A DNA stretch of 64,000 bases. Origin: Escherichia phage UE-S1. Made by a program: the position numbers and the translations under genes. The stretch lies in sequence record ON568341.1. One strand, 5' to 3'. Below the pieces are notes generated by a model, which saw nothing but the letters and a program-made list of their open reading frames with translations, was not told where the DNA came from and did no database searches. Positions within the stretch are counted from its first letter, which is position 1, and every line of letters starts with the position of its first letter. Of the stretch, positions 1 to 64,000 are shown piece by piece.

Positions 1-70
1 TACGCACAGATCAAGCTGTTGGTCATGCACATAATACTCGTATATGGGTATAAGTACTTAAAGGTTATTT

Positions 71-144
71 GGTCAGTTAGTTCAGTTGGTAGAACGCTTC
101 ACTTCATAATGAAGAACTTACAGGTTCAAATCCAGAACTGACCA
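71..144 (+). tRNA. tRNA-like element, atypical (possible pseudo-tRNA or variant tRNA)
   Basis: Acceptor stem GGTCAGT/ACTGACC, D-arm GTTC..GAAC, T-loop TTCAAAT; but anticodon stem CTTCA/TGAAG encloses an 8-nt loop CTTCATAA and T-stem has 2 mismatches. Confidence 0.3.
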
Positions 145-151
145 CAAAAAA

Positions 152-1849
<1,698 letters not shown>

Positions 1850-2108
1850 AATATTCTCCTGAATTTGCTAAAAGTTATAATAATATTTAGTTACAATATT
1901 TATGAAATAGATTAAAAATTTGAAATGTGTTCAAAAATATTATAATAAATTTATAAAAAAAAATAAATGATTTTTTTTGAAACGGTTCAAAAAAATGTGG
2001 TATAATATATATGTTGTTCACGGAAAGATTAAGCGGGGATGCATGAGTTTGCTTAACGGAGATGATTGCAAATCCGATGTTAGTGGGTTAGAATCCCACA
2101 CTCACTGT

Positions 2109-2206
<98 letters not shown>

Positions 2207-2207
2207 C

Positions 2208-2257
<50 letters not shown>

Positions 2258-2330
2258 CTTTTTAATTTAAAAGTACTTTACTGTAGTGTTTAGTACCGTA
2301 TAATGTAAACAAAAGGATAAAATAAAACTC

Positions 2331-2855
<525 letters not shown>

Positions 2856-2897
2856 TTAAAAAAATCAGTACTTTATTATTGACTAAATAGTTCAGTG

Positions 2898-3263
<366 letters not shown>

Positions 3264-3280
3264 TTCACATGATATAGGGA

Positions 3281-3542
<262 letters not shown>

Positions 3543-3550
3543 GAATTTAA

Positions 3551-3952
3551 ATGAAAAAGAATGACTTGATCAAAATGCTTCAAGAAATTGACGGCAATCC
3601 AGAGATTGTTATTTGGAATGGATACGTCGATGATTATATGAACATCGAAAAAGGCTTGACTAAAATCACTCTAGTCAAAGAAACCGAACAGTTTCTTCAG
3701 AGTGCATTAGAGCACGAATGGTGTGAACGTAACAATACATTCGACATTCCAGAAGACCAACGAACCAAGATTGCAGAACGTGCTAAAGAACTGCATAAGA
3801 AACGCGAATACGATTTCCAGAACCCATATGTCACTGAAGACGAATTCAATCGCTGGTACGGTAAAAAGAAATTGACAAAGTATGTCCTTTCACCTAAACT
3901 ACGTGGTAAGACTTCACTTGGTGTATTCAACGCCGCAGACTTAAACTACTAG
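3551..3952 (+). CDS. hypothetical protein (133 aa)
   Basis: Track ORF, AGGA RBS; N-terminus MKKNDLIKMLQEI paralogous to next gene. Confidence 0.55.
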   Translation: MKKNDLIKMLQEIDGNPEIVIWNGYVDDYMNIEKGLTKITLVKETEQFLQSALEHEWCERNNTFDIPEDQRTKIAERAKELHKKREYDFQNPYVTEDEFNRWYGKKKLTKYVLSPKLRGKTSLGVFNAADLNY

Positions 3953-3961
3953 CGGGTATTA

Positions 3962-4229
<268 letters not shown>

Positions 4230-4273
4230 GATTCCCGATTCAGTAGTTTTAAAGCTGACCCGTATGTGCCTAT

Positions 4274-4373
<100 letters not shown>

Positions 4374-4374
4374 T

Positions 4375-4508
<134 letters not shown>

Positions 4509-4510
4509 TA

Positions 4511-4592
<82 letters not shown>

Positions 4593-4593
4593 G

Positions 4594-4626
<33 letters not shown>

Positions 4627-4631
4627 GTGCT

Positions 4632-4753
<122 letters not shown>

Positions 4754-4774
4754 TATCTTACTTTTAAACAAACT

Positions 4775-4848
4775 GCCTCAATAGCAAAATTGGTAATGCA
4801 CACGATTTGTAATCGTGAGATTTTTCCGTTCGAGTCGGAATTGGGGCA
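4775..4848 (+). tRNA. tRNA-Thr (anticodon TGT)
   Basis: Acceptor GCCTCAA/TTGGGGC (one G-U), anticodon stem CACGA/TCGTG with loop TTTGTAA, T-arm TTCCG-TTCGAGT-CGGAA; 6-nt variable loop. Confidence 0.65.
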
Positions 4849-4864
4849 CAAATAAAGGCACATT

Positions 4865-5290
4865 ATGAAATACAACATCGTTGAAATGGTGAACTATGTA
4901 TTAAAAAACAACGCATGGTCACTGCATGATGTACAATTAGAAGATATTGGTGAAGTTAGAGTATTTTGCTATGATCCAGAGTTGAATCAAACCACAGATT
5001 TGAGTAAATGTTTTAATATTTTTCTTGGTTATGAATTCAATAATCATTTTTATTCATTTGATGTGTATTTTGAAAAAGTTATATTCAGAAGTTATGAATG
5101 TGATAATGAAGATTATGATTATGATGACGAATCAATTGAATTGAATGTTAACGACATTGATACTGAAGAAAAATTCTTCCAGTACTGCCTCGTTAACAAC
5201 ACATTAGGATTGTCATTTAAGGACATTGAATCTATACTTAAAGTTCAAAAGTTGATTCCAGAAGAGGTACTAAATCCATTAAATGACTAG
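4865..5290 (+). CDS. hypothetical protein (141 aa)
   Basis: Track ORF; C-terminal region paralogous to 5283-5648 and 6777-7205. Confidence 0.55.
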   Translation: MKYNIVEMVNYVLKNNAWSLHDVQLEDIGEVRVFCYDPELNQTTDLSKCFNIFLGYEFNNHFYSFDVYFEKVIFRSYECDNEDYDYDDESIELNVNDIDTEEKFFQYCLVNNTLGLSFKDIESILKVQKLIPEEVLNPLND

Positions 5291-5648
5291 TCTAATAGTA
5301 CGTATAATGCAAGATGTTTGTAATAACCTTTATACAGGTAATTTTGACGATCCGAACATAAAAATATTATGTTATGATGGTTTTACAATGGTACATCCAG
5401 CCTATTCAAATAATATCTACGTAGCATATACAGGTGAAAATCTATTGTATCAATTTGATATATATAGTACAATGACAAAGATAATTTTGGATGCATCTAA
5501 ACCAGCAATTATTATTGCTTCTCATGATTATCATTACACTGAAGAATCACTATTTCAGTACTCAATGATTAATGACATTGGTGGGTTGACATTGGATGAG
5601 GTTAATGCTATACTAGCTGTCTCACGTTTGGTTAAAACTCACAATTAG
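5283..5648 (+). CDS. hypothetical protein (121 aa), paralogue family
   Basis: Track ORF overlapping previous stop; shared C-terminal motif GLTLDEVNAIL. Confidence 0.55.
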   Translation: MTSLIVRIMQDVCNNLYTGNFDDPNIKILCYDGFTMVHPAYSNNIYVAYTGENLLYQFDIYSTMTKIILDASKPAIIIASHDYHYTEESLFQYSMINDIGGLTLDEVNAILAVSRLVKTHN

Positions 5649-5657
5649 GAGATTCAT

Positions 5658-5849
5658 ATGTTCTGGAATTTATTATGCTTGTTTGGTCGCACATTAGTTC
5701 TTGCAATTATTCATACACCTGGCATTCGTAATTATGTTTCTTATGAATTTAAGAAAGATTATCACAACGGTACTGAAGCACGTGCTACTAAAATGTGCAA
5801 AGACTTCAATGTATCAGTACCACCATTTAAGAAATACGAGGATGAATAA
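5658..5849 (+). CDS. hypothetical protein (63 aa)
   Basis: Track ORF with GGAG RBS. Confidence 0.45.
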   Translation: MFWNLLCLFGRTLVLAIIHTPGIRNYVSYEFKKDYHNGTEARATKMCKDFNVSVPPFKKYEDE

Positions 5850-6133
5850 TGGAATTCATTGTTGCCCCTGATGATATTAAAACATTTACGTTCAGAGATA
5901 ATAATAATTATCCTTATACAAATCATTCATTGAATTCATTACATGTTATTTCAATCATTGCATCTGAATACAGAGAAAATCCCTGTATTGATTTTAAAAC
6001 CACTGATGGTGAATATACATGGGTAATCCCAAAAGATAAATATAGTTATCAAGGGGCAGTAGAAATTCGCGACTTGATTCTAAAACAAATCGAAGATGGA
6101 AATACTCATCCTAAACTAAACACTCAGTACTGA
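5849..6133 (+). CDS. hypothetical protein (94 aa)
   Basis: Track ORF; ATG overlaps previous stop (TAATG coupling). Confidence 0.5.
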   Translation: MEFIVAPDDIKTFTFRDNNNYPYTNHSLNSLHVISIIASEYRENPCIDFKTTDGEYTWVIPKDKYSYQGAVEIRDLILKQIEDGNTHPKLNTQY

Positions 6134-6319
6134 AAATGTTCCCTCTGATAGCTTTTAATCAGTACTGATTTTCTCCTTATGTGTAGAAGCTATCACCATT
6201 ACAATGATATTATTATCAATTCATTATATTCTTTACCCTCCTAACAGTATCTAGATAAATTTATATTAGATACTGTGATTTTAGAAGTTGCATTTTAACT
6301 TCTTTCCTGTTATACTTAA

Positions 6320-6349
6320 GGCTGATTCATGTTCGAATCGGCCTTTTTT
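6320..6349 (+). terminator. intrinsic terminator
   Basis: Hairpin GGCTGATTC-ATGTTC-GAATCGGCC followed by TTTTTTC. Confidence 0.6.
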
Positions 6350-6358
6350 CTTATATAG

Positions 6359-6784
6359 GTGAATACAATGAATGATTTGTTTACTTTGATCGATAAGTAT
6401 GTTGACATTGTATACCATCAAGTTGGTAGTGATACGTTTGAAACAAAAAACCCAATTAGAGATGGCAATTTTGATGTTGTCGTTGGTTCATTTTTGAATG
6501 GATACACCGAGACATTATACAATAGTAATAATATTTTTATTTCAGTTCAATCCAGACATACATCAGACTATTCTGTTAGCATTGATATTTGGGAAAATAA
6601 TATAGAAATAGATATAACGGAATCTACTAATATTTGTGTTGATGATTCATTTAATCAATTAACTGAGGAAATGTACTTGCAGTTGAATTTTGTACATGAT
6701 CTTACAAATATCAGTTATAAAACATTAAGGAAAATATGTTTTCTTAGTGGGGTGATACGTAGTAATATGAATAAGGATGATTAG
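6359..6784 (+). CDS. hypothetical protein (141 aa), paralogue family
   Basis: Track ORF (GTG start; in-frame ATG at 6368 is an alternative). Confidence 0.5.
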   Translation: MNTMNDLFTLIDKYVDIVYHQVGSDTFETKNPIRDGNFDVVVGSFLNGYTETLYNSNNIFISVQSRHTSDYSVSIDIWENNIEIDITESTNICVDDSFNQLTEEMYLQLNFVHDLTNISYKTLRKICFLSGVIRSNMNKDD

Positions 6785-7205
6785 AGAAATGATAAAAATT
6801 CCACCTGATTCACTAACACATCTTATTGAATGTGGTGTAAAATTTTGCGAAGGAGATATCTCATCTTATACATCAGTTGATGAACCTTATAAATTTTTAT
6901 ATCAATCTTATAAAAATAATTCTAAAGTTTCTTGTAGAGAGGCTGACAACATATTAATTGATGTTTCGTTACATAATGTACCTAAATTTTATATTGATAT
7001 CTTTGGTGATTCTTTAACAATTCGAACATATGATTATTTTATTAATAAAGATCTCTTGAATCTTTCAATCGATCATGATACTATAGATTCAGAACTTTTC
7101 TTTCAACTATCAACGGTTTCTGATTTACAGGGTTTAACTGTTGAACAGTTGAATGGTCTGTTTGAGATTTCAAGAAACATACGAAGTAGGAACACAAATG
7201 TCTAA
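6777..7205 (+). CDS. hypothetical protein (142 aa), paralogue family
   Basis: Track ORF; C-terminal motif LQGLTVEQLNGLFEIS matches 4865 and 5283 genes. Confidence 0.55.
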   Translation: MIREMIKIPPDSLTHLIECGVKFCEGDISSYTSVDEPYKFLYQSYKNNSKVSCREADNILIDVSLHNVPKFYIDIFGDSLTIRTYDYFINKDLLNLSIDHDTIDSELFFQLSTVSDLQGLTVEQLNGLFEISRNIRSRNTNV

Positions 7206-7614
7206 TATTTTAAATGAAAAAACAGTTGATGTTGTCATTGATGTACTTGAGAACAGTAATACATTTGAGAAAAAATACAGAACAGTATACTTTGGTGAAT
7301 ATTGTTGGCTAAATTATACTTCAGAAAATTTATTTATAATTCGTGTTGAAACGGATGATATTGGATTAACTATACATAATGCACTTAATAAAAGTGGTAA
7401 GAAAATAACTATTATTTTGGATAAATCAAGTACATCTTCTTTCTGTGATAGAATTGATGATTGTGAACACTTCACGTCAACATTTTATGATACCGAAGAA
7501 GAACATTTTATGGCTAGTACTGTTAAAGAATTACCTATTCCATTCAAATTGATGAAAGCGACAAGGGATTTTATCTTAAAATATAAAAAATCAGGAGTTT
7601 ATAATGACATTTAA
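7198..7614 (+). CDS. hypothetical protein
   Basis: Track ORF 7153-7614 trimmed to internal ATG preceded by AGGAAC. Confidence 0.5.
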   Translation: MSNILNEKTVDVVIDVLENSNTFEKKYRTVYFGEYCWLNYTSENLFIIRVETDDIGLTIHNALNKSGKKITIILDKSSTSSFCDRIDDCEHFTSTFYDTEEEHFMASTVKELPIPFKLMKATRDFILKYKKSGVYNDI

Positions 7615-8053
7615 TGGTAATGTTTCTAAAGTTGGTTTAGTTTTTGAAAATTGTGAATTTGTTGAGATTGATGTAGAGAATGTTTTATGGATGCATATTG
7701 CTGATGAAAAGACACTTTGTAGTCGTTTTTCAAATGGACTGACAATTAATACTGGTATCGGTGAGTTTGGTATTGCATTACGTAGCAATACACCATCTGA
7801 TTTCATGGACAACTCTACATTATTGGAACGTTTGAAAATGCGTGACGTGACACACGTTTATCTTTATGATACTAACGGTGTTATTCAACGTTATGTAGTT
7901 GAATGGGCTGATTACAACCTTAATGGTCAATATTCCATCAACCAGCGTGTTCAACTGACACCTGGTGGTAATATTGTGTTTGTTAGTTCAACTGGTAAAT
8001 TAATCAGTGTAGATGATAAAAATATTGATCTGTTCACTTCATACAATCAATAA
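7604..8053 (+). CDS. hypothetical protein (149 aa)
   Basis: Track ORF, overlapping start/stop with previous gene. Confidence 0.5.
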   Translation: MTFNGNVSKVGLVFENCEFVEIDVENVLWMHIADEKTLCSRFSNGLTINTGIGEFGIALRSNTPSDFMDNSTLLERLKMRDVTHVYLYDTNGVIQRYVVEWADYNLNGQYSINQRVQLTPGGNIVFVSSTGKLISVDDKNIDLFTSYNQ

Positions 8054-8086
8054 GATGTTATTCTTCATTTAGGTTGAGGGTAAAAG

Positions 8087-8449
8087 ATGAGCTTTATAAC
8101 ATTTACGATTATTTGTTGCATCACTATTGTACTTTGTCGTCTAATTCATGCATACTCATATCACAAAGCGTTACGAATTGAGCAAGAGACTTATATTGAA
8201 AACCAACCAAAGAAAAAACCACCATCACCTTATGGATTAAAGCGTGAGATGCACTCTCAAAGTAAAGAGTGGGGGTATGCAATCACAAAACATGGTTACA
8301 TTTATACAGCAAGTAATGGTTATTTTCAAATTCATCACAAGTTAGATGTAGCTGTTAAGATTTTGTGGGAGATGGAGGATATTGGTGGTTATGAGCGTAC
8401 TAAGTTTGAATTCATATCAAATGATACAGGAACTTCACCAGAATCATGA
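8087..8449 (+). CDS. hypothetical protein (120 aa), N-terminal TM helix
   Basis: Track ORF; hydrophobic N-terminus ITFTIICCITIVLC. Confidence 0.5.
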   Translation: MSFITFTIICCITIVLCRLIHAYSYHKALRIEQETYIENQPKKKPPSPYGLKREMHSQSKEWGYAITKHGYIYTASNGYFQIHHKLDVAVKILWEMEDIGGYERTKFEFISNDTGTSPES

Positions 8450-8594
8450 TATAATTATTGATATTAATAAGAAGGAAGTTGTGATGAAAAAGGAAGTATA
8501 CCGTATGTTAGAAGACTTCCATTTAAAAGCATTTATAATGAAGTTCTGTACAGATGAACATCTTACGGGACGAGTAATACGTAAGGAGTTGTAA

Positions 8595-8936
8595 ATGAAC
8601 TTAAGTTCAACAATTCAGTTCTTGAGCAATAATTTCGAGAAAATTATTTCTCGCGGTGGAATGATTGTACATCCAGACACAGATGAAATGTACATCATTG
8701 GATTTGATAAAAATTCTTATGATCAAGTACTTGTAATTTCAAAGTTAGAACGTTATAATGAAGTGGTTCAGTTTTGTTGTACCGAATTTGGTATATACAT
8801 CAAAGACGCTGAAACAAATACCATTTCACATTATTTTTACCATACGCTGATGGGTACTAAAGACTTTGGATTGAAGTTTGATGATTTAGTGCAATGTCAT
8901 TATATGTTTAAAACCTTTCCTGCTAGTGGATACTAA
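8595..8936 (+). CDS. hypothetical protein (113 aa)
   Basis: Track ORF with AGGAG RBS. Confidence 0.5.
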   Translation: MNLSSTIQFLSNNFEKIISRGGMIVHPDTDEMYIIGFDKNSYDQVLVISKLERYNEVVQFCCTEFGIYIKDAETNTISHYFYHTLMGTKDFGLKFDDLVQCHYMFKTFPASGY

Positions 8937-9735
8937 GGAGTATTTCAATATGAACAACATTTTCTTCAAAACTATTTCTTTCAAAAAATCATCTTATTCT
9001 TACGCATATGTTGATGGTAAAGTACTCAATATTGTTCTTGATGGGGTTGATGTACCAGTCCAATTCAATTCACATGAAGAAGCAATTGATGGAGCAAAAG
9101 AATTGAATTCCATTCTTAATGGGGAAGTAAGTCTAAAACAAAATGTAAAATCTGATTTAGATGTACTTTTGGAAAAAATTAAAAGTGGGGAAGTTCTAGA
9201 AATTTTGGAAAATTGCAATGAAAAGTTATCTAATGTAGTAAATAATGTCCGTGAACATATTCAAGAAAAAGCACTAGACCAAGCATTCAAACATGTATCA
9301 AAGAAAGCTGAATCACGCATCGATAGTATGGTTAAAAATATTGATGATGTTCTATCCCATCTCTTTACTAAAGAATATGAACACGAAACCGAAGAACCAA
9401 AAGAAGAAGTCAAAAAAGAAAAACGTAGTTTTGGTTCAGGTGATGATGTGTTTGGTTTCACTAATGTACGAACAAGTTCAGATGAACCAAAGGAAATCAG
9501 TGAAATGCTTATTGGTGATATGACAACTACACAACTTCGTAAAGAAATTGATAAGTTTGTAACCACTTCGGTTCAATCAGAACGTGCACAAAATATGTTT
9601 AAAAGTATTAGTGATAATTTTGGACCAGAAGCAACTGAACAAGCACTAACTGCATTTAAAGAATTGATTTATAATGTAGCTATTCGTAATCCAGAAAAAA
9701 CGCTTGAAGAAGTACTGCGTGATAATTTCAAATAA
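8926..9735 (+). CDS. hypothetical protein (269 aa), K/E-rich, predicted coiled coil
   Basis: Track ORF; charged low-complexity composition. Confidence 0.55.
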   Translation: MDTKEYFNMNNIFFKTISFKKSSYSYAYVDGKVLNIVLDGVDVPVQFNSHEEAIDGAKELNSILNGEVSLKQNVKSDLDVLLEKIKSGEVLEILENCNEKLSNVVNNVREHIQEKALDQAFKHVSKKAESRIDSMVKNIDDVLSHLFTKEYEHETEEPKEEVKKEKRSFGSGDDVFGFTNVRTSSDEPKEISEMLIGDMTTTQLRKEIDKFVTTSVQSERAQNMFKSISDNFGPEATEQALTAFKELIYNVAIRNPEKTLEEVLRDNFK

Positions 9736-9750
9736 TTAGATAAAATTAAA

Positions 9751-9775
9751 GCCACTACAATGTAGTGGCTTTTTT
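9751..9775. terminator. bidirectional intrinsic terminator between convergent genes
   Basis: Hairpin GCCACTAC-AAT-GTAGTGGC flanked by A-run and T-run. Confidence 0.65.
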
Positions 9776-9776
9776 A

Positions 9777-10931
9777 TTATTCGTTATAGCCAACAATAAC
9801 TACTGAGCAGTCAAGTGGTTCACCAACTTTTACAATTACGTTATCATCTTCATCAACTTGTAAATCACTATGAATTACCTGTTTATCAGAAGAATACAAT
9901 TGAACTTGTGGAAGTGCTTTACCATGTTCAGTTGCAGGAATGGATAGAGAATACATTGAGTCTTCATCATGTTTCCAATCACTTAACGCATATTCCTTGT
10001 GGAACGGTGTAGTATGTAGAGTTTTACCCATAATACGTAAAGATATAGGAGAATTATCAGTTTGTTGTACTGTAATATTACCTTTATCATCAACTGACAT
10101 ATCAACGCCTATTTGATGGGAATCCCCATTATATGTTTGGAGAACCAATTTATGTCCACGTTTATGAACATCATATGGTACTACAGCAGAGAATGCACCA
10201 TCAGGTGATGGTTGAAAATCTGACAAGTGAACAGGTGTAACAAAATCTACATCTTCACCATGTTCCTGAACATCAAACTCAACAACTTTAGTATTATAAT
10301 ATGGAGAAGTTAGGGTAGCAGTACCTTTTCCTTTTTGTGTAATTGCATCAACTTGGATTGTAAATGTATCACCAGCAAATTGAGTAGTAGTGTATTCTGT
10401 TCCTTCAGGTAAAACAATTTTGATTTCCATTGAATTGGTATCAATTTCGGAACCAGCATTGAATAACTTACCACTAATTGATTTGTCACCAACAAATACA
10501 GGTGAAATAATAATATTATCTATATCACGATCAATAATACTACATTCAGGTGTGTACATATTGTAAAGAGTTTTTGAACTTCCTAATATTGTTTTATGTA
10601 ATAGGAATTTATATACAAAGCCAGTATCAGCCTCTTGATGGTCATCCGAATGTCCACGAACAAAGAAACTATTTTTATTAATTTCACTTAATAGTTCGTC
10701 AGTTGATTTACTATAATTTAATAGATAACCTTTATTATCTTTTGTTGTTAATTGGACTTTACGATAGATTATATTAGTTCTAGGATCAACTAAATCATAT
10801 AATTTATGACTTCTCTGACGATAGATTCTAATATTTTTTAGTTTAGATCCGTCATTAAGAATCGCACCATCAACGATATAACCACATTCACCAAACTTAT
10901 ATCTTCCAGCCGCTGCAATTGATCTTGACAT
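9777..10931 (-). CDS. hypothetical protein (384 aa)
   Basis: Track ORF on minus strand, GGAGGAAT RBS, convergent with 8926-9735. Confidence 0.6.
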   Translation of the reverse strand: MSRSIAAAGRYKFGECGYIVDGAILNDGSKLKNIRIYRQRSHKLYDLVDPRTNIIYRKVQLTTKDNKGYLLNYSKSTDELLSEINKNSFFVRGHSDDHQEADTGFVYKFLLHKTILGSSKTLYNMYTPECSIIDRDIDNIIISPVFVGDKSISGKLFNAGSEIDTNSMEIKIVLPEGTEYTTTQFAGDTFTIQVDAITQKGKGTATLTSPYYNTKVVEFDVQEHGEDVDFVTPVHLSDFQPSPDGAFSAVVPYDVHKRGHKLVLQTYNGDSHQIGVDMSVDDKGNITVQQTDNSPISLRIMGKTLHTTPFHKEYALSDWKHDEDSMYSLSIPATEHGKALPQVQLYSSDKQVIHSDLQVDEDDNVIVKVGEPLDCSVVIVGYNE

Positions 10932-11047
10932 TTATTCCTCCATTGATATAATTATTATAGCGTATTTATTAGGTATATCAAAAAAGTGCTTGACTGGTGC
11001 ATAACAAAGTGCTACTATATAGTGAATGAATAAATGAGGCGTTTTTT

Positions 11048-11632
11048 ATGAATGTTATTGACGATAGATTAGTACTGAAAAATGGAAAAATGACAGTTAA
11101 GTTATACAAAGACGAAGCTGATTCATTTATGGCAAAAGCTATTGAGAAATCAGAGCGATATAAACTACTAGCACCTGCAAGTAGATCACCCTACGGTTTT
11201 AATCATGCACATAGTCATTTTGTTGGTATGGTGTGTGAACATGCATCTTTAGTACTTTTTAATGAAATAGAAAATAATACCGGTATTAAACTTAACATCG
11301 ATGCAGCATTTCAGAATGAAGCACGTGATGGTGAATGTGATATTAAAGTAAACAATCTTCGCATAGAAGTTAAAGGTATTAAGTATAAATCTTGGACGGA
11401 CTTTGGACCATGTGTTAGTACTCGACAACTAAAAAATATTCAGAAAAAAGCTGACGTGATTCTATGGGTGTTGTATAATGAGAAAAAACAAGAGTTCACA
11501 TTTGAAGGATTTAACTATGTAAAAGATATTAGTTCTATCCCTGTTATTCTTACTGGTGTTCCTGGGCGACCAATGATTGAAAATCACCCAGTGCTAAGTA
11601 TTATGAAACCACTACAGGAGTTACCATTATGA
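11048..11632 (+). CDS. hypothetical protein (194 aa)
   Basis: Track ORF; upstream TTGACT and TACTAT promoter-like hexamers. Confidence 0.55.
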   Translation: MNVIDDRLVLKNGKMTVKLYKDEADSFMAKAIEKSERYKLLAPASRSPYGFNHAHSHFVGMVCEHASLVLFNEIENNTGIKLNIDAAFQNEARDGECDIKVNNLRIEVKGIKYKSWTDFGPCVSTRQLKNIQKKADVILWVLYNEKKQEFTFEGFNYVKDISSIPVILTGVPGRPMIENHPVLSIMKPLQELPL

Positions 11633-11856
11633 TTACTGCAACTGTATATCAGGATATTAATGAAGAATTTAATTCTAAAATTGCTTTTTTGTCATTTCCA
11701 GTACTACCCGAAATTGGTTCATCTTTAAATTTAAAAATTTGTGGGTTTGAAAAATATTATGAAGTAATAGATATTGAGTACTGTGCTGATGTTTATTCAT
11801 GTAATAGTGAATTTGCCATTCCGGTATCAATCGATATTATCGTAAAAGAGGTTTAA
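11629..11856 (+). CDS. hypothetical protein (75 aa)
   Basis: Track ORF, start overlaps previous stop. Confidence 0.45.
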   Translation: MITATVYQDINEEFNSKIAFLSFPVLPEIGSSLNLKICGFEKYYEVIDIEYCADVYSCNSEFAIPVSIDIIVKEV

Positions 11857-11859
11857 AAT

Positions 11860-12315
11860 ATGTTTAAAAATTTTATTGTTATTGTAGCAGTGCTTTTTGG
11901 TGTATCATATTTTATTTCCCCTGTACATGCAGAAGAACAACGACAAACAATTAAAACAATAGGTACTGGGAAAACTCCACCTAAACGCACTGCTGAAGAA
12001 TATATGCCTGAGATGCGTGAACGTTATCGCCAGACATATAGAGAAAAACATGCAAATGATAAACCAATCAAGAAACACAAATGGGAAGTCGTTAAATCAC
12101 CTTCATTTTGTGCTGGGTATGCTAAAGTAAAAGTTGAGCAACACAAAAACCAGTACTACAAAGATATGTATTATTTCTATAACTCCAGAATCTCAGACAC
12201 TGATATGATGGCAGGGAAAGTTAACAAAGAAGAGTTTCTTCAAGGTTATGATATGATGGATGATGATAAGATTATGGAATGTGTGGAAGTATATGAGAAA
12301 TACAGAGGGTTCTAA
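11860..12315 (+). CDS. secreted hypothetical protein (signal peptide)
   Basis: N-terminus MFKNFIVIVAVLFGVSYFISPVHA then charged region. Confidence 0.55.
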   Translation: MFKNFIVIVAVLFGVSYFISPVHAEEQRQTIKTIGTGKTPPKRTAEEYMPEMRERYRQTYREKHANDKPIKKHKWEVVKSPSFCAGYAKVKVEQHKNQYYKDMYYFYNSRISDTDMMAGKVNKEEFLQGYDMMDDDKIMECVEVYEKYRGF

Positions 12316-12788
12316 TGATAACAATGGTATTATTTTCAAGCCCGTTTGCTTATTTTATTCTGTATAATATTTTTAGTAATGCTCATCATTTTAAATACGC
12401 ACAAACAATTGCAAAACATGAAGGATTTTGGAATTTTTTCCCAGCGTTATTATGTTCCTACCAATATCATGAACGCTATTTTATATTTCCAGAATATCAA
12501 AAATATGGATATGATTCTAAAGTAAATGCACTAATTGAGTACTGTACACGAAACTATTTGAATAATAGTAATGATAATGTTCAGATACTAATAGGGAATG
12601 GAAGGATTCCAAGAATAGTTTTTATATCTGATATACAAGACCCGATTTACTTATATCTATATGAATATTGTATCAAGGCTGGTGGTTCTATGCACGGAAG
12701 TAGGTCCATGTATGAATACTTCATATTGCCACCAACGCATATCAGGCTAATAGAAAAATACTTAAAAAATATTGACAAAAATGATTAG
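12315..12788 (+). CDS. hypothetical protein (157 aa)
   Basis: Track ORF, ATG overlaps previous stop. Confidence 0.5.
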   Translation: MITMVLFSSPFAYFILYNIFSNAHHFKYAQTIAKHEGFWNFFPALLCSYQYHERYFIFPEYQKYGYDSKVNALIEYCTRNYLNNSNDNVQILIGNGRIPRIVFISDIQDPIYLYLYEYCIKAGGSMHGSRSMYEYFILPPTHIRLIEKYLKNIDKND

Positions 12789-12832
12789 TAGTATTATAAT
12801 CATAATACCATCTAACCAAAGAGGAATGGAAA

Positions 12833-13291
12833 ATGGACGTATTAGCTACCAACTTCAAACGCAATACTGAAGAACGTGAAGGGTATCTTAGTATTAATGA
12901 TGTTGTTGCCGACAATTTTAAACAATACATTTTTAATAGTGCAATTAAATTAAAATGCACAAAAGATGCACCTGACCGTAGTTTTACTAAATGGATTGCA
13001 TACTGGGAAGATTCCCCTGTTGCAATTGAAATGACAGTCATTACTACTGTTCTTGAAACTGGTTACATTAAAGCAATTGTAGTTGATAAAAAAGTTCACA
13101 CACTAGATGAAATTAATCCATATCCTGCACGAAATTCTAAAGTTTTTGGTGTATTAGTTGATGGTAAATTTATGGTAGAAAAAGATGCAAAAGAATATGT
13201 AATTAACAAACTTCAATCTACGGCAGAAAAAAAAGAAGTGGTGGACCAAAATTCAGTGGATGCAATTAAAAAAGCATGGGGATTGAACTAA
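12833..13291 (+). CDS. hypothetical protein (152 aa)
   Basis: Track ORF with GGAATGGAAA RBS region. Confidence 0.5.
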   Translation: MDVLATNFKRNTEEREGYLSINDVVADNFKQYIFNSAIKLKCTKDAPDRSFTKWIAYWEDSPVAIEMTVITTVLETGYIKAIVVDKKVHTLDEINPYPARNSKVFGVLVDGKFMVEKDAKEYVINKLQSTAEKKEVVDQNSVDAIKKAWGLN

Positions 13292-13292
13292 T

Positions 13293-13712
13293 ATGTTCAC
13301 ACTAAGTAATACAAAATATCTTTTTCTTATTAGTATTATTGGTTGGGTTATGGCTCCAGTGCTAAATGCACTGGGGTTTTCAGATGAACACAAACTTGTC
13401 ATCGTTTCAGGCGTAATTCAGGGTATTTCATGGTATACATTGATTATATTTTCAGTGTGTATCAATACCTTTGCCCGTGATTATCGACGTTTTTTATATC
13501 TGAAAGTATTCGGTACTACGCGATACAGTTTTGTTTATACTTTTATTTTAGTACCGTGCATGTTATATGCATTTGTATTTGATTACTATACATACCTATG
13601 GGTATGTGGAACTATGTTTGTCATGTTAGAATACATCAGAACAGTACAAAACTCATATGCTGACGAGTATTATGATTTAGAAGTTAAACGACAATTAACG
13701 GAGATAAACTAA
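13293..13712 (+). CDS. small multi-pass membrane protein
   Basis: Several hydrophobic segments. Confidence 0.5.
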   Translation: MFTLSNTKYLFLISIIGWVMAPVLNALGFSDEHKLVIVSGVIQGISWYTLIIFSVCINTFARDYRRFLYLKVFGTTRYSFVYTFILVPCMLYAFVFDYYTYLWVCGTMFVMLEYIRTVQNSYADEYYDLEVKRQLTEIN

Positions 13713-14137
13713 TGAGAGCGTATAATAAGATTTGTATTTTTGTATTTTTAGTTTGTGCATTCAATTCATTTGGATACTACTGCGTTGAAAACAACATTTC
13801 ATATGGTTTAAATCCGTTATGGTTTTCAATTGCCAATGTAGTTCAAATTGGTATTGCTGTCATGTCCGCACTTATGTTCTGTCCAATTGTCACGATAGAT
13901 AGTGAATATGAAAAGCTTGGATTTCTACGTGATACGGGAGATGAACCTTACAATAGATTGATCGTATTGTATCCATTTTTAATGATGTTAGGTATTAATA
14001 TTCAACTAGGTGCAACAACCAACAGTATTACATCAGCAGCCATTGCTGTATTTGCATTCACATTTTTAACGATTCACCGCTCTATAAGTCATTGGTACAT
14101 TGCAAAAATGGCAGAGGAAGGTACTCAAAATACTTGA
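13712..14137 (+). CDS. small multi-pass membrane protein
   Basis: Hydrophobic segments; ATG overlaps previous stop. Confidence 0.5.
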   Translation: MRAYNKICIFVFLVCAFNSFGYYCVENNISYGLNPLWFSIANVVQIGIAVMSALMFCPIVTIDSEYEKLGFLRDTGDEPYNRLIVLYPFLMMLGINIQLGATTNSITSAAIAVFAFTFLTIHRSISHWYIAKMAEEGTQNT

Positions 14138-14199
14138 CATAATTTAGTATTTTATATATAATTATTTCATAAAAAAAAAGAAATTTGAGTGAGGAACTT

Positions 14200-14451
14200 A
14201 TGAACATTGATAAGGTCAAAGAAATTAGTGCTGCACTAATTAAAAATGAAGAGGTTTGTGAAGAACTTCGCAGTACTATCAAATTTGAGTACGCGAGATT
14301 GCAAAGTATGCTTCAAGAATCTGAATGGGTAGTAACTAAATCTATCGAAGCAATCTATAAGGATATCGAATCCCTTTTCAACAAGAAAAGTAAGATTGAA
14401 TCTGATTCATACAATAAGCGTAAAGAATTAAATTCGGCACTCGGTATTTAA
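14200..14451 (+). CDS. hypothetical protein
   Basis: Track ORF (TTG at 14185) trimmed to ATG preceded by GAGTGAGGAA. Confidence 0.45.
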   Translation: MNIDKVKEISAALIKNEEVCEELRSTIKFEYARLQSMLQESEWVVTKSIEAIYKDIESLFNKKSKIESDSYNKRKELNSALGI

Positions 14452-14525
14452 AATTCATTTGACATAATAAAAAACATGGAGTACAATGTACTCCTAATTT
14501 AATTATAAGATAAAAGGAAATAGTT

Positions 14526-14795
14526 GTGAAATCTATTCTTGTAGCAGTTAATCTCATTGCTTCCCCATCTTTTAACTTCAAAAAAGTTGTTGCTGATAAT
14601 CTGAAGAAGATCTGCCCAAACGCTGAATTGACTTTTTGTGTGTTTGATTCAGAAAAAGTAACTAAAGTTGATTTGAACTATATTTTGAACGATGTACAAT
14701 GTATTTCAGGTGAAAGCAACTTAAAAGTTCTTCGTGAGATTGCAGACGATTATGATGACACTTTAGTAATTTCGGAGAAAATCCAAATCAAATGA
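14526..14795 (+). CDS. hypothetical protein (89 aa), GTG start
   Basis: Track ORF; AAAGGAAA upstream. Confidence 0.45.
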   Translation: MKSILVAVNLIASPSFNFKKVVADNLKKICPNAELTFCVFDSEKVTKVDLNYILNDVQCISGESNLKVLREIADDYDDTLVISEKIQIK

Positions 14796-15211
14796 TTAGA
14801 TTCATTCAGTACTTAATCATTAAATTTTTTGGCTGTTATACGATTGAAGGAAAAGCCACACTTGCACATAAAATTTTTGTAGCATTATGTACAGGTGATT
14901 ATGACGTATTGAATAAGTACTGTAAATCTCAAGCATGTATTGATATAATGGCACTTCGTATCTATGAGTGCCAGTTCTTTAGATACAATTTTTACAAGTA
15001 CAGATTTGATAAACAAGAATTTGATAGTTTTGAAATGTTAAAAAATTTATGTAACAATAAAAAGAATATGCATATATCAGAATTTGTTGCTTTGTATTTT
15101 TATTTAAAAAGTTCATTGTTTATGAACACGAGTAAACTTTTTGATACTAGATTTAATGTATTCGAAGGTAAAGAATTTTACATATATGATAAATTCTTAG
15201 ATAAGGTGTAA
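14792..15211 (+). CDS. hypothetical protein (139 aa)
   Basis: Track ORF, ATGA overlap with previous gene. Confidence 0.5.
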   Translation: MIRFIQYLIIKFFGCYTIEGKATLAHKIFVALCTGDYDVLNKYCKSQACIDIMALRIYECQFFRYNFYKYRFDKQEFDSFEMLKNLCNNKKNMHISEFVALYFYLKSSLFMNTSKLFDTRFNVFEGKEFYIYDKFLDKV

Positions 15212-15212
15212 T

Positions 15213-15710
15213 ATGACAACTGTTTATATTGATAAACGATTAAATTTGTTGATTACCGATTCTAGAGTTACATCAACTATACCACGAAACTTATTTGGTC
15301 TTTTTCCACTAAGACCAAAATATCAATATGGAGTTGTTAATCAAAAAACTTTATATGTACATGACCGTTTATTCAGTGCTAGTGGATCAGTAAGTGAAAT
15401 TGATAAAGTACTTAATTGGTTGATTAATAAAGTATCAATTATTCCTGACAGAAAATTAAGTTGTCATTGTATTTTACTTTCCAAAGATTATATCATTCAT
15501 TTGATTTTATCTAATGGTGAGTTTACTAAAAAACTTGAGTATCTACATAAAGACTACACATTCTTTATGGGAAGTGGTGGAGAATACATGATAGATGCAG
15601 CTATTCATGAAGAGTATACAACTTTATATGATAAAGTACTTAGAACTTTTATGGATGTGCATAATCATGATTGTTTCACCGATGATAATATTAATGTATA
15701 TCGTTTTTGA
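15213..15710 (+). CDS. hypothetical protein (165 aa)
   Basis: Track ORF. Confidence 0.5.
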   Translation: MTTVYIDKRLNLLITDSRVTSTIPRNLFGLFPLRPKYQYGVVNQKTLYVHDRLFSASGSVSEIDKVLNWLINKVSIIPDRKLSCHCILLSKDYIIHLILSNGEFTKKLEYLHKDYTFFMGSGGEYMIDAAIHEEYTTLYDKVLRTFMDVHNHDCFTDDNINVYRF

Positions 15711-15732
15711 TTTTTTTCATTAGGAGACGTAA

Positions 15733-16686
15733 TTGAAAAAACTAGATTTGAATGCAATTGCAGATGAAGTACTGGACGAATGTTTTTCTAATGAAGAAGT
15801 CAATACACTTGATGCATTAGATTCAGTACAAGATGAAGATAAAGTTCAAAGTAATTTCAAGTTTAATATTAGTCTTAAGCGTCCACATAATGTAACAAAT
15901 GAAGATCTAATCCGTGATATTCAAGCTGGTATCAATGTTAAGAAAAACACTGAACTATTAGTTCGTTATAATTATGGACTAATTGTTGATGTTGCAAGTA
16001 AATGCACGTGTTATATCCCATTTGAAGATAAGATATCATATGGTATTGAGGGATTCATGCGAGCACTAAAAACATTTGATCTTAGTAAGAATGTTAAGTT
16101 CGTTACATACGCATCTTCCAGCATTTATATGACAGTATACAATGAAAGTTCAGATGCCAATCATCTGGTACATTTTCCACGCTATATGAGTGTTAATAAG
16201 ATACAAGTTAAACGCTTTTGTCATGAATATGAGCGTAAGCACGGTTGTCGTCCAACACCTGAACTAATTTCAGAGGGGACGGGAATTGAAATTCAACATG
16301 TAAAGAATTGTTTGTTATTCCAAAGTGAATATACTGCATTGGATGCACCATTGGATGGTGTTTCGGATGGTACGTTAAGTGATATTCTTCATACATCTGA
16401 TTGCGATTACAATCTTAATGTTGATAGTATTCGTGCACCTTTGCGTTATGTCATTAATGATCTAACACATGAATTGAGTACGAAAGAACGTGAAATTATC
16501 CAGCGTGTTCATGGTTTAGGTGAATTTAATCCTGAATCACTTCGTGAAATTGCTGATAGTGGTTTTGTTGATGACAATGGCAAATGTGTTAAATCAAGAT
16601 CATCTGTACACCGTAAATATAGTGAAGCTATAAAAAAACTTAAGAAATTAGTACTTGAAAAAGGGTACGAATACGAAGATTTCTAA
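15733..16686 (+). CDS. sigma-70-family-like protein (regions 2 and 4 recognisable)
   Basis: LVRYNYGLIVDVASK...GIEGFMRALKTFD...VKFVTYASSSIYM resembles sigma region 2; C-terminal SLREIADS..KSRSSVHRKYSEAIKKLKKL resembles region 4.2; TTG start after AGGAG. Confidence 0.5.
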   Translation: MKKLDLNAIADEVLDECFSNEEVNTLDALDSVQDEDKVQSNFKFNISLKRPHNVTNEDLIRDIQAGINVKKNTELLVRYNYGLIVDVASKCTCYIPFEDKISYGIEGFMRALKTFDLSKNVKFVTYASSSIYMTVYNESSDANHLVHFPRYMSVNKIQVKRFCHEYERKHGCRPTPELISEGTGIEIQHVKNCLLFQSEYTALDAPLDGVSDGTLSDILHTSDCDYNLNVDSIRAPLRYVINDLTHELSTKEREIIQRVHGLGEFNPESLREIADSGFVDDNGKCVKSRSSVHRKYSEAIKKLKKLVLEKGYEYEDF

Positions 16687-16693
16687 AGAACAA

Positions 16694-16720
16694 GGGTTGA
16701 CTTAGGTCAACCCTTTTTTT
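16694..16720 (+). terminator. intrinsic terminator
   Basis: GGGTTGACC-TTAG-GTCAACCC hairpin plus T7 run. Confidence 0.7.
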
Positions 16721-17348
16721 ATGGGACAAATTATAAAGTTATGATATACTTATTATGTACAATCCTGTTGAATGCAGAAATGCATATAAATGAGAACCTG
16801 ATCCTATCGAAAATGTAGATGGCAGATGAGCAGTTCAACAGTGCGATGAGCAGAAGAAACCCGTCAGATGTGGGCATAGTTTGAACCCCTCACGGCAATG
16901 CGGCTCAATAAAGAACCATGTTAGGATAGCTGATGGTTCCTTGATAGACATATAAGGATAACACCTTACGAATTATCTAAGGGAGAGTACTCAAATTTTG
17001 TACAAGAAAGTTGCGTCCAAAATTTGAGTACTCACATTAAGTATTTGATTGCATAGATACTTAATGAAGATACACTATGTTTAAAAGTGTAGACCGTCAT
17101 ATGAAACTGAAGTAGAGAGAAACAGGATGACCCGCTTTCGCACTCGTTATGAGTAATCTTCAATGCAATAGCTCTGATACCATCAGCGTCAAATTTCCCT
17201 CCGCAGTGGGGGGAAGAAAAATCACCTCCTCAAATCCCGTCAATATTAAAAGTCCTTGACAGTTATTAATCATTCGCGTAGAATACGTAGTATTAGAAGC
17301 GAACAGACATCTCGAAGAGATGGATGATTAACTATTGAGGAATTTCCA

Positions 17349-17558
17349 ATGAATTCAGTAATCTTTTTAGTAGTCGCTCTTTCAATTCAATCCGGTGTAC
17401 AAATTACCCCAATGAACTCAATGAACCAATGTTTTTCAGTACGTGACAGTACTTATGAACAAGTAAACCACATGTCACTTATGACAGTTAGTAAAGAAAG
17501 TATGTGGTGTTACAATAGTAATACTAACACAAAGCTTATTGTAGGACAAAATCAATGA
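17349..17558 (+). CDS. hypothetical protein (69 aa), hydrophobic N-terminus
   Basis: Track ORF; upstream TTGACA-17-TAGAAT promoter-like. Confidence 0.45.
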   Translation: MNSVIFLVVALSIQSGVQITPMNSMNQCFSVRDSTYEQVNHMSLMTVSKESMWCYNSNTNTKLIVGQNQ

Positions 17559-17785
17559 GTTATGGTGTTCGTTTTGAGATTCGTTCTATTATTATCAATG
17601 GCGAGAAACAAGCATCGTTGGATGGAGATATACGAGAAAAATATCTATCATGTATCCGTGCAAAATCTGAAGCAGATGCATTAGCACAAATGTATAGTTT
17701 TAACTTTTTTCATGGATACCATTTGGTACGAGTTATCGAAGTTACAAAAATAATTATAGATTGTAGCATGGAAGGATTAATGTAA
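17555..17785 (+). CDS. hypothetical protein (76 aa)
   Basis: Track ORF, ATGA overlap. Confidence 0.45.
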   Translation: MSYGVRFEIRSIIINGEKQASLDGDIREKYLSCIRAKSEADALAQMYSFNFFHGYHLVRVIEVTKIIIDCSMEGLM

Positions 17786-17786
17786 A

Positions 17787-18575
17787 ATGAGCACTATAGA
17801 TGAACTGATTCGACGGAATTCAAAATACTACAAACCATCAGAAATTGTAGGTAACATTACCAAATCAGAGTTTGGTCCAAATACTCGAAAACTAATTCAT
17901 GTAATGTCACGTGATGGCTTTAAATGTGATTGTTGTGGTGAATCCAATGTGGTATTCACTTTGCATAAGCACAGTACTAAAGACCGTTATAAATTCAGAC
18001 CTTATGTACTTAAAGGGAAACGCCTTGTACGCATGACGTTAGACCATAATGTACTGGACTGTCTTCAGGGTGGTAATGATAAAGAGAACATGACTGCATT
18101 ATGTGAAGATTGTAACGCATTACGCCAACATAAGTTTGCTGAGTACAGTGAGTTTAAACACTGGTATCATAATGCGGAACGTTCAATCGAGCCGGACGTT
18201 AACTACTGCTTCATTGAGTACATTAAGAATGCTAAAGATACATATATTCTTAAATCTATGGAACCAATTACCGTGTTTCCAATGAACCTATTCACTACAT
18301 TAAAGAATAGTTTTATGGTAGGTGATATTGATGCATTCAAGTATTTTGACAAAGGTGCAAAACATTTTGAAGTTCAATGTCTTAGTACTGCACTATGTGA
18401 ACTTATTAAAATTTACATAAAAGATTATTTGGGTATTGACAATGTACGCGTACCAGAGTATACTTTTTCTATTGATTTCGATTGTGAATCAATCAAAGAG
18501 TTTGGGATTCTTTTCAATAAACAAATAGAACTTGCAATTCAAAACGAAATCAAGTACTATAATACTAACATTTAA
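17787..18575 (+). CDS. HNH-motif nuclease-domain protein with Cys cluster
   Basis: CDCCGE and LDHNVLDCLQGGNDKENMTALCEDCNALRQHK match the HNH D-H..GG..N..C..C..K pattern. Confidence 0.55.
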   Translation: MSTIDELIRRNSKYYKPSEIVGNITKSEFGPNTRKLIHVMSRDGFKCDCCGESNVVFTLHKHSTKDRYKFRPYVLKGKRLVRMTLDHNVLDCLQGGNDKENMTALCEDCNALRQHKFAEYSEFKHWYHNAERSIEPDVNYCFIEYIKNAKDTYILKSMEPITVFPMNLFTTLKNSFMVGDIDAFKYFDKGAKHFEVQCLSTALCELIKIYIKDYLGIDNVRVPEYTFSIDFDCESIKEFGILFNKQIELAIQNEIKYYNTNI

Positions 18576-18590
18576 TCAGAGGAAATTATT

Positions 18591-18773
18591 ATGCAAATCA
18601 TCATTCTTATCGTAGGTATCATTCTTGGTGTATATGGTCACTCCTGGATGAACGAGAAGTTCCCTAATACCCGTCCTGAGTATTGCAGTACTAATGTATT
18701 TCAGAATGGTGAGAAACCAAAGGAAAGTATTGGTAAAAAGCTGGACAAAGTACTTGATGTGATCAATGAATAA
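18591..18773 (+). CDS. small membrane protein (60 aa)
   Basis: N-terminal TM helix IIILIVGIILGVYG. Confidence 0.45.
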   Translation: MQIIILIVGIILGVYGHSWMNEKFPNTRPEYCSTNVFQNGEKPKESIGKKLDKVLDVINE

Positions 18774-18984
18774 GGGCCATAAAATGTTTAAACCGAATTC
18801 AAATGTTGGTAAGAAAGTCCAATTACTTGAAGATGTATCCACTATGAGTGGAACCTTCACTAAAGGCCACATCATGACTATTATTGCCGAAACATCCCGT
18901 GGTTGGGACTTGGAAGATGCTGATGGTAATCGCATCCTTGAGGCTGGTTTTTATGGTCATCGTGAATATAAAATCATCGATTAA
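18766..18984 (+). CDS. hypothetical protein (72 aa)
   Basis: Track ORF. Confidence 0.45.
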   Translation: MNKGHKMFKPNSNVGKKVQLLEDVSTMSGTFTKGHIMTIIAETSRGWDLEDADGNRILEAGFYGHREYKIID

Positions 18985-19080
18985 GGATATAAAATGATGT
19001 TAGAGGCTATCTTTGGTATTGTCAGTTTAGTCATCTGTGTTGGTTGGTTTGGGTATCTGATGATTTTTGGTGATTAATAC

Positions 19081-19108
19081 TTGACATAAGATATCAGTAC
19101 TGTATAAT
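19081..19108 (+). promoter_or_regulatory. sigma-70-type promoter (TTGACA-16-TATAAT, TG-extended)
   Basis: TTGACATAAGATATCAGTACTGTATAAT. Confidence 0.6.
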
Positions 19109-19153
19109 GTTTATATCAAACGAAATCCACTTTAACAAATGATAGGAAATATT

Positions 19154-19432
19154 ATGTCTTTTTCTAAAGAAGAACGTGACCTTATTAAAAAAGCAATCTG
19201 GTTTTATGCTAATGAAGGGAAGTGCGATGAAGAAAAAGCACGTGAACTGTGTAATATCTTTGAGAAGAAACAAGATCTGAAAGTGTATCGTATCCGTGAT
19301 TTGGATGAAGGGGATCGTATTGTCCTAGCTGAAACAAAAGAAGAAGCAGAACAAATCTTCACTGATAAAAACGAAAATCCACATTGGATGGAAGAAGTCT
19401 GTGATGTTAAAAAAGGTACTTATATCGATTGA
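19154..19432 (+). CDS. hypothetical protein
   Basis: Track ORF 19139 trimmed to ATG after AGGAAA. Confidence 0.45.
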   Translation: MSFSKEERDLIKKAIWFYANEGKCDEEKARELCNIFEKKQDLKVYRIRDLDEGDRIVLAETKEEAEQIFTDKNENPHWMEEVCDVKKGTYID

Positions 19433-19457
19433 CAGAACTGAATAATAGCAGTATAAT
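19429..19457 (+). promoter_or_regulatory. sigma-70-type promoter (TTGACA-17-TATAAT)
   Basis: TTGACAGAACTGAATAATAGCAGTATAAT. Confidence 0.6.
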
Positions 19458-19549
19458 GTTTATATCAAAGGGAATGCAGTGAAAGGAAAGACAGCATAAT
19501 CGTACTCGTCACTGCGTTTCCAACCTATTAATTAAATGAGGAATTAACT

Positions 19550-19858
19550 ATGTTTCAAACTAACACTCAAGGTTTTGTAATCATAGATTTGAATCAAAAC
19601 AGCGGTTATTGGATGAAACCTACTGACGCATGTATGCAGTTTGATTTCTTAGGTTACAGAATTAGTGTAAGTACTGGTGCTTCTGTACTGAGAGGTGGTT
19701 GTATCGTTGAACATCTGGTAACTGATCCAGAAGGTCGTGAGTATGAAATCGCAGGTTCAGTACAAGATGCCATTATGTTTGTATGTCAGCGTGAAATGAA
19801 TGGTTCGAATTCAAATGCACTGACTCATGCTCTTTCTCAAGAAGTGGAGATTCGTTAA
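19550..19858 (+). CDS. hypothetical protein (102 aa)
   Basis: Track ORF with GAGGAA RBS. Confidence 0.5.
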   Translation: MFQTNTQGFVIIDLNQNSGYWMKPTDACMQFDFLGYRISVSTGASVLRGGCIVEHLVTDPEGREYEIAGSVQDAIMFVCQREMNGSNSNALTHALSQEVEIR

Positions 19859-20109
19859 TGAAATACATTGTAGCAGTACTCGTCGCATTTTTACTCACTG
19901 CATGTGATGCTTCAACCAAAGAACGCACAAGTGATTTTGAACTCCCTACTGAATTAAAAGAAGCAGGATGTAAGATTTATCGTATGCAACAGGAAGGTGC
20001 TGGTGCAACGTTGTATACAGTTTATTGTCCTAATGCAAACACCAGTACTGGATACACTAGTGGAAAAACACGAATCAACACTTCAGTGATTAATGGAGTA
20101 CAACAATGA
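19858..20109 (+). CDS. putative lipoprotein (83 aa)
   Basis: MKYIVAVLVAFLLTAC signal peptide with lipobox LTAC. Confidence 0.55.
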   Translation: MKYIVAVLVAFLLTACDASTKERTSDFELPTELKEAGCKIYRMQQEGAGATLYTVYCPNANTSTGYTSGKTRINTSVINGVQQ

Positions 20110-20474
20110 GCCTTGATACAACCCGTGCAACAGATTTATTAACTCGTCTGAATGATGAAGAGTATCTTGCTGAAATAAAATACAAGCTTGATAAACTGGT
20201 TCGAAGTGCTGAAGTAATTGAAGTTGAAGGTCACTTACCAATGGATCAATTCCATACGTTCAACGAAGATATGGTTTATTATCCTAATGAAATTTGGATT
20301 GAGTGGCAACATTGGACTGGTAAAACACTACGTATTGAAGGGTATTGTGTGAAGTATGAACGTGATCCTGGTTATGTGACAAAAACTTTGTCAATTTGGT
20401 GTACAAAAACACATGAACTCGTTGAGGTGAATTTGAATTATATGAATGGCTTCCGTTGGGGTGATGTTAAATGA
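20106..20474 (+). CDS. hypothetical protein (122 aa)
   Basis: Track ORF, ATGA overlap. Confidence 0.5.
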   Translation: MSLDTTRATDLLTRLNDEEYLAEIKYKLDKLVRSAEVIEVEGHLPMDQFHTFNEDMVYYPNEIWIEWQHWTGKTLRIEGYCVKYERDPGYVTKTLSIWCTKTHELVEVNLNYMNGFRWGDVK

Positions 20475-20746
20475 TTAAAAAACTCTTGACGGTGTTCTTT
20501 GTATTCAGTATAATGTTTCTTACCGCATGTAATGACGATGGCACGTTAAGTGCAAAAGACTTAGCTCGATATGATTGTACATTCACAGGTAAGTCTTTTA
20601 TTAACGAATATGAAATATGTACACAAGCAGGACGTATCTGTGGTGGTTGGGAGAAACGTCAAGAGAAGTTGTATGTATACGAATGTCCCGGAAAACACAA
20701 TAAAGTTCTAAGTAAACAAAAACTTGTTTATGATAAGGTTGAATAA
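20471..20746 (+). CDS. putative lipoprotein (91 aa)
   Basis: MIKKLLTVFFVFSIMFLTAC with lipobox; Cys-rich mature part. Confidence 0.55.
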   Translation: MIKKLLTVFFVFSIMFLTACNDDGTLSAKDLARYDCTFTGKSFINEYEICTQAGRICGGWEKRQEKLYVYECPGKHNKVLSKQKLVYDKVE

Positions 20747-20961
20747 TGACTACCAATGAAATGATGCAGGTTATTTGGGATAAAGGATGTGATATTAAAA
20801 TCACTAGCACTGATGTTCGTGTGTTCAAAACTGAATACCTAGAGTACTTGGACCTTGATACTTATAATAATATTGTATCAATTGAACACAAAGGTGCAGT
20901 ACTTGAAACTATTGATGTGGTTCTGAAGAAAGCAACAGACCTATTAGGTGCGTCAGTGTGA
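20746..20961 (+). CDS. hypothetical protein (71 aa)
   Basis: Track ORF, TAATG coupling. Confidence 0.45.
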   Translation: MTTNEMMQVIWDKGCDIKITSTDVRVFKTEYLEYLDLDTYNNIVSIEHKGAVLETIDVVLKKATDLLGASV

Positions 20962-21111
20962 ATAATAAAGAGTGGGAAGAATATAGAAAAAATGCCGAGA
21001 GTTTGATAAAGAACTAACTGGTACTATTAATGCAATAATGGGTGTATCTGTTTTTATTGCAGTTGTGTCATTATTTTCTGTTATTATTAATAAATTTTTA
21101 TAGGAACTCCC

Positions 21112-21309
21112 ATGTTTACTTTATATCTTGCAGTGGTTCTTACTAATGGTGACATAACTCGAACTATTGGTGAAGGTGTATATAAAACTCCTGAGCAATG
21201 TTACTCTGCTACACATTGGCCTCGTGATAGTGATGATACTCGTACCGAATTTAAATGCATGAAAGTAAAAGGTGATTTTGTTAACCTTAAAGTTATCGAG
21301 GCTAAATGA
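21112..21309 (+). CDS. hypothetical protein (65 aa), hydrophobic N-terminus
   Basis: Track ORF. Confidence 0.45.
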   Translation: MFTLYLAVVLTNGDITRTIGEGVYKTPEQCYSATHWPRDSDDTRTEFKCMKVKGDFVNLKVIEAK

Positions 21310-21827
21310 TGAATATTAATGAGTTGTTAATATTATTGTTTAATCGTGAACGCCGCGATACAAGACCAATTGAATATCAAGATGTGATACGTATTGAAAC
21401 GGATTTCTGTTATGGTAAAACAACTCATGATCTTTTGAATCCATCTGGAAAACGCTATGCTGATGTTTGTTTTTCTGAAAGAAGTGATGGTTCAGAAATA
21501 ACAAGTACTGAAATTGTGTTTTATGATAGATCCTCGGCAGGTTCGTATGAAATAGAACTTATATATTGTCCTTGTTCAGAAACACACAATAAACATCAGA
21601 TATTATATGATGTTTATTCACCCCCAGGTATTGCTGAATATTTTGTTATTGATTACAGTACTGAAGAAAGTGTGTTTCAACAGAGCTTGATTCATAACTT
21701 CCAGTTGAATGATCCATTAGTACCGAAGATTTTCAAACTACTTGACACAATCGATGTTGATTTTGAATTTGTTATGTGCATTAGAACTTCTTTATTCAAT
21801 GAATTCATGGAACTTTTTAATATATGA
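21306..21827 (+). CDS. hypothetical protein (173 aa)
   Basis: Track ORF, ATGA overlap. Confidence 0.5.
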   Translation: MMNINELLILLFNRERRDTRPIEYQDVIRIETDFCYGKTTHDLLNPSGKRYADVCFSERSDGSEITSTEIVFYDRSSAGSYEIELIYCPCSETHNKHQILYDVYSPPGIAEYFVIDYSTEESVFQQSLIHNFQLNDPLVPKIFKLLDTIDVDFEFVMCIRTSLFNEFMELFNI

Positions 21828-22045
21828 ATAGATACTATGTTGTGTATGAACACGTTTCTGAATTTAATAACATACGAGGTTATTCCAGAGTTGTCACAAA
21901 GATGGATGTATTCATTCGTGCTCTTAGTGAAGTAGATGCACTGTTTAAATTGTTTGATGAAATTACAAAGTATAACACACCCAAAACACACCGCTATGTG
22001 GAAACTGTACATAGCATTATGCTAACTGAAAGTGATGAGGAATGA
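21824..22045 (+). CDS. hypothetical protein (73 aa)
   Basis: Track ORF. Confidence 0.45.
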   Translation: MNRYYVVYEHVSEFNNIRGYSRVVTKMDVFIRALSEVDALFKLFDEITKYNTPKTHRYVETVHSIMLTESDEE

Positions 22046-22048
22046 TAA

Positions 22049-22267
22049 ATGAATTTATATCTTGTTGAAGGATTGGTACAAGTCTATAAACTTGAATGTG
22101 AAGGGCAGCGTTTTTCACACGTAGAAGATTTTAAGTACGTTGTAAAGGCATCTTGTCAAAACGATGTTGAAATTCAAGTTCGAGAATCATTTCGTAATAA
22201 GAATGCAATTGGAAAATTCAAATATCAGCACTTACAATTCAAAGTATGGCCTAGCATAAATGACTAA
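22049..22267 (+). CDS. hypothetical protein (72 aa)
   Basis: Track ORF. Confidence 0.45.
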   Translation: MNLYLVEGLVQVYKLECEGQRFSHVEDFKYVVKASCQNDVEIQVRESFRNKNAIGKFKYQHLQFKVWPSIND

Positions 22268-22475
22268 GATGTGGTGGTGTCATGGTGTCTATAACGTGTA
22301 TGTAAATGGTCGATATAAAATGTCTAGTACCTATGCTAGACGTGTTCATGCGAAGAATAAAGTTGATGCGGCGTGTGATATCATTGAGTGGTATGCTGAG
22401 TTTAATACATTTGACTATATGTACGAAATAGTTACAATAAATGTTGTACAAATTGACACGTCTCTGATACAATAA
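22260..22475 (+). CDS. hypothetical protein (71 aa)
   Basis: Track ORF. Confidence 0.4.
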   Translation: MTKMWWCHGVYNVYVNGRYKMSSTYARRVHAKNKVDAACDIIEWYAEFNTFDYMYEIVTINVVQIDTSLIQ

Positions 22476-22508
22476 CTACATCAAAAAACAACTGCAACTG
22501 AGGATACT

Positions 22509-23171
22509 ATGTTAGTAAATCTTAATTTCATCACTTCTCCTGATTGGGCATTACGTGGTGTTTCTTTGAACTTTAAAGAAACTAATTTCGACTACATTGG
22601 GGATTGTACTTTAGTTAATGCTACATTTGATCCTCATCATCCTTTTTGGGCTAAGATTCATGATCCTAATGTAAACAATAGTGTATCTGTTATGACTATT
22701 GTACAGACGAAATATCCTGGCATTCTCGCAGGAGAACATCCTAAAGTTGCAATTAATCATTTCACTGATTATGATGTAGTAGATGAGTATCCAATGATTC
22801 ATAAAGATGGAAGTTTATACACATCTGAAGACGTTCGTGCTATCTTTAATAGTACTGATGATATTCTACCAAGTGGACGAACACGTCCTAAGTCTTATCT
22901 TATGCATTCATCTTATGGTGTAGCAGATACGCTTGAGCAGATTATGAAGAAGTACAAGAACCTAATTGAAGGTCCAGAAGAAGTTGTCATGTGCTATTAT
23001 CCAGTACTGAAATCAGACCAGCCAAAGAGTGGTGGGTGGCGTTGGCATAAAAACGGTGAGTACATTGGAAATAAACGTAGCAAAGAACGTTTTGAGTACT
23101 TGTATGATGAACCCGATATTGATGTTGTTTTGTGTTATAACTTCCTTAAGGTGAAAAAGAAATGTATCTAG
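22509..23171 (+). CDS. hypothetical protein (220 aa)
   Basis: Track ORF with GAGGA RBS. Confidence 0.55.
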   Translation: MLVNLNFITSPDWALRGVSLNFKETNFDYIGDCTLVNATFDPHHPFWAKIHDPNVNNSVSVMTIVQTKYPGILAGEHPKVAINHFTDYDVVDEYPMIHKDGSLYTSEDVRAIFNSTDDILPSGRTRPKSYLMHSSYGVADTLEQIMKKYKNLIEGPEEVVMCYYPVLKSDQPKSGGWRWHKNGEYIGNKRSKERFEYLYDEPDIDVVLCYNFLKVKKKCI

Positions 23172-23398
23172 TATTGAGTATTGTAACTGCACTATTGTTT
23201 ATGTTTTACCCTACACTAGTAGCACTAGTTACAAGACGAACTGTTGGAGATATCACTACAGTATTCTTGTTAAACGTGGTTCTGGCACTAGTGTCTATTA
23301 AAATCCCAGTAACCCCCACTGTTATTGATACGGTAACAGTATTTCTCTTTGTTTTCAGTTATCTTATGCTTATCGATGAGAAACCTGTTGACAAATAA
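23162..23398 (+). CDS. small membrane protein (78 aa)
   Basis: Two hydrophobic helices. Confidence 0.5.
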   Translation: MYLVLSIVTALLFMFYPTLVALVTRRTVGDITTVFLLNVVLALVSIKIPVTPTVIDTVTVFLFVFSYLMLIDEKPVDK

Positions 23399-23457
23399 TC
23401 TTAGTGCTGTATAATAATTCTTGAAATGTAAAAAACTTAAACATGAGGGTATAAAAT

Positions 23458-23778
23458 ATGTTATCAGTATTGTTTTCAATTCCATCTTTAATTCTAATTT
23501 GGATTATTGTGTATGAATGTTTTATTGTAGATGATACGGAGAAAAAAGAATTCAATGAGTTATTCATGCTTGATACGCCAGTTGTCCGCATTTTCTATTC
23601 TGTAGTTATCGTTTCAGTACTTGCATGGATTGTAAGTTTTATCTTCCCAATGGGTGCAATCATTAATGTATTGAATTTGGTTGAAAACACTATTGCTATT
23701 CTATGGCTTATCAAAGCGTGGTATGTAGGAAATGTTAATATTTGGATTGATATTGTTAAATCTAAATTTACAAAATAA
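23458..23778 (+). CDS. small membrane protein (106 aa)
   Basis: Hydrophobic segments; GAGGG RBS. Confidence 0.5.
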   Translation: MLSVLFSIPSLILIWIIVYECFIVDDTEKKEFNELFMLDTPVVRIFYSVVIVSVLAWIVSFIFPMGAIINVLNLVENTIAILWLIKAWYVGNVNIWIDIVKSKFTK

Positions 23779-23870
23779 GATGTAATAAGTAATAGTGAAA
23801 CAACCTAGATATGATTAAATACTTCTGTACATACATATAGTACAGAAGTATTTCTTAGTAGAGGTTTGTT

Positions 23871-24230
23871 ATGAATACTTATATAAAATTAATAGCACTT
23901 ACTTGCTTGTTATTGTCTTTTTTTAGTTACGGTTCGTCATCTGAAACACAATGTCGTAGTACTAATGGAACGATGTATTCATTAACTAACGATCCGGGAA
24001 ATGGTAAAAATATTGTTATTGATGGTGAAACTTATCGTTTTAAAGTACAAAGCACTATTGGTAATAAAAAGATAACGACTTATATTAATGATTCTGGAAC
24101 ACTTGCAAATGTTATATTAATTGTTAATCCAAAAACAGGTCGTGGTGATATCTATATAGTAATTTATTTAGATTCAGCACAACAACGAGAATTAGATATA
24201 GATGAATTAAATCTTCATTGCAAAATATAG
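23871..24230 (+). CDS. secreted small protein (signal peptide), paralogue of 24615-24971
   Basis: Signal-peptide-like N-terminus; shared motif DGxxYxF..TIG. Confidence 0.5.
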   Translation: MNTYIKLIALTCLLLSFFSYGSSSETQCRSTNGTMYSLTNDPGNGKNIVIDGETYRFKVQSTIGNKKITTYINDSGTLANVILIVNPKTGRGDIYIVIYLDSAQQRELDIDELNLHCKI

Positions 24231-24240
24231 GGTATAAAAT

Positions 24241-24618
24241 ATGATAGATTCTATTGTAATTGGGTTGATAAGTATTCCATTTATTTTGTCTTTTATAATT
24301 TCCATATGCATGATTGTGTATTTTATATTTGCTGGAATGTATTTTGTTTTAACAAACAAGTATATTTTTATTTCTAAGCTTGATTCAATATTTGCATGTG
24401 AAACTTTAGCTTACAACTTATGGATAATCTGCTCTAGTATTATGGGGTTGACTTACCTTTTATATAAATTTGATTTTATTAATGTAAATATTGTATATAT
24501 TAGTGCTGGATTAGCATTATATCCTGCTACATGGTACTTGATTTATGTTGTGGACATATGGTATAGTACTTACAAAGAATACCAGTGTAAGAAATCATTA
24601 AAAGTTGAGAGGAATTGA
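24241..24618 (+). CDS. small multi-pass membrane protein (125 aa)
   Basis: Hydrophobic segments. Confidence 0.5.
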   Translation: MIDSIVIGLISIPFILSFIISICMIVYFIFAGMYFVLTNKYIFISKLDSIFACETLAYNLWIICSSIMGLTYLLYKFDFINVNIVYISAGLALYPATWYLIYVVDIWYSTYKEYQCKKSLKVERN

Positions 24619-24971
24619 TTATGAAAATTATTTTATTTTTTGTATCTATGTTATTGAGTGGATTTGTATATGCTGAACCACTTGAAGGTTTAGTTTGCAC
24701 AGACGGACACATCAAACATATCTATCAAGGTGATAGTTATGATCATGATATTGTTTATATTGATGGTCAACAATATAACTTTGTTAAAGAGCATACTATT
24801 GGCGACATTAGCTTCAATGAGTTTTCAAATGATGAAGATCCTAACGCCTTGGCATTTATGGAAGTTGATTTGTATGAAGATAGTAATGGTACACAATATG
24901 CTAAACTTGTTATGATGCGTCGTGGTGCTAAAGAAACAAGTTTCGGTGGTTTATGTAAATATAAGGATTAA
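24615..24971 (+). CDS. secreted small protein (signal peptide)
   Basis: MIMKIILFFVSMLLSGFVYA then EP. Confidence 0.5.
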   Translation: MIMKIILFFVSMLLSGFVYAEPLEGLVCTDGHIKHIYQGDSYDHDIVYIDGQQYNFVKEHTIGDISFNEFSNDEDPNALAFMEVDLYEDSNGTQYAKLVMMRRGAKETSFGGLCKYKD

Positions 24972-24976
24972 TTATT

Positions 24977-25168
24977 ATGCTGATTTATAAATGTGATAAT
25001 ATTCGTGTTCTACAACATCCTTATCTTCAAATCTTTGATGTGCAGATGTTCATGGAAGGTGATAATCCGAGAACCTATGGACGTAAGTATGATTATTTCA
25101 CGGTCAAGCAGTGCAACAACATTGATGAAGTACGACGATTAGTACATGAACTCCAAAACAAAGGTTGA
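24977..25168 (+). CDS. hypothetical protein (63 aa)
   Basis: Track ORF ending inside terminator stem. Confidence 0.45.
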   Translation: MLIYKCDNIRVLQHPYLQIFDVQMFMEGDNPRTYGRKYDYFTVKQCNNIDEVRRLVHELQNKG

Positions 25169-25194
25169 CTTCGGTCAGCCTTTTTTGTTATAAT
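25163..25194 (+). terminator. intrinsic terminator overlapping promoter-like hexamers
   Basis: GGTTGAC-TTCG-GTCAGCC hairpin plus T6; the stem TTGACT and a downstream TATAAT are spaced 18 nt like -35 and -10. Confidence 0.65.
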
Positions 25195-25222
25195 TATTTT
25201 ATATTCTAATGGATTTTAAATT

Positions 25223-25663
25223 ATGTTAGTATATCGTTTTGAACTTAAATTTAGTTACATTGAACCTGATTTGAAACCAGCAACAAATGTTGGTCCATTT
25301 GCACGGTATTCTTCAAAATACAGTACTAAAAATGGTTTTGACCGTTTGTATATGTCTACGCCTACGCAGTTCCAACCTGAACCAACTGATGATGGAATCT
25401 ATTCAATCAAATATGGATGGGCATTTGGCTGTCAAAGTTTGAATGATTTGTTTCGGTTCTTTACTATGGACTTGGGTAAATTACATCGTGCTGGGTTTGC
25501 TATTTCCGTATATGATGTACCTGATAATCATGTGGATATTGGTCGTAATCAGGTTCAGTACTATTGCGGTAGTGCAACATTGGTTCGTATCATGTCAGTT
25601 AAGGATGCAAAGGTGGAGTACAGTCAAAGTAAAAGAGTAATACATGAGGCTATATATGGATAA
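25223..25663 (+). CDS. hypothetical protein (146 aa)
   Basis: Track ORF. Confidence 0.5.
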   Translation: MLVYRFELKFSYIEPDLKPATNVGPFARYSSKYSTKNGFDRLYMSTPTQFQPEPTDDGIYSIKYGWAFGCQSLNDLFRFFTMDLGKLHRAGFAISVYDVPDNHVDIGRNQVQYYCGSATLVRIMSVKDAKVEYSQSKRVIHEAIYG

Positions 25664-26000
25664 GACACAAATAGAATTGAAAAAATTTGTATCATTCTAT
25701 CTACCAAATGATCCACGTACTTCACAAAAAGATTTTGAATATTATAATATTCTAAGTAAACAGTTAATGAGAAAGTTTCAACAGTGTTTAAGTATATTCA
25801 ATACCGATGGTAGACGTAGATACCGAATCATTTCAATGAATGATGAAAACGCAAACTACTTTGATTATGATGTTGTTTTTAGAGCATATAATGATGACCG
25901 AATTAAATTAAATTATGATCAAATAATATTTGATCTAAGTGCTATATCTGTTATAATCACGCATATCGCCGAGATTAATGGTTTTAAAGAGTGGTATTGA
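25644..26000 (+). CDS. hypothetical protein (118 aa)
   Basis: Track ORF. Confidence 0.5.
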   Translation: MRLYMDKTQIELKKFVSFYLPNDPRTSQKDFEYYNILSKQLMRKFQQCLSIFNTDGRRRYRIISMNDENANYFDYDVVFRAYNDDRIKLNYDQIIFDLSAISVIITHIAEINGFKEWY

Positions 26001-26014
26001 TTAGAGGACAACAT

Positions 26015-26281
26015 ATGAAGCTTAAATTGCAATATAACGGATTTACTTTACGTAATGATACTGAGTTTGTAAATCGTTCACCTGGTGCTGAACTTTTTTT
26101 GCGAGAGATGAACATTCCTTTCATTGTCACCACTGTTGGGGATCGTGAAGTTTTACAATACGCAGAGCATCCTATTATTGATGTTCCTTGGTATTCTGAA
26201 CATATGTACATGGATATGGCACGTCGCTACAACTGTAAGTTCATAGTAGAAGGTGATAAAATTACAGTACAATTTAAATGA
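26015..26281 (+). CDS. hypothetical protein
   Basis: Track ORF 25991 trimmed to ATG after GAGGACAACAT. Confidence 0.45.
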   Translation: MKLKLQYNGFTLRNDTEFVNRSPGAELFLREMNIPFIVTTVGDREVLQYAEHPIIDVPWYSEHMYMDMARRYNCKFIVEGDKITVQFK

Positions 26282-26421
26282 TGTGAATTGAAATGAACAG
26301 TACTACACTCAATTTAAGCATCATCGCAAATGTAGAAATATAATATAAAAAGGGAAATCATATATGGTTCCCCCTTTTTCTTATTACGTACAATTAAGTA
26401 CATATATTAATTGAGGAAATT

Positions 26422-26994
26422 ATGAATCGTAAAGGCCGTTTTAAGGTATCAAAGAAGAATAAGAGTTCTAGGTTTAAACCTATAGTGTTAACAGTTAAAG
26501 CTAAAGAAGAATTAACTGCACTTAGTAAAAAGATCATTTCATCTAAGATCAAAATATCATATATAAATTCAGTAAAATATCAAAATGTAAAACCACGAGA
26601 TCAACTTATTTCACTTATATTTGAACGTAATGATTTTGAGATATCAGTAGATGATTATAGAGCCTATAATGCTGGCTTCATTAATGTTACTTGTAATAAA
26701 GAACTAACTGCATTAGAAAATTTGTCATGTATAATAAATCTAGATAAAGGTGTTGTGAAATACCATTTTGTACATTTCACTAATATCAATAATGGAATGG
26801 GCGTAGAATCCAGACCTATAGTGCCTACGTGTGATGTTACTAAATTAGCAAAACTCAATGATGAAGAATATTTTCAAGAAAGCATTGTAACTGAGCATTT
26901 AGATGATATAATAGCAACTTACAAAGAATGCATATGGGTTTTGAATGCCATTAAGCCTAAATTGTGTTTAATGAATATTGTTCGTGATTTATGA
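26422..26994 (+). CDS. hypothetical protein (190 aa), basic N-terminus
   Basis: Track ORF with GAGGAAA RBS. Confidence 0.55.
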   Translation: MNRKGRFKVSKKNKSSRFKPIVLTVKAKEELTALSKKIISSKIKISYINSVKYQNVKPRDQLISLIFERNDFEISVDDYRAYNAGFINVTCNKELTALENLSCIINLDKGVVKYHFVHFTNINNGMGVESRPIVPTCDVTKLAKLNDEEYFQESIVTEHLDDIIATYKECIWVLNAIKPKLCLMNIVRDL

Positions 26995-27007
26995 ATGGGA
27001 AATTAAA

Positions 27008-27451
27008 ATGGGTTGGGTAAATGTAAATAGTATTGAACTTAACGAACAAGATATTTTTGCATTTGTGAATTTGACCAATAATACAGTACTGAAAGGGCGT
27101 TTGTTCAGAGCGAGTGATGGATATAAATGGATCTCTTTGATGGATGATTGTGGTGTGATTTATAATGCAATGCAATTGCCACAGTGGGTATATAGTAATA
27201 CTTCTGACGATGTTCTTGCCGCTGTTATGCGTGAGTTTGAAAAACTACCAGGTGGTGATATGAAAAACAAAGTTTTTAATGCAGAACGTCATAATTATAC
27301 AGCACAGCAATTGGAATCACTTGCCATTGCTGCATATCAAGCTGCTATTAAGAAGCCAGAGTGTGTTATTCTTAAGTACGTCCCAGACTTAAAACTCACG
27401 TTGGAAGATATGGATGCATTCATTTTTACATCTGAACTTGAACAGTACTGA
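27008..27451 (+). CDS. hypothetical protein
   Basis: Track ORF (TTG at 26978) trimmed to first ATG. Confidence 0.45.
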   Translation: MGWVNVNSIELNEQDIFAFVNLTNNTVLKGRLFRASDGYKWISLMDDCGVIYNAMQLPQWVYSNTSDDVLAAVMREFEKLPGGDMKNKVFNAERHNYTAQQLESLAIAAYQAAIKKPECVILKYVPDLKLTLEDMDAFIFTSELEQY

Positions 27452-27565
27452 TTTAACTTTGGGACAAACTTTTCTATAATGATATAATTTTCTTGTCTGA
27501 TTATTTAAATGACATGTTGAAGTATAAATATTATTGTAAAGTTATCTCTTATAGGAGTTATAAAA

Positions 27566-27949
27566 ATGGTTGATAAATGGAATAAGAAAGATCCATCCCA
27601 TGATGTTGATATTTCTGATCTAGATGATGCACATAAGCATAAGTATCTAGATTCACTAGGTCTTCTCAAACCGGACCAAAGTCTTGCACACGAACGCCCA
27701 TCACGTGAAAAAGCATTCAGTCTAGAATCACTTGGTCATGAGCTAAATCGTGTGTTTGAAGAACACCCAATTTATGTACGTGATATTATTGAGAAACTTA
27801 AAGTAACTCCTAAAGAGCACTTTAAAGCAACTGTACATTCTGCATTCCGTGCATTGCATGATTCTCTCAAGAAAACTCATAATCTTCGTAAAATTCATGA
27901 TGAAATTGTGAATGCAATCGAAAGTGAAAAGCATAAGTTCAAGAAGTAA
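27566..27949 (+). CDS. hypothetical protein (127 aa), K/E-rich
   Basis: AGGAG RBS; shares LDSLGLL motif with next gene. Confidence 0.5.
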   Translation: MVDKWNKKDPSHDVDISDLDDAHKHKYLDSLGLLKPDQSLAHERPSREKAFSLESLGHELNRVFEEHPIYVRDIIEKLKVTPKEHFKATVHSAFRALHDSLKKTHNLRKIHDEIVNAIESEKHKFKK

Positions 27950-27957
27950 TAGAAAAT

Positions 27958-27983
27958 GGGTTGACTTCGGTCAGCCTTTTTTT
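27958..27983 (+). terminator. intrinsic terminator
   Basis: GGGTTGAC-TTCG-GTCAGCC plus T7. Confidence 0.7.
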
Positions 27984-28014
27984 ATATACTATAAATATAG
28001 TCATAGAGAAAAAC

Positions 28015-29289
28015 ATGAAATCTATGGAGAGAAATCAAATGCCAAGTAATTTTACTGATAAAAATGGTGGTAACATGGCAGGTCACTCGGATAAATGGAG
28101 TGAACGCAACCGCCGACCAAATAGTTACCAAGCAGGTCAAGGTTCTCGTGGCTCCAGAAACCAAGGAACTGGTCTAGCTGGTAAAGCAAATGCTGAACCT
28201 GGTGAAGTTAAAAGTACTGAGAACATGACTGAGCTAGAAAAACTACGCTACGTTAATTCATTGGGACTTCTTAATGCTACACAAAAACAACGTCTAGCTG
28301 ATATGGAACGTGAAGAAAAAGAAAAGACTGCTCCTGCGAAAGAAGAACCAAAACAAGAAGCACCAAAGGCGGTTAACCCTGTCAAAGAACTGTCTGATAA
28401 GTTAGGTAAGATCTTTGCAAATAAACCCCAACTTATTCAAGGTATTGTCAAAGAATTGCAATCTGTACCTAAAGAAGAATTAAAAGCCAAAGCACAAGCT
28501 GTTCTGGATGCAATGAAAGGAAATACCAGTACTGAACCAACCGAAGTATTCAGTACTATTATGCGTGCACTGGAAGGTAAACAACAAGGTGAAGAACGTG
28601 GTGATGAAGTAAGTCTTGAACGTGTTCTTAAAACATTTGATAGTATTGGGAAAGAAGACCGTGTTAATGCACAACAGGTTAAAAATGTACTAGCAAAATT
28701 GGAAAACCGTCTAGAAGGTAAAGATGATAAGATTAAATTGGTATCCGATGCAGTTGAAAATGCACTTAAATCTTATGTACAAGGTGAAAAGAGTCGTTTT
28801 GTAACTGCTATGGATGCTGCATTCAATACTATGAAAAAGTACGAAGCGGATCATGGAGAGAAGGTAACACGAGATGGTTATTTAATGCGTGATGATGAAG
28901 AAGGTGCAGTGGAACAGAATGATGCTCATTCTGACGAAGATATTGATGACATGGAAGCAGAACTGTCACAGGACCGCCAAATGACTGAAAAATCTCACAA
29001 TGAACTACAGAAATTAATGCAGTGGGTTGCAGAAGTAGGTGAAAAGGCTGGTGAAGATAAGAAGAGTATCAACCGAAACCTAAGTTGGATTAAAGATAAG
29101 GTTGGTAATAACGCTCGTAAACTACAAAAAGCATGGACTGATGTAGTGAATGGTGCGGTAGATATTGATGTTGAGTCTGGTGAAGCATATGATTATGCAT
29201 TGACTACACTTGATGATTCTTTTCGTGACTACGAAAAAGGAAACGTTACTCCTTGGGAAAAGGACATAATGAGTAAATATGGTAAATGA
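28015..29289 (+). CDS. hypothetical protein, highly charged K/E-rich
   Basis: Track ORF 27961 trimmed to ATG downstream of the terminator; paralogous motif SLGLL. Confidence 0.5.
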   Translation: MKSMERNQMPSNFTDKNGGNMAGHSDKWSERNRRPNSYQAGQGSRGSRNQGTGLAGKANAEPGEVKSTENMTELEKLRYVNSLGLLNATQKQRLADMEREEKEKTAPAKEEPKQEAPKAVNPVKELSDKLGKIFANKPQLIQGIVKELQSVPKEELKAKAQAVLDAMKGNTSTEPTEVFSTIMRALEGKQQGEERGDEVSLERVLKTFDSIGKEDRVNAQQVKNVLAKLENRLEGKDDKIKLVSDAVENALKSYVQGEKSRFVTAMDAAFNTMKKYEADHGEKVTRDGYLMRDDEEGAVEQNDAHSDEDIDDMEAELSQDRQMTEKSHNELQKLMQWVAEVGEKAGEDKKSINRNLSWIKDKVGNNARKLQKAWTDVVNGAVDIDVESGEAYDYALTTLDDSFRDYEKGNVTPWEKDIMSKYGK

Positions 29290-29298
29290 TAACAAAAA

Positions 29299-29322
29299 GG
29301 TTGACTTCGGTCAGCCTTTTTT
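29299..29322 (+). terminator. intrinsic terminator
   Basis: GGTTGAC-TTCG-GTCAGCC plus T6. Confidence 0.7.
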
Positions 29323-29358
29323 GTTATCATAGCTTTCCTAACTACAAAGGATGACGTG

Positions 29359-30000
29359 ATGACTAAGCAAGAAATATTCAAAACATTAATTGACATTTTA
29401 CGTTCATCTAAAACTCGTTGTGCAATGGAGTTTGATATTCCTTACGCTGAACGAGTCATCTTTCCACAAGTAAAAGCGGCAGGTCTTACTTTACTTGGTA
29501 TGGGGATGTACTCTGTAGTAGTTGAACATAAAAACTATCCAGGTCGTGCATTTAAAGTAACCACGTCACGATGGGATGGTTTTCGTGCTTATGCAAAGTA
29601 CTGTATTGATAACACAGGAACTAAGTTTCTTCCTGTAATATACAGTGCAAATGAACAAGGAAACTTTGGATGGTATGAAATGGATAAGTACTACCCTATC
29701 ATTAAACAAAAAAATAATTATGATGACTTTGTTAGTACTAAAATTGGAGATTTGTATTCGTATGCACATGCTGGTCAGTACGCAACTTCAGTGAATGAAC
29801 TGCGTGGAAATTCAGAAGAGATTGCCATTGCAACTGTTGCAGCTAACATAATGAAAGAGTTTCATGGTCGTTTTGTACCAGACATTCATTCCAGTAATGT
29901 GATGATGGATAAAGATGGAAATTTATTCATCACTGACCCTATTTCGTGTGATGTACGTCGAGAAATACCAATCACTGAAGAAGACCCAATTTTTTATTGA
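29359..30000 (+). CDS. protein-kinase-fold protein (putative kinase or phosphotransferase)
   Basis: DIHSSNVMMDKDGNLFITD matches catalytic-loop D..N and DFG-like spacing of eukaryotic-like kinases. Confidence 0.45.
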   Translation: MTKQEIFKTLIDILRSSKTRCAMEFDIPYAERVIFPQVKAAGLTLLGMGMYSVVVEHKNYPGRAFKVTTSRWDGFRAYAKYCIDNTGTKFLPVIYSANEQGNFGWYEMDKYYPIIKQKNNYDDFVSTKIGDLYSYAHAGQYATSVNELRGNSEEIAIATVAANIMKEFHGRFVPDIHSSNVMMDKDGNLFITDPISCDVRREIPITEEDPIFY

Positions 30001-30063
30001 CAGAACTTGTGTTCTGGTGTATATTAAGTGAATTATAAACAAATTGTGACACAGGATTAAATC

Positions 30064-30345
30064 ATGCGTTCATTTGAAAACTTAATAGGTAAACTTCTTT
30101 TATCTGAAATTGAAGAAGACGTTAAGGAATTATGCAAATCAAAAAGTTACATTCATTTGGATGAACTGTTTGTTAAGTACGGAGAGATTAGTTTTAAATC
30201 ATTATTTGTTTTTACTATGAAAGTACATAGTTTAAAGCACTTCGATTTAAGTTATAAAAATGATCAACCAAATCTATATCATATGTATTATCTCAAGAAT
30301 ATAGAAGAAGCTCATGCATTATTTTCTGAATATCTGAAGGTATAA
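30064..30345 (+). CDS. hypothetical protein (93 aa)
   Basis: Track ORF. Confidence 0.5.
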   Translation: MRSFENLIGKLLLSEIEEDVKELCKSKSYIHLDELFVKYGEISFKSLFVFTMKVHSLKHFDLSYKNDQPNLYHMYYLKNIEEAHALFSEYLKV

Positions 30346-30346
30346 A

Positions 30347-30685
30347 ATGGAACAATATTTTGAATTAATTAATAAAGTGTCATTCTATGTAGTGTCATTG
30401 ATGTGGGTTTATTTCATGTTTTGCTACATTATTGCATTCTTCCGATACACTACTTTATATGAACGTATCTATTATGATGCACCGATTTCATTCTTGGTAT
30501 TCTGTGCGTGTACGTGGGGAATATTAGAAGTACTGATATGTGGATATAGTACTGATGAATTAAATCTGGTATCGGTATTGACTGGGTTATCACTTGGCGT
30601 TATGATATCTTTCTTTCCAGTATGGTTGTTCTTTGAGCTGTTCCATCGCATTGATGTATGGCGTTCTAATATCCCTGAAAAATAA
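30347..30685 (+). CDS. small membrane protein, paralogue family A (1 of 3)
   Basis: 3-4 hydrophobic helices; C-terminal tail R.NIPEK. Confidence 0.55.
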   Translation: MEQYFELINKVSFYVVSLMWVYFMFCYIIAFFRYTTLYERIYYDAPISFLVFCACTWGILEVLICGYSTDELNLVSVLTGLSLGVMISFFPVWLFFELFHRIDVWRSNIPEK

Positions 30686-30688
30686 GGA

Positions 30689-31036
30689 TTGATAATGATT
30701 TATTACACTAACGTGTTTGCCTATGCTGTTGCTTGCATTTACATTGTTTACTTCTTATTTGGTGGAGTGCTTTACTTCTTTAAGTACAAAACACTGTTTA
30801 ATAGGATGTATCCAAATCACCCTATCGTAGTTGTACTTTTGATTCTTTCTGTTTCCCAAATAATCGTTGAAACTACAATGGGTATCAGTAGTGTACATTA
30901 TAGCTTCGGTACTATAGTAATTATTACTATGCTTATTGCATACATTTTAGTACTTGGATATGGTATATTTGGTAATGTTGGAATGAAAATGTATCATCGA
31001 ATTAAAACCTTACGTGATAATCTACCGGAGCGTTAA
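30689..31036 (+). CDS. small membrane protein, paralogue family A (2 of 3)
   Basis: Shared FxYxTLxxRxY motif and tail LRDNLPER. Confidence 0.55.
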   Translation: MIMIYYTNVFAYAVACIYIVYFLFGGVLYFFKYKTLFNRMYPNHPIVVVLLILSVSQIIVETTMGISSVHYSFGTIVIITMLIAYILVLGYGIFGNVGMKMYHRIKTLRDNLPER

Positions 31037-31037
31037 T

Positions 31038-31382
31038 ATGTATAATTTAAACCTAATCTCATATATTATAACAACACTGTTTACATTCTATGCCTTTGTT
31101 GGTATAATCCTACTGTACTTTAAATTTTATAAAGTGTTTAACCGTTTCTATCCTTCAATGGAGAATGAGTTTTTCTTTGTGTTGTACGTAGGTTACACAT
31201 TAATGGCTACATGTTTCACTGTAGCCGATGGTGTCATCGGCATTAAAACTGATGCACCAAATGGTAGTACGCTGGTTGCATTTATTCTTACCGGATTCCT
31301 TGCAACTTATATTGCCTTCATTACAACATGGTCAGTAGTTGAATTTCTCTTGCGACTACGTAAGAATATGCCGAATCGATAG
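31038..31382 (+). CDS. small membrane protein, paralogue family A (3 of 3)
   Basis: Track ORF 31014 (GTG) trimmed to ATG after GGAG; tail LRKNMPNR. Confidence 0.5.
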   Translation: MYNLNLISYIITTLFTFYAFVGIILLYFKFYKVFNRFYPSMENEFFFVLYVGYTLMATCFTVADGVIGIKTDAPNGSTLVAFILTGFLATYIAFITTWSVVEFLLRLRKNMPNR

Positions 31383-31391
31383 GAGACATAT

Positions 31392-31646
31392 ATGTTTGCA
31401 TTGCGTAATAAAGACACTAAAGAATTATTATGTATTGATACCGTATGGGATTGTGCGGGTTCAACTACTGTTCTTGAAGAAGGAACTGGTTGTTGTGTGT
31501 TTGTTGTTCAAGATAAGAATATTCTCGAATCATTACTTGCTGAGTTCAATGCTGGTGATAATCCTAATAGTACTGAATACCCTGAGATTATCAATCCAGC
31601 ACCTCCAGGTTCTTATGAAATCCTACCACTATGGGTGTTGAAATAA
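31392..31646 (+). CDS. hypothetical protein (84 aa)
   Basis: Track ORF. Confidence 0.5.
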   Translation: MFALRNKDTKELLCIDTVWDCAGSTTVLEEGTGCCVFVVQDKNILESLLAEFNAGDNPNSTEYPEIINPAPPGSYEILPLWVLK

Positions 31647-32026
31647 TGCGACAAATGTACAAAGTAACCGAGCTAAACAAGCGTCTGGTTAAACAATCTA
31701 TGTTTGAGGATAAAGAGTCTTACTATAACTTTAAACGTGCTGTAGAGGCTGCTATCCACATTCAGAAGCTTAAAGAACGTGGTTTTATTATTCTGGAAAA
31801 TGGTTCGGAAGTTGTAACGGATGACTTTAGTGTAGCGTTTGATGTTTCACCTGATGGCACGCTATCAATGCCCCGCTTAGGAACTGGAAACATGACTGTT
31901 TGGGTTGGCTTCACTATGGGGAATGTACCTGGTACTGTGTACGTAGATGATGCGGAATTGAAAGACAGTTTCAAAAACTTATCTTATCTGGAACCACAAT
32001 ACGCACATGAAATGAATTTATTTTGA
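31646..32026 (+). CDS. hypothetical protein
   Basis: Track ORF 31631 trimmed to ATG overlapping previous stop (TAATG). Confidence 0.45.
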   Translation: MRQMYKVTELNKRLVKQSMFEDKESYYNFKRAVEAAIHIQKLKERGFIILENGSEVVTDDFSVAFDVSPDGTLSMPRLGTGNMTVWVGFTMGNVPGTVYVDDAELKDSFKNLSYLEPQYAHEMNLF

Positions 32027-32027
32027 G

Positions 32028-32055
32028 TTGACAAACACATTCAGTACTGTATAAT
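32028..32055 (+). promoter_or_regulatory. sigma-70-type promoter (TTGACA-16-TATAAT) followed by stem-loop 32066-32083
   Basis: TTGACAAACACATTCAGTACTGTATAAT then GGGATGA-ACTTC-TCATCCC hairpin before RBS. Confidence 0.6.
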
Positions 32056-32102
32056 GTTTATCAAGGGGATGAACTTCTCATCCCTACAATCGAGGAACGA
32101 CC

Positions 32103-32657
32103 ATGATTACTTTTAAGAAAACTGCTAACCACATCCATGAAATCTACATTAACGGTCACAAAGCTGGCCTTCTTCGTTTACTCAGCCATCATCCTGATGT
32201 TACTGTATCTGATAATGAACCTAAAGATTGGCGTGTCTTTTTCTTTGGGAAGTACAGTGATTTTCAAGTATCAAACCTGAAGAACATTCGTTCAGTATGC
32301 ACGTTAACTGAAATTAAAGAAAAGTTAGTAAAAGCATTGAAAACTAATCCAGATGCAGTTCTTCCACCAGATAATTTTGTAGAGAAAGGTTATGCCTTAG
32401 CTCATTTCAAAGATGGCACTATTCAATCTATCAGTACTGCATATGAATATCAATGGACTGAGTACTTCACTTATGGCTCCCGTGAAACTTTGATGGCTTC
32501 ACGTAGTAAATTGGAAGAAGTAATAACTATTATAAATGAACGTGAACGTCATTTATATGATAAACCTGAAATGTGGAGTTCAACTTACATTGACCGTATT
32601 GACTATGTTATTATGTCTCCAATCTTTGACACTGCTTACTATGATTCTTTGAAATAA
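32103..32657 (+). CDS. hypothetical protein (184 aa)
   Basis: Track ORF, GAGGAA RBS. Confidence 0.55.
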   Translation: MITFKKTANHIHEIYINGHKAGLLRLLSHHPDVTVSDNEPKDWRVFFFGKYSDFQVSNLKNIRSVCTLTEIKEKLVKALKTNPDAVLPPDNFVEKGYALAHFKDGTIQSISTAYEYQWTEYFTYGSRETLMASRSKLEEVITIINERERHLYDKPEMWSSTYIDRIDYVIMSPIFDTAYYDSLK

Positions 32658-32668
32658 GGATAACTTAT

Positions 32669-32845
32669 ATGAAACTTCGTACTCGCAATCGTTTGATGGA
32701 TGCACTGTACCACGAACAATGTACATTGAATGACACAAAGCGTCAGTTAATGTATACATATCAGTTACCAGCCCGTGCTGCGAAACAACGTGCCAAAGAA
32801 TTACTAAAAGAAGCTATCGAGTACTGGGAATCTGATTCGTACTAA
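32669..32845 (+). CDS. hypothetical small protein (58 aa, below track cut-off)
   Basis: ATG after AAGGAT; fills gap between flanking genes. Confidence 0.4.
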   Translation: MKLRTRNRLMDALYHEQCTLNDTKRQLMYTYQLPARAAKQRAKELLKEAIEYWESDSY

Positions 32846-32884
32846 TATTACGTGAAATGTCACGTTAATTAATTGAGGCGATAA

Positions 32885-33136
32885 ATGAAAATTTTATTAG
32901 TTCTAATACTACTAGTTGTTTTACCATTTACTTTAGTATCACCTGAACTTGCATGGAATGTGTTTGTGTACTTAGTATGTACTATTGTAGTAAATGGTAT
33001 CTTGTTCTTAGTTCTATTCATAAATGGAATAGGACACGGTGGAGGATGGACCAATACTGCTGATATTGTACATAAAACCACTATGTCTTTATTTGTTGTG
33101 TGGAATTTATTCTGGACTTGGTTTGTGTTCTTCTAA
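32885..33136 (+). CDS. small membrane protein (83 aa)
   Basis: Three hydrophobic helices. Confidence 0.5.
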   Translation: MKILLVLILLVVLPFTLVSPELAWNVFVYLVCTIVVNGILFLVLFINGIGHGGGWTNTADIVHKTTMSLFVVWNLFWTWFVFF

Positions 33137-33145
33137 TTAAAAAAT

Positions 33146-33517
33146 ATGAATATAGATTTGAAAGGTGCAACCCGAACTGTTATTCTCATTGGGGAATACG
33201 CTATCAAGATTCCAACTTTCAAAAGCTGGAAGTTATTCTTAACGGGAATGATAGCTAACCTAAATGAACGTTCGTGGATGCAGTACTCCAATCGTAGTGA
33301 CAGTAGTATCTGTCCTACGTTGTGGTCATCATGTACTGGACTAGTAACTGTACAGAAACGTTGTAAGCCAATACATCATAGGGGTTTATTTTGGGTGGAG
33401 TTGTGTGCTTTAGCATTGAATTCAGAGTTAAGTGCTGACTTCTTCTATTCAGATGCGAAGCCAGAAAACTTTGGGTATCTGGGTGGTAAGTTAGTTAAAC
33501 TTGATTATGGAGATTAA
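33146..33517 (+). CDS. hypothetical protein (123 aa)
   Basis: Track ORF. Confidence 0.5.
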   Translation: MNIDLKGATRTVILIGEYAIKIPTFKSWKLFLTGMIANLNERSWMQYSNRSDSSICPTLWSSCTGLVTVQKRCKPIHHRGLFWVELCALALNSELSADFFYSDAKPENFGYLGGKLVKLDYGD

Positions 33518-33518
33518 T

Positions 33519-33788
33519 ATGTACGCACTGTATAATAAAGAAAAGAAACAATTTGCTAAGGTTGAAATTTCGATTGATACATTTGATATGTTGGAGTACT
33601 GTATTGTAACGGACCCATATGCTAATTTGTATTACGTTCATGATGACACATCAGTACTGCAACGATTGCTTGAGAGTTCAAAAAGTCAATGTCAGGGAAT
33701 CCATGATGGTTCATCCTATGAAACTCCTGAGTGTTCATATGGCTGTCTGGATGGATATGAGATTGTTAAGTTGGGGATCGTTGAATAA
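33519..33788 (+). CDS. hypothetical protein
   Basis: Track ORF 33501 trimmed to ATG after GGAGA. Confidence 0.45.
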   Translation: MYALYNKEKKQFAKVEISIDTFDMLEYCIVTDPYANLYYVHDDTSVLQRLLESSKSQCQGIHDGSSYETPECSYGCLDGYEIVKLGIVE

Positions 33789-33794
33789 AGAAAA

Positions 33795-33827
33795 GGGTTG
33801 ACTTTGGTCAGCCCTTTTTGTTATAAT
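33795..33827 (+). terminator. intrinsic terminator overlapping promoter-like hexamers
   Basis: GGGTTGAC-TTTG-GTCAGCCC plus T5; TTGACT and TATAAT 18 nt apart. Confidence 0.65.
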
Positions 33828-33855
33828 TTTTTCATCGAAACGTGAGGATGAATAC

Positions 33856-34371
33856 ATGACACGCATTAACTTAGTACACGTTAAAGAACTTGCAGACCAA
33901 CATCTGATGGCTGAATATCGTGAACTACCACGTGTATTTGGTGCTGTACGAAAACACGTTCACGCACGTAAGCGTGTACGTGATTTCAAAATTAACAGTA
34001 CTTATCTGTTAGGTTCAGGTCATGTGACCTTCTTTTACGACAAGTTGCTGTACTTACAGAAGCGTCATATCGATATTGTCAACGAATGTTTGCGTCGTGG
34101 GATGAAGATTCAAAATACTGAAGTAAACGACATTAGCAGCTTCCCTGCTGAGTTTTGTAATGACTATGTACCATCGGAGTCAGAGATTAAAATGTCTCGT
34201 GATCGTTTGATTGAGAAGCTCCAGATGAAGCCTACGTGGTATAAGTTTACTGACGTTGAACGTCCACAGTACGTTAAAGATATTCAGGACGTAAGTAGTA
34301 ATATAGAATCTAGTACGGATATGTTAGACGAAATTGAAGAACAAATCAAAAATGAAATGAATAATTATTAA
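33856..34371 (+). CDS. denV: pyrimidine-dimer DNA glycosylase / AP lyase (T4 endonuclease V homologue)
   Basis: N-terminus MTRINL...[33 protein letters not shown]...[10 protein letters not shown] matches recalled T4 DenV, including catalytic Thr2 and Glu23; ~30-residue C-terminal extension. Confidence 0.85.
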
Positions 34372-34409
34372 AGGAAAGGATTGACTTCGGTCACATAAAG
34401 GAACATAAC

Positions 34410-34604
34410 ATGTTATTAGTATATTCAAAGCGTTTCTGGATTTCTTTTATTGTACTATCGCTAATCGGCTTCGGTGTGAGTATGCTCTTTTCGTGGAATG
34501 AATTGGGCACATGGTATTATGAAGTCCCGTGGTACATGAAGATAGCTCCTTGTTACGCGGCTTTGTTCGTATCATTCCTTATTGTTGTCTTCAGCGAGGA
34601 TTAG
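34410..34604 (+). CDS. small membrane protein (64 aa)
   Basis: Two hydrophobic helices. Confidence 0.45.
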   Translation: MLLVYSKRFWISFIVLSLIGFGVSMLFSWNELGTWYYEVPWYMKIAPCYAALFVSFLIVVFSED

Positions 34605-34711
34605 TTGATGTAGTATGTTCTACATCAAAAGTATTTGGATATTTGAGATATAAACATTGACACATGTTCTATCTTTCTGTATTATGTACATCACCAAATG
34701 AGGAATACAAC

Positions 34712-35071
34712 ATGGCATCTTTAAGTGAAATCGCGGAATACAATCCACTAACAATCTCAACAATTCAACGTACAAAAACTTTTTATTTCCGTCCTGTTGA
34801 TGGATGGAAACGTGGAATGAATAGTGACTATCGAGTACTGGAAGATTCACTCATCGAGCGTATCAACTCTGAACTACAGAAGTATGAAGGTGTTAAAGTT
34901 GTACGTTCAACTTCTCGTTATTTTGAGTACTATATTGAGTCTTTAACAGTAAATGAAAACTCATCATCATCTGTGGATAACACTGATATTCTTCGTAATG
35001 CAGTTGGTCTGTTATGCAACATTGCAGAAGAAATGGGATTAACTATCACAACAATGAGTGAAATAGAATAA
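34712..35071 (+). CDS. hypothetical protein
   Basis: Track ORF 34664 trimmed to ATG after GAGGAA. Confidence 0.45.
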   Translation: MASLSEIAEYNPLTISTIQRTKTFYFRPVDGWKRGMNSDYRVLEDSLIERINSELQKYEGVKVVRSTSRYFEYYIESLTVNENSSSSVDNTDILRNAVGLLCNIAEEMGLTITTMSEIE

Positions 35072-35078
35072 CAAAAAA

Positions 35079-35103
35079 GGGTTGACTTTAGTCAGCCCTT
35101 TTT
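35079..35103 (+). terminator. intrinsic terminator (composite with downstream CTATAAT)
   Basis: GGGTTGAC-TTTA-GTCAGCCC plus T5. Confidence 0.65.
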
Positions 35104-35139
35104 GCTATAATCATTTCATCAACTGATGAGGATAACGAA

Positions 35140-35913
35140 ATGAACCGTACAGAGAAAGCACTCCAAATTGAAAAGAACTTCAACTCCATGATGGCAGCAC
35201 TGGAATGTCTTCTTGATACACAAACTAACTCGATCAACTCGCTGATCGTTTCTGGTAAAGGTGGTGTTGGTAAAACTTACAATGTTGACCAACGGTTACA
35301 GAAAGCTGATGACAACTTTGAAATCGACTACAAGAAAATCAGTGGTAAAGTAACTACTGTAGGTCTGTACGAAGCACTGTATCGTTCACGTCATGCTGCT
35401 TCAGTACTGTTACTTGACGACGTTGATATCTTCTCTGATGAAACGAATATTGATTTGCTTAAAGCTGTATTGGATACTTCTGAGAAGCGTGTAGTGTCTT
35501 ATGCTACATCTGCGAAGTACCTGGAACAGCAGGGTATCCCTAAACAGTTTGAATTCCGTGGTAAAGTAATCTTTCTGACTAACAAAAATCTGTCACAGAT
35601 TGCTAAAGGTAAAAGCAGTTTAGCACCACACATTGATGCACTGATTACTCGTAGTATCTTTGTTGACCTGCAACTGTTCACCAACGAAGAAGTTATGATT
35701 CACATTGAGAATATCATGAACAAAACTAACATCCTTGAGAACAATGGTGTTAACAAAAATGGTTGTAAAGCAATTTTGAACTGGATGTTGAGTAATGAAG
35801 ATCGTCTGCGTTCACCTTCACTGCGTATGCCAGTACTGATCGCTGGACTGTATAATAAATTCCCATATGATTGGGAGTCAATGGCAGAGAATATGTTCCT
35901 TGAGAAAATTTAA
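35140..35913 (+). CDS. P-loop NTPase (Walker A and B motifs)
   Basis: SGKGGVGKTY Walker A and LLLDDVD Walker B. Confidence 0.55.
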   Translation: MNRTEKALQIEKNFNSMMAALECLLDTQTNSINSLIVSGKGGVGKTYNVDQRLQKADDNFEIDYKKISGKVTTVGLYEALYRSRHAASVLLLDDVDIFSDETNIDLLKAVLDTSEKRVVSYATSAKYLEQQGIPKQFEFRGKVIFLTNKNLSQIAKGKSSLAPHIDALITRSIFVDLQLFTNEEVMIHIENIMNKTNILENNGVNKNGCKAILNWMLSNEDRLRSPSLRMPVLIAGLYNKFPYDWESMAENMFLEKI

Positions 35914-35966
35914 TTTCCATATTGACAGTACTAACAATGTGTAGTATTATACACTGGAGACACCTG

Positions 35967-36308
35967 ATGCGTATATTTTTTGAATCTAATATAATGCTTG
36001 GTATTACACTGATATACATGTTTGTATTCTTGTTTTATCATTCAATTGTAATTAGTCTTTGGTATTTTAAAAGGAAAATGGTTTTTAAATTATATTCGTA
36101 TGATAATGTATTCTTAGTTGTATATAGTATCATACAAGGTGGATTTGTTCTATTTGGTGTTATGACGTATGTGATTTATAGATTACAAATTGATAACACA
36201 CCATACATTACACAGTATGTTGTGTTCACAGGACTAATCGTATGGTTGTTGGTGTGTATCATGTATTTCATAATTAAAGCTCGTGATAGAATTAAAGGGG
36301 AGTTCTAA
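35967..36308 (+). CDS. small membrane protein, paralogue family B (1 of 8)
   Basis: Track ORF trimmed to ATG after GGAGA; tail ARDRIKGEF. Confidence 0.5.
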   Translation: MRIFFESNIMLGITLIYMFVFLFYHSIVISLWYFKRKMVFKLYSYDNVFLVVYSIIQGGFVLFGVMTYVIYRLQIDNTPYITQYVVFTGLIVWLLVCIMYFIIKARDRIKGEF

Positions 36309-36646
36309 TGTTAGAATTTTTTAAATCAGATGTGATGCTTAGTATTACATTGATTTATATGTTTGGGTTTTTATTTTATCATATACTAGTTGTAGTTCTA
36401 TGGTATTTTAAAAAGAAAATAGTTTTCAAACTGTATCCACCTAGTAATATTTTATTGTTTCTTTACACACTTATTCAAGGTATGTTTGTGATTGTTGGTG
36501 TTATCACTCACTTAATTTATTGTACTAATCCACATTTAAACTCGATAACACAATATGTTGTTTTCTTTGGGTTGTTCATTTGGTTAGTTGTATACTTAAT
36601 CCATCTCATTATTCATGGTAGAGATAAAATTCGCGGAGACTTCTAA
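36308..36646 (+). CDS. small membrane protein, paralogue family B (2 of 8)
   Basis: Highly similar to previous (ITLIYMFxFLFYH...WYFKRK); tail GRDKIRGDF; TAATG coupling. Confidence 0.55.
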   Translation: MLEFFKSDVMLSITLIYMFGFLFYHILVVVLWYFKKKIVFKLYPPSNILLFLYTLIQGMFVIVGVITHLIYCTNPHLNSITQYVVFFGLFIWLVVYLIHLIIHGRDKIRGDF

Positions 36647-36993
36647 TGTTTGAAGCTTATCTTGAGTTTTTAAGGAGTAGTCCAGTTGCACATTCACTTG
36701 CAGGGATTATTCTAACAACTTATGTAACATTTTGGGTAGTTATGTTTATAGGATGGTATTTTAAACGACAATTCTATAAACGTAATGTTGAAGATTTTAT
36801 GAATTCTGCAATTAATCAATCGTTGTTTGCATCAACATTTATTGCATGTATTGTAGCAACACTCACAGGAAAGGTACTACCAGCTTTTTCCGCAGTTTAC
36901 GGTACACTTGGGATGATATGTTTAACTTTTATATTGACCATTAAAATTTGTTGTGTTATGATTGAACTTCGAAACAAGATACCGGAGGAATGA
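36646..36993 (+). CDS. small membrane protein, paralogue family B (3 of 8)
   Basis: Hydrophobic helices, WYFKRQ motif, tail LRNKIPEE. Confidence 0.55.
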   Translation: MFEAYLEFLRSSPVAHSLAGIILTTYVTFWVVMFIGWYFKRQFYKRNVEDFMNSAINQSLFASTFIACIVATLTGKVLPAFSAVYGTLGMICLTFILTIKICCVMIELRNKIPEE

Positions 36994-37328
36994 TGGAGTA
37001 CTTTATTGATTTACTACCGTGGTATATGAAAGTTAGTACTTTGTACTATATTATTAGTGCTGGATTCTATTTCCTGATGTGGTTCTTTAAACGACCAATT
37101 TCAGTATTCATCTCTGACAACCTACTGCAATTAAAATTACACGCATGGTTTGGTATGTCCATGATTATGCCAATTATTCATTACTCGATGATTAGTAATG
37201 GTTTTCGTTCTAGTGGTGAGCCAGTTGTAATTGTATTTTATTGGGGTTCAACTATAGTATATGTCGGTTTTCTATTGTTCCCGATCATTCATAAATTACG
37301 TGCTAAAGTTCCTGATGCGAGGTACTAA
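36990..37328 (+). CDS. small membrane protein, paralogue family B (4 of 8)
   Basis: WFFKRP motif, tail LRAKVPDARY. Confidence 0.55.
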   Translation: MMEYFIDLLPWYMKVSTLYYIISAGFYFLMWFFKRPISVFISDNLLQLKLHAWFGMSMIMPIIHYSMISNGFRSSGEPVVIVFYWGSTIVYVGFLLFPIIHKLRAKVPDARY

Positions 37329-37642
37329 TGGATATAGTAACATTGATTTACACGTTGTATTCATTCTATTTTATTATGTGTTGGGTTGGATTTGTATTTG
37401 TACTCAAGATGTTTGATTATGTTGAAAGACAGATAAAAGATTTTTGTATTCCTTTTATCGGTTCAACCATTATTAGTGTTTCTTGTGTGTATTTTTTGGT
37501 GTTTGATCCACCAGATAACACTGCGATGATTGACTTCATGTTACTACCAACCACTATTATTTTTTTATGTAGTCTGATGCCACCTATTAGTCGTGGATTG
37601 ACTGAATTTAGACGCAAACAAAAGCGTAAAAGAGGGATGTAA
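37328..37642 (+). CDS. small membrane protein, paralogue family B (5 of 8)
   Basis: Hydrophobic; basic tail RRKQKRKRGM. Confidence 0.5.
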   Translation: MDIVTLIYTLYSFYFIMCWVGFVFVLKMFDYVERQIKDFCIPFIGSTIISVSCVYFLVFDPPDNTAMIDFMLLPTTIIFLCSLMPPISRGLTEFRRKQKRKRGM

Positions 37643-38010
37643 TGGAAATTGCTCTTATTATCTTAACTGCTATGCTGTTTATTAGTACTGTGGTTATAAT
37701 TGGTAAATTCTTTTGTGTATCATTTTTAGAAACGGTATACGATGAAATTGCTGATGATTATGAATTACAAGCCGGATTTTTTATTACGTATTGGCTTAGT
37801 TTATTTTGTCTAGTCATTGCTTGGATTTTGCATATCTTTAAATGGGGTATGGTAGATGGTGATCCTGTCATGGGAATTATTGTTCTAGTGTTTGGTATCC
37901 TTGGTGGTGCAGTGCATAATCTGATGGTTATCTGGCAAACTGTTCAATATGTTTTGGTTCCCTATTTTGAAAAGATGCACAGTACAATTAAAAAACGTAA
38001 ACGAGGTTAG
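37642..38010 (+). CDS. small membrane protein, paralogue family B (6 of 8)
   Basis: Hydrophobic; basic tail IKKRKRG. Confidence 0.5.
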   Translation: MEIALIILTAMLFISTVVIIGKFFCVSFLETVYDEIADDYELQAGFFITYWLSLFCLVIAWILHIFKWGMVDGDPVMGIIVLVFGILGGAVHNLMVIWQTVQYVLVPYFEKMHSTIKKRKRG

Positions 38011-38011
38011 T

Positions 38012-38374
38012 ATGAACGGGATAGAATTATCTTTCATTGGTCAATTACTAGTAATGGTGAATACTTTCATTTTCTCATTTATTGCATTGATGTGCATTGG
38101 AAAGTATTTCCACAAACGACCATTATCAAATTTATATGATGTAATAAAAAAGAAATATAGTCCAGCACACACTGTACTTATTAGTAGTTTCAATTTTGGG
38201 TTTGTTGTATTAATAATTGGATTGTTAACATCAACGTCGAATGTACTAATCTTCGGTCTTATGATTTGTTCATTGGTATTAGCAGCAATTATATGTTGTT
38301 TAGTACTGCACCTTGTAGTACTATTATATATAAAGCTCGTTGAAATCCATCAACGTTTAGGGATGAGGAAATAA
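38012..38374 (+). CDS. small membrane protein, paralogue family B (7 of 8)
   Basis: Track ORF 37949 trimmed to ATG after GAGG. Confidence 0.5.
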   Translation: MNGIELSFIGQLLVMVNTFIFSFIALMCIGKYFHKRPLSNLYDVIKKKYSPAHTVLISSFNFGFVVLIIGLLTSTSNVLIFGLMICSLVLAAIICCLVLHLVVLLYIKLVEIHQRLGMRK

Positions 38375-38375
38375 T

Positions 38376-38747
38376 ATGAGTTACCGTGAGATATTTTCCA
38401 TTATTTCAATTATTATGTTCAGTACTGGAACATTGGTGTGGGTATTATATTTTTTCTGTGTAGCACCAGTGTATAATATGTTATGTAATATTAAATCAAG
38501 TGCTGGATATATTACTTTTATGGTCTTTATGGGATATTATTGTCTAAGCATTTTAGGTGTTGTTTTGGTTGTTATATTAGATGTTGGACCGAATAGGGAT
38601 GGTCTGAAAATGTATGAGTTATTAACTATGTTTGGGTGTATGATACCAACAGCACTAATGTTTGTAGCTATTGGTGGTGGATGCATAAAGTTATACAATT
38701 ATTTAAAATCTATTCATCATTCCATTCACAATAAGCGTATGTCATAA
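38376..38747 (+). CDS. small membrane protein, paralogue family B (8 of 8)
   Basis: Hydrophobic helices; tail HNKRMS. Confidence 0.5.
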   Translation: MSYREIFSIISIIMFSTGTLVWVLYFFCVAPVYNMLCNIKSSAGYITFMVFMGYYCLSILGVVLVVILDVGPNRDGLKMYELLTMFGCMIPTALMFVAIGGGCIKLYNYLKSIHHSIHNKRMS

Positions 38748-38788
38748 TAAAAATCCAGTACTGAATAGTACTGGACTAATAAGGAGTT

Positions 38789-39439
38789 ATGATGAAATCA
38801 AAATTAGGTTTGTTTTATGGAAACTACTTCATTAAACAGCGTAAATTCATAAAAAAATACTTCTCTACAGAGAAATCTAGTCCTCTAATTTTTAAAAGAC
38901 CAAAATATAATTTTTACTTAGCTGGTGCTAAACAGTCTAAGAAATTCATTACATTTTTAAATAAAAACAAAATTAAAGCTTCTTATGTTGAAACCAGAAA
39001 GAACTCATCAATAATTCCTGGTGATTTTATTGAATACGGATGTTTCAATATTAAGCACAATGATAACACATACTTTATGGATATTGATTGTAATACATCA
39101 AATCTTTTTAACATTGTAATAAATCCATCAAAACAATATAATGTTTATGGTGATTCAATTATCAAATTAATAAGAAACAAAGATTGGTTTGATTTTGAAA
39201 TAAATGTTTTAGATGAAAACTTTGATGAAGTTCCAGTTAATCCTGAAATATGTGATATATTAAACAGTTTAAAAGGTAGTAGCTACAATATACCATCTGA
39301 TTTAATGTTCCAGTACTCATTAATCCATAAAGATATTGAACAGTACATTATGTGTGCTAAAATCTTGAATTATCTGTATGATGAATTTAAAATGAGTTCT
39401 AAAATAACAGCATATACTCTTTATAATATTTCTATATAA
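38789..39439 (+). CDS. hypothetical protein (216 aa)
   Basis: Track ORF, AAGGAG RBS. Confidence 0.55.
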   Translation: MMKSKLGLFYGNYFIKQRKFIKKYFSTEKSSPLIFKRPKYNFYLAGAKQSKKFITFLNKNKIKASYVETRKNSSIIPGDFIEYGCFNIKHNDNTYFMDIDCNTSNLFNIVINPSKQYNVYGDSIIKLIRNKDWFDFEINVLDENFDEVPVNPEICDILNSLKGSSYNIPSDLMFQYSLIHKDIEQYIMCAKILNYLYDEFKMSSKITAYTLYNISI

Positions 39440-39450
39440 TTTAAAATATT

Positions 39451-39476
39451 AAAGCCAGCACAAGAGCACTGGCTTT
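39451..39476. terminator. bidirectional terminator hairpin between convergent genes
   Basis: AAAGCCAG-loop-CTGGCTTT with flanking A/T runs. Confidence 0.55.
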
Positions 39477-39480
39477 AATA

Positions 39481-40626
39481 TTATTTTTTCCAAGGAAGTA
39501 ACGAAGTTGGAATCTTGATAGGTATATTTGATGCAGCAACATCAGGAAAATTTGCATCTCCACAAACATACAAATTATCGATTTCGTCAATCAATAATGT
39601 ATAGTTGTAACTTCTACAAAAACCGCTTAAGCCTCTTCCCTCTAATGCAGATAAATTCATTTCAGTGAATTGAGTTATATATGTTTCATTTGAACCAACA
39701 CCACATTGACCATTAGCATTTATACCACAAGTAAGCAATTTATTATTGTTTTGAATTACACATGATGGTCCAGCAAGGTTCGTACCTAGTTCACCTACAA
39801 CATTAACTTCACCTTTTAATGATAAATTTTGGATCACTGTACTCATAGGGACACGCGATGTATTTCCAACACCTGCTTGTCCTGAGCCATTAGTGGATGC
39901 AACTTTAACAGTACCGTCATTAAGAAAAATATAAGATGTTTCGATGGTATTAACTGCTTGTGTAGCTGTTGTTATTGTCGTATCCTGCTTGAATTTAAGT
40001 ACATTTGTTGTTGTTGAACCAGATATAAATGTAGCACCTGCGTACCAATAGGTTCCATCTTGAAGTACTAAACCAGTACTTCTAATTGAACACCCTGCAC
40101 TGCGAACATTTTCTATATGACTATATGTAAAGGTTGATACGATTGAAGATTCACCATTACCGAACACCCCACCAGTACCTGCACCACAGAAAAACCATTT
40201 ACCGTTTTTCAAAAATACACGCATACAAGCAGAAATAACCACACTATCAATATCACTTGCAGCTACACCAAAATCGGTAAAGAAATGAGTTATATCAATC
40301 CAATTACCACCAGTATTTGATGGGAGATGGGGAATTACAACTCTAGTCCCTGTGTACCAGATTGTATCATCATCTTTAATAACAAGAGTACCTTGAACAC
40401 CACCCCAATACCTTGTTACATTTGTATTAACAAGCCTCCACTCAGTAGATGATTCAGTGGAGCCATTACCACCTTGACCATAAGATGATGAGCCGTGCCA
40501 GTATAAATTTCCATTTTTATCTAAATAAAATTTTGCATCAGCCGAACATTGCAATCTGTATTTGAATACGGTTTTTGGTGCTGGTGCAATATTTGCATAT
40601 TTTAGCATTCTACCAAAAGGTAACAT
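39481..40626 (-). CDS. RCC1-like beta-propeller protein with conserved MLPFGRM N-terminus (array member 9, most downstream)
   Basis: N-terminus MLPFGRMLKYANIAP; repeats such as GSSSYGQGGNG, CGAGTGGVFGNG, CGINANGQCGVG. Confidence 0.7.
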   Translation of the reverse strand: MLPFGRMLKYANIAPAPKTVFKYRLQCSADAKFYLDKNGNLYWHGSSSYGQGGNGSTESSTEWRLVNTNVTRYWGGVQGTLVIKDDDTIWYTGTRVVIPHLPSNTGGNWIDITHFFTDFGVAASDIDSVVISACMRVFLKNGKWFFCGAGTGGVFGNGESSIVSTFTYSHIENVRSAGCSIRSTGLVLQDGTYWYAGATFISGSTTTNVLKFKQDTTITTATQAVNTIETSYIFLNDGTVKVASTNGSGQAGVGNTSRVPMSTVIQNLSLKGEVNVVGELGTNLAGPSCVIQNNNKLLTCGINANGQCGVGSNETYITQFTEMNLSALEGRGLSGFCRSYNYTLLIDEIDNLYVCGDANFPDVAASNIPIKIPTSLLPWKK

Positions 40627-40665
40627 AATTTTTCTCCTTCATTCATTATACTGTATTTAATCCAA

Positions 40666-40693
40666 TTAAGAAAAGCTAGTATCAAGTACTGGC
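40666..40693 (-). terminator. inter-cassette hairpin plus T-run
   Basis: GCTAGTA-TCAAG-TACTGGC with T-rich tract on minus strand. Confidence 0.5.
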
Positions 40694-40704
40694 ATTTAAA
40701 AGAA

Positions 40705-41880
40705 TCAAATTGTCGGAAGTGGGAATTCTTTCATCACCGATGAACTGTTTGCTGCAATATTATCAGGAGATTTACCAGCGTAGTATAATTTATTATTAAT
40801 AAACATATATAGCGTTGCATCGTTCCCTGCTACAAGAGAATTACTTTTCTTAAAAATAACCCCTGGGGGTAAAATAGCTTCAACAAATGAACCTGATTCT
40901 CGTGTTGAATTGTTTGCCAATTGACCATTATTATTATAACCAGTACTATAAATTTTACCTGAACTATAATACACAAGACCACGTGTACTAATGTTTTCTA
41001 TACGAATGAATTCACTATCGTCCGGTACTGTAGTTGATAGAACTGGGTATAACTTATAAGCTGATGTTACATTATTATTACCCAATTGACCATAACCTTG
41101 AAAGCCTAGTGCATACATAGGACATGATTCTGGTGTACCTTTTGTTATAATACCAATATAATTCGAACTACAAAAAATATCCACTGCTTCTACAACATTT
41201 GTACCCTTATATTGAACCCAAGGAAATACATATGATTGTTGTTTGCCATTACCCAAAACACCGGAAGTTGTTGTACCTGTACGCCACATTGTATCATCAA
41301 GTTTAATAATCCAGTTAGCAGTTGTTATAGTTGAACAGAATTTTTTAACATTATCAACCAAGTATGTAAATTTATTATAATATGATGCAGTGTTTATTCC
41401 AAATTTAGCACCAGTATTGTCACCTAACAAATATAAACTATTATCTGTACCTAAAATCAAAACATAATCATGACCCACGTATATCTTTTTGATTTTTGAA
41501 ATACCAAATTGTGTAAAATAGCTGGTACATTCAGTGAATATTGTTACATGATTTGATGTATTATTACCTAGCCATTTATCTAAACCACTATAAAAGAACC
41601 TATCATCATTTGTGCGTATTAGACAAAAAGAATTATTTGTACTGCACCAGAAATCTTTGACATTACTATATATTTTTGTCCATTCAGTTACTTGATTAGT
41701 ATGACCTAAACCAAAAATTCCACCATTTTGTAGTCCCATAGCCCATATTGAACCATTTTTATCAAGAAGCATTGTGCATGTAAATGAATACCCACACGCT
41801 GGAGTAACTAATTTAACAAAATTGGGAATATATGGTAAAACTTTATTCCCATAATTCACCATTCTTCCAAAAGGTAACAT
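40705..41880 (-). CDS. RCC1-like beta-propeller protein with conserved MLPFGRM N-terminus (array member 8)
   Basis: MLPFGRMVNYGN; repeats GYGQLGNNN, NNNGQLANNS. Confidence 0.7.
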   Translation of the reverse strand: MLPFGRMVNYGNKVLPYIPNFVKLVTPACGYSFTCTMLLDKNGSIWAMGLQNGGIFGLGHTNQVTEWTKIYSNVKDFWCSTNNSFCLIRTNDDRFFYSGLDKWLGNNTSNHVTIFTECTSYFTQFGISKIKKIYVGHDYVLILGTDNSLYLLGDNTGAKFGINTASYYNKFTYLVDNVKKFCSTITTANWIIKLDDTMWRTGTTTSGVLGNGKQQSYVFPWVQYKGTNVVEAVDIFCSSNYIGIITKGTPESCPMYALGFQGYGQLGNNNVTSAYKLYPVLSTTVPDDSEFIRIENISTRGLVYYSSGKIYSTGYNNNGQLANNSTRESGSFVEAILPPGVIFKKSNSLVAGNDATLYMFINNKLYYAGKSPDNIAANSSSVMKEFPLPTI

Positions 41881-41916
41881 ATTCTCTCCTTATTCATTAT
41901 AATATATATTTAATAC

Positions 41917-41948
41917 AAATAATAATGCCAGTACTCAAATACTGGCAT
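41917..41948 (-). terminator. inter-cassette hairpin plus T-run
   Basis: ATGCCAGTA-CTCAA-ATACTGGCAT. Confidence 0.5.
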
Positions 41949-41953
41949 TATTA

Positions 41954-43144
41954 TTACAATTGTCTAGGTGTATCCAGAACATATCTATTTGTGCTAGGAC
42001 CGCCATCATCATAAGTTCCGGTTGAATATATATTTTTCATATCAGCAGTTAGAAATGTACGATACGAACCTCTATATATTTTTATTTTATCATACATATT
42101 ATATGTAATTTGTGCTGGCATTGGACATATAGTAAATCTTCCAATAGTCCCCACTGAACCTACCCCCAATGAGCCAGCATAACTACTCGCATTTAAACCA
42201 GTTGCATATACACCAGAACTCGTAACTAGTATACTAGATTGTGATGGGTATCCAGTATGAATTGAATACAAAGTTCCAGGTGGTAATGTCGTACTATTTC
42301 TCCCTAATACAGCAAGTGCCGAACTGGATGTGGTATTATTACCCCATGCACCATTACTTGCTAAACCACCAACTAGGAACTGACGTACACCCGTACTTGG
42401 ATTTTCCACCAAAGCACTGACTGAACCCATTGAGCATCCAGTGTATTGTAACGTTTTTGTGTATGTTGTACTTGGCTGATATAAAGTATATTCATTATAT
42501 AAAGTCCATGTAGTACTGGAACTTATACCGGATGTACCACCACCAATATATAAATTATTTTGTTTATCAAACAACATTACACAGTTATTTGTTGACATTA
42601 TTTGTGCAATATCAACATTAGGTGTTACTGCTTTTACAAATGAACCATCTGTTATTTGTTGAGTTTTTCCAGTACCATCAGCGAATTGTCTAGCCCCACT
42701 CCAACCAGTACTCCATATTGTATTATTATCCATTAAGAAAGTAAACCACGTAGTACCTGCATACATCTGTTTAATTGAAGTACTTGAACTTTGTTTGTAC
42801 AAATTTTCAATATATTGGTTATAACTTAAAAATGATGTAGTACTGGTTGGTAAACCAATATGACTACCAAATCCACAATAGAAATAATTTAAGTCATTAT
42901 CTTGAACTAACAAAGTTCCTTGTGTGATCCAGCAATCATTAACGTTTTCTCTAATTAATGTCCATGTTCTTAATGCAGTGTTGTTTCCTCTCCCAAACTG
43001 CCCAAAACTATTATTACCTCGTGCATATAGTTGACCATCAGTATAAAGTACAACAACATCAGTATCGGTTGTTAGTATTTTCTTAATTTGAAGTGGGATA
43101 GGTACAATATTCCCGTACTTAACCATTCTTGCAAAAGGTAACAT
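41954..43144 (-). CDS. conserved-N-terminus family protein, beta-propeller-like (array member 7)
   Basis: MLPFARMVKYGNIVP; G/S/T/N-rich with NSFGQFGRGNN repeat. Confidence 0.65.
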   Translation of the reverse strand: MLPFARMVKYGNIVPIPLQIKKILTTDTDVVVLYTDGQLYARGNNSFGQFGRGNNTALRTWTLIRENVNDCWITQGTLLVQDNDLNYFYCGFGSHIGLPTSTTSFLSYNQYIENLYKQSSSTSIKQMYAGTTWFTFLMDNNTIWSTGWSGARQFADGTGKTQQITDGSFVKAVTPNVDIAQIMSTNNCVMLFDKQNNLYIGGGTSGISSSTTWTLYNEYTLYQPSTTYTKTLQYTGCSMGSVSALVENPSTGVRQFLVGGLASNGAWGNNTTSSSALAVLGRNSTTLPPGTLYSIHTGYPSQSSILVTSSGVYATGLNASSYAGSLGVGSVGTIGRFTICPMPAQITYNMYDKIKIYRGSYRTFLTADMKNIYSTGTYDDGGPSTNRYVLDTPRQL

Positions 43145-43180
43145 ATTTTCCTCCTTTATTCATTATACTATATTTAATCA

Positions 43181-43208
43181 AAAAGAAAAGCCAGTATCAA
43201 GTACTGGC
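43181..43208 (-). terminator. inter-cassette hairpin plus T-run
   Basis: GCCAGTA-TCAAG-TACTGGC; minus strand followed by TTTTCTTTT. Confidence 0.55.
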
Positions 43209-43215
43209 CTATATT

Positions 43216-43953
43216 TTAGACTGAATTGTTAGGATAATATCTCCCCCTTCCCCATATTATTCGCACAGCACCACCACCAGCAGCCGTATAAGAAGAATTA
43301 TCCCATATACTACCACCACCACCATACCTCTTACCAGCACCACCACTACCAGCACCACCATTATATGAACCACCGTAGCTACCACCAATACCATTAGCAC
43401 CTTGAACAATGATACCAGTACCACCACCCGTACCAATGAACGAGGTACTATAGAATGTACCACCCCCACCGCCGCCACCAGCACCATTTTCACCAGTGAT
43501 TGCATCTCCGTTACCACCTTTACCAGTGTAGCCACCAGCACCACCACCAATGACTGCACCACCACTTACACCAGTGTTGCCACCATTACCACCACCATCA
43601 TTAATAGCGTTAGCAGCTTTTCCACCTAGTCCACCAACCGTATATGCACCAGTGAAGCTAACACATAGTTTTTCAGTTCCACGATATAAACCGTTTTCAA
43701 CTGCTGTAGTAGTGTTGGGATGTGTAAGAGAAACACTTAAGTACTCACCACCAGAAACCGGAATATTATTACGCCACGATAAGCCGCCACCAGCACCACG
43801 TTGACCACCCGGCGAAATAACACATACTGATATTTCGGTAACGCCAGCAGGAACTGTAAATTGTGTTGTTCCTATTGTCGTGATTAATTGTTCACCATGT
43901 GGCTTATATTCAATTTTATTCCCGAACTTAACCATTCTTCCAAAAGGTAACAT
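43216..43953 (-). CDS. conserved-N-terminus family protein with glycine-rich body (array member 6)
   Basis: MLPFGRMVKFGN then long GGxGG tracts. Confidence 0.65.
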   Translation of the reverse strand: MLPFGRMVKFGNKIEYKPHGEQLITTIGTTQFTVPAGVTEISVCVISPGGQRGAGGGLSWRNNIPVSGGEYLSVSLTHPNTTTAVENGLYRGTEKLCVSFTGAYTVGGLGGKAANAINDGGGNGGNTGVSGGAVIGGGAGGYTGKGGNGDAITGENGAGGGGGGGTFYSTSFIGTGGGTGIIVQGANGIGGSYGGSYNGGAGSGGAGKRYGGGGSIWDNSSYTAAGGGAVRIIWGRGRYYPNNSV

Positions 43954-43990
43954 AATTCCCTCCTTTATTTGTTATACTATATTTAATACA

Positions 43991-44018
43991 AAAAGAAAAG
44001 CCAGTACTCAGTACTGGC
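43991..44018 (-). terminator. inter-cassette hairpin plus T-run
   Basis: GCCAGTACT-CA-GTACTGGC. Confidence 0.55.
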
Positions 44019-44024
44019 ATAATG

Positions 44025-45167
44025 TCAATAAGTATCCCAAGGTAATGGTGTCTTCCTAAATCCATACCTGGTTGTGCTCGCACCATCACCAGCAATGTAT
44101 CTACCTATACCACATTGGTATAACTCTGTACTACTACATATAGCACCACCTATAGTACCACTACTCCACTGAATTATATTAGAATATGTTATTGGTAAAT
44201 CACTACATTTAGTATATACAGCAACGGTAGAAGCACCACTAATACCACCAAACATACTTCGCTTAGCACCAGTGTAATATATACCATCTGGACTCATAAA
44301 TGCAGAGGTGTAAGTTGTACTGCAATCCACTGGACTTCTTATTGTATTAAGATCGCCTGGATATGTTCTGACACCAAAGGTGTATACATTACCATCAGTT
44401 GTAATACCATTACCTAACTGCCCACTGTTTTGTCCACCACATGTAAGCAACGATGCAGAACCAGAAACAATTGCAGTAGCATTATACGAAGTGCCCATTG
44501 CAATAGAAGCACCAGACAATAGTTTTGGAGTAACAATAGCTGTTGTATTACCCTGGCCTAATTCACCATTTGTGTTTCGTCCCCATGCGTATATGGAAGT
44601 AGTATCCAACCTACATAGTACTGAACCATAACTAAACGTATATCGCATGTCAATTACCGCAGAAGGCAAATTAACCTTAGTTGCAACACTAATAACACCA
44701 CCAGTAACACCACTGTTTGCGTTCATGTTACGACCATATGCATATAAAGAACCATCTGAAGTTTTAATATGCATCATACCATCTGTACAATATAATGCAT
44801 CTATACTCTCCACCGCAACCGGACCCATACTGGTAGTTATATCGGTCCACCCAAGAGTAGTAGTACTAGAAATTAAGTTATTTCCTGCGTATAGTATTCT
44901 ATTATTATTAGTAACTACAACTGTATATCTGGCAGTAACACCAATTAATCGAACATCAGTATATATCTTAGACCACGCACCTAATGAATTGGTGTTTGCA
45001 TCCAAAAAGCCCAACTGCCCATCTGTATTGTATCCAATGCCCCATACATCACCTGCACTGTCCAATAACACTTCATGTGAAAATCCAATCTTAAAATCTT
45101 TTATTGTAGGAACTACCGGATCTGGTGCAATATTCCCGTACTTAACCATTCTAGTAAAAGGTAACAT
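44025..45167 (-). CDS. RCC1-like beta-propeller protein with conserved N-terminus (array member 5)
   Basis: MLPFTRMVKYGNIAP; repeats GYNTDGQLGF, GRNTNGELGQGN, GGQNSGQLGNG. Confidence 0.7.
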   Translation of the reverse strand: MLPFTRMVKYGNIAPDPVVPTIKDFKIGFSHEVLLDSAGDVWGIGYNTDGQLGFLDANTNSLGAWSKIYTDVRLIGVTARYTVVVTNNNRILYAGNNLISSTTTLGWTDITTSMGPVAVESIDALYCTDGMMHIKTSDGSLYAYGRNMNANSGVTGGVISVATKVNLPSAVIDMRYTFSYGSVLCRLDTTSIYAWGRNTNGELGQGNTTAIVTPKLLSGASIAMGTSYNATAIVSGSASLLTCGGQNSGQLGNGITTDGNVYTFGVRTYPGDLNTIRSPVDCSTTYTSAFMSPDGIYYTGAKRSMFGGISGASTVAVYTKCSDLPITYSNIIQWSSGTIGGAICSSTELYQCGIGRYIAGDGASTTRYGFRKTPLPWDTY

Positions 45168-45203
45168 AATTCCCTCCCTTATTCATTATAATATATTTAA
45201 TAC

Positions 45204-45234
45204 AAAAAAGAAAAGCCAGTACTTGAGTACTGGC
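45204..45234 (-). terminator. inter-cassette hairpin plus T-run
   Basis: GCCAGTACT-TG-AGTACTGGC. Confidence 0.55.
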
Positions 45235-45240
45235 ATTATG

Positions 45241-46350
45241 TTATTTTGGTAAATCAATTTTAGTAAAGACTGCAACATCCTCGCTTGCCCCAGGAATGGC
45301 GTAATACGATCCAGTACTATATACATCTCCGTCTTTGGTTAATATTGATGTTAAACCATCACTAAAAAGAACATCCCTAATCTCACTAACTTCAACGGGT
45401 AATTGTAAATTAGTAGCACTATATATTGCACCAGTTTGAGAATTGTTTAATCCCAAACCACGGTTCGCCCCAACACCCTTCTGATATGTACTAGTAATTA
45501 TCATTTGTGTAGCAGTATTTAAGGCAGGTGAATTCGTCATAAACAACGGAGAACTATTAGGCAAAGTACTTGCAGGAACTGCACGAAATGAAGTTGTATC
45601 TGAACTAAGAAAGTTTGGCGTTTGACCACATACGAAATATGATGTACCATTATAGTAATTAAATGCATTACCACCAATGACTGCATCGATTACACCAGAG
45701 CTACGTAATCCCCACGTGTTAATTTGTGTTCGGTTCCCCGTGCCATGCTGACCCCTGTCATTCCACCCAGAACTATATAACTTATTATCTAATGTAATAT
45801 ACATACTGTCATTTGCATTCGTCATTACTTTACGCACATTAGTAGCACATTGAGTTAATGTGTAAATTGATGATGAACCAATACCTAAAGCACCACGATA
45901 TCCATTAGCTCCTGCACCATAGAGTACTGAACTAGTGCTAAGTACAAATATTAAACCATACGAACATACAATATTAGCAATTTCACTCACTGGTATAGCA
46001 CTGGTAAACCAATTAGTTCTTTCAACTAATACTGTGCTGTAAGAAGTAGTTGTAGACGATGTGAACCAATATGTTTCCCCTGATGTCCATATAGTATTAT
46101 CATTTTTAATAATAACAAGTGCACGATCACCTACGAAAAAATTAGAAACATCTGCACTTACTAATATCCATGAAGATACCGTGTTTTTATTACCATTTCC
46201 AGATTCACCACCTTGATTTCTACCTATGTAATATAAATCATGTGAATCAGTTAATAAGAATTGACCCTGTGTAGATGCACCAACTTTAATTATATTTTTA
46301 GGACCAGGTACAATATTCCCATAATCAAACATTCTTACAAAAGGTAACAT
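45241..46350 (-). CDS. RCC1-like beta-propeller protein with conserved N-terminus (array member 4)
   Basis: Track ORF to 46365; start moved to internal ATG (MLPFVRMFDYGNIVP) with GGAG 9 nt upstream. Confidence 0.65.
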   Translation of the reverse strand: MLPFVRMFDYGNIVPGPKNIIKVGASTQGQFLLTDSHDLYYIGRNQGGESGNGNKNTVSSWILVSADVSNFFVGDRALVIIKNDNTIWTSGETYWFTSSTTTSYSTVLVERTNWFTSAIPVSEIANIVCSYGLIFVLSTSSVLYGAGANGYRGALGIGSSSIYTLTQCATNVRKVMTNANDSMYITLDNKLYSSGWNDRGQHGTGNRTQINTWGLRSSGVIDAVIGGNAFNYYNGTSYFVCGQTPNFLSSDTTSFRAVPASTLPNSSPLFMTNSPALNTATQMIITSTYQKGVGANRGLGLNNSQTGAIYSATNLQLPVEVSEIRDVLFSDGLTSILTKDGDVYSTGSYYAIPGASEDVAVFTKIDLPK

Positions 46351-46387
46351 AACTAAAATCTCCATATAATAATTATAATGTATTTAC

Positions 46388-46420
46388 AAAAAAATACCAG
46401 CACATATTTCAGTACTGGTA
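46388..46420 (-). terminator. inter-cassette hairpin plus T-run
   Basis: TACCAG..AGTACTGGTA stem with T7 on minus strand. Confidence 0.5.
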
Positions 46421-46425
46421 TAATG

Positions 46426-47607
46426 TTATGGTAAAATAATAGCTTGTAACGAACTCATACCCAATGTTGGAACACTCGCCTGTGGTGCTGGAGAATTCAA
46501 TTTTGGTGATGAAACCGCATATGACATTCCTGAACCCAAATCTGGATCAAAAACTACAGCACAATAATTCCCACTATATATAAGTCCATTCTTGTATCCT
46601 TGTGCACTTTGAATGCATTTCGTGAACGTACCAATATCTGTAGTGGCATTTATTAAGTTCCTCCCACGATAACCGCAGGTGTATATGAAATTATCATCGC
46701 CTATGTACATACTAGAATCCCCAGAAGAACTACATAGATACGACATATAAGCACGCATGTTTTTAGGAGCAACTGACAATGTACCTGCATAGAATTTATT
46801 ATTCGAACCCGTAATATTACCATCACCCAATGCACCAAAACTTCCCCAGCCAGTACCGTAATATCTCTTATCACTCAAAAATATAATACAGTTGTTATTA
46901 CACATCTTGATTTGATATATCAATGAAGGATCAATCCCAGGGAATGATTCAGTGAATGTTAGAACAGCCGGATCAGTACTAGCATTACATTGATGATATG
47001 TATTAGTACCAGCGGACAAGATTGTTCCATTAGCTAACAGAATTCTCGCAGTACCAGTACCAGCAGTACAAGCAACTGCACTTCCTGCACTTCCGGTGTA
47101 TATTTGTCTGAAAGTAAAGAAACCAACAGTTTTACTTCCCTGCCCACTCCAACCAGTATTATCAACTCCACACGCCCATACTGAACCATCTTGCATGATC
47201 ATCATTACACCAAAGCGTTCTATTGAAATATAAACAATCTTCGTTGTATCAACTGCACTAAATCTAGAAGTTATATCAGTCCATACCTTAACACTTACCG
47301 CCGTCGCACTGGAAGTAGGATCTTCACCAGCTATCATTATCCTCCCATTGTTAGTAAGATACATTGTCTGACTATAACCAGTACTACAAAACTTAACACT
47401 ATCAGTCTCTGGAACTTTTAACCACTCGTTGTAACGTGTTACGTTAGTGTTATTACCTAACTGATAATAGTTATTCATCCCAGATACATATAACACACCA
47501 TCCTTTATTAAACTATAAGTCGCACTATAGTCACTACAGGTATAACGTGTACCCACAGGTGGCTCAACGACGTTCCCGTACTTAACCATTCTCCCAAAAG
47601 GTAACAT
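46426..47607 (-). CDS. RCC1-like beta-propeller protein with conserved N-terminus (array member 3)
   Basis: MLPFGRMVKYGNVVEP; repeats NNYYQLGNN, DNTGWSGQGS, GSFGALGDGN. Confidence 0.7.
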   Translation of the reverse strand: MLPFGRMVKYGNVVEPPVGTRYTCSDYSATYSLIKDGVLYVSGMNNYYQLGNNTNVTRYNEWLKVPETDSVKFCSTGYSQTMYLTNNGRIMIAGEDPTSSATAVSVKVWTDITSRFSAVDTTKIVYISIERFGVMMIMQDGSVWACGVDNTGWSGQGSKTVGFFTFRQIYTGSAGSAVACTAGTGTARILLANGTILSAGTNTYHQCNASTDPAVLTFTESFPGIDPSLIYQIKMCNNNCIIFLSDKRYYGTGWGSFGALGDGNITGSNNKFYAGTLSVAPKNMRAYMSYLCSSSGDSSMYIGDDNFIYTCGYRGRNLINATTDIGTFTKCIQSAQGYKNGLIYSGNYCAVVFDPDLGSGMSYAVSSPKLNSPAPQASVPTLGMSSLQAIILP

Positions 47608-47642
47608 AATAAAATCTCCGTAATTAAATTATATAGTATTTA

Positions 47643-47676
47643 CAAAAAATACCAGTACATATTTCAGTACTGACCT
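47643..47676 (-). terminator. inter-cassette hairpin plus T-run
   Basis: CAGTAC-loop-GTACTG palindrome with T-run. Confidence 0.5.
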
Positions 47677-47680
47677 ATTA

Positions 47681-48802
47681 TTAAAAGGGCAACGGTAACT
47701 CAGTAAAAGTACTTACGTCCGGTAAACCATACATTAAATTAGCATCACCACAGTAATACCACTTCGTAGAATCATGTACCACCGATAAACGCTGTGCACA
47801 TAACACTTCCTGTATGTCATTAAACACCATCGGGACTAACTCATATGTATCTGCAAATGAAGATTCACTACCACTCGCATGAAAAGTATTTGTCCCAGCA
47901 TAAAATAACTGATTAGTGTTCTTACCCACAGCAAATGTTATCAAAACCCCATCATTCTCCCATAAAGAAGAAAACTTATCAACACTACCAGAAAGCTCTG
48001 TGTAAGTACTCGTAATGGCACTCGCCGCCGCCGCATTACCCATCTGTTTATTCAAGTTCTGTCCAGCAATAAAATATCTCGTTCGTGCACTAGAATCAGT
48101 ATATAATAACCCAGTGTTCGTAGTCATCATTCCAATGTCCTTAATCGTCATATCAGTCTGTGAATAACTTAGATACGAAGTTAAATTAACATTATTACCC
48201 AACGAACCGTTAGAACTCATGCCACAACGATGTAATATACCACTTGTATCAACGTAGATAGTACTAACTAAACTCGTATACAACTCTTGTACATTATTCG
48301 CAATAAACACAGCAGTCGCCTTATTACTAACCCCACCAAATGATAGGTTATTATCAAATCCCTTAGCGTATAATTGATTATTAGTAGTCAATAATCCAAT
48401 CGTGTAATAAGACATTTTCATATCCCTTACTGTACTCAAATCTACTGCCCCAAATTGATACGTAACATCTGTCCATTTGAAAATCTGTGCACTACCAACA
48501 CCACCCGTTTCAAACCATTTGTCACCACAGTACAATATGCGATTATCCTTAGTAAAGATAACTGTTAACAATCCACTACCACACGCAAACTTTACATCAC
48601 TTCTAACCTTCGTCCAATCAAGTACATAGGTAGTGGTGTTATTACCTATACCTAACTTGCCATAACGGTTATAACCACGCACCCATAAATCACCACTCTT
48701 AGTAATTAATAGTAATGCGTCTCCTGTACTTATTATTCGAAATCCCGAACTAGGATCAGGGGCAATATTCCCGTACTTAACCATTCTCCCAAAAGGTAAC
48801 AT
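47681..48802 (-). CDS. RCC1-like beta-propeller protein with conserved N-terminus (array member 2)
   Basis: MLPFGRMVKYGNIAPDP; repeats GYNRYGKLGIGNN, SSNGSLGNN. Confidence 0.7.
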   Translation of the reverse strand: MLPFGRMVKYGNIAPDPSSGFRIISTGDALLLITKSGDLWVRGYNRYGKLGIGNNTTTYVLDWTKVRSDVKFACGSGLLTVIFTKDNRILYCGDKWFETGGVGSAQIFKWTDVTYQFGAVDLSTVRDMKMSYYTIGLLTTNNQLYAKGFDNNLSFGGVSNKATAVFIANNVQELYTSLVSTIYVDTSGILHRCGMSSNGSLGNNVNLTSYLSYSQTDMTIKDIGMMTTNTGLLYTDSSARTRYFIAGQNLNKQMGNAAAASAITSTYTELSGSVDKFSSLWENDGVLITFAVGKNTNQLFYAGTNTFHASGSESSFADTYELVPMVFNDIQEVLCAQRLSVVHDSTKWYYCGDANLMYGLPDVSTFTELPLPF

Positions 48803-48837
48803 ATTTTCCTCCTTTATTCATTATACTATATTTAATA

Positions 48838-48869
48838 CAAAAAGAAATGCCAGTATCAAGTACTGGCAT
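48838..48869 (-). terminator. inter-cassette hairpin plus T-run
   Basis: ATGCCAGTA-TCAAG-TACTGGCAT. Confidence 0.55.
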
Positions 48870-48875
48870 ATTAAT

Positions 48876-50024
48876 TCATTGTATAAATGACATATCTACT
48901 TCTGTATAATTAAGAACGTTCTGTCCAGAAATACCACCCATTACTACTATTGCAAGGCCACAATAATATAATTTTCCAGTATCCGTAAGTATAAGTGATC
49001 CAGATGGACTGCGTACCAAATCACACGAACTATTAAAAGAAGTATAAGAAGGAGTATAGGAGTACTGATTATTATTATTACCAACACCTAATTGCCCAAA
49101 CCCATTCGATCCAGAAGCATATAGAACTTCATCTGCTTTGACAATATGTGATGCCATGTTACCAACACAAGTATATAGAGTATAAACTCCTGAACTCAAT
49201 AATGTCGGAGTTTTATATTGTATATCTGTAGATGTAGAAGTACCACCTGTACCAAATTCGTTCCCATATTGTGCACCGAACTGTTTGCCACAAGCGTACA
49301 AATTATTATCCGATTTGATAAAAAATGTACTCTGATAACTTACATTAAAATCTATAACATCCGAAGAAATCATCGTCACCCCAGTAATAGAAGTTTGATT
49401 ACCCGTGCCCAACTGGTAGTAATAGTTAAAACCACAACCCCATAAAGTATTATCTTCTCGCAAATAAATGTTACCAACTGCCTTTTTAACCGAAGTTATA
49501 GTATCTACTCTTTTGAATGTGTTAAAAGAATTAATGTTTGTACCATCACCAAATGATGATATGTTCGATATATTGTTAACTCCACAACAATACAATGTAC
49601 CATCTTTTGTTATCAAATTCACCTTCATATCATAAAAACTACTCATGTATTTTATATCAGAAACATTAACACCACTTGATGTTATCCACGTAGTACAGTC
49701 CGTCCACAAAGTTTTTCTATCAGTTACACCAGTGAATGCCTTCGTGTTACCAGTGATAAAAACTTTTCCAGTACCTTTCTCTTCATACAATTGACAATCA
49801 CTACTGTTATCTTCCAATAGAACTCGTTTAACATTCTCCGCACAAAGAATAAATTTACTCGATGCTACACCTGTACCAGTACCCCAATTCGTCGCAGAAG
49901 ATGCATACAACTTATCAGTATAAGTATCATGAAGATACATAGAATCACTGGAATATATTTTAAAACGCCCTTCTTTCTCAGGTATAATATTCCCGTACTT
50001 AACCATTCTCCCAAAAGGTAACAT
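48876..50024 (-). CDS. RCC1-like beta-propeller protein with conserved N-terminus (array member 1, most upstream)
   Basis: MLPFGRMVKYGNIIPE; repeats GFNYYYQLGTGN, GSNGFGQLGVGNN. Confidence 0.7.
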   Translation of the reverse strand: MLPFGRMVKYGNIIPEKEGRFKIYSSDSMYLHDTYTDKLYASSATNWGTGTGVASSKFILCAENVKRVLLEDNSSDCQLYEEKGTGKVFITGNTKAFTGVTDRKTLWTDCTTWITSSGVNVSDIKYMSSFYDMKVNLITKDGTLYCCGVNNISNISSFGDGTNINSFNTFKRVDTITSVKKAVGNIYLREDNTLWGCGFNYYYQLGTGNQTSITGVTMISSDVIDFNVSYQSTFFIKSDNNLYACGKQFGAQYGNEFGTGGTSTSTDIQYKTPTLLSSGVYTLYTCVGNMASHIVKADEVLYASGSNGFGQLGVGNNNNQYSYTPSYTSFNSSCDLVRSPSGSLILTDTGKLYYCGLAIVVMGGISGQNVLNYTEVDMSFIQ

Positions 50025-50066
50025 ATTCCCTCCTTATTCATTATATCATATTTACCCAAAAAACAC

Positions 50067-50095
50067 TTGACACCCTTTCAGTACTGTTGTACAAT
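50067..50095 (+). promoter_or_regulatory. sigma-70-type promoter (TTGACA-17-TACAAT)
   Basis: TTGACACCCTTTCAGTACTGTTGTACAAT in divergent intergenic region. Confidence 0.5.
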
Positions 50096-50120
50096 AGAAG
50101 GAATATTAGGAGAACTACAT

Positions 50121-50348
50121 ATGACAAATACCCTTAAGTACTACCTCAATACTCTGCCCGACCTAGAGTACGGGAAGTTTCTCGCAGATAGTTCGTGGCT
50201 GATTGAGCTAAAAAAATATAATAGTCCCGGATGCACCCTTATGATGAACAATGCAATTGATACCCTTATAGTGAGTATTTTACATAGCAACATCTACGGG
50301 GATAACAATAAACAATTAACAAAAATCTTAGTACTGCTATCTCTATGA
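50121..50348 (+). CDS. small protein, tandem paralogue family C
   Basis: Track ORF trimmed to ATG after AGGAG; N-terminus MTNTLKYYLNTLP. Confidence 0.5.
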   Translation: MTNTLKYYLNTLPDLEYGKFLADSSWLIELKKYNSPGCTLMMNNAIDTLIVSILHSNIYGDNNKQLTKILVLLSL

Positions 50349-50557
50349 ACACTATGAGCACTGAACAGTTCTACATCAATGCACTACCAACTAAAAGTCT
50401 TCAAGAAAGCTTACTGTATACACAAAAGAATTTTAAAAACTTCAAACGTTGCCCTAAACTACTGAACTCGTACAGGAATAATATTATAAGAAATGTTTTA
50501 CAAGGAGAAGAAAGTATGCAATACTATCACATCCTTATACTTATATTGGAGTACTAA
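50345..50557 (+). CDS. small protein, family C
   Basis: ATGA overlap; ends LILILEY. Confidence 0.5.
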   Translation: MNTMSTEQFYINALPTKSLQESLLYTQKNFKNFKRCPKLLNSYRNNIIRNVLQGEESMQYYHILILILEY

Positions 50558-50558
50558 T

Positions 50559-50768
50559 ATGAATACTGAACATAAAGAATTCTACACCAAATACCTCAGT
50601 AACGAAGAACAATTGTTTCTAAGAAGTGTATCACCGGTAAGTACCAATACTCAATTCGGTAGAGATTGCTTTAATAATTGTATACGTAGTACCCTAGAAG
50701 CAATCGAATATAATAACAAAAATATTATGTACTCAGGTTTAATAGGACTAATATTCTTCTATGAATAA
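50559..50768 (+). CDS. small protein, family C
   Basis: Start in TACTAATATGAATA junction; MNTEHKEFYTKYL ... LIFFYE. Confidence 0.55.
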   Translation: MNTEHKEFYTKYLSNEEQLFLRSVSPVSTNTQFGRDCFNNCIRSTLEAIEYNNKNIMYSGLIGLIFFYE

Positions 50769-50955
50769 TCATAAAGATTTCTATGGTAGTAAACTACACA
50801 AACATGAACAGCTATCATTCTCTTTAGCACCACCTATGAGAAAGGATAATCTATATTATAATTACGATTTCAGGATGGCGACACGTTATGCAATAGAACA
50901 TCAGTTCCCTGAAACTAAGTACCGCTCTATCCTGAACCTCATCTTTAAGTTCTAA
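50761..50955 (+). CDS. small protein, family C
   Basis: MNNHKDFYGSKL ... LIFKF. Confidence 0.55.
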   Translation: MNNHKDFYGSKLHKHEQLSFSLAPPMRKDNLYYNYDFRMATRYAIEHQFPETKYRSILNLIFKF

Positions 50956-51002
50956 AAACAGCACCAGGGTCCGAGTACTTTAACATAGTAAGGCTAATTA
51001 CA

Positions 51003-51188
51003 ATGAATCATATACGCTACTATTACCAACAACTATCCGACAGGGACAAGTACAGCCACAATTCCCATGTATGGTACTACAAACGCGGCAGTATAAGAGA
51101 CAAACAACATTACTTCTGTATTTCTATTAAAGAAGCACTAACAACTAAGTACACGTACAGAGCAGTACTTAAACTAATCTCTATCTAA
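51003..51188 (+). CDS. small protein, family C-like
   Basis: Track ORF in array. Confidence 0.45.
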   Translation: MNHIRYYYQQLSDRDKYSHNSHVWYYKRGSIRDKQHYFCISIKEALTTKYTYRAVLKLISI

Positions 51189-51196
51189 GGAATACT

Positions 51197-51376
51197 ATGC
51201 AAGAATTCTATATAGAACATATAACCATAAAAGACCGTTTCATGTACCACACCTTCGTGAAATACTACAAACTGGGAACAAAAAGTACTAAAAATATTAA
51301 TCTCAATAGCTGCATTCATTCTGCACTAACAAAAGATAATCCCTTCAGGGAAATCCTCGCACTAGCATCTGTATAA
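51197..51376 (+). CDS. small protein, family C (59 aa, below track cut-off)
   Basis: ATG after AAGGAATACT; MQEFYIEHI. Confidence 0.45.
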   Translation: MQEFYIEHITIKDRFMYHTFVKYYKLGTKSTKNINLNSCIHSALTKDNPFREILALASV

Positions 51377-51386
51377 AGGAAACCAA

Positions 51387-52046
51387 ATGAAACTTAATGC
51401 ACACAGCAAACAATACCTTAAGCACTTTAAGTACCTCAACAGTATTCAAGCAGAATCTTTTACACCAGCATATACGTATCACCCTAATGTACTAAAGAAA
51501 CGAAATAAAAAGAAAAAATCCAGAAATGTTCTCGTATCTAAGAACCTCAAATCGTACTTGAAGAAAAATAATATAGCTCTTGCTTTTATTAATATCTATA
51601 ATACTGATTTAAAAGTATTGAGTACTAATACCAGCACAAAAGCACTAAAGAATGCATCTATCTATATACACATGGATAATATCCCGTGCACTATAATTCT
51701 ATCTTCCGGGAATGTATACTTCTTCGGGAATTGTAATAGCACCCATGATATCAGTACTGCACAATTCCAAATCGGAGATATGTACTGCATGGGTTCAGAA
51801 AAAATACACGATAATATGCACTTCTTCCAAAAGCAACGTACTAACGAAACTGATACAGTACTGCAATTCCTCAAAGAACTAGAACACAAAGAATTATCCG
51901 AGGAAGAAGAATTCATGTACAGTACTGTAATCGATAATCCAGGACTCTATAAAAACGCGTACAAACTAACAAAACATGTACAGGAACTTATCAGTACTGA
52001 TAAGAAAATTCATCACCTCATTACGTATATTTCAAACTATGTATAA
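51387..52046 (+). CDS. hypothetical protein (219 aa) within family C array
   Basis: Track ORF; basic N-terminal region. Confidence 0.5.
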   Translation: MKLNAHSKQYLKHFKYLNSIQAESFTPAYTYHPNVLKKRNKKKKSRNVLVSKNLKSYLKKNNIALAFINIYNTDLKVLSTNTSTKALKNASIYIHMDNIPCTIILSSGNVYFFGNCNSTHDISTAQFQIGDMYCMGSEKIHDNMHFFQKQRTNETDTVLQFLKELEHKELSEEEEFMYSTVIDNPGLYKNAYKLTKHVQELISTDKKIHHLITYISNYV

Positions 52047-52221
52047 AGAATACTACATAGAGAAACTCCCAATGCATCTACAACACCATATACCAAACGT
52101 TGCATTGGGCATAACCGAGCACGCAAAGATAATGTTCCAACAATGTACTAAGTACACGCTCATATACGATGATAATCCATATATGCTGTACTACGTAGTA
52201 ATGCTAACATTCAGGTACTAA
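52039..52221 (+). CDS. small protein, family C
   Basis: Track ORF trimmed; MYKEYYIEKLPMHL ... TFRY; ATGTATAA overlap. Confidence 0.55.
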   Translation: MYKEYYIEKLPMHLQHHIPNVALGITEHAKIMFQQCTKYTLIYDDNPYMLYYVVMLTFRY

Positions 52222-52222
52222 T

Positions 52223-52402
52223 ATGAATACTTATAAAGAATTCTACCTCTCGTACCTTAATTCCGATATAGTAACATCCAATACATTCAGTACTAAAATT
52301 ATCTATAATGAAGTAATGAAAGAATGTATTAAAGGTGCTATTAACCCTAAAGATACGTATGACTTGTACTATGCAGTACTAACCCTTGTTTTCACGAAAT
52401 AA
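52223..52402 (+). CDS. small protein, family C (59 aa, below track cut-off)
   Basis: TACTAATATGAATA junction; MNTYKEFYLSYL. Confidence 0.5.
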   Translation: MNTYKEFYLSYLNSDIVTSNTFSTKIIYNEVMKECIKGAINPKDTYDLYYAVLTLVFTK

Positions 52403-52410
52403 CACATAAT

Positions 52411-52602
52411 ATGAATAACCACAAAGAATACTACATAGAGAAACTCCCAATGTATCTCCAACACCTTCTACCAACAGAACCATTGCGTATAGAAAAAAAC
52501 TACGAAAAAGACTACTTCATTCAGTGCACTAAATCCTCGATATATATTGAAGACTATAATCGAGTACTGTATCACATCCTTTTACTAATATATAAGTACT
52601 AA
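52411..52602 (+). CDS. small protein, family C
   Basis: MNNHKEYYIEKLPMYL ... LLLIYKY. Confidence 0.55.
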   Translation: MNNHKEYYIEKLPMYLQHLLPTEPLRIEKNYEKDYFIQCTKSSIYIEDYNRVLYHILLLIYKY

Positions 52603-52603
52603 T

Positions 52604-52792
52604 ATGAATAACCACAAAGAATACTACACACAATTTCTCCCCAGCATTTTGGAACAATACGCCAGATATAAAGTCCCCCTCGATAACGATTTGGCAGTAC
52701 TGGGATTCAATAACTGCATAGAACGAAGTATAGAAAATAGTAATAGCTATGAACAATTATATAACACTATCCTACTTATATTCAGGTACTAA
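52604..52792 (+). CDS. small protein, family C
   Basis: MNNHKEYYTQFLP ... LLIFRY; TAATATG coupling. Confidence 0.55.
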   Translation: MNNHKEYYTQFLPSILEQYARYKVPLDNDLAVLGFNNCIERSIENSNSYEQLYNTILLIFRY

Positions 52793-52793
52793 T

Positions 52794-52982
52794 ATGTATA
52801 AAGAATACTACGCAAAATATTTCCCAATGTATCTCAGAACTAATCTATTAGATAAACCTCGCGATATCAATGCACAAAACGATAAAGTGTACTTTATTAT
52901 GTGCACTAAAGCATGTATACTAGATCATGACAGCTACCATCGAGTACTGTATCATACACTGTACCTAGCTTTCGTATACTAA
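52794..52982 (+). CDS. small protein, family C
   Basis: Track ORF trimmed; MYKEYYAKYFPMYL ... LAFVY. Confidence 0.55.
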   Translation: MYKEYYAKYFPMYLRTNLLDKPRDINAQNDKVYFIMCTKACILDHDSYHRVLYHTLYLAFVY

Positions 52983-52983
52983 A

Positions 52984-53042
52984 ATGTACTCCGGTTTAAT
53001 AGGACTAATATTCTTCTATGAATAATCATAAAGATTTCTACA
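52984..53042 (+). repeat. 59-bp near-identical direct repeat of 50728-50786 (gene-junction duplication)
   Basis: ATGTACTC(A/C)GGTTTAATAGGACTAATATTCTTCTATGAATAATCATAAAGATTTCTA present twice. Confidence 0.8.
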
Positions 53043-53197
53043 TAAGCCATCTGGATATAAACTCCCAAATGCTTATACTACTAAACACAATAGATTTCAA
53101 GGATAAGAAAAAGATCCAACAATTCATTGACCATACGGACCGTGCTGTGAACCAAAATTATATGTACTACATTCTCGCCCTAATATACAGGTACTAA
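53018..53197 (+). CDS. small protein, family C (59 aa, below track cut-off)
   Basis: MNNHKDFYISHL ... LALIYRY; preceded by duplicated junction. Confidence 0.5.
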   Translation: MNNHKDFYISHLDINSQMLILLNTIDFKDKKKIQQFIDHTDRAVNQNYMYYILALIYRY

Positions 53198-53198
53198 T

Positions 53199-53384
53199 AT
53201 GCATAGAGAATACTATATACAATTTGTTAAAGAAAACTACAAACACGCCGTCCCCGTAAACCCTTTAAATTCTAATGACCCAAGTACTATATTCTTGTTC
53301 CATGACGCAATACGTACAGTACTCAATACTAAAGATGAACAAGTGCAGTACGTATTCTTACTTTTACTTATATACAGACACTAA
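53199..53384 (+). CDS. small protein, family C
   Basis: MHREYYIQFV ... LLLIYRH. Confidence 0.55.
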   Translation: MHREYYIQFVKENYKHAVPVNPLNSNDPSTIFLFHDAIRTVLNTKDEQVQYVFLLLLIYRH

Positions 53385-53397
53385 AGCACTAACTAAT

Positions 53398-53598
53398 ATG
53401 AATAAAGAATATAAAGACTTCTATATAAGTAAACTAAAAGAAAATGAACAAGCATGGATTCAACCACTAATAATACTTCCATTTAATAGATATTCATTGA
53501 ACCGATGTACCGAGATTGCTATAGACCCTTGTCCTATTAAAGAGAATGTACAATACAATCAGTACTACTATATCTTAATGCTTATATATAGGAAGTAA
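53398..53598 (+). CDS. small protein, family C
   Basis: Track ORF trimmed; MNKEYKDFYISKL ... LMLIYRK. Confidence 0.55.
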   Translation: MNKEYKDFYISKLKENEQAWIQPLIILPFNRYSLNRCTEIAIDPCPIKENVQYNQYYYILMLIYRK

Positions 53599-54285
53599 TT
53601 AAACACATATAGACAGGGGAAGCTCCGTAGTGGAAGCATTATACAGGCTTTAACATATGTTGCATATGTTAAAATTCAGCCTGGACAAATGCGATCACTA
53701 GGATTCTCCCCAGGCTAAACCCCGTAACTCTACAGAGAAGCCAATAGCTTCTCTTTGTCATAGGTAGTCATAAGTAATCATATATAAACATTTAAGTAAT
53801 CATTCATACGCACGGTAGTGATTAGTATTGAGTACTAGAGTACAGGAATGTTCACGTTTAATCAAGAACGTAGCAGTACTGCCCCAAAAGTATTCAGTAC
53901 TGAAGGTGTCGATATCCCACTAAGTAGGCAGAGGAAGTCTGCCGTACTTTGTAGTTTCCAAGCTCCTTTTCCATTTTTCAAATTACATCAAATGTATTCA
54001 AAAGTAATCACGTAATGATTAGTACTGAATTATTACTTTCACCTTAATTCCAAATACTCTTTTACCCTTCGGGGAAAATCCCATTACCCCTTGAGGCTCC
54101 AGCAAAAAGTTGGAAAGTACTCCATCGTAAATCTGGATCGTAAAAATTTTGGAGTACCTATGAAATAAAAGTTGGATCTTCGAAAGTTGAAATTTACGTT
54201 GGGACATATAGGATTGATGGGATATAATGAGTTTTGTAGAGATACAGATTATACGATTTCAGTACTGAATAATGAAAGAAAGCTA

Positions 54286-54313
54286 TTGACTTTATGATTC
54301 AGTACTGTATAAT
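54286..54313 (+). promoter_or_regulatory. sigma-70-type promoter (TTGACT-16-TATAAT) with no downstream ORF
   Basis: TTGACTTTATGATTCAGTACTGTATAAT inside ORF-free region. Confidence 0.5.
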
Positions 54314-54689
54314 GTTCTATATAGAGAGATGAGTTGCCGCAAACAATTCATTCACTCTACCTCCTGTCGTGAGACAGTACAGAAAAGATAGTTCCTCCTA
54401 TGGGTGGTACATCTTTTTATAACCTCTTTTTTCGTAATATAAACAGTACTGATATTAACAGAATGGTGTCAGTACTGATTTTAATCTAATACAATACACC
54501 CACCAGCTTGTGCTGGTGGATTATCCACTAACAGTATTCAGTACTACATGATAGTCTTCATCCTCCTAGGGTAACATAGTGAGGGCTATTGTGGGAGTAC
54601 TGAATACTCCTTTCACAAGATAGATCTATGGTATAGTACTGACGGATTTTGGGCGTAGTAAGCCTAGGTTAAATTTAGACGTAGAGATG

Positions 54690-54835
54690 TCTAGACCTCC
54701 AGATGGTTGGAAGTAAAGATGGCTATCCCTCTAGGCGGCTGGATGGCTAGATTTCTAGATGGCTGTACTGCTAGACGTTTGGACGGCTAAACGGCTAGAT
54801 GGTTACACGTCTGGAAGTATAGACGGCTAAATCAA
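54690..54835. repeat. iteron-like cluster of short degenerate direct and inverted repeats
   Basis: Recurring CTAGATGG, GGCTAGAT and AGACGGCTAAA units. Confidence 0.6.
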
Positions 54836-55452
54836 AATTTTTATTCTGTTTTTTCCAATAGTTCCCCTACCGCGTGAGGATGTTTTTCCCCGCAGTATCT
54901 GGTGTTAGATTTTTCTGAATCTGGAATCATTATCTAATAAACTGGGGGCAATGTCAACGGCCTGGATGAATATTTTTAAAAAATAATCTAGTACTAAATT
55001 TTGGGCGTAACTATGCACCCGGTGGGCTTGAGTCTTTCTCGACTTGATGAAATAATTATATCAGTACTGGAAAAATAAAGCAATACCATGGAAGCAAAAA
55101 AGTTTTAATTAATTTGCTTGCTATCCTGGGCCGGACTATGGTACTATATTTCAGTACTGAGAAAGTGCGTTTACCTGCTAGGGTGCGGGAGTGTATCCTT
55201 TTTTTATATCTTGAATTTTGGGCGTAATTCCGCACCCTCTGGGGTTTCCGCTTTCTCGCGTCTATGTAGTAATTATACGCTTTTTTAGTACTGAGTCAAT
55301 AGCCAAAAACAAAATAATTGAAAATAATTTAACGCGTTTAAACGGCCTGTAAAGCCCTGAAATGATTAGAATGGTGCAAATGTATAGCTTAGGTGTATTA
55401 ATGCGTTAGAATGCGTCTGAGGCCGTTTTACGTGGTATAGGGATGATTTAGT

Positions 55453-55548
55453 GGATTGATTCAGTACTGAATAATAGTACTCCTATATAGAAAGATAGTT
55501 CCCCTGGATTGATTCAGTACTGAATAATAGTACTCCTATATAGAAAGA
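55453..55548 (+). repeat. tandem direct repeat (~43-bp unit, 2 copies, period ~53)
   Basis: GGATTGATTCAGTACTGAATAATAGTACTCCTATATAGAAAGA twice. Confidence 0.8.
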
Positions 55549-55579
55549 AAACTATTTTAAAAGTATTTGTAGAAAGTAC

Positions 55580-55607
55580 TTGCACAGTACTGAAAAAAGC
55601 GTATAAT
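55580..55607 (+). promoter_or_regulatory. early-type sigma-70 promoter (TTGCAC-16-TATAAT) followed by 5-prime stem-loop 55624-55636
   Basis: Conserved AGTACTTGCA..GCGTATAATGTTTTACATC module then GGGAA-CAC-TTCCC. Confidence 0.6.
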
Positions 55608-55661
55608 GTTTTACATCGAGAGCGGGAACACTTCCCTACTCACTTTTAAGAGATTAAAACG

Positions 55662-56024
55662 ATGGCGACTCAAATCACTAAAATCATTGCTAACCTGGTT
55701 AACTTCCGCGACGATATGAAAGATCTTCCGGCGGCAACGGTTAAAACTCACATTGACGCATACCGCGAACTGATTAAAATGTTGCCGCTTAAGCGTGAAC
55801 AATACGCCGCTAAACTGATGCTTGATGCGATGATCCATAAGATGATCGCCAGTGATTTGACGATGGTTTATCAGTATATGGGCGAAAATTTCGCGGTGTA
55901 TAGTAAACCAGTACCAGGAATGGAAAGTACAGAAGTATTACACGGTTTAAATTTAAAACAAGATGCATGGGATAATATGCCTCGTTTCCTGGTATGGGCT
56001 GACAGTGGCAAAATTTACGAATAA
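55662..56024 (+). CDS. hypothetical protein (120 aa)
   Basis: Track ORF; own promoter and 5-prime hairpin. Confidence 0.6.
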   Translation: MATQITKIIANLVNFRDDMKDLPAATVKTHIDAYRELIKMLPLKREQYAAKLMLDAMIHKMIASDLTMVYQYMGENFAVYSKPVPGMESTEVLHGLNLKQDAWDNMPRFLVWADSGKIYE

Positions 56025-56037
56025 GTTAAAAATTAGT

Positions 56038-56065
56038 TTGACAGTACTGAATAAAAGCGTATAAT
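56038..56065 (+). promoter_or_regulatory. early-type promoter (TTGACA-16-TATAAT) followed by stem-loop 56078-56096
   Basis: TTGACAGTACTGAATAAAAGCGTATAAT then GTGGGGAA-TAG-TTCCCCAC. Confidence 0.6.
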
Positions 56066-56116
56066 GTTTTACATCAGGTGGGGAATAGTTCCCCACTATA
56101 TAAGAGGATTAAAAAA

Positions 56117-56356
56117 ATGGCTAAATCAAAAATGTTCTTAGGTCACAAAAACAAAACTCATTGGAATGTAAGCCTGTGGATTAATAACGATGAGGGATTG
56201 TATCGGTTGGCCCTGGACTTTATTGCCGCCCATACTAATCGCAATGATGCGGCCCGTCATATGATGTTATTTTTAGAACAGACTGGACAAGATAAAACAC
56301 CGGACGGATTCAAATATAGCACTACTGCGATCCGTGCGGCGATGGTTGGAATGTAA
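56117..56356 (+). CDS. hypothetical protein, paralogue of 58157-58396
   Basis: Track ORF trimmed to ATG after AGAGGA; conserved GHKNKTHWNVSLWINN and PDGFKYSTTAIRAAMVGM. Confidence 0.55.
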   Translation: MAKSKMFLGHKNKTHWNVSLWINNDEGLYRLALDFIAAHTNRNDAARHMMLFLEQTGQDKTPDGFKYSTTAIRAAMVGM

Positions 56357-56442
56357 TAGAATTTATTTAAAGTACTATCATTTTTTTGCGATAGTACTTT
56401 ATAATAGTGTTTTATTCATACACCAACGATAAGGGCAACAGC

Positions 56443-56709
56443 ATGAATATTAAGTATTTTGCGACGCGTGAACAAGCTCGGATCGCCGCACGCCAGGACG
56501 GGGCAACGTTTAAAGATATGGGCGTACAATCGGAACGTGGTAAACGTTGGGCCATTGTAAAGCGTAGTACCGCCAGATCATTACAGTACTGGTTAGCGGC
56601 CTTAAAAAGTCCCGATAGTGTATCGCGTCGAGTGGTAGAAATAAAGCTCGACCGAAAGGGCAACCGCGTGACTGTGTACCGTACTAAAAAGATTGCAGTA
56701 CTTGAATAA
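56443..56709 (+). CDS. hypothetical protein
   Basis: Track ORF trimmed to ATG at MNIKYFATRE. Confidence 0.45.
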   Translation: MNIKYFATREQARIAARQDGATFKDMGVQSERGKRWAIVKRSTARSLQYWLAALKSPDSVSRRVVEIKLDRKGNRVTVYRTKKIAVLE

Positions 56710-56716
56710 AAAGTAC

Positions 56717-56744
56717 TTGCAAACTATGTTTAAAGGCGTATAAT
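56717..56744 (+). promoter_or_regulatory. early-type promoter (TTGCAA-16-TATAAT) followed by stem-loop 56759-56775
   Basis: TTGCAAACTATGTTTAAAGGCGTATAAT then GCGGGAA-CTC-TTCCCGC. Confidence 0.6.
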
Positions 56745-56796
56745 GTTTTACATCGAGAGCGGGAACTCTTCCCGCCTATAACCTGGAGTAATAAAA

Positions 56797-57027
56797 ATGA
56801 CTAATATGTATATGACTGAAGTTAAAACCGTAAAAGATACTACCACGAATAAAACTACTTACTTACAGCGGATCTGTGGTGTATGGCAACGTATCAGCAA
56901 ATCAAAGTACTTTAAATTAACATCATATGCAAACCGTTCGGATTCATTCAGTACTGAAATAAAAGGTAATAAAGTACACCAATACGGCACTTATTATTAT
57001 TACAGCCTGGACGCGATTGCAGTATAA
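56797..57027 (+). CDS. hypothetical protein (76 aa)
   Basis: Track ORF after promoter, hairpin and GGAG RBS. Confidence 0.55.
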   Translation: MTNMYMTEVKTVKDTTTNKTTYLQRICGVWQRISKSKYFKLTSYANRSDSFSTEIKGNKVHQYGTYYYYSLDAIAV

Positions 57028-57278
57028 TCATATTTTTTGAAAAATTTACAATTGCCGGTATTGACTTATTTTGTCAGTACTGGCATAATGTATTCATTGG
57101 CAGATAAGCCGTAGCCCATAGGGTGCGGGAGTGTATCTATAGAAAAATTAGTTTAGTATAGTTACAATTGTGCACCCGGTGGGTTAGCTGTTGTCATGGG
57201 GTATATTATGCCAGTACTTGATAATGCTGTCAATACTTTTTTTACTATTCAGTACTGAAAACTATTTTTAAAAAGTAC

Positions 57279-57306
57279 TTGCTAACTATGTTTAAAGGCG
57301 TATAAT
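57279..57306 (+). promoter_or_regulatory. early-type promoter (TTGCTA-16-TATAAT) with stem-loop but no ORF
   Basis: Promoter and ACGGGG..CCCCGT hairpin with no ATG before the next promoter. Confidence 0.5.
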
Positions 57307-57394
57307 GTTTTACATCAGGACGGGGAACGAAATAAGTAACCCCGTTAAGTAGTCCAGGAGTAAGACATACGAAAAACTCCCCTGATAAAATAGT

Positions 57395-57422
57395 TTGACA
57401 AATGTTTTTAAAAGCGTATAAT
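57395..57422 (+). promoter_or_regulatory. early-type promoter (TTGACA-16-TATAAT)
   Basis: TTGACAAATGTTTTTAAAAGCGTATAAT upstream of 57455 gene. Confidence 0.6.
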
Positions 57423-57454
57423 ACTTACATCAACTACTGAATGAGGGTTACAAA

Positions 57455-58066
57455 ATGAAAACTATCACTACTACTACTTTTGTTATGGCTTTTTCTGAAC
57501 TGAACGCAGAACAAAAAACGGCGGCTATCGAACTGGTTCGGGATCGTGAGCGTTCATGTGAGGATAATTTCTTTGCTGAGGGCGTTATCGAGTACTATAA
57601 AGAAACAGTACTACCAGAATACGGCATAGATGAAGCTGAATTGCAATACAGTGGTTTTTGGTCGCAAGGTGACGGTGCATCAATCAGTACTGACAGCGTG
57701 GACGCGGAGAAGTTTTTACGCAAGATTAAAGCGTTAACGAAATATCGTTCTATCCGTCACTTGTTGAATGAAGATGATTTGGCAATGAGTGTAGAACGTT
57801 CACACTCTCGCTACGCACACGAAAACACGGTAAGCGGTTGCGTTGATACTCGCTACACTGATTTAACTGTAAAACAAGCGGCACTTGCTGATGACCTGGA
57901 AAACTTACTGACTGATGCGATCCGTGAATTATCTCGTAAGTTGTACCGTGATTTAGAGAATGCATATGAGGATCAATTCACTACTGAAAACATTACTGCA
58001 CTGATTGAGGGTAACGAATATCAATTCAATGTTATTGATGGCGTAGTGGAATCAATCGAATATTAA
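57455..58066 (+). CDS. acidic hypothetical protein (203 aa)
   Basis: Track ORF with GAGGG RBS; D/E-rich. Confidence 0.6.
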   Translation: MKTITTTTFVMAFSELNAEQKTAAIELVRDRERSCEDNFFAEGVIEYYKETVLPEYGIDEAELQYSGFWSQGDGASISTDSVDAEKFLRKIKALTKYRSIRHLLNEDDLAMSVERSHSRYAHENTVSGCVDTRYTDLTVKQAALADDLENLLTDAIRELSRKLYRDLENAYEDQFTTENITALIEGNEYQFNVIDGVVESIEY

Positions 58067-58156
58067 TTCAAAAAGTACTTGTAAACTAAGTTTAAAAGCG
58101 TATAATACTTTACATCAAGGCGGGGAGTGGTTCCCCGCTCAAACGAGGATTTAAAA

Positions 58157-58396
58157 ATGGCTAGTACTAAAACTTACAACGGACACAAAAACAAAACTCA
58201 TTGGAATGTAAGCCTTTGGATTAATAACGGTGAGTCATTGTATCGGCTTGCACAAAGTTGCATCGCACAAAGTAGAACTAAAGATATTGCTGCGGAATGT
58301 ATGTACCGCAGATTAAAAGCCAACGGTACTACTACAACACCGGACGGATTCAAATATAGCACTACTGCGATCCGTGCTGCAATGGTTGGAATGTAA
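58157..58396 (+). CDS. hypothetical protein, paralogue of 56117-56356
   Basis: Track ORF trimmed to ATG after GAGGA; conserved N- and C-terminal blocks. Confidence 0.55.
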   Translation: MASTKTYNGHKNKTHWNVSLWINNGESLYRLAQSCIAQSRTKDIAAECMYRRLKANGTTTTPDGFKYSTTAIRAAMVGM

Positions 58397-58453
58397 TATT
58401 CAGTACTGAGATAATGGCGGGTAATAGTTCCCGCCTTTACTGAGGGTTATCTA

Positions 58454-58714
58454 ATGAGTAAAGTAATTAGCTATACAGCACTAAGCAAGACATTATCTAT
58501 TAGCCAGTGCACCGATGGTTATTGGCTATTTGATGAAACGCGTGGCATGAATTTAGCCATGCGTGCAAAAACTGCTGAGGCGGCGTATCTTGAAGCATTG
58601 GAATACTACCAGGAACGTTTAAAGGAAGTAGAAGAAGATTATAAAAGCCTCAAAGCGAAAGTAGATCATTTCGTCGGTCAATTCATCGAGGAAGACGACG
58701 ACAAACAATATTGA
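58454..58714 (+). CDS. hypothetical protein (86 aa)
   Basis: Track ORF after GCGGG..CCCGCC hairpin and GAGGG RBS. Confidence 0.55.
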   Translation: MSKVISYTALSKTLSISQCTDGYWLFDETRGMNLAMRAKTAEAAYLEALEYYQERLKEVEEDYKSLKAKVDHFVGQFIEEDDDKQY

Positions 58715-58800
58715 AAAAGTACTTGCAATTAGTTTTCAGTACTGTATAATGGTTTACATCAAAGGGAGAAATGGTTCTCCCTGGTAATGAGGAAAATAAA

Positions 58801-59022
58801 ATGGCTAATATCACTACTCTTTCCCAACTGGAAGCACTGGTGAAATCTATGCGGGAACATGCCGACAAAATCGGCGTACAAGATCCAGCCGTTTGCTTCT
58901 GCGACGAATTGAATGATGATACACTGGTAATAGCAGAAGTCCAGGACGTTTCTAACTATTCCTCGCGTTACACTGGCGGCGTAGCAAATAAAGGCGACTT
59001 CTGTTTATACCTTACAAAATAA
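58801..59022 (+). CDS. hypothetical protein
   Basis: Track ORF trimmed to ATG after promoter, GGGAGAAATGGTTCTCCC hairpin and GAGGAAAA RBS. Confidence 0.55.
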   Translation: MANITTLSQLEALVKSMREHADKIGVQDPAVCFCDELNDDTLVIAEVQDVSNYSSRYTGGVANKGDFCLYLTK

Positions 59023-59265
59023 CAACGCGGGGAGATAATAACTCCCCGTTACTTTTTCAGTACTGAATCATTTAATAGACGGATCTCGGCACCCGGTGGG
59101 TTAGTGACTGTTTCGTCTTGATGTAGTAATTATGCCAGTACTGGATGCACTTGTCAACAACTATTTTTCAAATACTTTTTATTAAAATACTTGCAATTAG
59201 TTTTTAAACGCGTATAATGTTTTGCATAGGGGGAGCGGTTCCCCTGGTAACTAAGGAATAAGAAA

Positions 59266-59502
59266 ATGCTCGAACAAATCAAATCAACGTCTGCGAATGT
59301 AACGGGAACTGTATCACACTTTACTAGTGATGAATCGCGTGGTGTTCCTTATTGTGCTGTACATGTAAACACTGATGGCAACTACTGGTTTACGGTTTAC
59401 GGATCATATTCATTTGGTCGGCCAGGACATCAAAAAATCCTGGATAAAGTACAGCCAACGGGTAAAAATATCACTGCTGAAATGTTTTATAAAAAATCAT
59501 AA
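59266..59502 (+). CDS. hypothetical protein (78 aa)
   Basis: Promoter, GGGGGAGCGGTTCCCC hairpin, AAGGAA RBS. Confidence 0.55.
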   Translation: MLEQIKSTSANVTGTVSHFTSDESRGVPYCAVHVNTDGNYWFTVYGSYSFGRPGHQKILDKVQPTGKNITAEMFYKKS

Positions 59503-59586
59503 AGTACTTGATAATAGTTTTTAGTACTGTATAATATTTTACATCGCAAGGGGGAGCGGTTCCCCCTGGTAACTAAGGATAATAAA

Positions 59587-59886
59587 ATGAAAATTGCAAT
59601 CATCGCCCTGGCTTTATCTGTTTCCTCTTTCGCTGTTAATGCGTCATTAGATGTAAGTAGTGAAAAATTCATTCAGTGCACTGTTGCAATGACCGATGAA
59701 AGTACTGGCGAGATTGTATTAAAGGATTTAGAGATCCAGCCGGAAGCATTTAAAAACGGCCCGTTCCATGAAGAAGACGAAAACGGTAGCACATCAATTT
59801 ATTATGATGCCAGTACTAAACGCGGTTCGGTCACTGTAATGGATACTGAGAAAGTAACGCATACCGGCGTTATTAATTGCCGTTGA
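59587..59886 (+). CDS. secreted small protein (signal peptide)
   Basis: MKIAIIALALSVSSFAVNA; promoter and hairpin upstream. Confidence 0.6.
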   Translation: MKIAIIALALSVSSFAVNASLDVSSEKFIQCTVAMTDESTGEIVLKDLEIQPEAFKNGPFHEEDENGSTSIYYDASTKRGSVTVMDTEKVTHTGVINCR

Positions 59887-59907
59887 TAGATACTACGGGG
59901 TAACATC

Positions 59908-60138
59908 ATGACTAAGCGAATTGTTTTACTTAACGAAAGCAGTACTACACAACTACTTAACGCCGTGCATTATGATATTGAAACGAGCGTTAATCTTATC
60001 AGTACTGTAGTACTGTTGGACACTGGAAAGGTCGCCAATGATAAAGCGATTGCAGGTATATTAACGGATCTTGAGCCTGGTAGCAGTGCACCAATAACGT
60101 TAAATGGTAAAGTGTTTAATATTTTACTCACTGATTAA
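59908..60138 (+). CDS. hypothetical protein (76 aa)
   Basis: Track ORF followed by terminator. Confidence 0.5.
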   Translation: MTKRIVLLNESSTTQLLNAVHYDIETSVNLISTVVLLDTGKVANDKAIAGILTDLEPGSSAPITLNGKVFNILLTD

Positions 60139-60144
60139 GTACAT

Positions 60145-60166
60145 AGCCCACCTGGTGGGCTTTTTT
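60145..60166 (+). terminator. intrinsic terminator
   Basis: AGCCCAC-CTG-GTGGGCT plus T6. Confidence 0.7.
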
Positions 60167-60371
60167 GTTTTTGTAGTATCGTAGTACTGAGATACTTTGA
60201 AAATAGTTTTAAGAAAGTAGTTGACATTACCGCAGAAAAGCGTAGAATGTATTACATCAAGACGGGGAGCACTAAGTAGACCGCCAGTAAGTCGAACGAA
60301 AAACTGGACACGTCGAGAAAACTTTGATACACTAATAAACGTAAACTAAACTTTAATTGAGGATTTATAAA

Positions 60372-60854
60372 ATGGCTAATGTAAAATCATTTCTGAAAGC
60401 ACTGATTTCTAACGACACTGCTATTGCGGCTGAATTGCTGGCGGATCTGGATAGCGATACCATGAAAGCAGTACGCAACAATTTTAACATTGCGTACAGT
60501 GAAGCTAAAGAACTGCAAGCCAAAAAGATAGCAGAACTGGAAGAACAGAAAAAAGCCCGTGAAGAAGAACTACAAGCAACGATTGAAAGTATTCAGGCGG
60601 CGGTTGCAGGGTTGGATCTGGAAGTAGTTATTGAAATGGCACATAAAGCACTGGCAGTTAAGTACGGGGAAGATAAGCCAGTAACTAAACCTAAAAAATG
60701 GATTCAGGAACGCGTAACGGTTGTTCTTGATAATGGCGAGGAACATTTAATTCCCGTGCGTGGTAACTGCATTGCGGTAGTTCTGGATGCTATCAAAGAA
60801 AGCGGATTGACTCGCGAGGAATGGATCGAAGCTCACCGCAAAATTGAAGCATAA
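60372..60854 (+). CDS. hypothetical protein (predicted coiled coil)
   Basis: Track ORF trimmed to ATG after GAGGA; promoter TTGACA..TAGAAT upstream. Confidence 0.55.
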   Translation: MANVKSFLKALISNDTAIAAELLADLDSDTMKAVRNNFNIAYSEAKELQAKKIAELEEQKKAREEELQATIESIQAAVAGLDLEVVIEMAHKALAVKYGEDKPVTKPKKWIQERVTVVLDNGEEHLIPVRGNCIAVVLDAIKESGLTREEWIEAHRKIEA

Positions 60855-60875
60855 CAATTAAAGTACTGAATCACT

Positions 60876-60902
60876 AGCCCACTTCTTATAGTGGGCTTTT
60901 TT
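60876..60902 (+). terminator. intrinsic terminator
   Basis: AGCCCAC-TTCTTATA-GTGGGCT plus T6. Confidence 0.65.
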
Positions 60903-61129
60903 GTGTTTATCGTTTACCAGTCCACTAGCACCGCCTAGAATCGATTCTAACGCATTAAACTGATTATCTGATGAATAGCCCTAGCTGGTGGCGTTAATGC
61001 CGTTAGAAAGCGATTGAGGACGTTTAAAGTATTTTGCAAAAAGTAATAAAAAGTACTTGCACGATTAAGAGATTAGAGTATAATTAATTACATCAAGACA
61101 AGACACCTTAACTAACTGAGGATATAAAG

Positions 61130-61282
61130 ATGAATACTTATGAACTGGATTGTTTCACTTTACAAGTAATGTCAGTATGCAGTAAAAAAGATTGGTCATC
61201 AAAGGAATTTAAAGCAGTTATTGCGTGTGCAAAACACGGCAAGACTATCAATGAAACGGCATCAATCATTGATAAACTTTAA
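61130..61282 (+). CDS. hypothetical small protein (50 aa, below track cut-off)
   Basis: ATG after GAGGATATAAAG; own promoter upstream. Confidence 0.45.
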   Translation: MNTYELDCFTLQVMSVCSKKDWSSKEFKAVIACAKHGKTINETASIIDKL

Positions 61283-61290
61283 AAAATAGT

Positions 61291-61319
61291 TTGACAATAG
61301 TTTTAAGTACTGCGATAAT
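61291..61319 (+). promoter_or_regulatory. early-type promoter (TTGACA-17-GATAAT)
   Basis: TTGACAATAGTTTTAAGTACTGCGATAAT. Confidence 0.5.
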
Positions 61320-61354
61320 ACATACATCAACTACTGAATAGGAATAAAAAAACA

Positions 61355-61582
61355 ATGGCTATCATCATTACTTACGTATCTGGTACTACTGGCACTGCTT
61401 CAACTGTTGCTGTAATTACTAATAAGAAAGGAGCGGAATTACATTTTGCAATGGATAATTGGGCCGTGAAGGAGTTCGGACCGTGGGCAAGTGTAGCATA
61501 CATTGAAACCTATCAAGTGCCATCGATTAGCTTAACTGATTTAGGTGTAGATCGAATCTTATGCCTGGATGAATTAATTTAA
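61355..61582 (+). CDS. hypothetical protein (75 aa)
   Basis: Track ORF. Confidence 0.5.
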   Translation: MAIIITYVSGTTGTASTVAVITNKKGAELHFAMDNWAVKEFGPWASVAYIETYQVPSISLTDLGVDRILCLDELI

Positions 61583-61668
61583 AAAAGTACTTGCAAAGTA
61601 AATCGAATAAAGTATAATACATTACATCAAGGGGAGAAAATGGTTCTCCCCACTAAGAGGAAACTAAT

Positions 61669-61812
61669 ATGAAAACTTGTCAATGTGGTAAAAAATCTAT
61701 TACTGGTTTGAAACGGGGCGTTGCACTTTGCCAGTACCATTATAATTTACAAGTATGGGGTAAAGAATGGGCCGATCAAGTGGAAGCAATTAAGAAAGCA
61801 AAAAGTAAGTAA
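61669..61812 (+). CDS. Cys-rich small protein (47 aa), possible zinc ribbon
   Basis: MKTCQCGKK...ALCQYHYN; promoter, GGGGAGAAAATGGTTCTCCCC hairpin and AGAGGA RBS upstream. Confidence 0.45.
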   Translation: MKTCQCGKKSITGLKRGVALCQYHYNLQVWGKEWADQVEAIKKAKSK

Positions 61813-61893
61813 AAATATTATCACAGTACTATTGACATAGATTGATAGTACTGGCATAATAGATTTTATCAAGACAACTAAGAGGAAATTAAA

Positions 61894-62238
61894 ATGGCTA
61901 ACATCAATACTATAGCAGCACAAAATATTAACCTGTCTTCTGTTGAAGTTGTACACATTGCCGCCCGGCGTTGGTTCCAGGCGTCTTATGGTAATACTTA
62001 TTTCTCTTTAACGGTAGATGTTGAAATCAATGGCGAATTTATTGAAGTAGTAAACGTGCCGTTCCAATATGGCTACGGGGATCATTTTGACACTGTAGCA
62101 ATGGAAGAATTTAGCAAGGTTATTAATATGGAAGGTAAAGAGTTTTTACGCGGTTCTTATCTTTCCCGTTTTTGCCGTGATAATAATATTACTGTTTATA
62201 GTTCTGTTAGTGATGTTAAACGCAAAAAAGATCTTTAA
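61894..62238 (+). CDS. hypothetical protein (114 aa)
   Basis: Track ORF; promoter TTGACA..CATAAT upstream, AGAGGA RBS. Confidence 0.55.
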   Translation: MANINTIAAQNINLSSVEVVHIAARRWFQASYGNTYFSLTVDVEINGEFIEVVNVPFQYGYGDHFDTVAMEEFSKVINMEGKEFLRGSYLSRFCRDNNITVYSSVSDVKRKKDL

Positions 62239-62318
62239 TTAGCTTTACTTTATGCAGATACTTTGATATAGTGTCTGCATAGGGGAAAGAAATTAAATCA
62301 ACTTAAGAGGATAGTAAA

Positions 62319-62588
62319 ATGAAAAATATCAGTACTTTAATCGATGCAGGCACACATGTTCGTCGGTCTATGGTTGCAACCAGTTCTACAAAACAAGTAG
62401 CGAGCGGTTATCTTGTATTTGTGCACGATGGAAAACTCCTGGAACGTTCAATCAATTTTGATGTTAAAAACAATTGCCGTTTTATTATCTTTAAGCGTGA
62501 GCAATATAAAATTGATTTACCAGCAAAGCCCATTAGTGGGGCGTACAACGTGCAATCATTGTTTGAGCGTCAACCATACACCTATTAA
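62319..62588 (+). CDS. hypothetical protein (89 aa)
   Basis: Track ORF after hairpin and AGAGGA RBS. Confidence 0.55.
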   Translation: MKNISTLIDAGTHVRRSMVATSSTKQVASGYLVFVHDGKLLERSINFDVKNNCRFIIFKREQYKIDLPAKPISGAYNVQSLFERQPYTY

Positions 62589-62639
62589 TCAAAACAACGT
62601 TAGCGGTCGATTTAGGCCGCTTATACTGGGGATTATATA

Positions 62640-62810
62640 ATGAATACTAATCAAGTACTGAACGAGATTGAAAGCATCATTAAACCGATGAAGCGTACTG
62701 ATGCAATGTTAACACCGGAAGAATGCCGCTTATATGAGCGTTACAGCGTCGAACAAGTCCAGGCAATGGCCCGTATCCGTCCGGTTGCCAGTACTGATAA
62801 GGCGGCGTAA
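62640..62810 (+). CDS. hypothetical small protein (56 aa, below track cut-off)
   Basis: ATG after GGGG; followed by TAATATG-coupled next gene. Confidence 0.4.
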   Translation: MNTNQVLNEIESIIKPMKRTDAMLTPEECRLYERYSVEQVQAMARIRPVASTDKAA

Positions 62811-62811
62811 T

Positions 62812-63021
62812 ATGCTTACTGTACAGGATAAGATCGACATCTTAAAGGTTAATATGTATGTGATTGATGCCGTACCTGGTAAAGTATTTGCATACGATGA
62901 CACCACTGTAAGCAATTTCTACTATAGCCAGGACGTGGGGGATCTTTCTGTACAGTCGGTTATTGAAAATGTAGTTAATGCAGCGTATGAGCATTTACTT
63001 TCAAATAGTACTTGCAATTAG
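62812..63021 (+). CDS. hypothetical protein
   Basis: Track ORF 62734 trimmed to ATG coupled to upstream stop. Confidence 0.45.
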   Translation: MLTVQDKIDILKVNMYVIDAVPGKVFAYDDTTVSNFYYSQDVGDLSVQSVIENVVNAAYEHLLSNSTCN

Positions 63022-63090
63022 TTTTCAGTACTGTATAATGTTTTACATGAAGGGGAGAAATAGTACTCCCCACTAATTAAGGAATATGAA

Positions 63091-63237
63091 ATGAAAGCAT
63101 CAAAAAAGAGTAATACTAAGAAAGCATGTTCACCTTTCGCTGGGGTATTCCCTTTACGTTTCGTTGATGAAGTGGTTTCCTACCCGCCGGGCCTTACTCC
63201 TGAGATGGTAGAAAGTTTGCGTAAATCTAAAAAATAA
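63091..63237 (+). CDS. hypothetical small protein (48 aa, below track cut-off)
   Basis: Promoter, GGGGAGAAATAGTACTCCCC hairpin and AAGGAA RBS upstream. Confidence 0.45.
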   Translation: MKASKKSNTKKACSPFAGVFPLRFVDEVVSYPPGLTPEMVESLRKSKK

Positions 63238-63318
63238 TACTTGCAATTAGTTTTTAGTACTGTATAATGTTTTACATGAAGGGGAGAAATGATTCTCCCC
63301 AAGAACAGGAGAAACAAA

Positions 63319-63471
63319 ATGAAACAATACAACGCTCGGTTTGATGTTACTATCGGCAACGGCAAAGGTCAATTCTCTTTCAGTACTCGTAAGAGTTATA
63401 CAGAAAACTTCTTGCGTAATTGTGCACTGACCGCCGCACAAATTAAACATTATTTTCAGGCTAAAAAATGA
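63319..63471 (+). CDS. hypothetical small protein (50 aa)
   Basis: Track ORF 63289 trimmed to ATG after AGGAGA; promoter and hairpin upstream. Confidence 0.5.
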   Translation: MKQYNARFDVTIGNGKGQFSFSTRKSYTENFLRNCALTAAQIKHYFQAKK

Positions 63472-63557
63472 AATCATTAGCTTATTATAGTTCGGCCCTG
63501 GTCGGTGCATTGATCGCGGCATTGTTAGTAGCTTATCTATTCTTTATGGTGATTTAA
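63468..63557 (+). CDS. possible 29-aa hydrophobic micro-protein
   Basis: ATGA overlap with previous stop; single TM-like helix. Confidence 0.3.
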   Translation: MKSLAYYSSALVGALIAALLVAYLFFMVI

Positions 63558-63695
63558 ATGAATCCTAACGGTATAATTTACAGTACTCCTAAAACGAAAG
63601 CAGATAAAGCTAAAGCACGTAAAGCGAAAGTAAAGGAATACATCAAGCAAGGCATGACACGAAAGGCGGCGATTCTAAAAGCTAAAAATAAATGA
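63558..63695 (+). CDS. hypothetical small basic protein (45 aa)
   Basis: ATG directly after previous stop (TAAATG); K/A-rich; followed by terminator. Confidence 0.4.
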   Translation: MNPNGIIYSTPKTKADKAKARKAKVKEYIKQGMTRKAAILKAKNK

Positions 63696-63702
63696 AAAAA
63701 GT

Positions 63703-63726
63703 GGTTGACTTCGGTCAGCCATTTTG
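63703..63726 (+). terminator. intrinsic terminator (weaker T-run)
   Basis: GGTTGAC-TTCG-GTCAGCC then ATTTTG. Confidence 0.55.
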
Positions 63727-63916
63727 CTATTATATAATCATTGAGAGATAGCTCACTAGCCCACGGGGTGCGGGAGTGTATCTATTATATAAGCATTGAG
63801 TACTGAAAACTATTTTAAAAGTATTTGCAGAAAGTACTTGCAAACTATCTCAATTGGCGTATAATGTTTTACATCGCAAGGGGAAACGGTTTCCCCTAGT
63901 AATAAGGAATAAAATC

Positions 63917-64000
63917 ATGACTATTGCAATTGTACAATCTAACTTTGAAAATGAAATCATCGCCCAAGCACTGCGTTTAAATGATGGTCGGGCCGAAATT
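63917..64000 (+). CDS. hypothetical protein, 5-prime partial (runs off window)
   Basis: Promoter TTGCAA..TATAAT, GGGGAAACGGTTTCCCC hairpin, AAGGAA RBS, ATG at 63917. Confidence 0.5.
   Translation, partial: MTIAIVQSNFENEIIAQALRLNDGRAEI

What the first reader, a model, noticed from the sequence alone, without database searches (positions are those of the whole stretch)
53600..55660. Two-kilobase ORF-free region with iteron-like repeats, palindromes and direct repeats
No convincing ORF spans this region. It contains a ~150-bp cluster of short degenerate repeats built on CTAGATGG, GGCTAGAT and AGACGGCTAAA (54690-54835), a ~43-bp unit repeated twice (55453-55548), many copies of the perfect palindrome TTCAGTACTGAA, and several ~70-bp elements of the form TTTTGGGCGTAA..GCACCC..TGTAGTAATTATA..CAGTACTG. 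Such architecture is typical of replication origins, packaging signals or physical genome ends.
Basis: partly seen in the sequence, partly recalled or inferred. Interest (0 to 1): 0.65.

Follow-up and report, generated by a model that had tools for sequence, protein, structure and literature searches.

The report
Jumbo-phage genome end with MetJ-box array
This gene-free 2 kb is where the packaged chromosome of a giant E. coli phage physically begins, and its "iteron" cluster is a run of 19 sequences that look like binding sites for the host's methionine repressor MetJ, a feature that recurs near the DNA ends of unrelated phages.

Summary
The window comes from an Asteriusvirus, a 121Q/PBECO4-like jumbo coliphage. 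Eight GenBank records of relatives begin or end at one base, which aligns to window 53923. For fEgEco12 that base was fixed by PhageTerm and restriction digests. So 53599-53922 is the tail of the unique genome, and 53923-55661 is a 1.74-kb untranslated leader of the ~21-kb direct terminal repeat.

The "replication origin with iterons" guess is not supported. The iteron-like cluster (54677-54828) is a strict 8-bp tandem array of 19 units. Sixteen units pass the published MetJ met-box criterion, at bits per unit close to those of E. coli's own metF and metB operators.

The same array sits in or beside the terminal repeats of Mimasvirus, Eneladusvirus, several T5-like Demerecviridae and two Autographiviridae genera. 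All but one of these infect hosts from MetJ-bearing bacterial orders.

The leader also holds an inverted Chi pair, four invariant sigma-70 promoter -10 boxes, repeated ~70-nt modules and a genome-wide palindrome, CAGTACTG.

The terminus is already known for relatives. I found no published description of the MetJ-box array. MetJ binding and its role are inferred, not shown.

The parts
53599..53922 (.). Untranslated tail of the unique genome, immediately left of the terminase left cut. It holds a perfect palindrome (TTAACATATG-TTG-CATATGTTAA, read from the sequence at about 53651-53673), a variable segment, and two CAGTACTG palindromes at 53874 and 53895.
   Evidence: Sequence. Aligns to the end of the fEgEco12 unique region upstream of its right repeat copy. 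Conservation is low at 53721-53760.
53917..53939 (+). Left cut site and physical left end of virion DNA: CCCACTA|AGTAGGCAGAGGAAGTC. The first packaged base is 53923. The direct terminal repeat runs from here past the end of the window.
   Evidence: Eight records begin or end at this exact base. fEgEco12 has a 20,993-bp repeat confirmed by PhageTerm and digests; G17 shows ~20-kb redundancy by read coverage; Sharanji has a 20,668-bp repeat. Cross-genus consensus is CCRCTA| followed by GAAGTC at +12 to +17 in CBB and GAP32.
53927..53943 (+). Terminus-proximal hairpin GGCAGA-GGAAG-TCTGCC, carrying the conserved GAAGTC.
   Evidence: Identical in all Asteriusvirus starts examined.
54143..54158 (.). 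Invariant motif AAAATTTTGGAGTACC, also present in Pectobacterium phage CBB at about +120 from its terminus.
   Evidence: Invariant run in the six-genome alignment. Cross-genus match and the printed CBB leader.
54286..54313 (+). Rightward sigma-70-type promoter P_R1 (TTGACT-16-TATAAT), with CAGTACTG abutting the -10 box.
   Evidence: 11 of 12 consensus positions. The stretch 54298-54314 is invariant in six genomes.
54320..54438 (+). Candidate small RNA transcribed from P_R1: three hairpins, the last followed by a U run.
   Evidence: Fold z-score -2.6; 1 of 200 shuffles folds as well. No Rfam match. Inferred, not shown.
54500..54519 (.). Inverted pair of Chi octamers forming an 8-bp hairpin: CCACCAGC-TTGT-GCTGGTGG. 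The first copy is oriented for RecBCD entering at the left end. The hairpin is also terminator-like on the minus strand.
   Evidence: present at +578/+590 (or within 10 nt of that) in all 9 other Asteriusvirus left ends examined. Two more divergent members differ: EJP2 has both octamers in a different arrangement and CMSTMSU keeps only one. (z-score -3.5).
54646..54657 (.). ATTTTGGGCGTA motif immediately left of the array. It recurs at 54998 and 55215, and as AATTTTGGGTGTA left of the array in Mimasvirus and Eneladusvirus.
   Evidence: Repeat family D10. Sequences printed.
54677..54828 (+). Array of 19 contiguous 8-bp units of the form AGAYGKCT: a met-box-like super-operator and putative binding platform for host MetJ with its co-repressor S-adenosylmethionine (SAM).
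   Evidence: 16 of 19 units pass the published MetJ criterion, totalling 110.9 bits. The only three qualifying sites in the 64-kb window all lie inside this array. The best matches of the E. coli metF and metB operators in the whole window both fall here, 23 of 32 each. Homologous arrays in other phages.
54853..54874 (.). Conserved block TTCCAATAGTTCCCCTACCGCG to the right of the array. In Mimasvirus and Eneladusvirus it reads TTCCATTAGYTCCCCTTCCGCG.
   Evidence: It forms a hairpin in the leftward transcript (z-score -3.6).
54929..54957 (-). Leftward promoter P_L1 (TTGACA-17-GATAAT), which would transcribe into the array.
   Evidence: 11 of 12. The stretch 54920-54935 is invariant.
54997..55071 (.). 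~70-nt module, copy 1: AATTTTGGGCGTA..GCACCCGGTGGGC..ATTATA..CAGTACTG.
55180..55299 (-). ~70-nt module, copy 2. It carries the inverted repeat AGGGTGCGG (55180-55188) / CCGCACCCT (55230-55238) and the leftward promoter P_L2 (TTGACT-16-TATAAT, 55299-55272).
   Evidence: The leftward transcript folds with z-score -3.9. Homologues: CBB 1037-1117 with a 15-bp stem, XbC2 at 88% over 77 nt, GAP32 and pEa12.
55300..55450 (.). Near-invariant non-coding block of unknown function.
   Evidence: Identity to five other genomes is 0.80-1.00 per 20-nt bin, with invariant runs of 39, 23 and 24 nt. Folding is not significant on either strand.
55452..55548 (+). Recent 53-bp tandem duplication: two exact 44-nt copies, each carrying TTCAGTACTGAA.
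   Evidence: Copy number varies among genomes.
55580..55607 (+). Promoter of the first gene in the terminal repeat (TTGCAC-16-TATAAT, spacer holding CAGTACTG). The gene itself is 55662-56024.
   Evidence: Read from the sequence. The stretch 55599-55620 is invariant. The gene matches phrog_7352. The same promoter type sits at 56038-56065 with 12 of 12.

Best explanation
**What it is.** The stretch is the junction between the unique part of an Asteriusvirus genome and its ~21-kb direct terminal repeat. In replicated concatemers, terminase cuts between 53922 and 53923 (context CCCACTA|AGTAGG..GAAGTC). Virion DNA therefore starts at 53923. The next 1.74 kb is an untranslated leader that is present at both chromosome ends.

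**What the leader carries.** It is a dense set of cis-acting sites rather than genes:
- conserved host-type (sigma-70) promoters firing in both directions, probably making two or three small RNAs;
- an inverted Chi pair ~580 bp from the end;
- a 152-bp array of 19 met-box-like octamers;
- repeated ~70-nt promoter/hairpin modules;
- the promoter of the first early gene.

**Shown versus inferred.** Shown: the position of the end (by homology), the absence of recognisable genes, the array's anatomy and its match to the published MetJ matrix, and its recurrence in the terminal repeats of other phages. Inferred: that the host MetJ repressor, loaded with its co-repressor S-adenosylmethionine (SAM), polymerises cooperatively on the array (my probability about 0.55).

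**Proposed role (about 0.3).** The MetJ filament would serve an end-specific DNA transaction: capping or anchoring the entering end, insulating the convergent promoters P_R1 and P_L1, or marking the packaging start. I think titration of MetJ away from the met regulon is less likely. The properly oriented Chi would tame RecBCD entering at the left end and favour RecA-mediated recombination between the two repeat copies (about 0.4).

The confidence figure below refers to the terminus-and-leader identity only.
For: **Terminus.**
- Eight records begin or end at the base aligned to 53923.
- The two fEgEco12 repeat copies are identical over the 4000 nt compared.
- fEgEco12's ends were verified by PhageTerm and restriction digests. 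G17's redundancy was seen by read coverage. Sharanji's repeat was called by PhageTerm.
- The homologous cut context appears in CBB (coverage plus pulsed-field gel), in GAP32, and in the XbC2 record start (its repeat was called by PhageTerm).

**Non-coding.** No PHROG or Pfam family matches the internal ORFs, while all flanking genes match one.

**Functional constraint.** 54920-55620 is more conserved (0.9-1.0) than the flanking genes, and four promoter -10 boxes are invariant.

**Shared architecture.** Mimasvirus and Eneladusvirus also have a ~1.7-1.8-kb ORF-free leader, with their arrays starting 648-685 nt in.

**MetJ reading of the array.**
- Strict 8-bp period.
- 16 of 19 units pass the criterion of Augustus & Spicer 2011, at a mean of 5.9 bits per unit. 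The same scoring gives 6.2 for the metF operator and 7.8 for the metB operator.
- The chance that an arbitrary 8-mer unit scores at least 8 bits in any phase is about 0.006.
- Providencia phage PR1 carries 9 near-consensus boxes at 9.8 bits per unit.
- Arrays lie in or at the terminal repeats of PR1, VF16, NNA-G4, CBB and vB_Ec-M-J.
- Host genera of array-bearing phages fall in Enterobacterales, Vibrionales, Aeromonadales and Alteromonadales, the orders that have MetJ.
- No phage encodes a MetJ homologue.

**Chi.**
Against: **Terminus.** No reads from this genome were available, so the end is placed by homology only. Some of the eight records may have been oriented to copy earlier ones.

**MetJ.**
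- Binding is untested.
- Position 6 of the unit is G in 53% of phage units, against about 10% in natural half-boxes. A different ribbon-helix-helix protein with a similar site is therefore possible.
- Xanthomonas phage XbC2 keeps a good array although Xanthomonadales lack MetJ. Its closest relative infects Erwinia.
- T5 itself and many coliphages lack arrays.
- The array-bearing phages were found by BLAST from related seeds, so the host distribution is biased.
- Distance from the array to the nearest physical end ranges from 0 to about 900 bp. That argues against a precise architectural role in cleavage.

**Chi.** The pair is missing from Mimasvirus and Eneladusvirus, apart from one Chi in XbC2. 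It is altered in EJP2 and CMSTMSU. It could simply be a terminator stem.
Confidence: 0.88

Rival explanations
1. Replication origin: the 8-bp cluster acts as iterons for an initiator, and the nearby promoters and A+T-rich DNA provide priming and unwinding, as in T4-type R-loop origins.
For: Dense repeats and promoters lie in a gene-free region. The cumulative GC skew reaches its local minimum at about 53-54 kb. T4-type origins do use a promoter plus a downstream unwinding element (own knowledge).
Against: The units are contiguous 8-mers, unlike spaced 17-22-bp iterons. No consensus DnaA box lies in 53500-55700. No initiator-like gene is adjacent. The same array lies in the terminal repeats of Demerecviridae and Autographiviridae, whose replication systems differ, and T5's origins map near the genome centre. 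Most of the negative skew comes from minus-strand genes at 39-50 kb.
Confidence: 0.07
2. The array is the recognition (pac-like) site of a phage protein, such as the small terminase subunit or another early DNA-binding protein. Its resemblance to MetJ boxes would then be coincidental or convergent.
For: The array always lies in or beside a terminal repeat, within about 1 kb of a physical end or repeat boundary. T7 has arrays of short repeats flanking its terminal repeat (own knowledge). The systematic G at position 6 departs from the MetJ consensus.
Against: Three phage groups with unrelated packaging proteins share the same octamer. That fits a common host factor better. The unit's score lies in the top 0.02-0.06% of all 8-mers under the MetJ matrix. 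PR1's boxes are near-consensus with T at position 6. Host genera track the MetJ distribution. The distance to the cut varies widely.
Confidence: 0.2
3. The array works as a decoy. Replicating phage DNA would titrate MetJ off host operators and derepress methionine and SAM synthesis for the phage's benefit.
For: About 19 boxes per repeat copy, multiplied by many genome copies, could exceed the cellular MetJ pool (inference). The array sits in the first DNA that can enter the cell.
Against: Titration does not require a terminal position, yet the array is terminal in every group examined. T5-like phages degrade host DNA during first-step transfer, which would make derepression pointless (abstract of 10.64898/2026.04.02.716235; also own knowledge). 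A single infecting genome carries too few sites to titrate the pool early.
Confidence: 0.12
4. The region mainly encodes small proteins or non-coding RNAs, and the repeats are incidental promoter and terminator elements.
For: Four invariant promoter -10 boxes. The predicted transcripts fold better than shuffled controls, with z-scores of -2.6 to -3.9. Some records annotate short hypothetical genes here.
Against: No PHROG or Pfam match and no Rfam match. The annotated ORFs differ between records. Transcription does not account for the strict 8-bp array or for the terminus. This reading complements the main explanation rather than replacing it.
Confidence: 0.3

Closest known systems
Direct terminal repeats of Asteriusvirus and other Rak2-like jumbo phages (fEgEco12, G17, vB_Ec-M-J, Sharanji, CBB, XbC2)
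   Same: The first bases of the repeat are identical (AGTAGGCAGAGGAAGTCTGCC...). The genes on both sides are syntenic, and the first gene starts about 1.7 kb in. The cut context is conserved in Mimasvirus.
   Different: The papers I read give the repeat length and the ends. None of them describes the anatomy of the untranslated leader: no mention of intergenic or non-coding features. CBB's promoter survey does not cover it either.
E. coli MetJ operators (tandem met boxes, consensus AGACGTCT; for example at metF and metJ/metB)
   Same: Contiguous 8-bp units in one phase. Per-unit scores under the published matrix equal those of real operators. Base preferences match at seven of eight positions. 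The window stretch AGACGTTTGGACGGCTAAACGGCTAGATGGTT matches the metF operator at 23 of 32 positions.
   Different: There are 19 units here (5-28 in other phages), against the 4 qualifying boxes I scored in each E. coli operator. The array does not overlap the promoter of a met gene. It lies in a phage terminal repeat. G replaces T at position 6 in about half the units.
Phage T5 untranslated repeat regions of the left terminal repeat, including the injection stop signal (Davison, bioRxiv 10.1101/866236)
   Same: A large untranslated region inside a long terminal repeat, crowded with direct repeats, inverted repeats and palindromes, conserved more strongly than neighbouring genes, and proposed to bind a host protein (DnaA). 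In T5 relatives PR1 and VF16 the met-box array sits in that very region, next to DnaA boxes, T5-type DRD repeats and the homologue of the 7.9% nick site.
   Different: Here the region lies at the outer (left) end of the repeat, not the inner end. No DnaA boxes are present. T5 itself has no met-box array. Two-step DNA transfer is not known for these jumbo phages.
Lambda cos with its host IHF sites, and the T7 left end with host-polymerase promoters and short-repeat arrays beside the terminal repeat (own knowledge)
   Same: In each case a terminase cut site is combined with nearby host-factor sites or strong host promoters on the first DNA to enter the cell.
   Different: The end type differs (long blunt-type repeat versus cohesive ends or a 160-bp repeat). 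The host factor differs. None of the defining sequences is shared.
Chi (GCTGGTGG), the RecBCD regulatory sequence
   Same: Exact octamers on both strands. The copy at 54500 is in the orientation RecBCD would recognise when entering at the left end (orientation rule from own knowledge).
   Different: The two copies are arranged as an 8-bp hairpin 578 bp from a phage DNA end. Function is untested. The pair is absent in the sister genera.

Membership tests
Boundary of a direct terminal repeat (physical left end) of Rak2-like jumbo phages | Sequence homologous to an experimentally determined terminus, with unique-region sequence on one side and repeat sequence on the other | tested here: met
   window 53923 aligns to base 1 and to base 353,741 of fEgEco12. 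The upstream sequence aligns only to the internal copy.
Boundary of a direct terminal repeat (physical left end) of Rak2-like jumbo phages | Two-fold read coverage and a pile-up of read starts at the boundary in this genome's own sequencing data | not testable with these tools
   No reads are available.
Boundary of a direct terminal repeat (physical left end) of Rak2-like jumbo phages | A second, identical copy of the repeat and a right-hand boundary | not testable with these tools
   By homology the right boundary would lie about 21 kb downstream, beyond the window's end. In fEgEco12 and CBB it reads GTAACSCT|TAGCGA.
MetJ operator (tandem met boxes) | Two or more contiguous 8-bp boxes in one phase | tested here: met
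   19 units, with a lag-8 periodicity signal.
MetJ operator (tandem met boxes) | Each box scores at least a quarter of the consensus and the site total reaches the consensus (12.58 bits) under the Augustus & Spicer 2011 matrix | tested here: met
   16 of 19 boxes pass, totalling 110.9 bits. Shuffled windows give at most 3 boxes in a run.
MetJ operator (tandem met boxes) | The host encodes MetJ | tested here: met
   E. coli metJ was fetched. MetJ is confined to five gammaproteobacterial orders. The hosts of array-bearing phages fall in four of them, with one Xanthomonas exception.
MetJ operator (tandem met boxes) | Overlaps the promoter of a methionine or SAM pathway gene | tested here: not met
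   The neighbours are untranslated DNA and genes in PHROGs of unknown function. I therefore do not file it as a met-regulon operator, only as a MetJ-box-like array.
MetJ operator (tandem met boxes) | SAM-dependent binding of MetJ | not testable with these tools
   Needs a gel shift, footprint or ChIP experiment.
Iteron-type replication origin | Spaced direct repeats of about 17-22 bp next to an initiator gene | tested here: not met
   The units are contiguous 8-mers. No initiator family was found in the adjacent ORFs.
Iteron-type replication origin | DnaA boxes | tested here: not met
   No TTWTNCACA on either strand in 53500-55700. I did not test for an A+T-rich unwinding element.
Iteron-type replication origin | Origin activity | not testable with these tools
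   Needs marker-frequency analysis or a plasmid origin assay.
T5-type injection-stop region | Untranslated, repeat-rich, conserved region inside a long terminal repeat | tested here: met
T5-type injection-stop region | Paired DnaA boxes and a position at the inner end of the left repeat, near the first-step-transfer shear point | tested here: not met
   No DnaA boxes. The region is at the outer end of the repeat.
Chi site | Exact GCTGGTGG in the orientation met by RecBCD entering from the nearby DNA end | tested here: met
   CCACCAGC on the top strand at 54500 and GCTGGTGG at 54512. Activity is not testable here.

The most novel reading that the evidence does not exclude
Virulent phages with terminal repeats, from at least three unrelated groups, have each acquired a super-operator of 5-28 tandem met boxes inside or at the edge of their terminal repeats. 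The groups are the Rak2-like jumbo myoviruses, T5-like Demerecviridae, and the Autographiviridae genera Ermolevavirus and Drulisvirus. On this reading the array recruits the host MetJ repressor, loaded with S-adenosylmethionine, as a structural or sensing component of the chromosome end. It could cap or anchor the end, help pause DNA entry, or couple DNA entry or packaging to the cell's SAM level. That would be a new use of a metabolic repressor by phages, and it would give a handle on the unexplained untranslated end regions of T5-like and jumbo phages.
Probability: 0.4. Interest if true: 0.8.

Novelty: new variant of a known kind. Interest (0 to 1): 0.6.

Why it matters
**Annotation.** Fixing the physical end at 53923 lets this genome be oriented and annotated correctly. 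It identifies 53923 onward as the start of the ~21-kb terminal repeat, which carries host-promoter-driven early genes.

**Biology.** The untranslated end regions of long-repeat phages are conserved more strongly than their genes, yet they remain unexplained. T5's injection stop signal is the classic case. Recognising one of their modules as a met-box array gives a specific candidate, host MetJ with SAM. That can be tested with a gel shift, a metJ deletion and an array deletion.

**If confirmed.** It would show a metabolic repressor co-opted for handling phage DNA ends in several phage families. It might also link infection to the SAM pool, which is already a battleground between phages and restriction systems.

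**Related leads.** The oriented Chi pair near the end and the genome-wide CAGTACTG palindrome are further cheap experimental leads.

Tried and rejected
- **Rfam.** Gathering thresholds on the whole window gave only tRNAs. E-value mode on 53400-56100 gave one chance plant microRNA hit at E = 0.41.
- **Small ORFs inside the region.** No PHROG or Pfam family matched.
- **Tandem Repeats Finder.** It missed the 8-bp array because the copies are too degenerate. An autocorrelation script found it.
- **Phage-encoded MetJ.** A tblastn search of E. coli MetJ against 50,697 phage records found only three host-contaminated records.
- **Host or prophage origin of the array.** No match in 5,426 complete E. 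coli genomes.
- **T5's own DRD repeats.** TGTGCAAATCCGACA is a different repeat, and T5 has no qualifying met-box run.
- **DnaA boxes in the leader.** None found.
- **TrpR-type 8-bp CTAG spacing.** I considered this from memory and rejected it. The flanks read TCTAGA or GCTAGA, not ACTAGT.
- **Covariation in the ~70-nt module.** The two arms are conserved in sequence across genera, so there is no informative compensatory change. I built no covariance model.
- **Literature.** Searches linking MetJ or met boxes to phage ends found nothing.
- **The 44-nt repeat.** It proved to be a lineage-specific duplication, not a conserved element.
Full report
**Identity of the window.** The finding's region matches 43 phage records at 87-92% identity. 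Nearly all are Asteriusvirus, the 121Q/PBECO4-like jumbo coliphages of about 350 kb, and most leave the stretch unannotated. The window is 30-40% G+C with genes mostly on the + strand.

**Checking the observation.** Only six ORFs of 41-62 aa overlap 53600-55660. The four longest have no PHROG or Pfam match, whereas every flanking gene I tested does.
- Two exact 44-nt copies lie 53 nt apart at 55452-55548.
- ~70-nt elements lie at 54997 and 55214, with further copies near 57.2 and 59.1 kb.
- CAGTACTG occurs 11 times in the region and 53 times in the window, against 0.75 expected.
- The iteron-like cluster is more regular than described. It is 19 contiguous 8-bp units at 54677-54828, with the strongest lag-8 periodicity in the whole window.

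**The region contains the physical left end of the genome.**
- Phage fEgEco12 (374,733 bp) has 20,993-bp direct terminal repeats, found by PhageTerm and confirmed by restriction digests (PMC13070987).
- Its base 1 and its base 353,741 both read AGTAGGCAGAGGAAGTCTGCC. The two copies are identical over the 4000 nt I compared, and they align to window 53923.
- Seven more records start or stop at the same base: vB_Ec-M-J (repeat annotated), G17 (~20-kb redundancy by coverage, PMC6563267), WPEC5, E9.1, CRJP21, BAU.Micro_ELP-22 and BF17.
- Sharanji has a 20,668-bp repeat by PhageTerm.
- The cut context is conserved beyond the genus:

| Genus / phage | Left cut context |
|---|---|
| Asteriusvirus | CCCACTA\|AGTAGGCAGAGGAAGTC |
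| Mimasvirus CBB | CCGCTA\|TATCCGTTCCTGAAGTC |
| Mimasvirus GAP32 | CCACTA\|TATCTGTTCCTGAAGTC |

- In each case a CAGTACTG palindrome lies 10-20 nt to the left of the cut.
- CBB's ends came from read depth and a pulsed-field gel. XbC2's repeat came from PhageTerm.
- The right boundary reads GTAACSCT|TAGCGA in fEgEco12 and CBB. In this genome it lies outside the window.

So 53599-53922 ends the unique genome. From 53923 to 55661 is the untranslated start of the terminal repeat, which continues past 64000.

**Architecture of the leader.** Mimasvirus and Eneladusvirus records also open with 1.7-1.8 kb free of genes. Local alignment shows the same modules in the same order:
- the AAATTTTGGAGTACC motif;
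- AATTTTGGGYGTA, then the 8-bp array, then TTCCAWTAGYTCCCCTWCCGCG;
- a ~70-nt module with an inverted repeat of 9-15 bp.

Within Asteriusvirus, 54920-55620 is 0.9-1.0 identical across six genomes, including the divergent EJP2 and CMSTMSU. That is higher than the flanking genes. The invariant runs include the -10 boxes of four sigma-70-type promoters:

| Promoter | Strand | Coordinates |
|---|---|---|
| P_R1 | + | 54286-54313 |
| P_L1 | - | 54957-54929 |
| P_L2 | - | 55299-55272 |
| First-gene promoter | + | 55580-55607 |

The predicted transcripts fold better than shuffled controls, with z-scores of -2.6 to -3.9. No Rfam family matches. The 44-nt duplication is lineage-specific.

**The array looks like a MetJ super-operator.** Read in one phase, the units are AGAYGKCT. 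The met-box consensus is AGACGTCT, and MetJ operators are tandem 8-bp boxes (PMC4239095). I used the published half-box matrix and thresholds of Augustus & Spicer 2011 (PMC3228920).
- Sixteen of the 19 units qualify, totalling 110.9 bits.
- The only three qualifying sites in the 64-kb window all lie in this array. Shuffled windows never give more than three boxes in a run.
- The mean is 5.9 bits per unit. The same script gives 6.2 for the E. coli metF operator and 7.8 for metJ/metB.
- The best matches of those two operators anywhere in the window both fall inside the array, in register, at 23 of 32 positions.
- An arbitrary 8-mer unit would reach 8 bits in any phase with probability of about 0.006.
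- The one systematic departure is G instead of T at position 6 in 53% of units.

**The same array recurs at phage ends**.

| Phage (group) | Array position | Units | Terminal-repeat context |
|---|---|---|---|
| fEgEco12 (Asteriusvirus) | 763-914 | 19 | Inside the left repeat |
| EJP2 (Asteriusvirus) | not mapped to an end | 24 | Homologous leader |
| CBB (Mimasvirus) | 685-804 | 15 | Inside the annotated repeat |
| XbC2 (Mimasvirus) | 648-775 | 16 | Record start matches the CBB terminus |
| GAP32 (Mimasvirus) | 3466-3585 | 15 | About 670-790 nt from the CBB-homologous cut site |
| pEa_SNUABM_12 (Eneladusvirus) | 673-808 | 17 | Record start matches the CBB terminus |
| Serratia BF (Eneladusvirus) | 673-800 | 16 | Record start matches the CBB terminus |
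| Aeromonas AhSzq-1 (Demerecviridae) | 108799-109022 | 28, all qualifying | About 3.5 kb from the end of a partial record; ends not mapped |
| Vibrio Pontus (Demerecviridae) | about 470-600 | 17 | Circular record |
| Providencia PR1 (Demerecviridae) | 9620-9691 | 9, at 9.8 bits per unit | Repeat is 1-10,461 |
| Vibrio VF16 (Demerecviridae) | 6990-7029 | 5 | Repeat is 1-7,427 by PhageTerm |
| PGT2 (Ermolevavirus) | 38-109 | 9 | Start of the record |
| Klebsiella NNA-G4 (Drulisvirus) | 44313-44360 | 6 | Repeat annotated from 44320 |

- In PR1 and VF16 the array sits in the T5-type untranslated repeat region. It lies beside DnaA boxes, T5-type DRD repeats and the homologue of T5's 7.9% nick site. 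T5 itself has no array.
- Host genera of array-bearing phages are Escherichia, Salmonella, Klebsiella, Erwinia, Serratia, Pectobacterium, Cronobacter, Yersinia, Providencia, Vibrio, Aliivibrio, Aeromonas and Pseudoalteromonas. All belong to orders that have MetJ.
- The single exception is Xanthomonas phage XbC2. Its closest relative infects Erwinia.
- No phage encodes a MetJ homologue, and E. coli genomes contain nothing similar.
- I found no paper describing this.

**Other features.**
- An 8-bp hairpin, CCACCAGC-TTGT-GCTGGTGG, at 54500-54519 is an inverted pair of exact Chi octamers. It is conserved at about +578/+590 in all 9 other Asteriusvirus left ends I examined, and absent from the sister genera apart from a single Chi in XbC2. 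Two more divergent members differ: EJP2 has both octamers in another arrangement, and CMSTMSU keeps only one.
- By the known polarity of Chi recognition (own knowledge), the first copy faces RecBCD entering at the left end.
- CAGTACTG is about four times denser outside ORFs than inside, and still far above chance inside them. Twenty of the 53 copies abut a -10-like hexamer, typically as TTGACA-N8-CAGTACTG-TATAAT.

**How it most likely works.**
- *Shown:* the position of the end (by homology), the non-coding nature, the conserved modular leader, and the array's fit to the MetJ matrix and its recurrence in terminal repeats.
- *Inferred:* terminase recognises the CCRCTA|..GAAGTC context and cuts at 53922/53923. 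After the DNA enters the cell, host RNA polymerase uses the conserved promoters. The Chi pair moderates RecBCD and promotes recombination between the repeat copies. MetJ with SAM coats the 152-bp array, which lies between the convergent promoters P_R1 and P_L1.
- *Role of the array:* I favour an end-specific role (cap or anchor, insulator, or packaging mark) over titration of the met regulon. The terminal position is the constant feature across three phage groups. T5-like phages also destroy host DNA early (own knowledge).

**Rivals.** The rivals are an iteron origin, a phage-protein (terminase-type) site, a MetJ decoy, and a small-RNA or small-protein locus. Each is weighed in its own section. 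The origin reading fails the tests I could run, though origin activity itself is untested.

**Verdict.** The terminus is already known for close relatives. The anatomy of the leader, and above all the met-box array shared by unrelated terminal-repeat phages, appears to be undescribed and is directly testable.

Noticed in passing
Whole window, e.g. 19095, 32042, 56042, 58737, 63026: The palindrome CAGTACTG occurs 53 times against 0.75 expected, and AGTACT 211 times. It is about 4 times denser outside ORFs, and 20 of 53 copies abut a -10-like hexamer, often as TTGACA-N8-CAGTACTG-TATAAT. It also lies just left of the terminase cut and is common in Mimasvirus leaders. It looks like the operator of an unknown dimeric regulator. 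Its core AGTACT is shared with the E. coli SlmA site GTGAGTACTCAC (recalled from memory, untested).
   Followed up: partly
Window 39481-50024 (- strand): Nine consecutive minus-strand genes (eight of 373-396 aa, one of 245 aa) are diverged paralogues at 25-40% identity (the short one matches only over short stretches). This is the only long block on the minus strand, and it accounts for most of the negative GC skew.
   Followed up: partly
Window 51003-53598 (+ strand): A run of ~60-aa ORFs forms a paralogue family (27-48% identity; one matches phrog_11711). Although they are on the + strand, this block has negative GC skew and strongly positive AT skew, unlike other + strand genes.
   Followed up: partly
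Window 43274, 43475, 43532, 43787 (- strand); 12678 and 60984 (+ strand): Chi octamers are over-represented in the window as a whole: 8 against about 0.35 expected. Four of them lie within one minus-strand gene (43216-43953).
   Followed up: no
Window 57205-57233 (- strand) and about 57150-57260, 59060-59145: Further copies of the ~70-nt module lie between + strand genes of the terminal repeat. Each carries a near-consensus sigma-70 promoter pointing leftward (for example TTGACA-17-CATAAT with an upstream TG), so antisense transcription toward the genome end seems to be a repeated theme.
   Followed up: partly
L025 (Providencia phage PR1, 9500-9720), L029 (Vibrio phage VF16, 6900-7200), L018, L019: In T5-like phages the met-box array is flanked on one side by DnaA boxes (TGTGGATAA). 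On the other side lies CCCTCTGCGC, which matches the T5 sequence annotated as the 7.9% major nick, followed by T5-type DRD repeats (GTGCAAATCCGA). The jumbo phages have a C-rich block, TTCCCCTACCGCG, about 25-30 nt right of their array. Whether that block is also a nick site is unknown.
   Followed up: partly
L015 (Xanthomonas phage XbC2, 648-775): XbC2 keeps a 16-unit met-box array although Xanthomonadales lack MetJ. Its closest relative, Kaldavass (84.6% similar), infects Erwinia. This points to a recent host shift, a doubtful host assignment, or a binder other than MetJ.
   Followed up: partly
Window 71-145: ARAGORN calls a tRNA with a four-base anticodon (tcat) and no assigned amino acid. 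Rfam scores the same locus as a tRNA at 51.8 bits. It belongs to a tRNA cluster at 71-4849.
   Followed up: no
Window 55300-55450: A 150-nt non-coding block is almost invariant across six Asteriusvirus genomes that are otherwise only about 80-89% identical across this region. It shows no significant RNA fold, no ORF and no cross-genus match, so its function is unexplained.
   Followed up: partly

Follow-up and report, generated by a model that had tools for sequence, protein, structure and literature searches.

Escherichia phage UE-S1 (sequence record ON568341.1) carries a near-consensus promoter without any gene directly behind it, in the 64,000-nucleotide stretch of DNA that was analysed and is called the window hereafter. 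The question raised by this locus is whether the promoter makes a small RNA, as a preliminary description had proposed. This proposal is supported by the class to which the promoter belongs, the lack of a conserved reading frame, a three-hairpin fold maintained by compensatory changes and the presence of a unit boundary behind the fold. We put at roughly 0.55 the probability that the locus specifies a stand-alone, early small non-coding RNA, which would be synthesized by the host polymerase, stopped by hairpins and active in trans.

The left genome end and its early promoters

The window originates from an Asteriusvirus, a 121Q/PBECO4-like jumbo coliphage with a 350-kb genome, and its ORF-poor 2 kb (53600-55660) match about 40 Asteriusvirus jumbo coliphages with 85-95% identity (121Q, PBECO4, phAPEC6, G17 and others). 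The Rak2/121Q-like jumbo phages possess a terminal repeat of ~21 kb with dozens of tiny early genes. The base aligned to window position 53923 is the first base in three records (fEgEco12, vB_Ec-M-J and BF17). In vB_Ec-M-J the direct terminal repeat is annotated at 1-21525, and for fEgEco12, whose ends were confirmed with PhageTerm and by restriction digestion, the repeat measures 20,993 bp (PMC13070987). Since the ends of these relatives align at 53923, positions 1-53922 are the right part of the unique genome, and the terminal repeat is represented by its first 10 kb, positions 53923-64000. The promoter starts 364 nt inside this physical left end, and a second copy of it is present in the right-hand repeat copy. 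The first gene downstream is found at 55662 and no conserved gene lies between the promoter and this position, the ORF-free end region of 1.7 kb being highly conserved throughout. The features of the end and of the promoter are the following:

53923-53943 (no strand): left physical terminus of the virion DNA, where the direct terminal repeat of ~21 kb starts, as deduced from the record starts of relatives
54260-54267 (no strand): upstream CAGTACTG site, inverted repeat with the spacer site
54286-54313 (+): sigma-70-type promoter, whose spacer holds CAGTACTG at 54300-54307, abutting the -10 hexamer
54319-54321 (+): predicted transcription start, from the standard sigma-70 spacing (6-8 nt past the -10 hexamer)

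Several other elements were observed around the repeat boundary and elsewhere in the window. A small hairpin, GGCAGA-GGAAG-TCTGCC, begins 5 nt inside the left end, and the segment 54100-54200, in which AAGTTGRA is repeated three times and GTACTCCA/TGGAGTAC form an inverted repeat, is among the most conserved stretches of the end (0.91-0.98). Just before the boundary, 51976-53598 is occupied by about nine tandem paralogous genes of ~60 aa (M-N-x-[HY]-K-E-[YF]-Y ... L-[IL]-[FY]-[RK]-Y), the copy number of which varies among relatives; the last one is followed, just outside the repeat, by an imperfect hairpin of ~97 nt (53616-53712) with a meaningless microRNA as sole Rfam match (E = 0.61). At the other extremity of the window, ARAGORN reported at 71-145 a tRNA whose anticodon has four bases (tcat) and to which no amino acid was assigned, and four ordinary tRNAs lie at 2918-4849.

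The promoter given in the preliminary description is indeed present, with TTGACT at 54286-54291, a 16-nt spacer and TATAAT at 54308-54313 (11/12 match). In AT-rich DNA such a site could be a chance match from which nothing is transcribed, and about five sites of at least 11/12 are expected in 64 kb (5.2 ± 2.3 in 30 dinucleotide shuffles of the window), with a mild enrichment only when the consensus scan is carried out at the 9/12 level (49 vs 37). At the 11/12 level, however, the window contains 37 sites (31 on the + strand and 6 on the - strand), a 7-fold enrichment biased to the gene strand. The site at 54286-54313 also bears the extras of the early promoters, with CAGTACTG just ahead of the -10 hexamer and GTTYTAYAT in the start region, and it is near-invariant among relatives that are otherwise 68-90% identical. 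It is kept in 18/18 aligned relatives, mostly with a perfect TTGACA, and EJP2, ~68% identical across the region, retains it; the mean identity amounts to 0.98 over 54300-54319 and to 0.87-0.98 for the promoter overall. A fortuitous match is consequently regarded as very improbable.

The window contains 53 copies of the palindrome CAGTACTG (extended form ATTCAGTACTGAAT) for 0.75 expected, most densely spaced between 53874 and 55592. In the early promoters, AGTACT adjoins the -10 hexamer and often the -35 hexamer too; at 54286-54313 the upstream and spacer copies form a 17-nt inverted repeat, the arms of which flank the -35 hexamer. This pattern suggests a phage-specific DNA-binding factor. About 20 early promoters are found in the terminal repeat and the one studied here is the first strong promoter inside the left end. 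Two further observations concern this family: within ~10 nt after many early promoters a GC hairpin with an (A)ATAGTT loop is encountered (56078-56097, 58411-58432, 63045-63065 and others), and ATAGTTCC is present five times in the window, always on the + strand and within 54388-58424.

Coding content and folding of the downstream stretch

Neither a start codon nor an RBS had been recognized behind the promoter in the preliminary description. The statement is correct for the RBS and has to be amended for the start codon, as ATG codons exist at 54329 (20 codons) and 54400 (29 codons), neither of them with a Shine-Dalgarno sequence. The ATG at 54329 is missing in Turkey5, JNE01 and EJP2, the differences among close relatives in this frame are all non-synonymous, and most relatives have a 1-nt indel that interrupts the frame opened at 54400. 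Because both ORFs are devoid of a Shine-Dalgarno sequence and destroyed in relatives, the stretch downstream of the promoter is judged, on its sequence, to be non-coding in substance. A micro-protein could be encoded by one of these two ORFs or by a 19-codon ORF on the - strand, the ATG of which is preceded at 8 nt by AGGAGG. But the latter Shine-Dalgarno sequence and its ORF are missing in Turkey5 and JNE01 and, in a six-frame translation, no frame of either strand stays open across the five lineages, so that a micro-protein appears extremely improbable. No tRNA or tmRNA was detected in the region.

Folding of the predicted transcript, a check that the preliminary description had put forward, yielded three hairpins with an MFE of -30 kcal/mol (z = -2.67):

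54322-54359 (+): hairpin H1, 5'-terminal interrupted stem of 14 pairs with the 7-nt loop CCGCAAA (CYGCRAA in relatives)
54359-54365 (+): ACCUCCU linker, same as the anti-Shine-Dalgarno core of the 16S rRNA 3' end
54364-54377 (+): hairpin H2, 5-bp stem with a GUGA (GNRA) tetraloop
54382-54418 (+): hairpin H3, long imperfect stem around a core of CCUCC/GGUGG, the 3' arm running into U5 (54414-54418)

With a fourth hairpin (H4, see below) included, the fold reached z = -4.24; the single-sequence fold of the reverse strand was weaker (z = -1.74). A covariance model was built from four close sequences and used for the alignment of ten distinct sequences belonging to 4-5 lineages. Standard pairs made up 94.4% of the cells, vs 87.7% in shuffled alignments and 40-50% when the partners were slid by 1-3 columns, and eight pairs were changed on both sides vs 3.4 in shuffles and 0-3 after sliding; as the alignment was fitted to the structure model, the paired fraction is inflated, and the counts come from these 4-5 lineages only. 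Double compensatory changes affect four of the nine inner pairs of H1, the sequence of which varies accordingly (mean identity to the window of 0.77-0.79), and three pairs of H3 (0.74-0.86). H2 is the most conserved part of the RNA, with an identity of 0.98 and 100% of the cells paired; in Turkey5 and JNE01 one of its C-G pairs is replaced by A-U, a double change. In the alignment of the ten sequences, G·U cells outnumber A·C cells by 34 to 1, and the + strand is therefore the folding strand. Just past H3, over 54420-54439, the identity falls to 0.44, as expected at the boundary of a unit.

The promoter could also be active with a functionless product, the hairpins and the conservation corresponding to DNA signals (sites for the CAGTACTG factor, packaging or end-processing) or the promoter simply soaking up RNA polymerase. 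AGTACT-type motifs are indeed scattered throughout the region, and H2 has a similar sequence in its 3' arm (ACAGTACAGA); among the hairpins described below, H4 consists of two copies of a DNA motif and the loop of H5 flips its orientation, as in a DNA palindrome. Moreover the whole 1.7-kb ORF-free region is conserved, beyond the RNA, and part of the constraint could act on DNA, which counts against the RNA reading. On the other hand, compensatory double changes preserve the pairing in H1, H2 and H3, and in Turkey5 and JNE01 the helix of H2 is kept though the CAGTAC-like sequence is destroyed. The 34:1 ratio is strand-specific, a bias that double-stranded DNA signals would not yield. These data make an exclusively DNA-level explanation quite unlikely.

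The small-RNA reading was also confronted with known families and with wider sequence collections. Rfam gave no match in 54314-54440 when 4 kb were scanned at E ≤ 1, and over 261 nt at E ≤ 10 its best matches, located over H4 and H5, scored 15-21 bits vs thresholds of 56-90. In neither of these two scans was the gathering threshold of a known RNA family reached (Rfam including pRNA, 6S and known phage sRNAs). No paralogue of the RNA was detected within the window by BLAST or with the covariance model. Exact-pattern scans of IMG/VR and of the JGI metagenomes recovered only 121Q itself, plus chance matches in unrelated coding DNA; these collections supplied no more diverse homologues and the covariation thus rests on GenBank phages only. 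Together with the class and conservation of the promoter and the lack of a coding frame, the covarying structure and its strand constitute the computational support for the small RNA.

Possible 3' ends and proposed action of the RNA

The transcript had been proposed to end in a T-rich tract about 110 nt from the promoter. This tract, CTTTTTATAACCTCTTTTTTCG at 54413-54434, exists, but it is not conserved as a transcript end: the first T5 (54414-54418) is common to close relatives only, the second T6 is confined to the window and phage A4, and the U-run after H3 is missing in A4, Turkey5, JNE01 and EJP2. With its imperfect AU-rich lower stem and non-conserved U-run, H3 is a poor terminator, was left unflagged by a simple terminator scan and can be considered as a weak candidate for an intrinsic terminator. 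Three elements follow:

54419-54443 (+): variable spacer with the second T-run (54427-54432), two unrelated haplotypes among relatives
54444-54487 (+): hairpin H4 (stem-loop 54444-54477), two CAGUACUG copies plus 6 pairs (3 G·U), then AUUUUAAUCU
54498-54521 (no strand): hairpin H5, CCACCAGC-TTGT-GCTGGTGG, formed by two E. coli Chi sites in inverted orientation

H4 is terminator-like by the scan, adds about -17.8 kcal/mol to the fold and is conserved at 0.90-0.94. It is the most likely conserved stop, because its counterpart in Alcyoneusvirus keeps the stem despite an indel in the loop. H5 is a strong GC hairpin without a U-run on the + strand, annotated as a terminator in phage G17 (ARNOLD, -16.5), and it would be a possible third stop on the + strand as well as a predicted terminator for converging - strand transcripts. 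The length of ~110 nt is consequently not retained, the end at the T-tract not being conserved: the stop may be H4 (~54485) or H5 (~54525), corresponding to 165-205 nt, and the RNA would measure ~100, 165 or 205 nt, according to a stop at H3, H4 or H5.

The Chi arms of H5 (54500-54507 on the - strand and 54512-54519 on the + strand) are situated at ~580 bp from the left terminus of the DNA, and the copy on the - strand is oriented so as to be seen by RecBCD entering there. Among close relatives the loop alternates between TTGT and ACAA, and neither A4 nor EJP2 has kept the Chi arms. Chi (GCTGGTGG) occurs eight times in the window for 0.46 expected; four - strand copies are grouped within 520 bp (43274-43794) and others are listed at 12678 and 60984.

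The counterpart in the sister genus Alcyoneusvirus was analysed in Klebsiella phage Muenster, whose terminal repeat was defined by PhageTerm. A perfect TTGACA-17-TATAAT is located there on the gene strand, 271-299 nt from the left end, and no ORF is found until position 1304, i.e. ~1 kb past the promoter is ORF-free. About 250 nt further on, the promoter is followed, in this order, by a hairpin of the H1 type (GAGUUA-CUGCGAA-UAACUC), which shares its loop with 121Q, by ACCUCCU and by an AGUACUG-based hairpin then CUUUUAAUUU. The covariance model matches this module at the same place in Muenster and RaK2, weakly (12-14 bits, E = 0.16-0.35), and in both phages the CCUCCU motif adjoins the H1-like hairpin. 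Five Alcyoneusvirus genomes keep the module, a 19-nt indel being limited to the loop of the terminator, with the stem kept. This comparison draws attention to the H1 loop and to the CCUCCU tracts, putative features common to both genera. Earlier Klebsiella matches, taken as promoter homologues, were rejected: they concerned a generic promoter of the opposite strand, the true counterpart being on the gene strand.

The transcript, or the act of transcribing, could instead serve the genome end in cis, as a put-like antitermination leader, in origin activation or priming, or in DNA entry or recombination. This is compatible with a first strong promoter lying 364 nt from the end and aimed inward at a one-directional early-gene array, with a structured RNA directly behind it. 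Features of the end or origin type are close by (19 tandem 8-bp repeats at 54676-54828, the double Chi at 54500-54519 and very high conservation), near 54 kb the cumulative GC skew passes through a local minimum, and end or origin promoters have precedents in T7 phiOL/phiOR, the T4 origin promoters and ColE1 RNA II. Read-through is however unneeded, every early gene having its own strong promoter, including the gene at 55662, and it is opposed by three consensus-like - strand promoters (54957, ~55085 and 55299). Ahead of the 55662 gene, the + strand has no fewer than three hairpin/U elements (H3, H4 and 55180-55199 then T7). Because of the terminator-like 55180-55199 with its T7 and of the three opposing promoters, it is unlikely that the promoter at 54286-54313 serves this gene. 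As for an origin, the 8-bp repeats are unlike typical iterons and no DnaA box is conserved, the DnaA-box-like TTATCCACT at 54522-54530 being peculiar to the window. The switch in GC skew largely reflects gene orientation, the genes at 39-50 kb being on the - strand, and a replication origin near 54 kb was rejected on these grounds. We consider a role in cis as unlikely.

Some elements mentioned above deserve a description of their own. The negative GC skew at 40-50 kb is due to the - strand ORFs of 39481-50024, where eight back-to-back ORFs of ~375-395 aa and one of 245 aa are found, the similar lengths of which suggest paralogues. The array at 54676-54828, 750-900 bp from the end, comprises ~19 head-to-tail 8-bp units (consensus TAGAYGGC, conserved at 0.83-0.97) and could be bound by the terminase or another protein. 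The segment 55180-55207 (+) is a conserved, terminator-like hairpin then T7 in the ORF-free region and, combined with the weak extended -10 promoter of 55028-55056, it could delimit one more small transcript of the + strand. Consensus-like promoters directed against the early genes are located on the - strand at 54957-54929, ~55085-55057, 55299-55272, 57233-57205 and 59157-59129. Four of the five (not 54957) are followed by a related leader made of TACTACAT..., a small hairpin with a GAGAAA-type loop and CCCACCGGGTGC; the transcript from 59157 would end ~110 nt further on, at a good terminator (59048-59028). Taken as a group, these five units resemble a family of antisense or small RNAs.

For the stand-alone small RNA, we infer transcription, the position of the 3' end and action in trans as follows. 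After DNA entry, the host RNA polymerase with sigma-70 would initiate at the near-consensus promoter (54286-54313). The product would be an untranslated, highly structured RNA made of H1, the GNRA-capped H2 and the long H3, in which the 5'-terminal H1 should shield the 5' end. Transcription may stop partially at the U-run of H3 (~100 nt), or else at H4 (~165 nt) or H5 (~205 nt). The RNA would most likely be a regulator or titrator acting in trans early in infection, and the likely contact elements would be the exposed and conserved H1 loop CYGCRAA and the C/U-rich ACCUCCU/UCCUCCU tracts. No target complementarity of at least 13 nt was found in the 64-kb window. As regards host mimicry or long antisense pairing, no E. 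coli sequence matched in a 28-Gb database, at an E-value threshold too strict for short seeds, which it excludes. The literature searched contained no transcriptome or transcription study of an Asteriusvirus.

A more specific scheme would make the genome-end RNA of at least two jumbo-phage genera the first transcript after entry, whose CCUCCU tracts would act on Shine-Dalgarno sequences or ribosomes and favour phage translation. In the window, CCTCCT occurs nine times, three of which are within 54360-54567. GGAGG is present four times on the + strand of the 64 kb vs ~22 expected (an estimate from base frequencies), AGGAGG is absent from this strand, and the complement CCTCC is found 19 times. 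The CCUCCU tracts are partly unpaired only: in the fold, the first five nucleotides of the ACCUCCU linker are unpaired and the last two lie inside the stem of H2. The linker is absent at the same position in Turkey5 and JNE01. Because of this partial pairing and of the loss of one tract in these two phages, an anti-Shine-Dalgarno mechanism is considered as improbable.

If the small-RNA reading is true, the very first promoter inside the genome end produces an early-acting regulator invisible to gene callers, and this RNA is a testable handle on host take-over in a phage group under development for therapy. The comparison also defines a class of early promoters and locates the physical genome end, which aids the annotation of the whole group. 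The position at the start of the genome and the conservation across two genera raise the value of the RNA somewhat, and we regard it as a credible candidate phage small RNA.

Comparison with known systems

The nearest parallel is offered by PA5oct, a jumbo myovirus that belongs to the 121Q/RaK2 clade in the wider sense and whose long direct terminal repeat is packed with early genes. This Pseudomonas phage depends on the host RNA polymerase and, as seen by RNA-seq, its terminal repeat produces two abundant ORF-less RNAs, ncRNA001 and ncRNA002, which arise from ORF-free stretches inside the repeat and represent 2-5% of the phage reads (PMC7318152). They differ from the Asteriusvirus RNA by their position, 8 and 22 kb inside the repeat, by their size of 236-451 nt and by having no described promoter or structure. 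The covariance model found no match at E ≤ 10 in PA5oct 1-23000, and the resemblance is judged to be one of kind, not of homology.

T7 possesses orphan promoters at its genome ends, phiOL at ~nt 405 and phiOR near the right end, beside the early host-type promoters A1-A3. They are transcribed by the polymerase of the phage itself and have been connected with replication and with concatemer processing; to our knowledge they have no conserved RNA fold. The Asteriusvirus locus is similar in that its promoter is placed a few hundred bp inside the end (364 nt) of a genome whose terminal repeats are direct, is not immediately followed by a gene (the first at 55662) and has short-repeat arrays near it. 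In contrast with T7, this promoter is of the sigma-70 type, not that of a single-subunit phage polymerase, and the RNA fold covaries. Asteriusviruses are reported with a sigma factor, and no phage-encoded polymerase is listed for them (PMC7247149).

Like the pRNA of phi29, the Asteriusvirus RNA would be a structured non-coding RNA specified at the extreme left end of a linear genome by an early host-type promoter. It shows no match to the Rfam pRNA, and phi29-like phages have protein-primed DNA and a pRNA ring at the portal; nothing suggests a packaging role for the Asteriusvirus RNA. HK022 put and lambda nut/boxB also form stem-loops in a nascent RNA soon after an early promoter, ahead of terminators and of a one-directional early block. 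Here, however, no boxA-like sequence is present, three hairpins are found vs two in put, the genes further on are served by promoters of their own and read-through is opposed by converging ones.

ColE1 RNA I (~108 nt, three stem-loops) resembles the RNA by its size, its three-hairpin layout, its 7-nt loops and possibly the replication-related neighbouring DNA. RNA I is antisense to RNA II, which starts from an overlapping opposite promoter, whereas the fold described here is strand-specific by its G·U pairs. No promoter-like site is found on the - strand between 54320 and 54900; the nearest, at 54957-54929, is more than 500 nt off and its transcript is predicted to be stopped by H5, which lies between. 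Three attributes of the generic class of trans-acting small RNAs running from promoter to terminator are observed at the locus: a promoter of its own, no conserved ORF and a structure compensated in 4-5 lineages. The computational data thus support a family-specific addition to the early non-coding RNAs of phages, a kind already known.

What the first reader, a model, noticed from the sequence alone, without database searches (positions are those of the whole stretch)
55570..64000. About 17 promoter plus 5-prime stem-loop cassettes, each driving one small gene (PeSL-like)
Nearly every gene is preceded by the same module: AAAGTACTTGCAA..(16-17 nt)..TATAATGTTTTACATC, then a GC-rich hairpin of the form GGGGAG-loop-CTCCCC, then an AGGA-type RBS and ATG. 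This matches the promoter-early-stem-loop (PeSL) elements described in T4-type phages as mobile regulatory cassettes flanking hyperplastic-region ORFs. The hairpin sequesters a GGAG and could stabilise the mRNA 5-prime end, be a nuclease target, or be an operator. Two cassettes (near 57279 and 54286) lack any ORF.
Basis: partly seen in the sequence, partly recalled or inferred. Interest (0 to 1): 0.7.

Follow-up and report, generated by a model that had tools for sequence, protein, structure and literature searches.

The report
Repeated early promoter–hairpin gene cassettes
The terminal repeat of this giant E. coli phage carries a row of near-identical strong host-type promoters, most followed by a small RNA hairpin and one short gene of unknown function. 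This is a known style of phage early-gene cassette (PeSL-like), here in a phage group where I found no prior description of it and with the hairpin inside the mRNA leader rather than inside the promoter.

Summary
Fifteen + strand copies of AAAGTACTTGCAA-N16-TATAAT-GTTTTACATC lie between 55.6 and 63.9 kb and nowhere else in the 64 kb window. Ten are followed 12-14 nt after the -10 box by a 7-9 bp GGGGA..TCCCC hairpin (-11.5 to -15.2 kcal/mol), then a Shine-Dalgarno sequence and ATG; an eleventh hairpin (55602) is degenerate.

The window is an Asteriusvirus-type jumbo coliphage. The array is the first ~10 kb of its ~21 kb direct terminal repeat, which starts near 53,923. In relatives the cassettes fill that repeat and stop at its end.

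Across 66 distinct copies the stem is 97% paired, 6 of 8 pairs show compensatory changes, and G·U far outnumbers A·C. So pairing is selected in the sense-strand RNA. No hairpin has a U-tract, so they are not terminators.

Whole-gene insertions, deletions and replacements between relatives break inside the cassettes.

Verdict: PeSL-like early expression cassettes outside the T4 group, with the hairpin in the transcribed leader. I did not find this variant described. The same leader design occurs in Phapecoctavirus and in Salmonella jumbo phage Munch. The hairpin's role is inferred: most likely an mRNA stabiliser. Moderate interest.

The parts
53923..64000 (+). First ~10 kb of the ~21 kb direct terminal repeat (DTR) of an Asteriusvirus-type jumbo phage. 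The repeat and the cassette array continue beyond the window end.
   Evidence: Base 1 of vB_Ec-M-J (annotated 21.5 kb DTR) and of fEgEco12 (DTR confirmed experimentally, PMC13070987) aligns to window 53923.
54286..54360 (+). First promoter of the DTR (TTGACT-16-TATAAT), followed by a hairpin (GATGAGTTG..CAATTCATT). No ORF follows. Lies outside the finding's coordinates.
   Evidence: Conserved about 390 nt from the physical genome end in L001 and L002.
55568..55661 (+). Cassette 1: -35 TTGCAC, -10 at 55602, degenerate hairpin 55620-55641, SD, then ORF 55662-56024 (120 aa).
56026..56116 (+). Cassette 2: TTGACA-16-TATAAT (-10 at 56060), hairpin 56077-56097, then ORF 56117-56356 (79 aa, DUF7249).
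56369..56442 (+). Variant: inverted repeat with AGTACT arms (AAAGTACTATC..GATAGTACTTT) abutting TATAAT at 56400. No leader hairpin. Then ORF 56443-56709.
   Evidence: Read from sequence. The same design is common in phage Munch.
56705..56796 (+). Cassette 3: -10 at 56739, hairpin 56756-56777, then ORF 56797-57027 (76 aa).
57267..57400 (+). Cassette 4: consensus promoter (-10 at 57301) driving an ORF-less ~75-nt closed structure (AUCAGG...CCUGAU, -21 kcal/mol). It runs straight into cassette 5.
   Evidence: The module occurs twice per DTR in relatives.
57383..57454 (+). Cassette 5: TTGACA-16-TATAAT (-10 at 57417), no hairpin, then ORF 57455-58066 (203 aa).
58067..58156 (+). Cassette 6: -10 at 58101, hairpin 58119-58139, then ORF 58157-58396 (paralogue of ORF 56117).
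58386..58453 (+). Variant: weak TTGGAA-18-GATAAT abutting hairpin 58416-58435, then ORF 58454-58714. This is the only covariance-model hairpin hit in the window that lacks a consensus promoter.
58711..58800 (+). Cassette 7: -10 at 58745, hairpin 58763-58782, then ORF 58801-59022. Terminator at 59027-59049.
59179..59265 (+). Cassette 8: -10 at 59213, hairpin 59227-59246, then ORF 59266-59502.
59496..59586 (+). Cassette 9: -10 at 59530, hairpin 59549-59567, then ORFs 59587-59886 and 59908-60138. Terminator at 60145.
60209..60371 (+). Cassette 10: TTGACA-16-TAGAAT (-10 at 60243) with a 118-nt leader related to that of cassette 4, then ORF 60372-60854. Terminator at 60876.
61045..61129 (+). Cassette 11: -10 at 61079, no hairpin, then ORF 61130-61282 (50 aa; absent from vB_Ec-M-J and phAPEC6).
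61291..61354 (+). Variant promoter TTGACA-17-GATAAT with extended -10 TG, no hairpin, then ORF 61355-61582.
61579..61668 (+). Cassette 12: -10 at 61613, hairpin 61631-61651, then ORF 61669-61812 (47 aa).
61832..61893 (+). Variant promoter TTGACA-17-CATAAT with extended -10 TG, no hairpin, then a four-gene operon 61894-63021. A promoter-less hairpin at 62602-62621 precedes ORF 62640.
63000..63090 (+). Cassette 13: -10 at 63034, hairpin 63052-63071, then ORF 63091-63237 (48 aa).
63229..63318 (+). Cassette 14: -10 at 63263, hairpin 63281-63300, then ORFs 63319-63471, 63468-63557 and 63558-63695. Terminator at 63698.
63826..63917 (+). Cassette 15: -10 at 63860, hairpin 63879-63897, then an ORF starting at 63918 that runs off the window.

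Best explanation
These are the early (host-takeover type) expression cassettes of the direct terminal repeat of an Asteriusvirus-type jumbo coliphage.

Each unit has an A-tract plus AGTACT, a near-consensus sigma-70 promoter (TTGCAA/TTGACA, 16 nt, TATAAT), a conserved start region (ACATC), a 7-9 bp G-rich/C-rich hairpin at about +6 to +28 of the mRNA, an exposed Shine-Dalgarno sequence, and the start codon of a small ORFan.

Host RNA polymerase would fire these promoters as soon as the DNA end enters the cell.

The hairpin works as RNA. Its most likely role is as a structural block near the 5' end that slows 5'-end-dependent attack and scanning by RNase E, while keeping the ribosome site free of upstream sequence. 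That would give short early mRNAs high, uniform output.

Because about 90 nt of near-identical sequence flanks every gene, the cassettes also serve as homology for recombination that inserts, deletes and swaps single genes, as proposed for PeSLs.

**Shown:** the motif, its location in the DTR, sense-strand RNA pairing under selection, absence of terminator features, and breakpoints inside cassettes.

**Inferred:** early timing, transcription start site, promoter strength, the stabiliser role, and recombination as the cause of the breakpoints.
For: **Motif statistics and confinement.** The motif is restricted to 55.6-63.9 kb on the + strand.

**Location in the DTR.**
- The region is 88-96% identical to Asteriusvirus genomes, and base 1 of two end-defined genomes maps to window 53923.
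- In fEgEco12 (DTR of 20,993 bp confirmed by restriction digests, PMC13070987) the cassettes run from 388 to 20102. None occur in the next 3 kb, where genes become overlapping operons.
- In that DTR 23 promoters carry the leader hairpin. In the 53.9 kb of this window outside the DTR only 1 of 120 promoter-like sites does.

**Early timing, by analogy.** In the related jumbo phage PA5oct, DTR genes are the highly transcribed early class and depend on host RNA polymerase (10.1101/679506).

**RNA-level structure.**
- 66 distinct copies: 97.3% of cells paired, 6 of 8 pairs with changes on both sides, 0 of 500 shuffles as good.
- G·U occupies 41 cells against 2 for U·G. In 30 distinct hairpins, internal G·T outnumbers A·C by 9 to 1.
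- Loops vary in sequence and length (3-8 nt), as expected for a generic structural element.

**Coupling to the promoter.**
- Distance from the -10 box to the loop centre is 22.0 ± 1.2 nt. Distance from the loop to the ATG is 29.1 ± 2.0 nt.
- All 19 model hits in fEgEco12 have the promoter at the fixed distance.
- The SD and AUG are unpaired in every minimum-free-energy fold.

**Precedent (my own knowledge).** 5' stem-loops stabilise E. coli mRNAs (ompA, papA; Emory 1992 and Bouvet & Belasco 1992, listed in PMC3997798). The T7 gene 10 leader hairpin GGGAGACCACAACGGUUUCCC resembles the one at 63879. Structures obstruct RNase E scanning (Richards & Belasco 2019).

**Shuffling.** 20 of 38 homology breakpoints against five relatives fall in cassettes, which cover 21% of the region. 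Seven whole-gene indels or replacements have both ends in cassettes. Three insertions show 45-60 nt cassette-length overlaps.
Against: - No transcription data exist for this phage group. The start site, the timing and the half-lives are all inferred.
- With the likely start at the A of ACATC, 5-8 nt stay unpaired 5' of the hairpin. In the classic ompA work that is too many for direct protection of the 5' end, so the stabiliser idea has to rest on the scanning-obstacle model.
- The loop-closing A-U pair is invariant (66 of 66) and the GGRA/UYCC core is strongly conserved. Pure stability would not require this. It could instead mean recognition by a factor, or simply shared ancestry.
- Four of 15 cassettes lack the canonical hairpin, so it is not essential.
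- The covariation alignment was fitted to the model's structure, and many copies are related by descent.
- Breakpoints at cassettes are also what selection for intact gene units would produce without any special recombination.
Confidence: 0.55

Rival explanations
1. The hairpin is the binding site of a phage-encoded (or host) regulator. This could be an RNA-binding repressor or nuclease that shuts off early mRNAs at the switch to middle genes. Alternatively, a dimeric DNA-binding repressor could sit on the palindrome at +6 to +28 and block early transcription.
For: - One shared element marks most early units and sits right at the 5' edge of the ribosome-binding region.
- The apical A-U pair is invariant and the GGRA..UYCC core is conserved beyond what stability needs.
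- The same core appears in unrelated coliphage lineages.
- T4 uses global early-mRNA regulators, RegA and RegB (PMC3014915; the details are my own knowledge).
Against: - Loop sequence and length vary freely.
- The stem base shows compensatory changes, and the G·U versus A·C asymmetry argues against a DNA operator.
- GGAG is buried in the stem, which is the opposite of a RegB-type target.
- No candidate binding protein was identified. The small ORFs have no known function.
Confidence: 0.2
2. The hairpin is a PeSL-type attenuator or terminator. It would stop or damp read-through from the upstream unit so that each gene is expressed only from its own promoter.
For: - PeSL stem-loops of very similar sequence (GCGGGGAgaaaTCCCCGC in JSE) were reported to terminate as well as rrnB T1 in a lacZ test (PMC2839356).
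- Most units here lack any other terminator.
Against: - There is no U-tract: at most 4 T, usually 1-2, in the 8 nt after 79 distinct hairpins.
- None is called terminator-like, whereas canonical terminators occur separately at 59027, 60145, 60876 and 63698.
- The hairpin lies downstream of the promoter it accompanies. It would therefore act on its own transcript as much as on read-through.
Confidence: 0.1
3. The hairpin has no role in expression. It is part of a repeated, recombination-prone DNA module (palindrome-assisted template switching or mini-circle formation) that persists because it spreads genes.
For: - Cassette-bounded indels and cassette-length overlaps at insertion junctions.
- Spacer sequences that a promoter does not need are shared between non-adjacent cassettes.
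- A promoter-hairpin-gene unit is shared at 86% identity with a Phapecoctavirus.
Against: - Compensatory changes and G·U tolerance show selection on pairing in the sense RNA, not only shared descent.
- The position relative to the -10 box and the SD is fixed.
Confidence: 0.1

Closest known systems
PeSL (promoter-early stem-loop) cassettes of T4-like phages RB49/phi1/JSE, PST/T4 and nt-1/KVP40 (Arbiol 2010; Comeau 2014)
   Same: - Near-consensus sigma-70 early promoter with an AT-rich upstream region.
- A Gn-loop-Cn stem-loop of almost the same sequence.
- SD and ATG of a small ORFan.
- Dense arrays in the plastic part of the genome.
- Indels and replacements bounded by the cassettes.
   Different: - The host phage is an Asteriusvirus-type jumbo phage, and the array fills a direct terminal repeat.
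- The stem-loop lies in the transcribed leader (+6 to +28), not in the spacer, over the -10 box or upstream of the -35 box.
- There is no terminator signature.
- AGTACT is built into the promoter.
Host-takeover module in the terminal redundancy of Bacillus phage SPO1, and the pre-early genes in the terminal repeat of T5 (own knowledge)
   Same: Many small early genes of unknown or host-shutoff function, each with a strong host-polymerase promoter and strong ribosome site, housed in a long terminal repeat.
   Different: Different phages, hosts and promoter sequences. As far as I know, no repeated leader hairpin has been described for them.
5'-terminal stabiliser hairpins: ompA and papA 5' UTRs, and the T7 gene 10 (phi10) leader (own knowledge; references listed in PMC3997798)
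   Same: A short GC-rich stem-loop near the 5' end of an mRNA, followed by an exposed strong ribosome site. The T7 leader GGGAGACCACAACGGUUUCCC resembles GGGGAAACGGUUUCCCC at 63879.
   Different: Those hairpins start within 0-4 nt of the 5' end. Here 5-8 nt are predicted to be unpaired. The function was not tested here.
Early-gene upstream regions of Phapecoctavirus phiWec190 and of Salmonella jumbo phage Munch
   Same: - phiWec190: TTGACA-N17-TAAGAT..ACGTAG-GGCGGCAatggTGCCGCC-..AGAGAGA..ATG before about 15 small genes.
- Munch: TATAATgatttgcataGGGGGAAacatcTTCCCCC..ATG.
- Both have the same order and spacing as the cassettes here.
   Different: The hairpin sequences differ. Munch also mixes in PeSL-type units with the stem-loop over the -10 box. 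Phapecoctavirus is an unrelated 150 kb myovirus.

Membership tests
PeSL (T4-like phage promoter-early stem-loop cassettes) | Resident in a T4-like (Straboviridae) phage genome | tested here: not met
   Best matches are Asteriusvirus jumbo phages at 88-96% identity.
PeSL (T4-like phage promoter-early stem-loop cassettes) | [quoted passage not shown] | tested here: met
   10-12 of 12 matches to TTGACA/TATAAT with a 16-nt spacer and an A-tract upstream. Activity was not measured.
PeSL (T4-like phage promoter-early stem-loop cassettes) | Associated stable stem-loop, typically poly-G then poly-C | tested here: met
   GGGGA(R)..(Y)TCCCC stems at -11.5 to -15.2 kcal/mol in 10 of 15 cassettes, supported by covariation.
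PeSL (T4-like phage promoter-early stem-loop cassettes) | Stem-loop placed within or upstream of the promoter so that it terminates or attenuates incoming transcription | tested here: not met
   The stem-loop starts 12-14 nt after the -10 box, has no U-tract and is not terminator-like. JSE PeSLs have it in the spacer or over the -10 box. The papers' rare 'downstream of -10' subclass is the nearest match.
PeSL (T4-like phage promoter-early stem-loop cassettes) | Concentrated in hyperplastic regions, upstream of ORFans | tested here: met
   Confined to the DTR. The ORFs have no known function.
PeSL (T4-like phage promoter-early stem-loop cassettes) | Indels and replacements between close relatives are bounded by the cassettes | tested here: met
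   Seven whole-gene events have both ends in cassettes. 20 of 38 breakpoints fall in the 21% of sequence covered by cassettes. Selection for intact units would give the same pattern.
PeSL (T4-like phage promoter-early stem-loop cassettes) | Formation of encapsidated mini-circles by recombination between neighbouring cassettes | not testable with these tools
   Needs outward-facing PCR on phage DNA.
5'-terminal mRNA stabiliser hairpins (ompA/T7 gene 10 type) | Hairpin within about 0-4 nt of the mRNA 5' end | tested here: inconclusive
   The start site is not mapped. With a start at the A of ACATC, 5-8 nt are unpaired.
5'-terminal mRNA stabiliser hairpins (ompA/T7 gene 10 type) | Pairing, rather than sequence, is what is conserved, on the RNA strand | tested here: met
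5'-terminal mRNA stabiliser hairpins (ompA/T7 gene 10 type) | Removing the hairpin shortens mRNA half-life in an RNase E-dependent way | not testable with these tools
   Needs rifampicin-chase experiments.
Intrinsic (Rho-independent) terminators | GC-rich hairpin followed directly by a U-tract | tested here: not met

The most novel reading that the evidence does not exclude
The promoter + GGGGA..UCCCC leader hairpin + SD unit may be a horizontally mobile expression cassette shared by several unrelated lineages of virulent enterobacterial phages: Asteriusvirus, Munch-like jumbo phages, Phapecoctavirus, and, with the hairpin shifted into the promoter, Krischvirus PeSLs. It would carry single ORFans between lineages. 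Its conserved hairpin core would be kept because a common host or phage factor reads it, not merely for stability.
Probability: 0.25. Interest if true: 0.65.

Novelty: new variant of a known kind. Interest (0 to 1): 0.45.

Why it matters
It extends the PeSL idea, promoter cassettes as units of both expression and gene shuffling, from T4-like phages to jumbo phages and phAPEC8-like phages.

It defines a distinct leader-hairpin architecture supported by covariation.

It gives a simple rule for finding the immediate-early gene set and its transcription units in about 200 sequenced Asteriusvirus-type genomes. These units hold dozens of unknown small proteins that are candidates for host takeover or anti-defence roles.

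The compact 90-nt promoter-hairpin-SD unit could also be a useful strong expression part for E. coli.

Tried and rejected
- **First regex scans.** The TTGCAA-N17-TATAAT scan was no better than chance (31 found against 26 expected) because the spacer is 16 nt. A looser regex flooded the output.
- **Plain MAFFT plus RNAalifold on 11 leaders.** This recovered only 5 pairs because the stems are out of register. I replaced it with a covariance model.
- **Rfam.** Nothing meaningful in 52-64 kb; one sub-threshold Trp-leader hit sits over the terminator at 60876.
- **PHROGs and Pfam on the small ORFs.** Only families of unknown function, including DUF7249. One call failed on wrong coordinates.
- **RNase III site.** Rejected: the stems are only 7-9 bp.
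- **RegB-type GGAG target.** Rejected as stated, because GGAG is paired.
- **SD-sequestering switch** (3' arm pairing with the SD). Complementarity exists only in cassette 14, so it is not general.
- **N4-type DNA hairpin promoters.** Considered and dropped, because good sigma-70 promoters sit directly upstream.
- **PA5oct, the Pseudomonas relative.** Its DTR has no such cassettes, so the design is not general to the RaK2-like clade.
- **Literature.** Papers on CBB, phAPEC6, Sharanji, fEgEco12 and rV5 predict sigma-70 promoters or terminal repeats. None mentions a leader hairpin or PeSLs.
- **First generic promoter/hairpin classifier.** It under-called promoters and was rewritten.

Full report

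Yes. Reading 53.5-64 kb shows the repeated module. A regex for TA[TG]AAT-N5-7-CAT finds 15 + strand copies between 55602 and 63860, each with AAAGTACTTGCAA upstream.

A weight matrix built from them carries about 38 bits. It scores the 15 sites at 25-62 bits. There are no - strand sites and only three weak hits (14-20 bits) elsewhere in the 64 kb window. The best score in 50 shuffles was 13.8. The matrix was trained on these same sites, so I looked for independent support:
- The repeat finder returns 14 copies of a 54-nt repeat and 7 copies of a 103-nt repeat spanning the -35 box to past the ATG.
- The generic sigma-70 scan matches these sites at 10-12 of 12 positions with a 16-nt spacer.

Ten leaders fold into a 6-9 bp G-rich/C-rich hairpin of -11.5 to -15.2 kcal/mol, with the SD and AUG left single-stranded. 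One hairpin (55602) is degenerate. Two leaders (57417, 61079) have none. Two (57301, 60243) carry a longer related leader.

Single-sequence z-scores are modest (-1.4 to -3.9). The regularity across copies is what matters.

About 13 of 24 ORFs have the consensus module. The others use variant promoters (61291, 61832, 58386) or lie in short operons.

**2. What and where is it?**

The region is 88-96% identical to Asteriusvirus-type jumbo coliphages such as WPEC5, phAPEC6, 121Q and G17.

In vB_Ec-M-J it lies inside an annotated 21.5 kb direct terminal repeat. In fEgEco12 the 20,993 bp repeat was confirmed by PhageTerm and restriction digests (PMC13070987). Base 1 of both genomes aligns to window 53923. 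The finding is therefore the first ~10 kb of the terminal repeat.

In fEgEco12 the cassettes run from 388 to 20102, all on one strand. The next 3 kb has none, and genes there become overlapping operons. A looser count gives 23 leader-hairpin promoters in that repeat. The 53.9 kb of this window outside the repeat has 1 among 120 promoter-like sites.

The ORFs are ORFans: PHROGs of unknown function and one DUF7249.

In the related phage PA5oct, terminal-repeat genes are the highly transcribed early class and depend on host RNA polymerase (10.1101/679506). Early timing here is inferred from that, from the sigma-70 consensus, and from the analogy with SPO1 and T5 (my own knowledge).

**3. The hairpin is an RNA element, not a terminator.**

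I built a covariance model from seven copies. In the window it hits only the ten cassette hairpins, 58409, and one weak site at 32058.

Across the window and seven other loci (five Asteriusvirus relatives plus phiWec190 and Munch) it aligns 109 hits, 66 of them distinct:
- 97.3% of cells are paired.
- 6 of 8 pairs have changes on both sides, in 64 cells.
- No shuffle of 500, and no slid register, comes close.

G·U occupies 41 cells against 2 for U·G. With equal penalties, internal G·T outnumbers A·C by 9 to 1 in 30 distinct hairpins. This asymmetry is expected for pairing in the sense RNA. It is not expected for a DNA palindrome bound by a dimer. Two caveats apply: the alignment is fitted to the model, and the copies are related.

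Position is rigid. The -10 box to the loop centre is 22.0 ± 1.2 nt. The loop centre to the ATG is 29.1 ± 2.0 nt. All 19 hits in fEgEco12 have the promoter at the fixed distance.

By the usual rule for sigma-70 start-site choice (my own knowledge), transcription starts at the A or CA of ACATC. The whole stem is therefore transcribed, beginning at about +6.

No hairpin is followed by a U-tract, and none is called terminator-like. Canonical terminators sit separately at 59027, 60145, 60876 and 63698.

**4. Comparison with PeSLs.**

The PeSL papers define a sigma-70-like early promoter joined to a Gn-loop-Cn stem-loop. The stem-loop is said to terminate upstream transcription. The elements sit before ORFans in hyperplastic regions and mediate indels and mini-circles (PMC2839356, PMC4122927).

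I read real PeSLs from the RB49-like phage JSE. They are TTGACG-CGGGGAGAAATCCCCG-CTATAAT (stem in the spacer) and TTGACA..GGGGGTAgTAAGATACCCCC (stem over the -10 box). The stem sequence is nearly the same as here, but the placement differs.

Comparison with five relatives shows 20 of 38 homology breakpoints inside cassettes, which cover 21% of the region. Seven whole-gene insertions, deletions or replacements have both ends in cassettes. Three insertions show 45-60 nt overlaps equal to one cassette. This fits PeSL-style shuffling. Selection for intact units would give the same picture.

The elements are therefore PeSL-like in composition and behaviour. They fail two defining features: the T4-like host, and a stem-loop placed to act as a terminator.

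**5. Wider distribution.**
- Salmonella jumbo phage Munch has both the leader-hairpin type and the PeSL type in its terminal region. It also has a third type in which AGTACT-containing arms bracket the -35 box. The window has one degenerate example of that third type at 56369-56405.
- Phapecoctavirus phiWec190 is an unrelated 150 kb myovirus. It has the same order of parts before about 15 small genes, with a different stem (GGCGGCAatggTGCCGCC). One unit carries a homologue of the window gene at 56117, at 86% nucleotide identity including the promoter and hairpin.
- The Pseudomonas relative PA5oct lacks the design.
- Papers on CBB, phAPEC6, Sharanji, fEgEco12 and rV5 report sigma-70 promoters or terminal repeats but no leader hairpin.

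**6. Mechanism.**

Best supported: immediate-early transcription by host polymerase, with an RNA hairpin that stabilises and insulates the short mRNAs. This is analogous to the ompA, papA and T7 gene 10 leaders (references listed in PMC3997798). The cassette homology drives modular gene exchange.

The weak points are the 5-8 unpaired nucleotides ahead of the stem and the invariant apical A-U pair. Both leave room for a regulator-binding role. The attenuator reading and the DNA-only reading are less likely, for the reasons given in section 3.

**7. Verdict.**

This is a real, highly non-random feature. It is a new variant of a known kind, in a phage group and a genome compartment where I found no prior description of it. 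The hairpin's function is untested. Interest is moderate (0.45).

Noticed in passing
whole window; densest at 50000-64000: AGTACT is the most over-represented hexamer: 211 copies against about 22 expected. It runs at about 5 per 2 kb throughout and 12-19 per 2 kb in the terminal repeat, usually in the context TCAGTACTGA. It is built into the cassettes (AAAGTACTTGCAA; CAGTACTGTATAAT). Pairs of it can form weak stems around the -35 box. Several GC-rich 6-bp palindromes are absent altogether. The function is unknown; it could be a factor-binding or modification site.
   Followed up: partly
53923-55560: The first ~1.7 kb of the terminal repeat has no convincing ORF. It holds a tandem 44-nt exact repeat (55452 and 55505). 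It also holds promoter-like sites on both strands (54286 +, 54957 -, 55299 -), some of them convergent, and terminator-like hairpins at 54444, 54498 and 55180.
   Followed up: partly
55001-55290, 57059-57243, 59080-59167, 63698-63790: Repeated small non-coding units. One motif, CGTAA..GCACCCGGTGGG.., has 3 copies and is read from - strand promoters at about 55060, 55277, 57215 and 59140. Another, TAGCCCAyrGGGTGCGGGAGTGTATC, also has 3 copies and is read from + strand promoters (57061, 63705). At 57.06-57.24 kb the two are convergent and would overlap, giving a possible sense/antisense RNA pair. No Rfam or tRNA match.
   Followed up: partly
57312-57386 (related leader at 60254-60371): An ORF-less, ~75-nt closed RNA structure (AUCAGG...CCUGAU, -21 kcal/mol). 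It is driven by a consensus cassette promoter and followed at once by a second, hairpin-less promoter. The tandem module occurs twice per terminal repeat in fEgEco12, phAPEC6, WPEC5 and G17. It may be a small RNA or a regulatory leader.
   Followed up: partly
33790-33830, 35075-35112, 63698-63733: Composite terminator/promoter sites: a hairpin GGGTTGACtttgGTCAGCCC whose 5' arm contains the -35 box TTGAC, followed by a T-run and then TATAAT or TATTAT. This is the classic PeSL arrangement with the stem-loop over the -35 box, and it occurs outside the cassette array too.
   Followed up: no
58789-58818, 61882-61911, 62307-62336, 57443-57472, 61343-61372: Cassette similarity continues into the first codons (GAGGAAAATAAAATGGCTAAYATCAMTACT). 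Otherwise unrelated small proteins therefore start MANITT, MANINT, MKNIST, MKTITT or MAIIIT. Either recombination junctions reach into the coding region, or selection favours an A/T-rich initiation region.
   Followed up: no
56117-56356 and 58157-58396: Two paralogous 79-aa DUF7249 genes lie 2 kb apart, each with its own cassette. Homologues at 75-92% nucleotide identity occur in many rV5-like and phAPEC8-like phages.
   Followed up: partly
71-4849: A cluster of five tRNA genes (Ser, Met, Asn, Thr and one with an odd anticodon loop) at the far end of the window.
   Followed up: no
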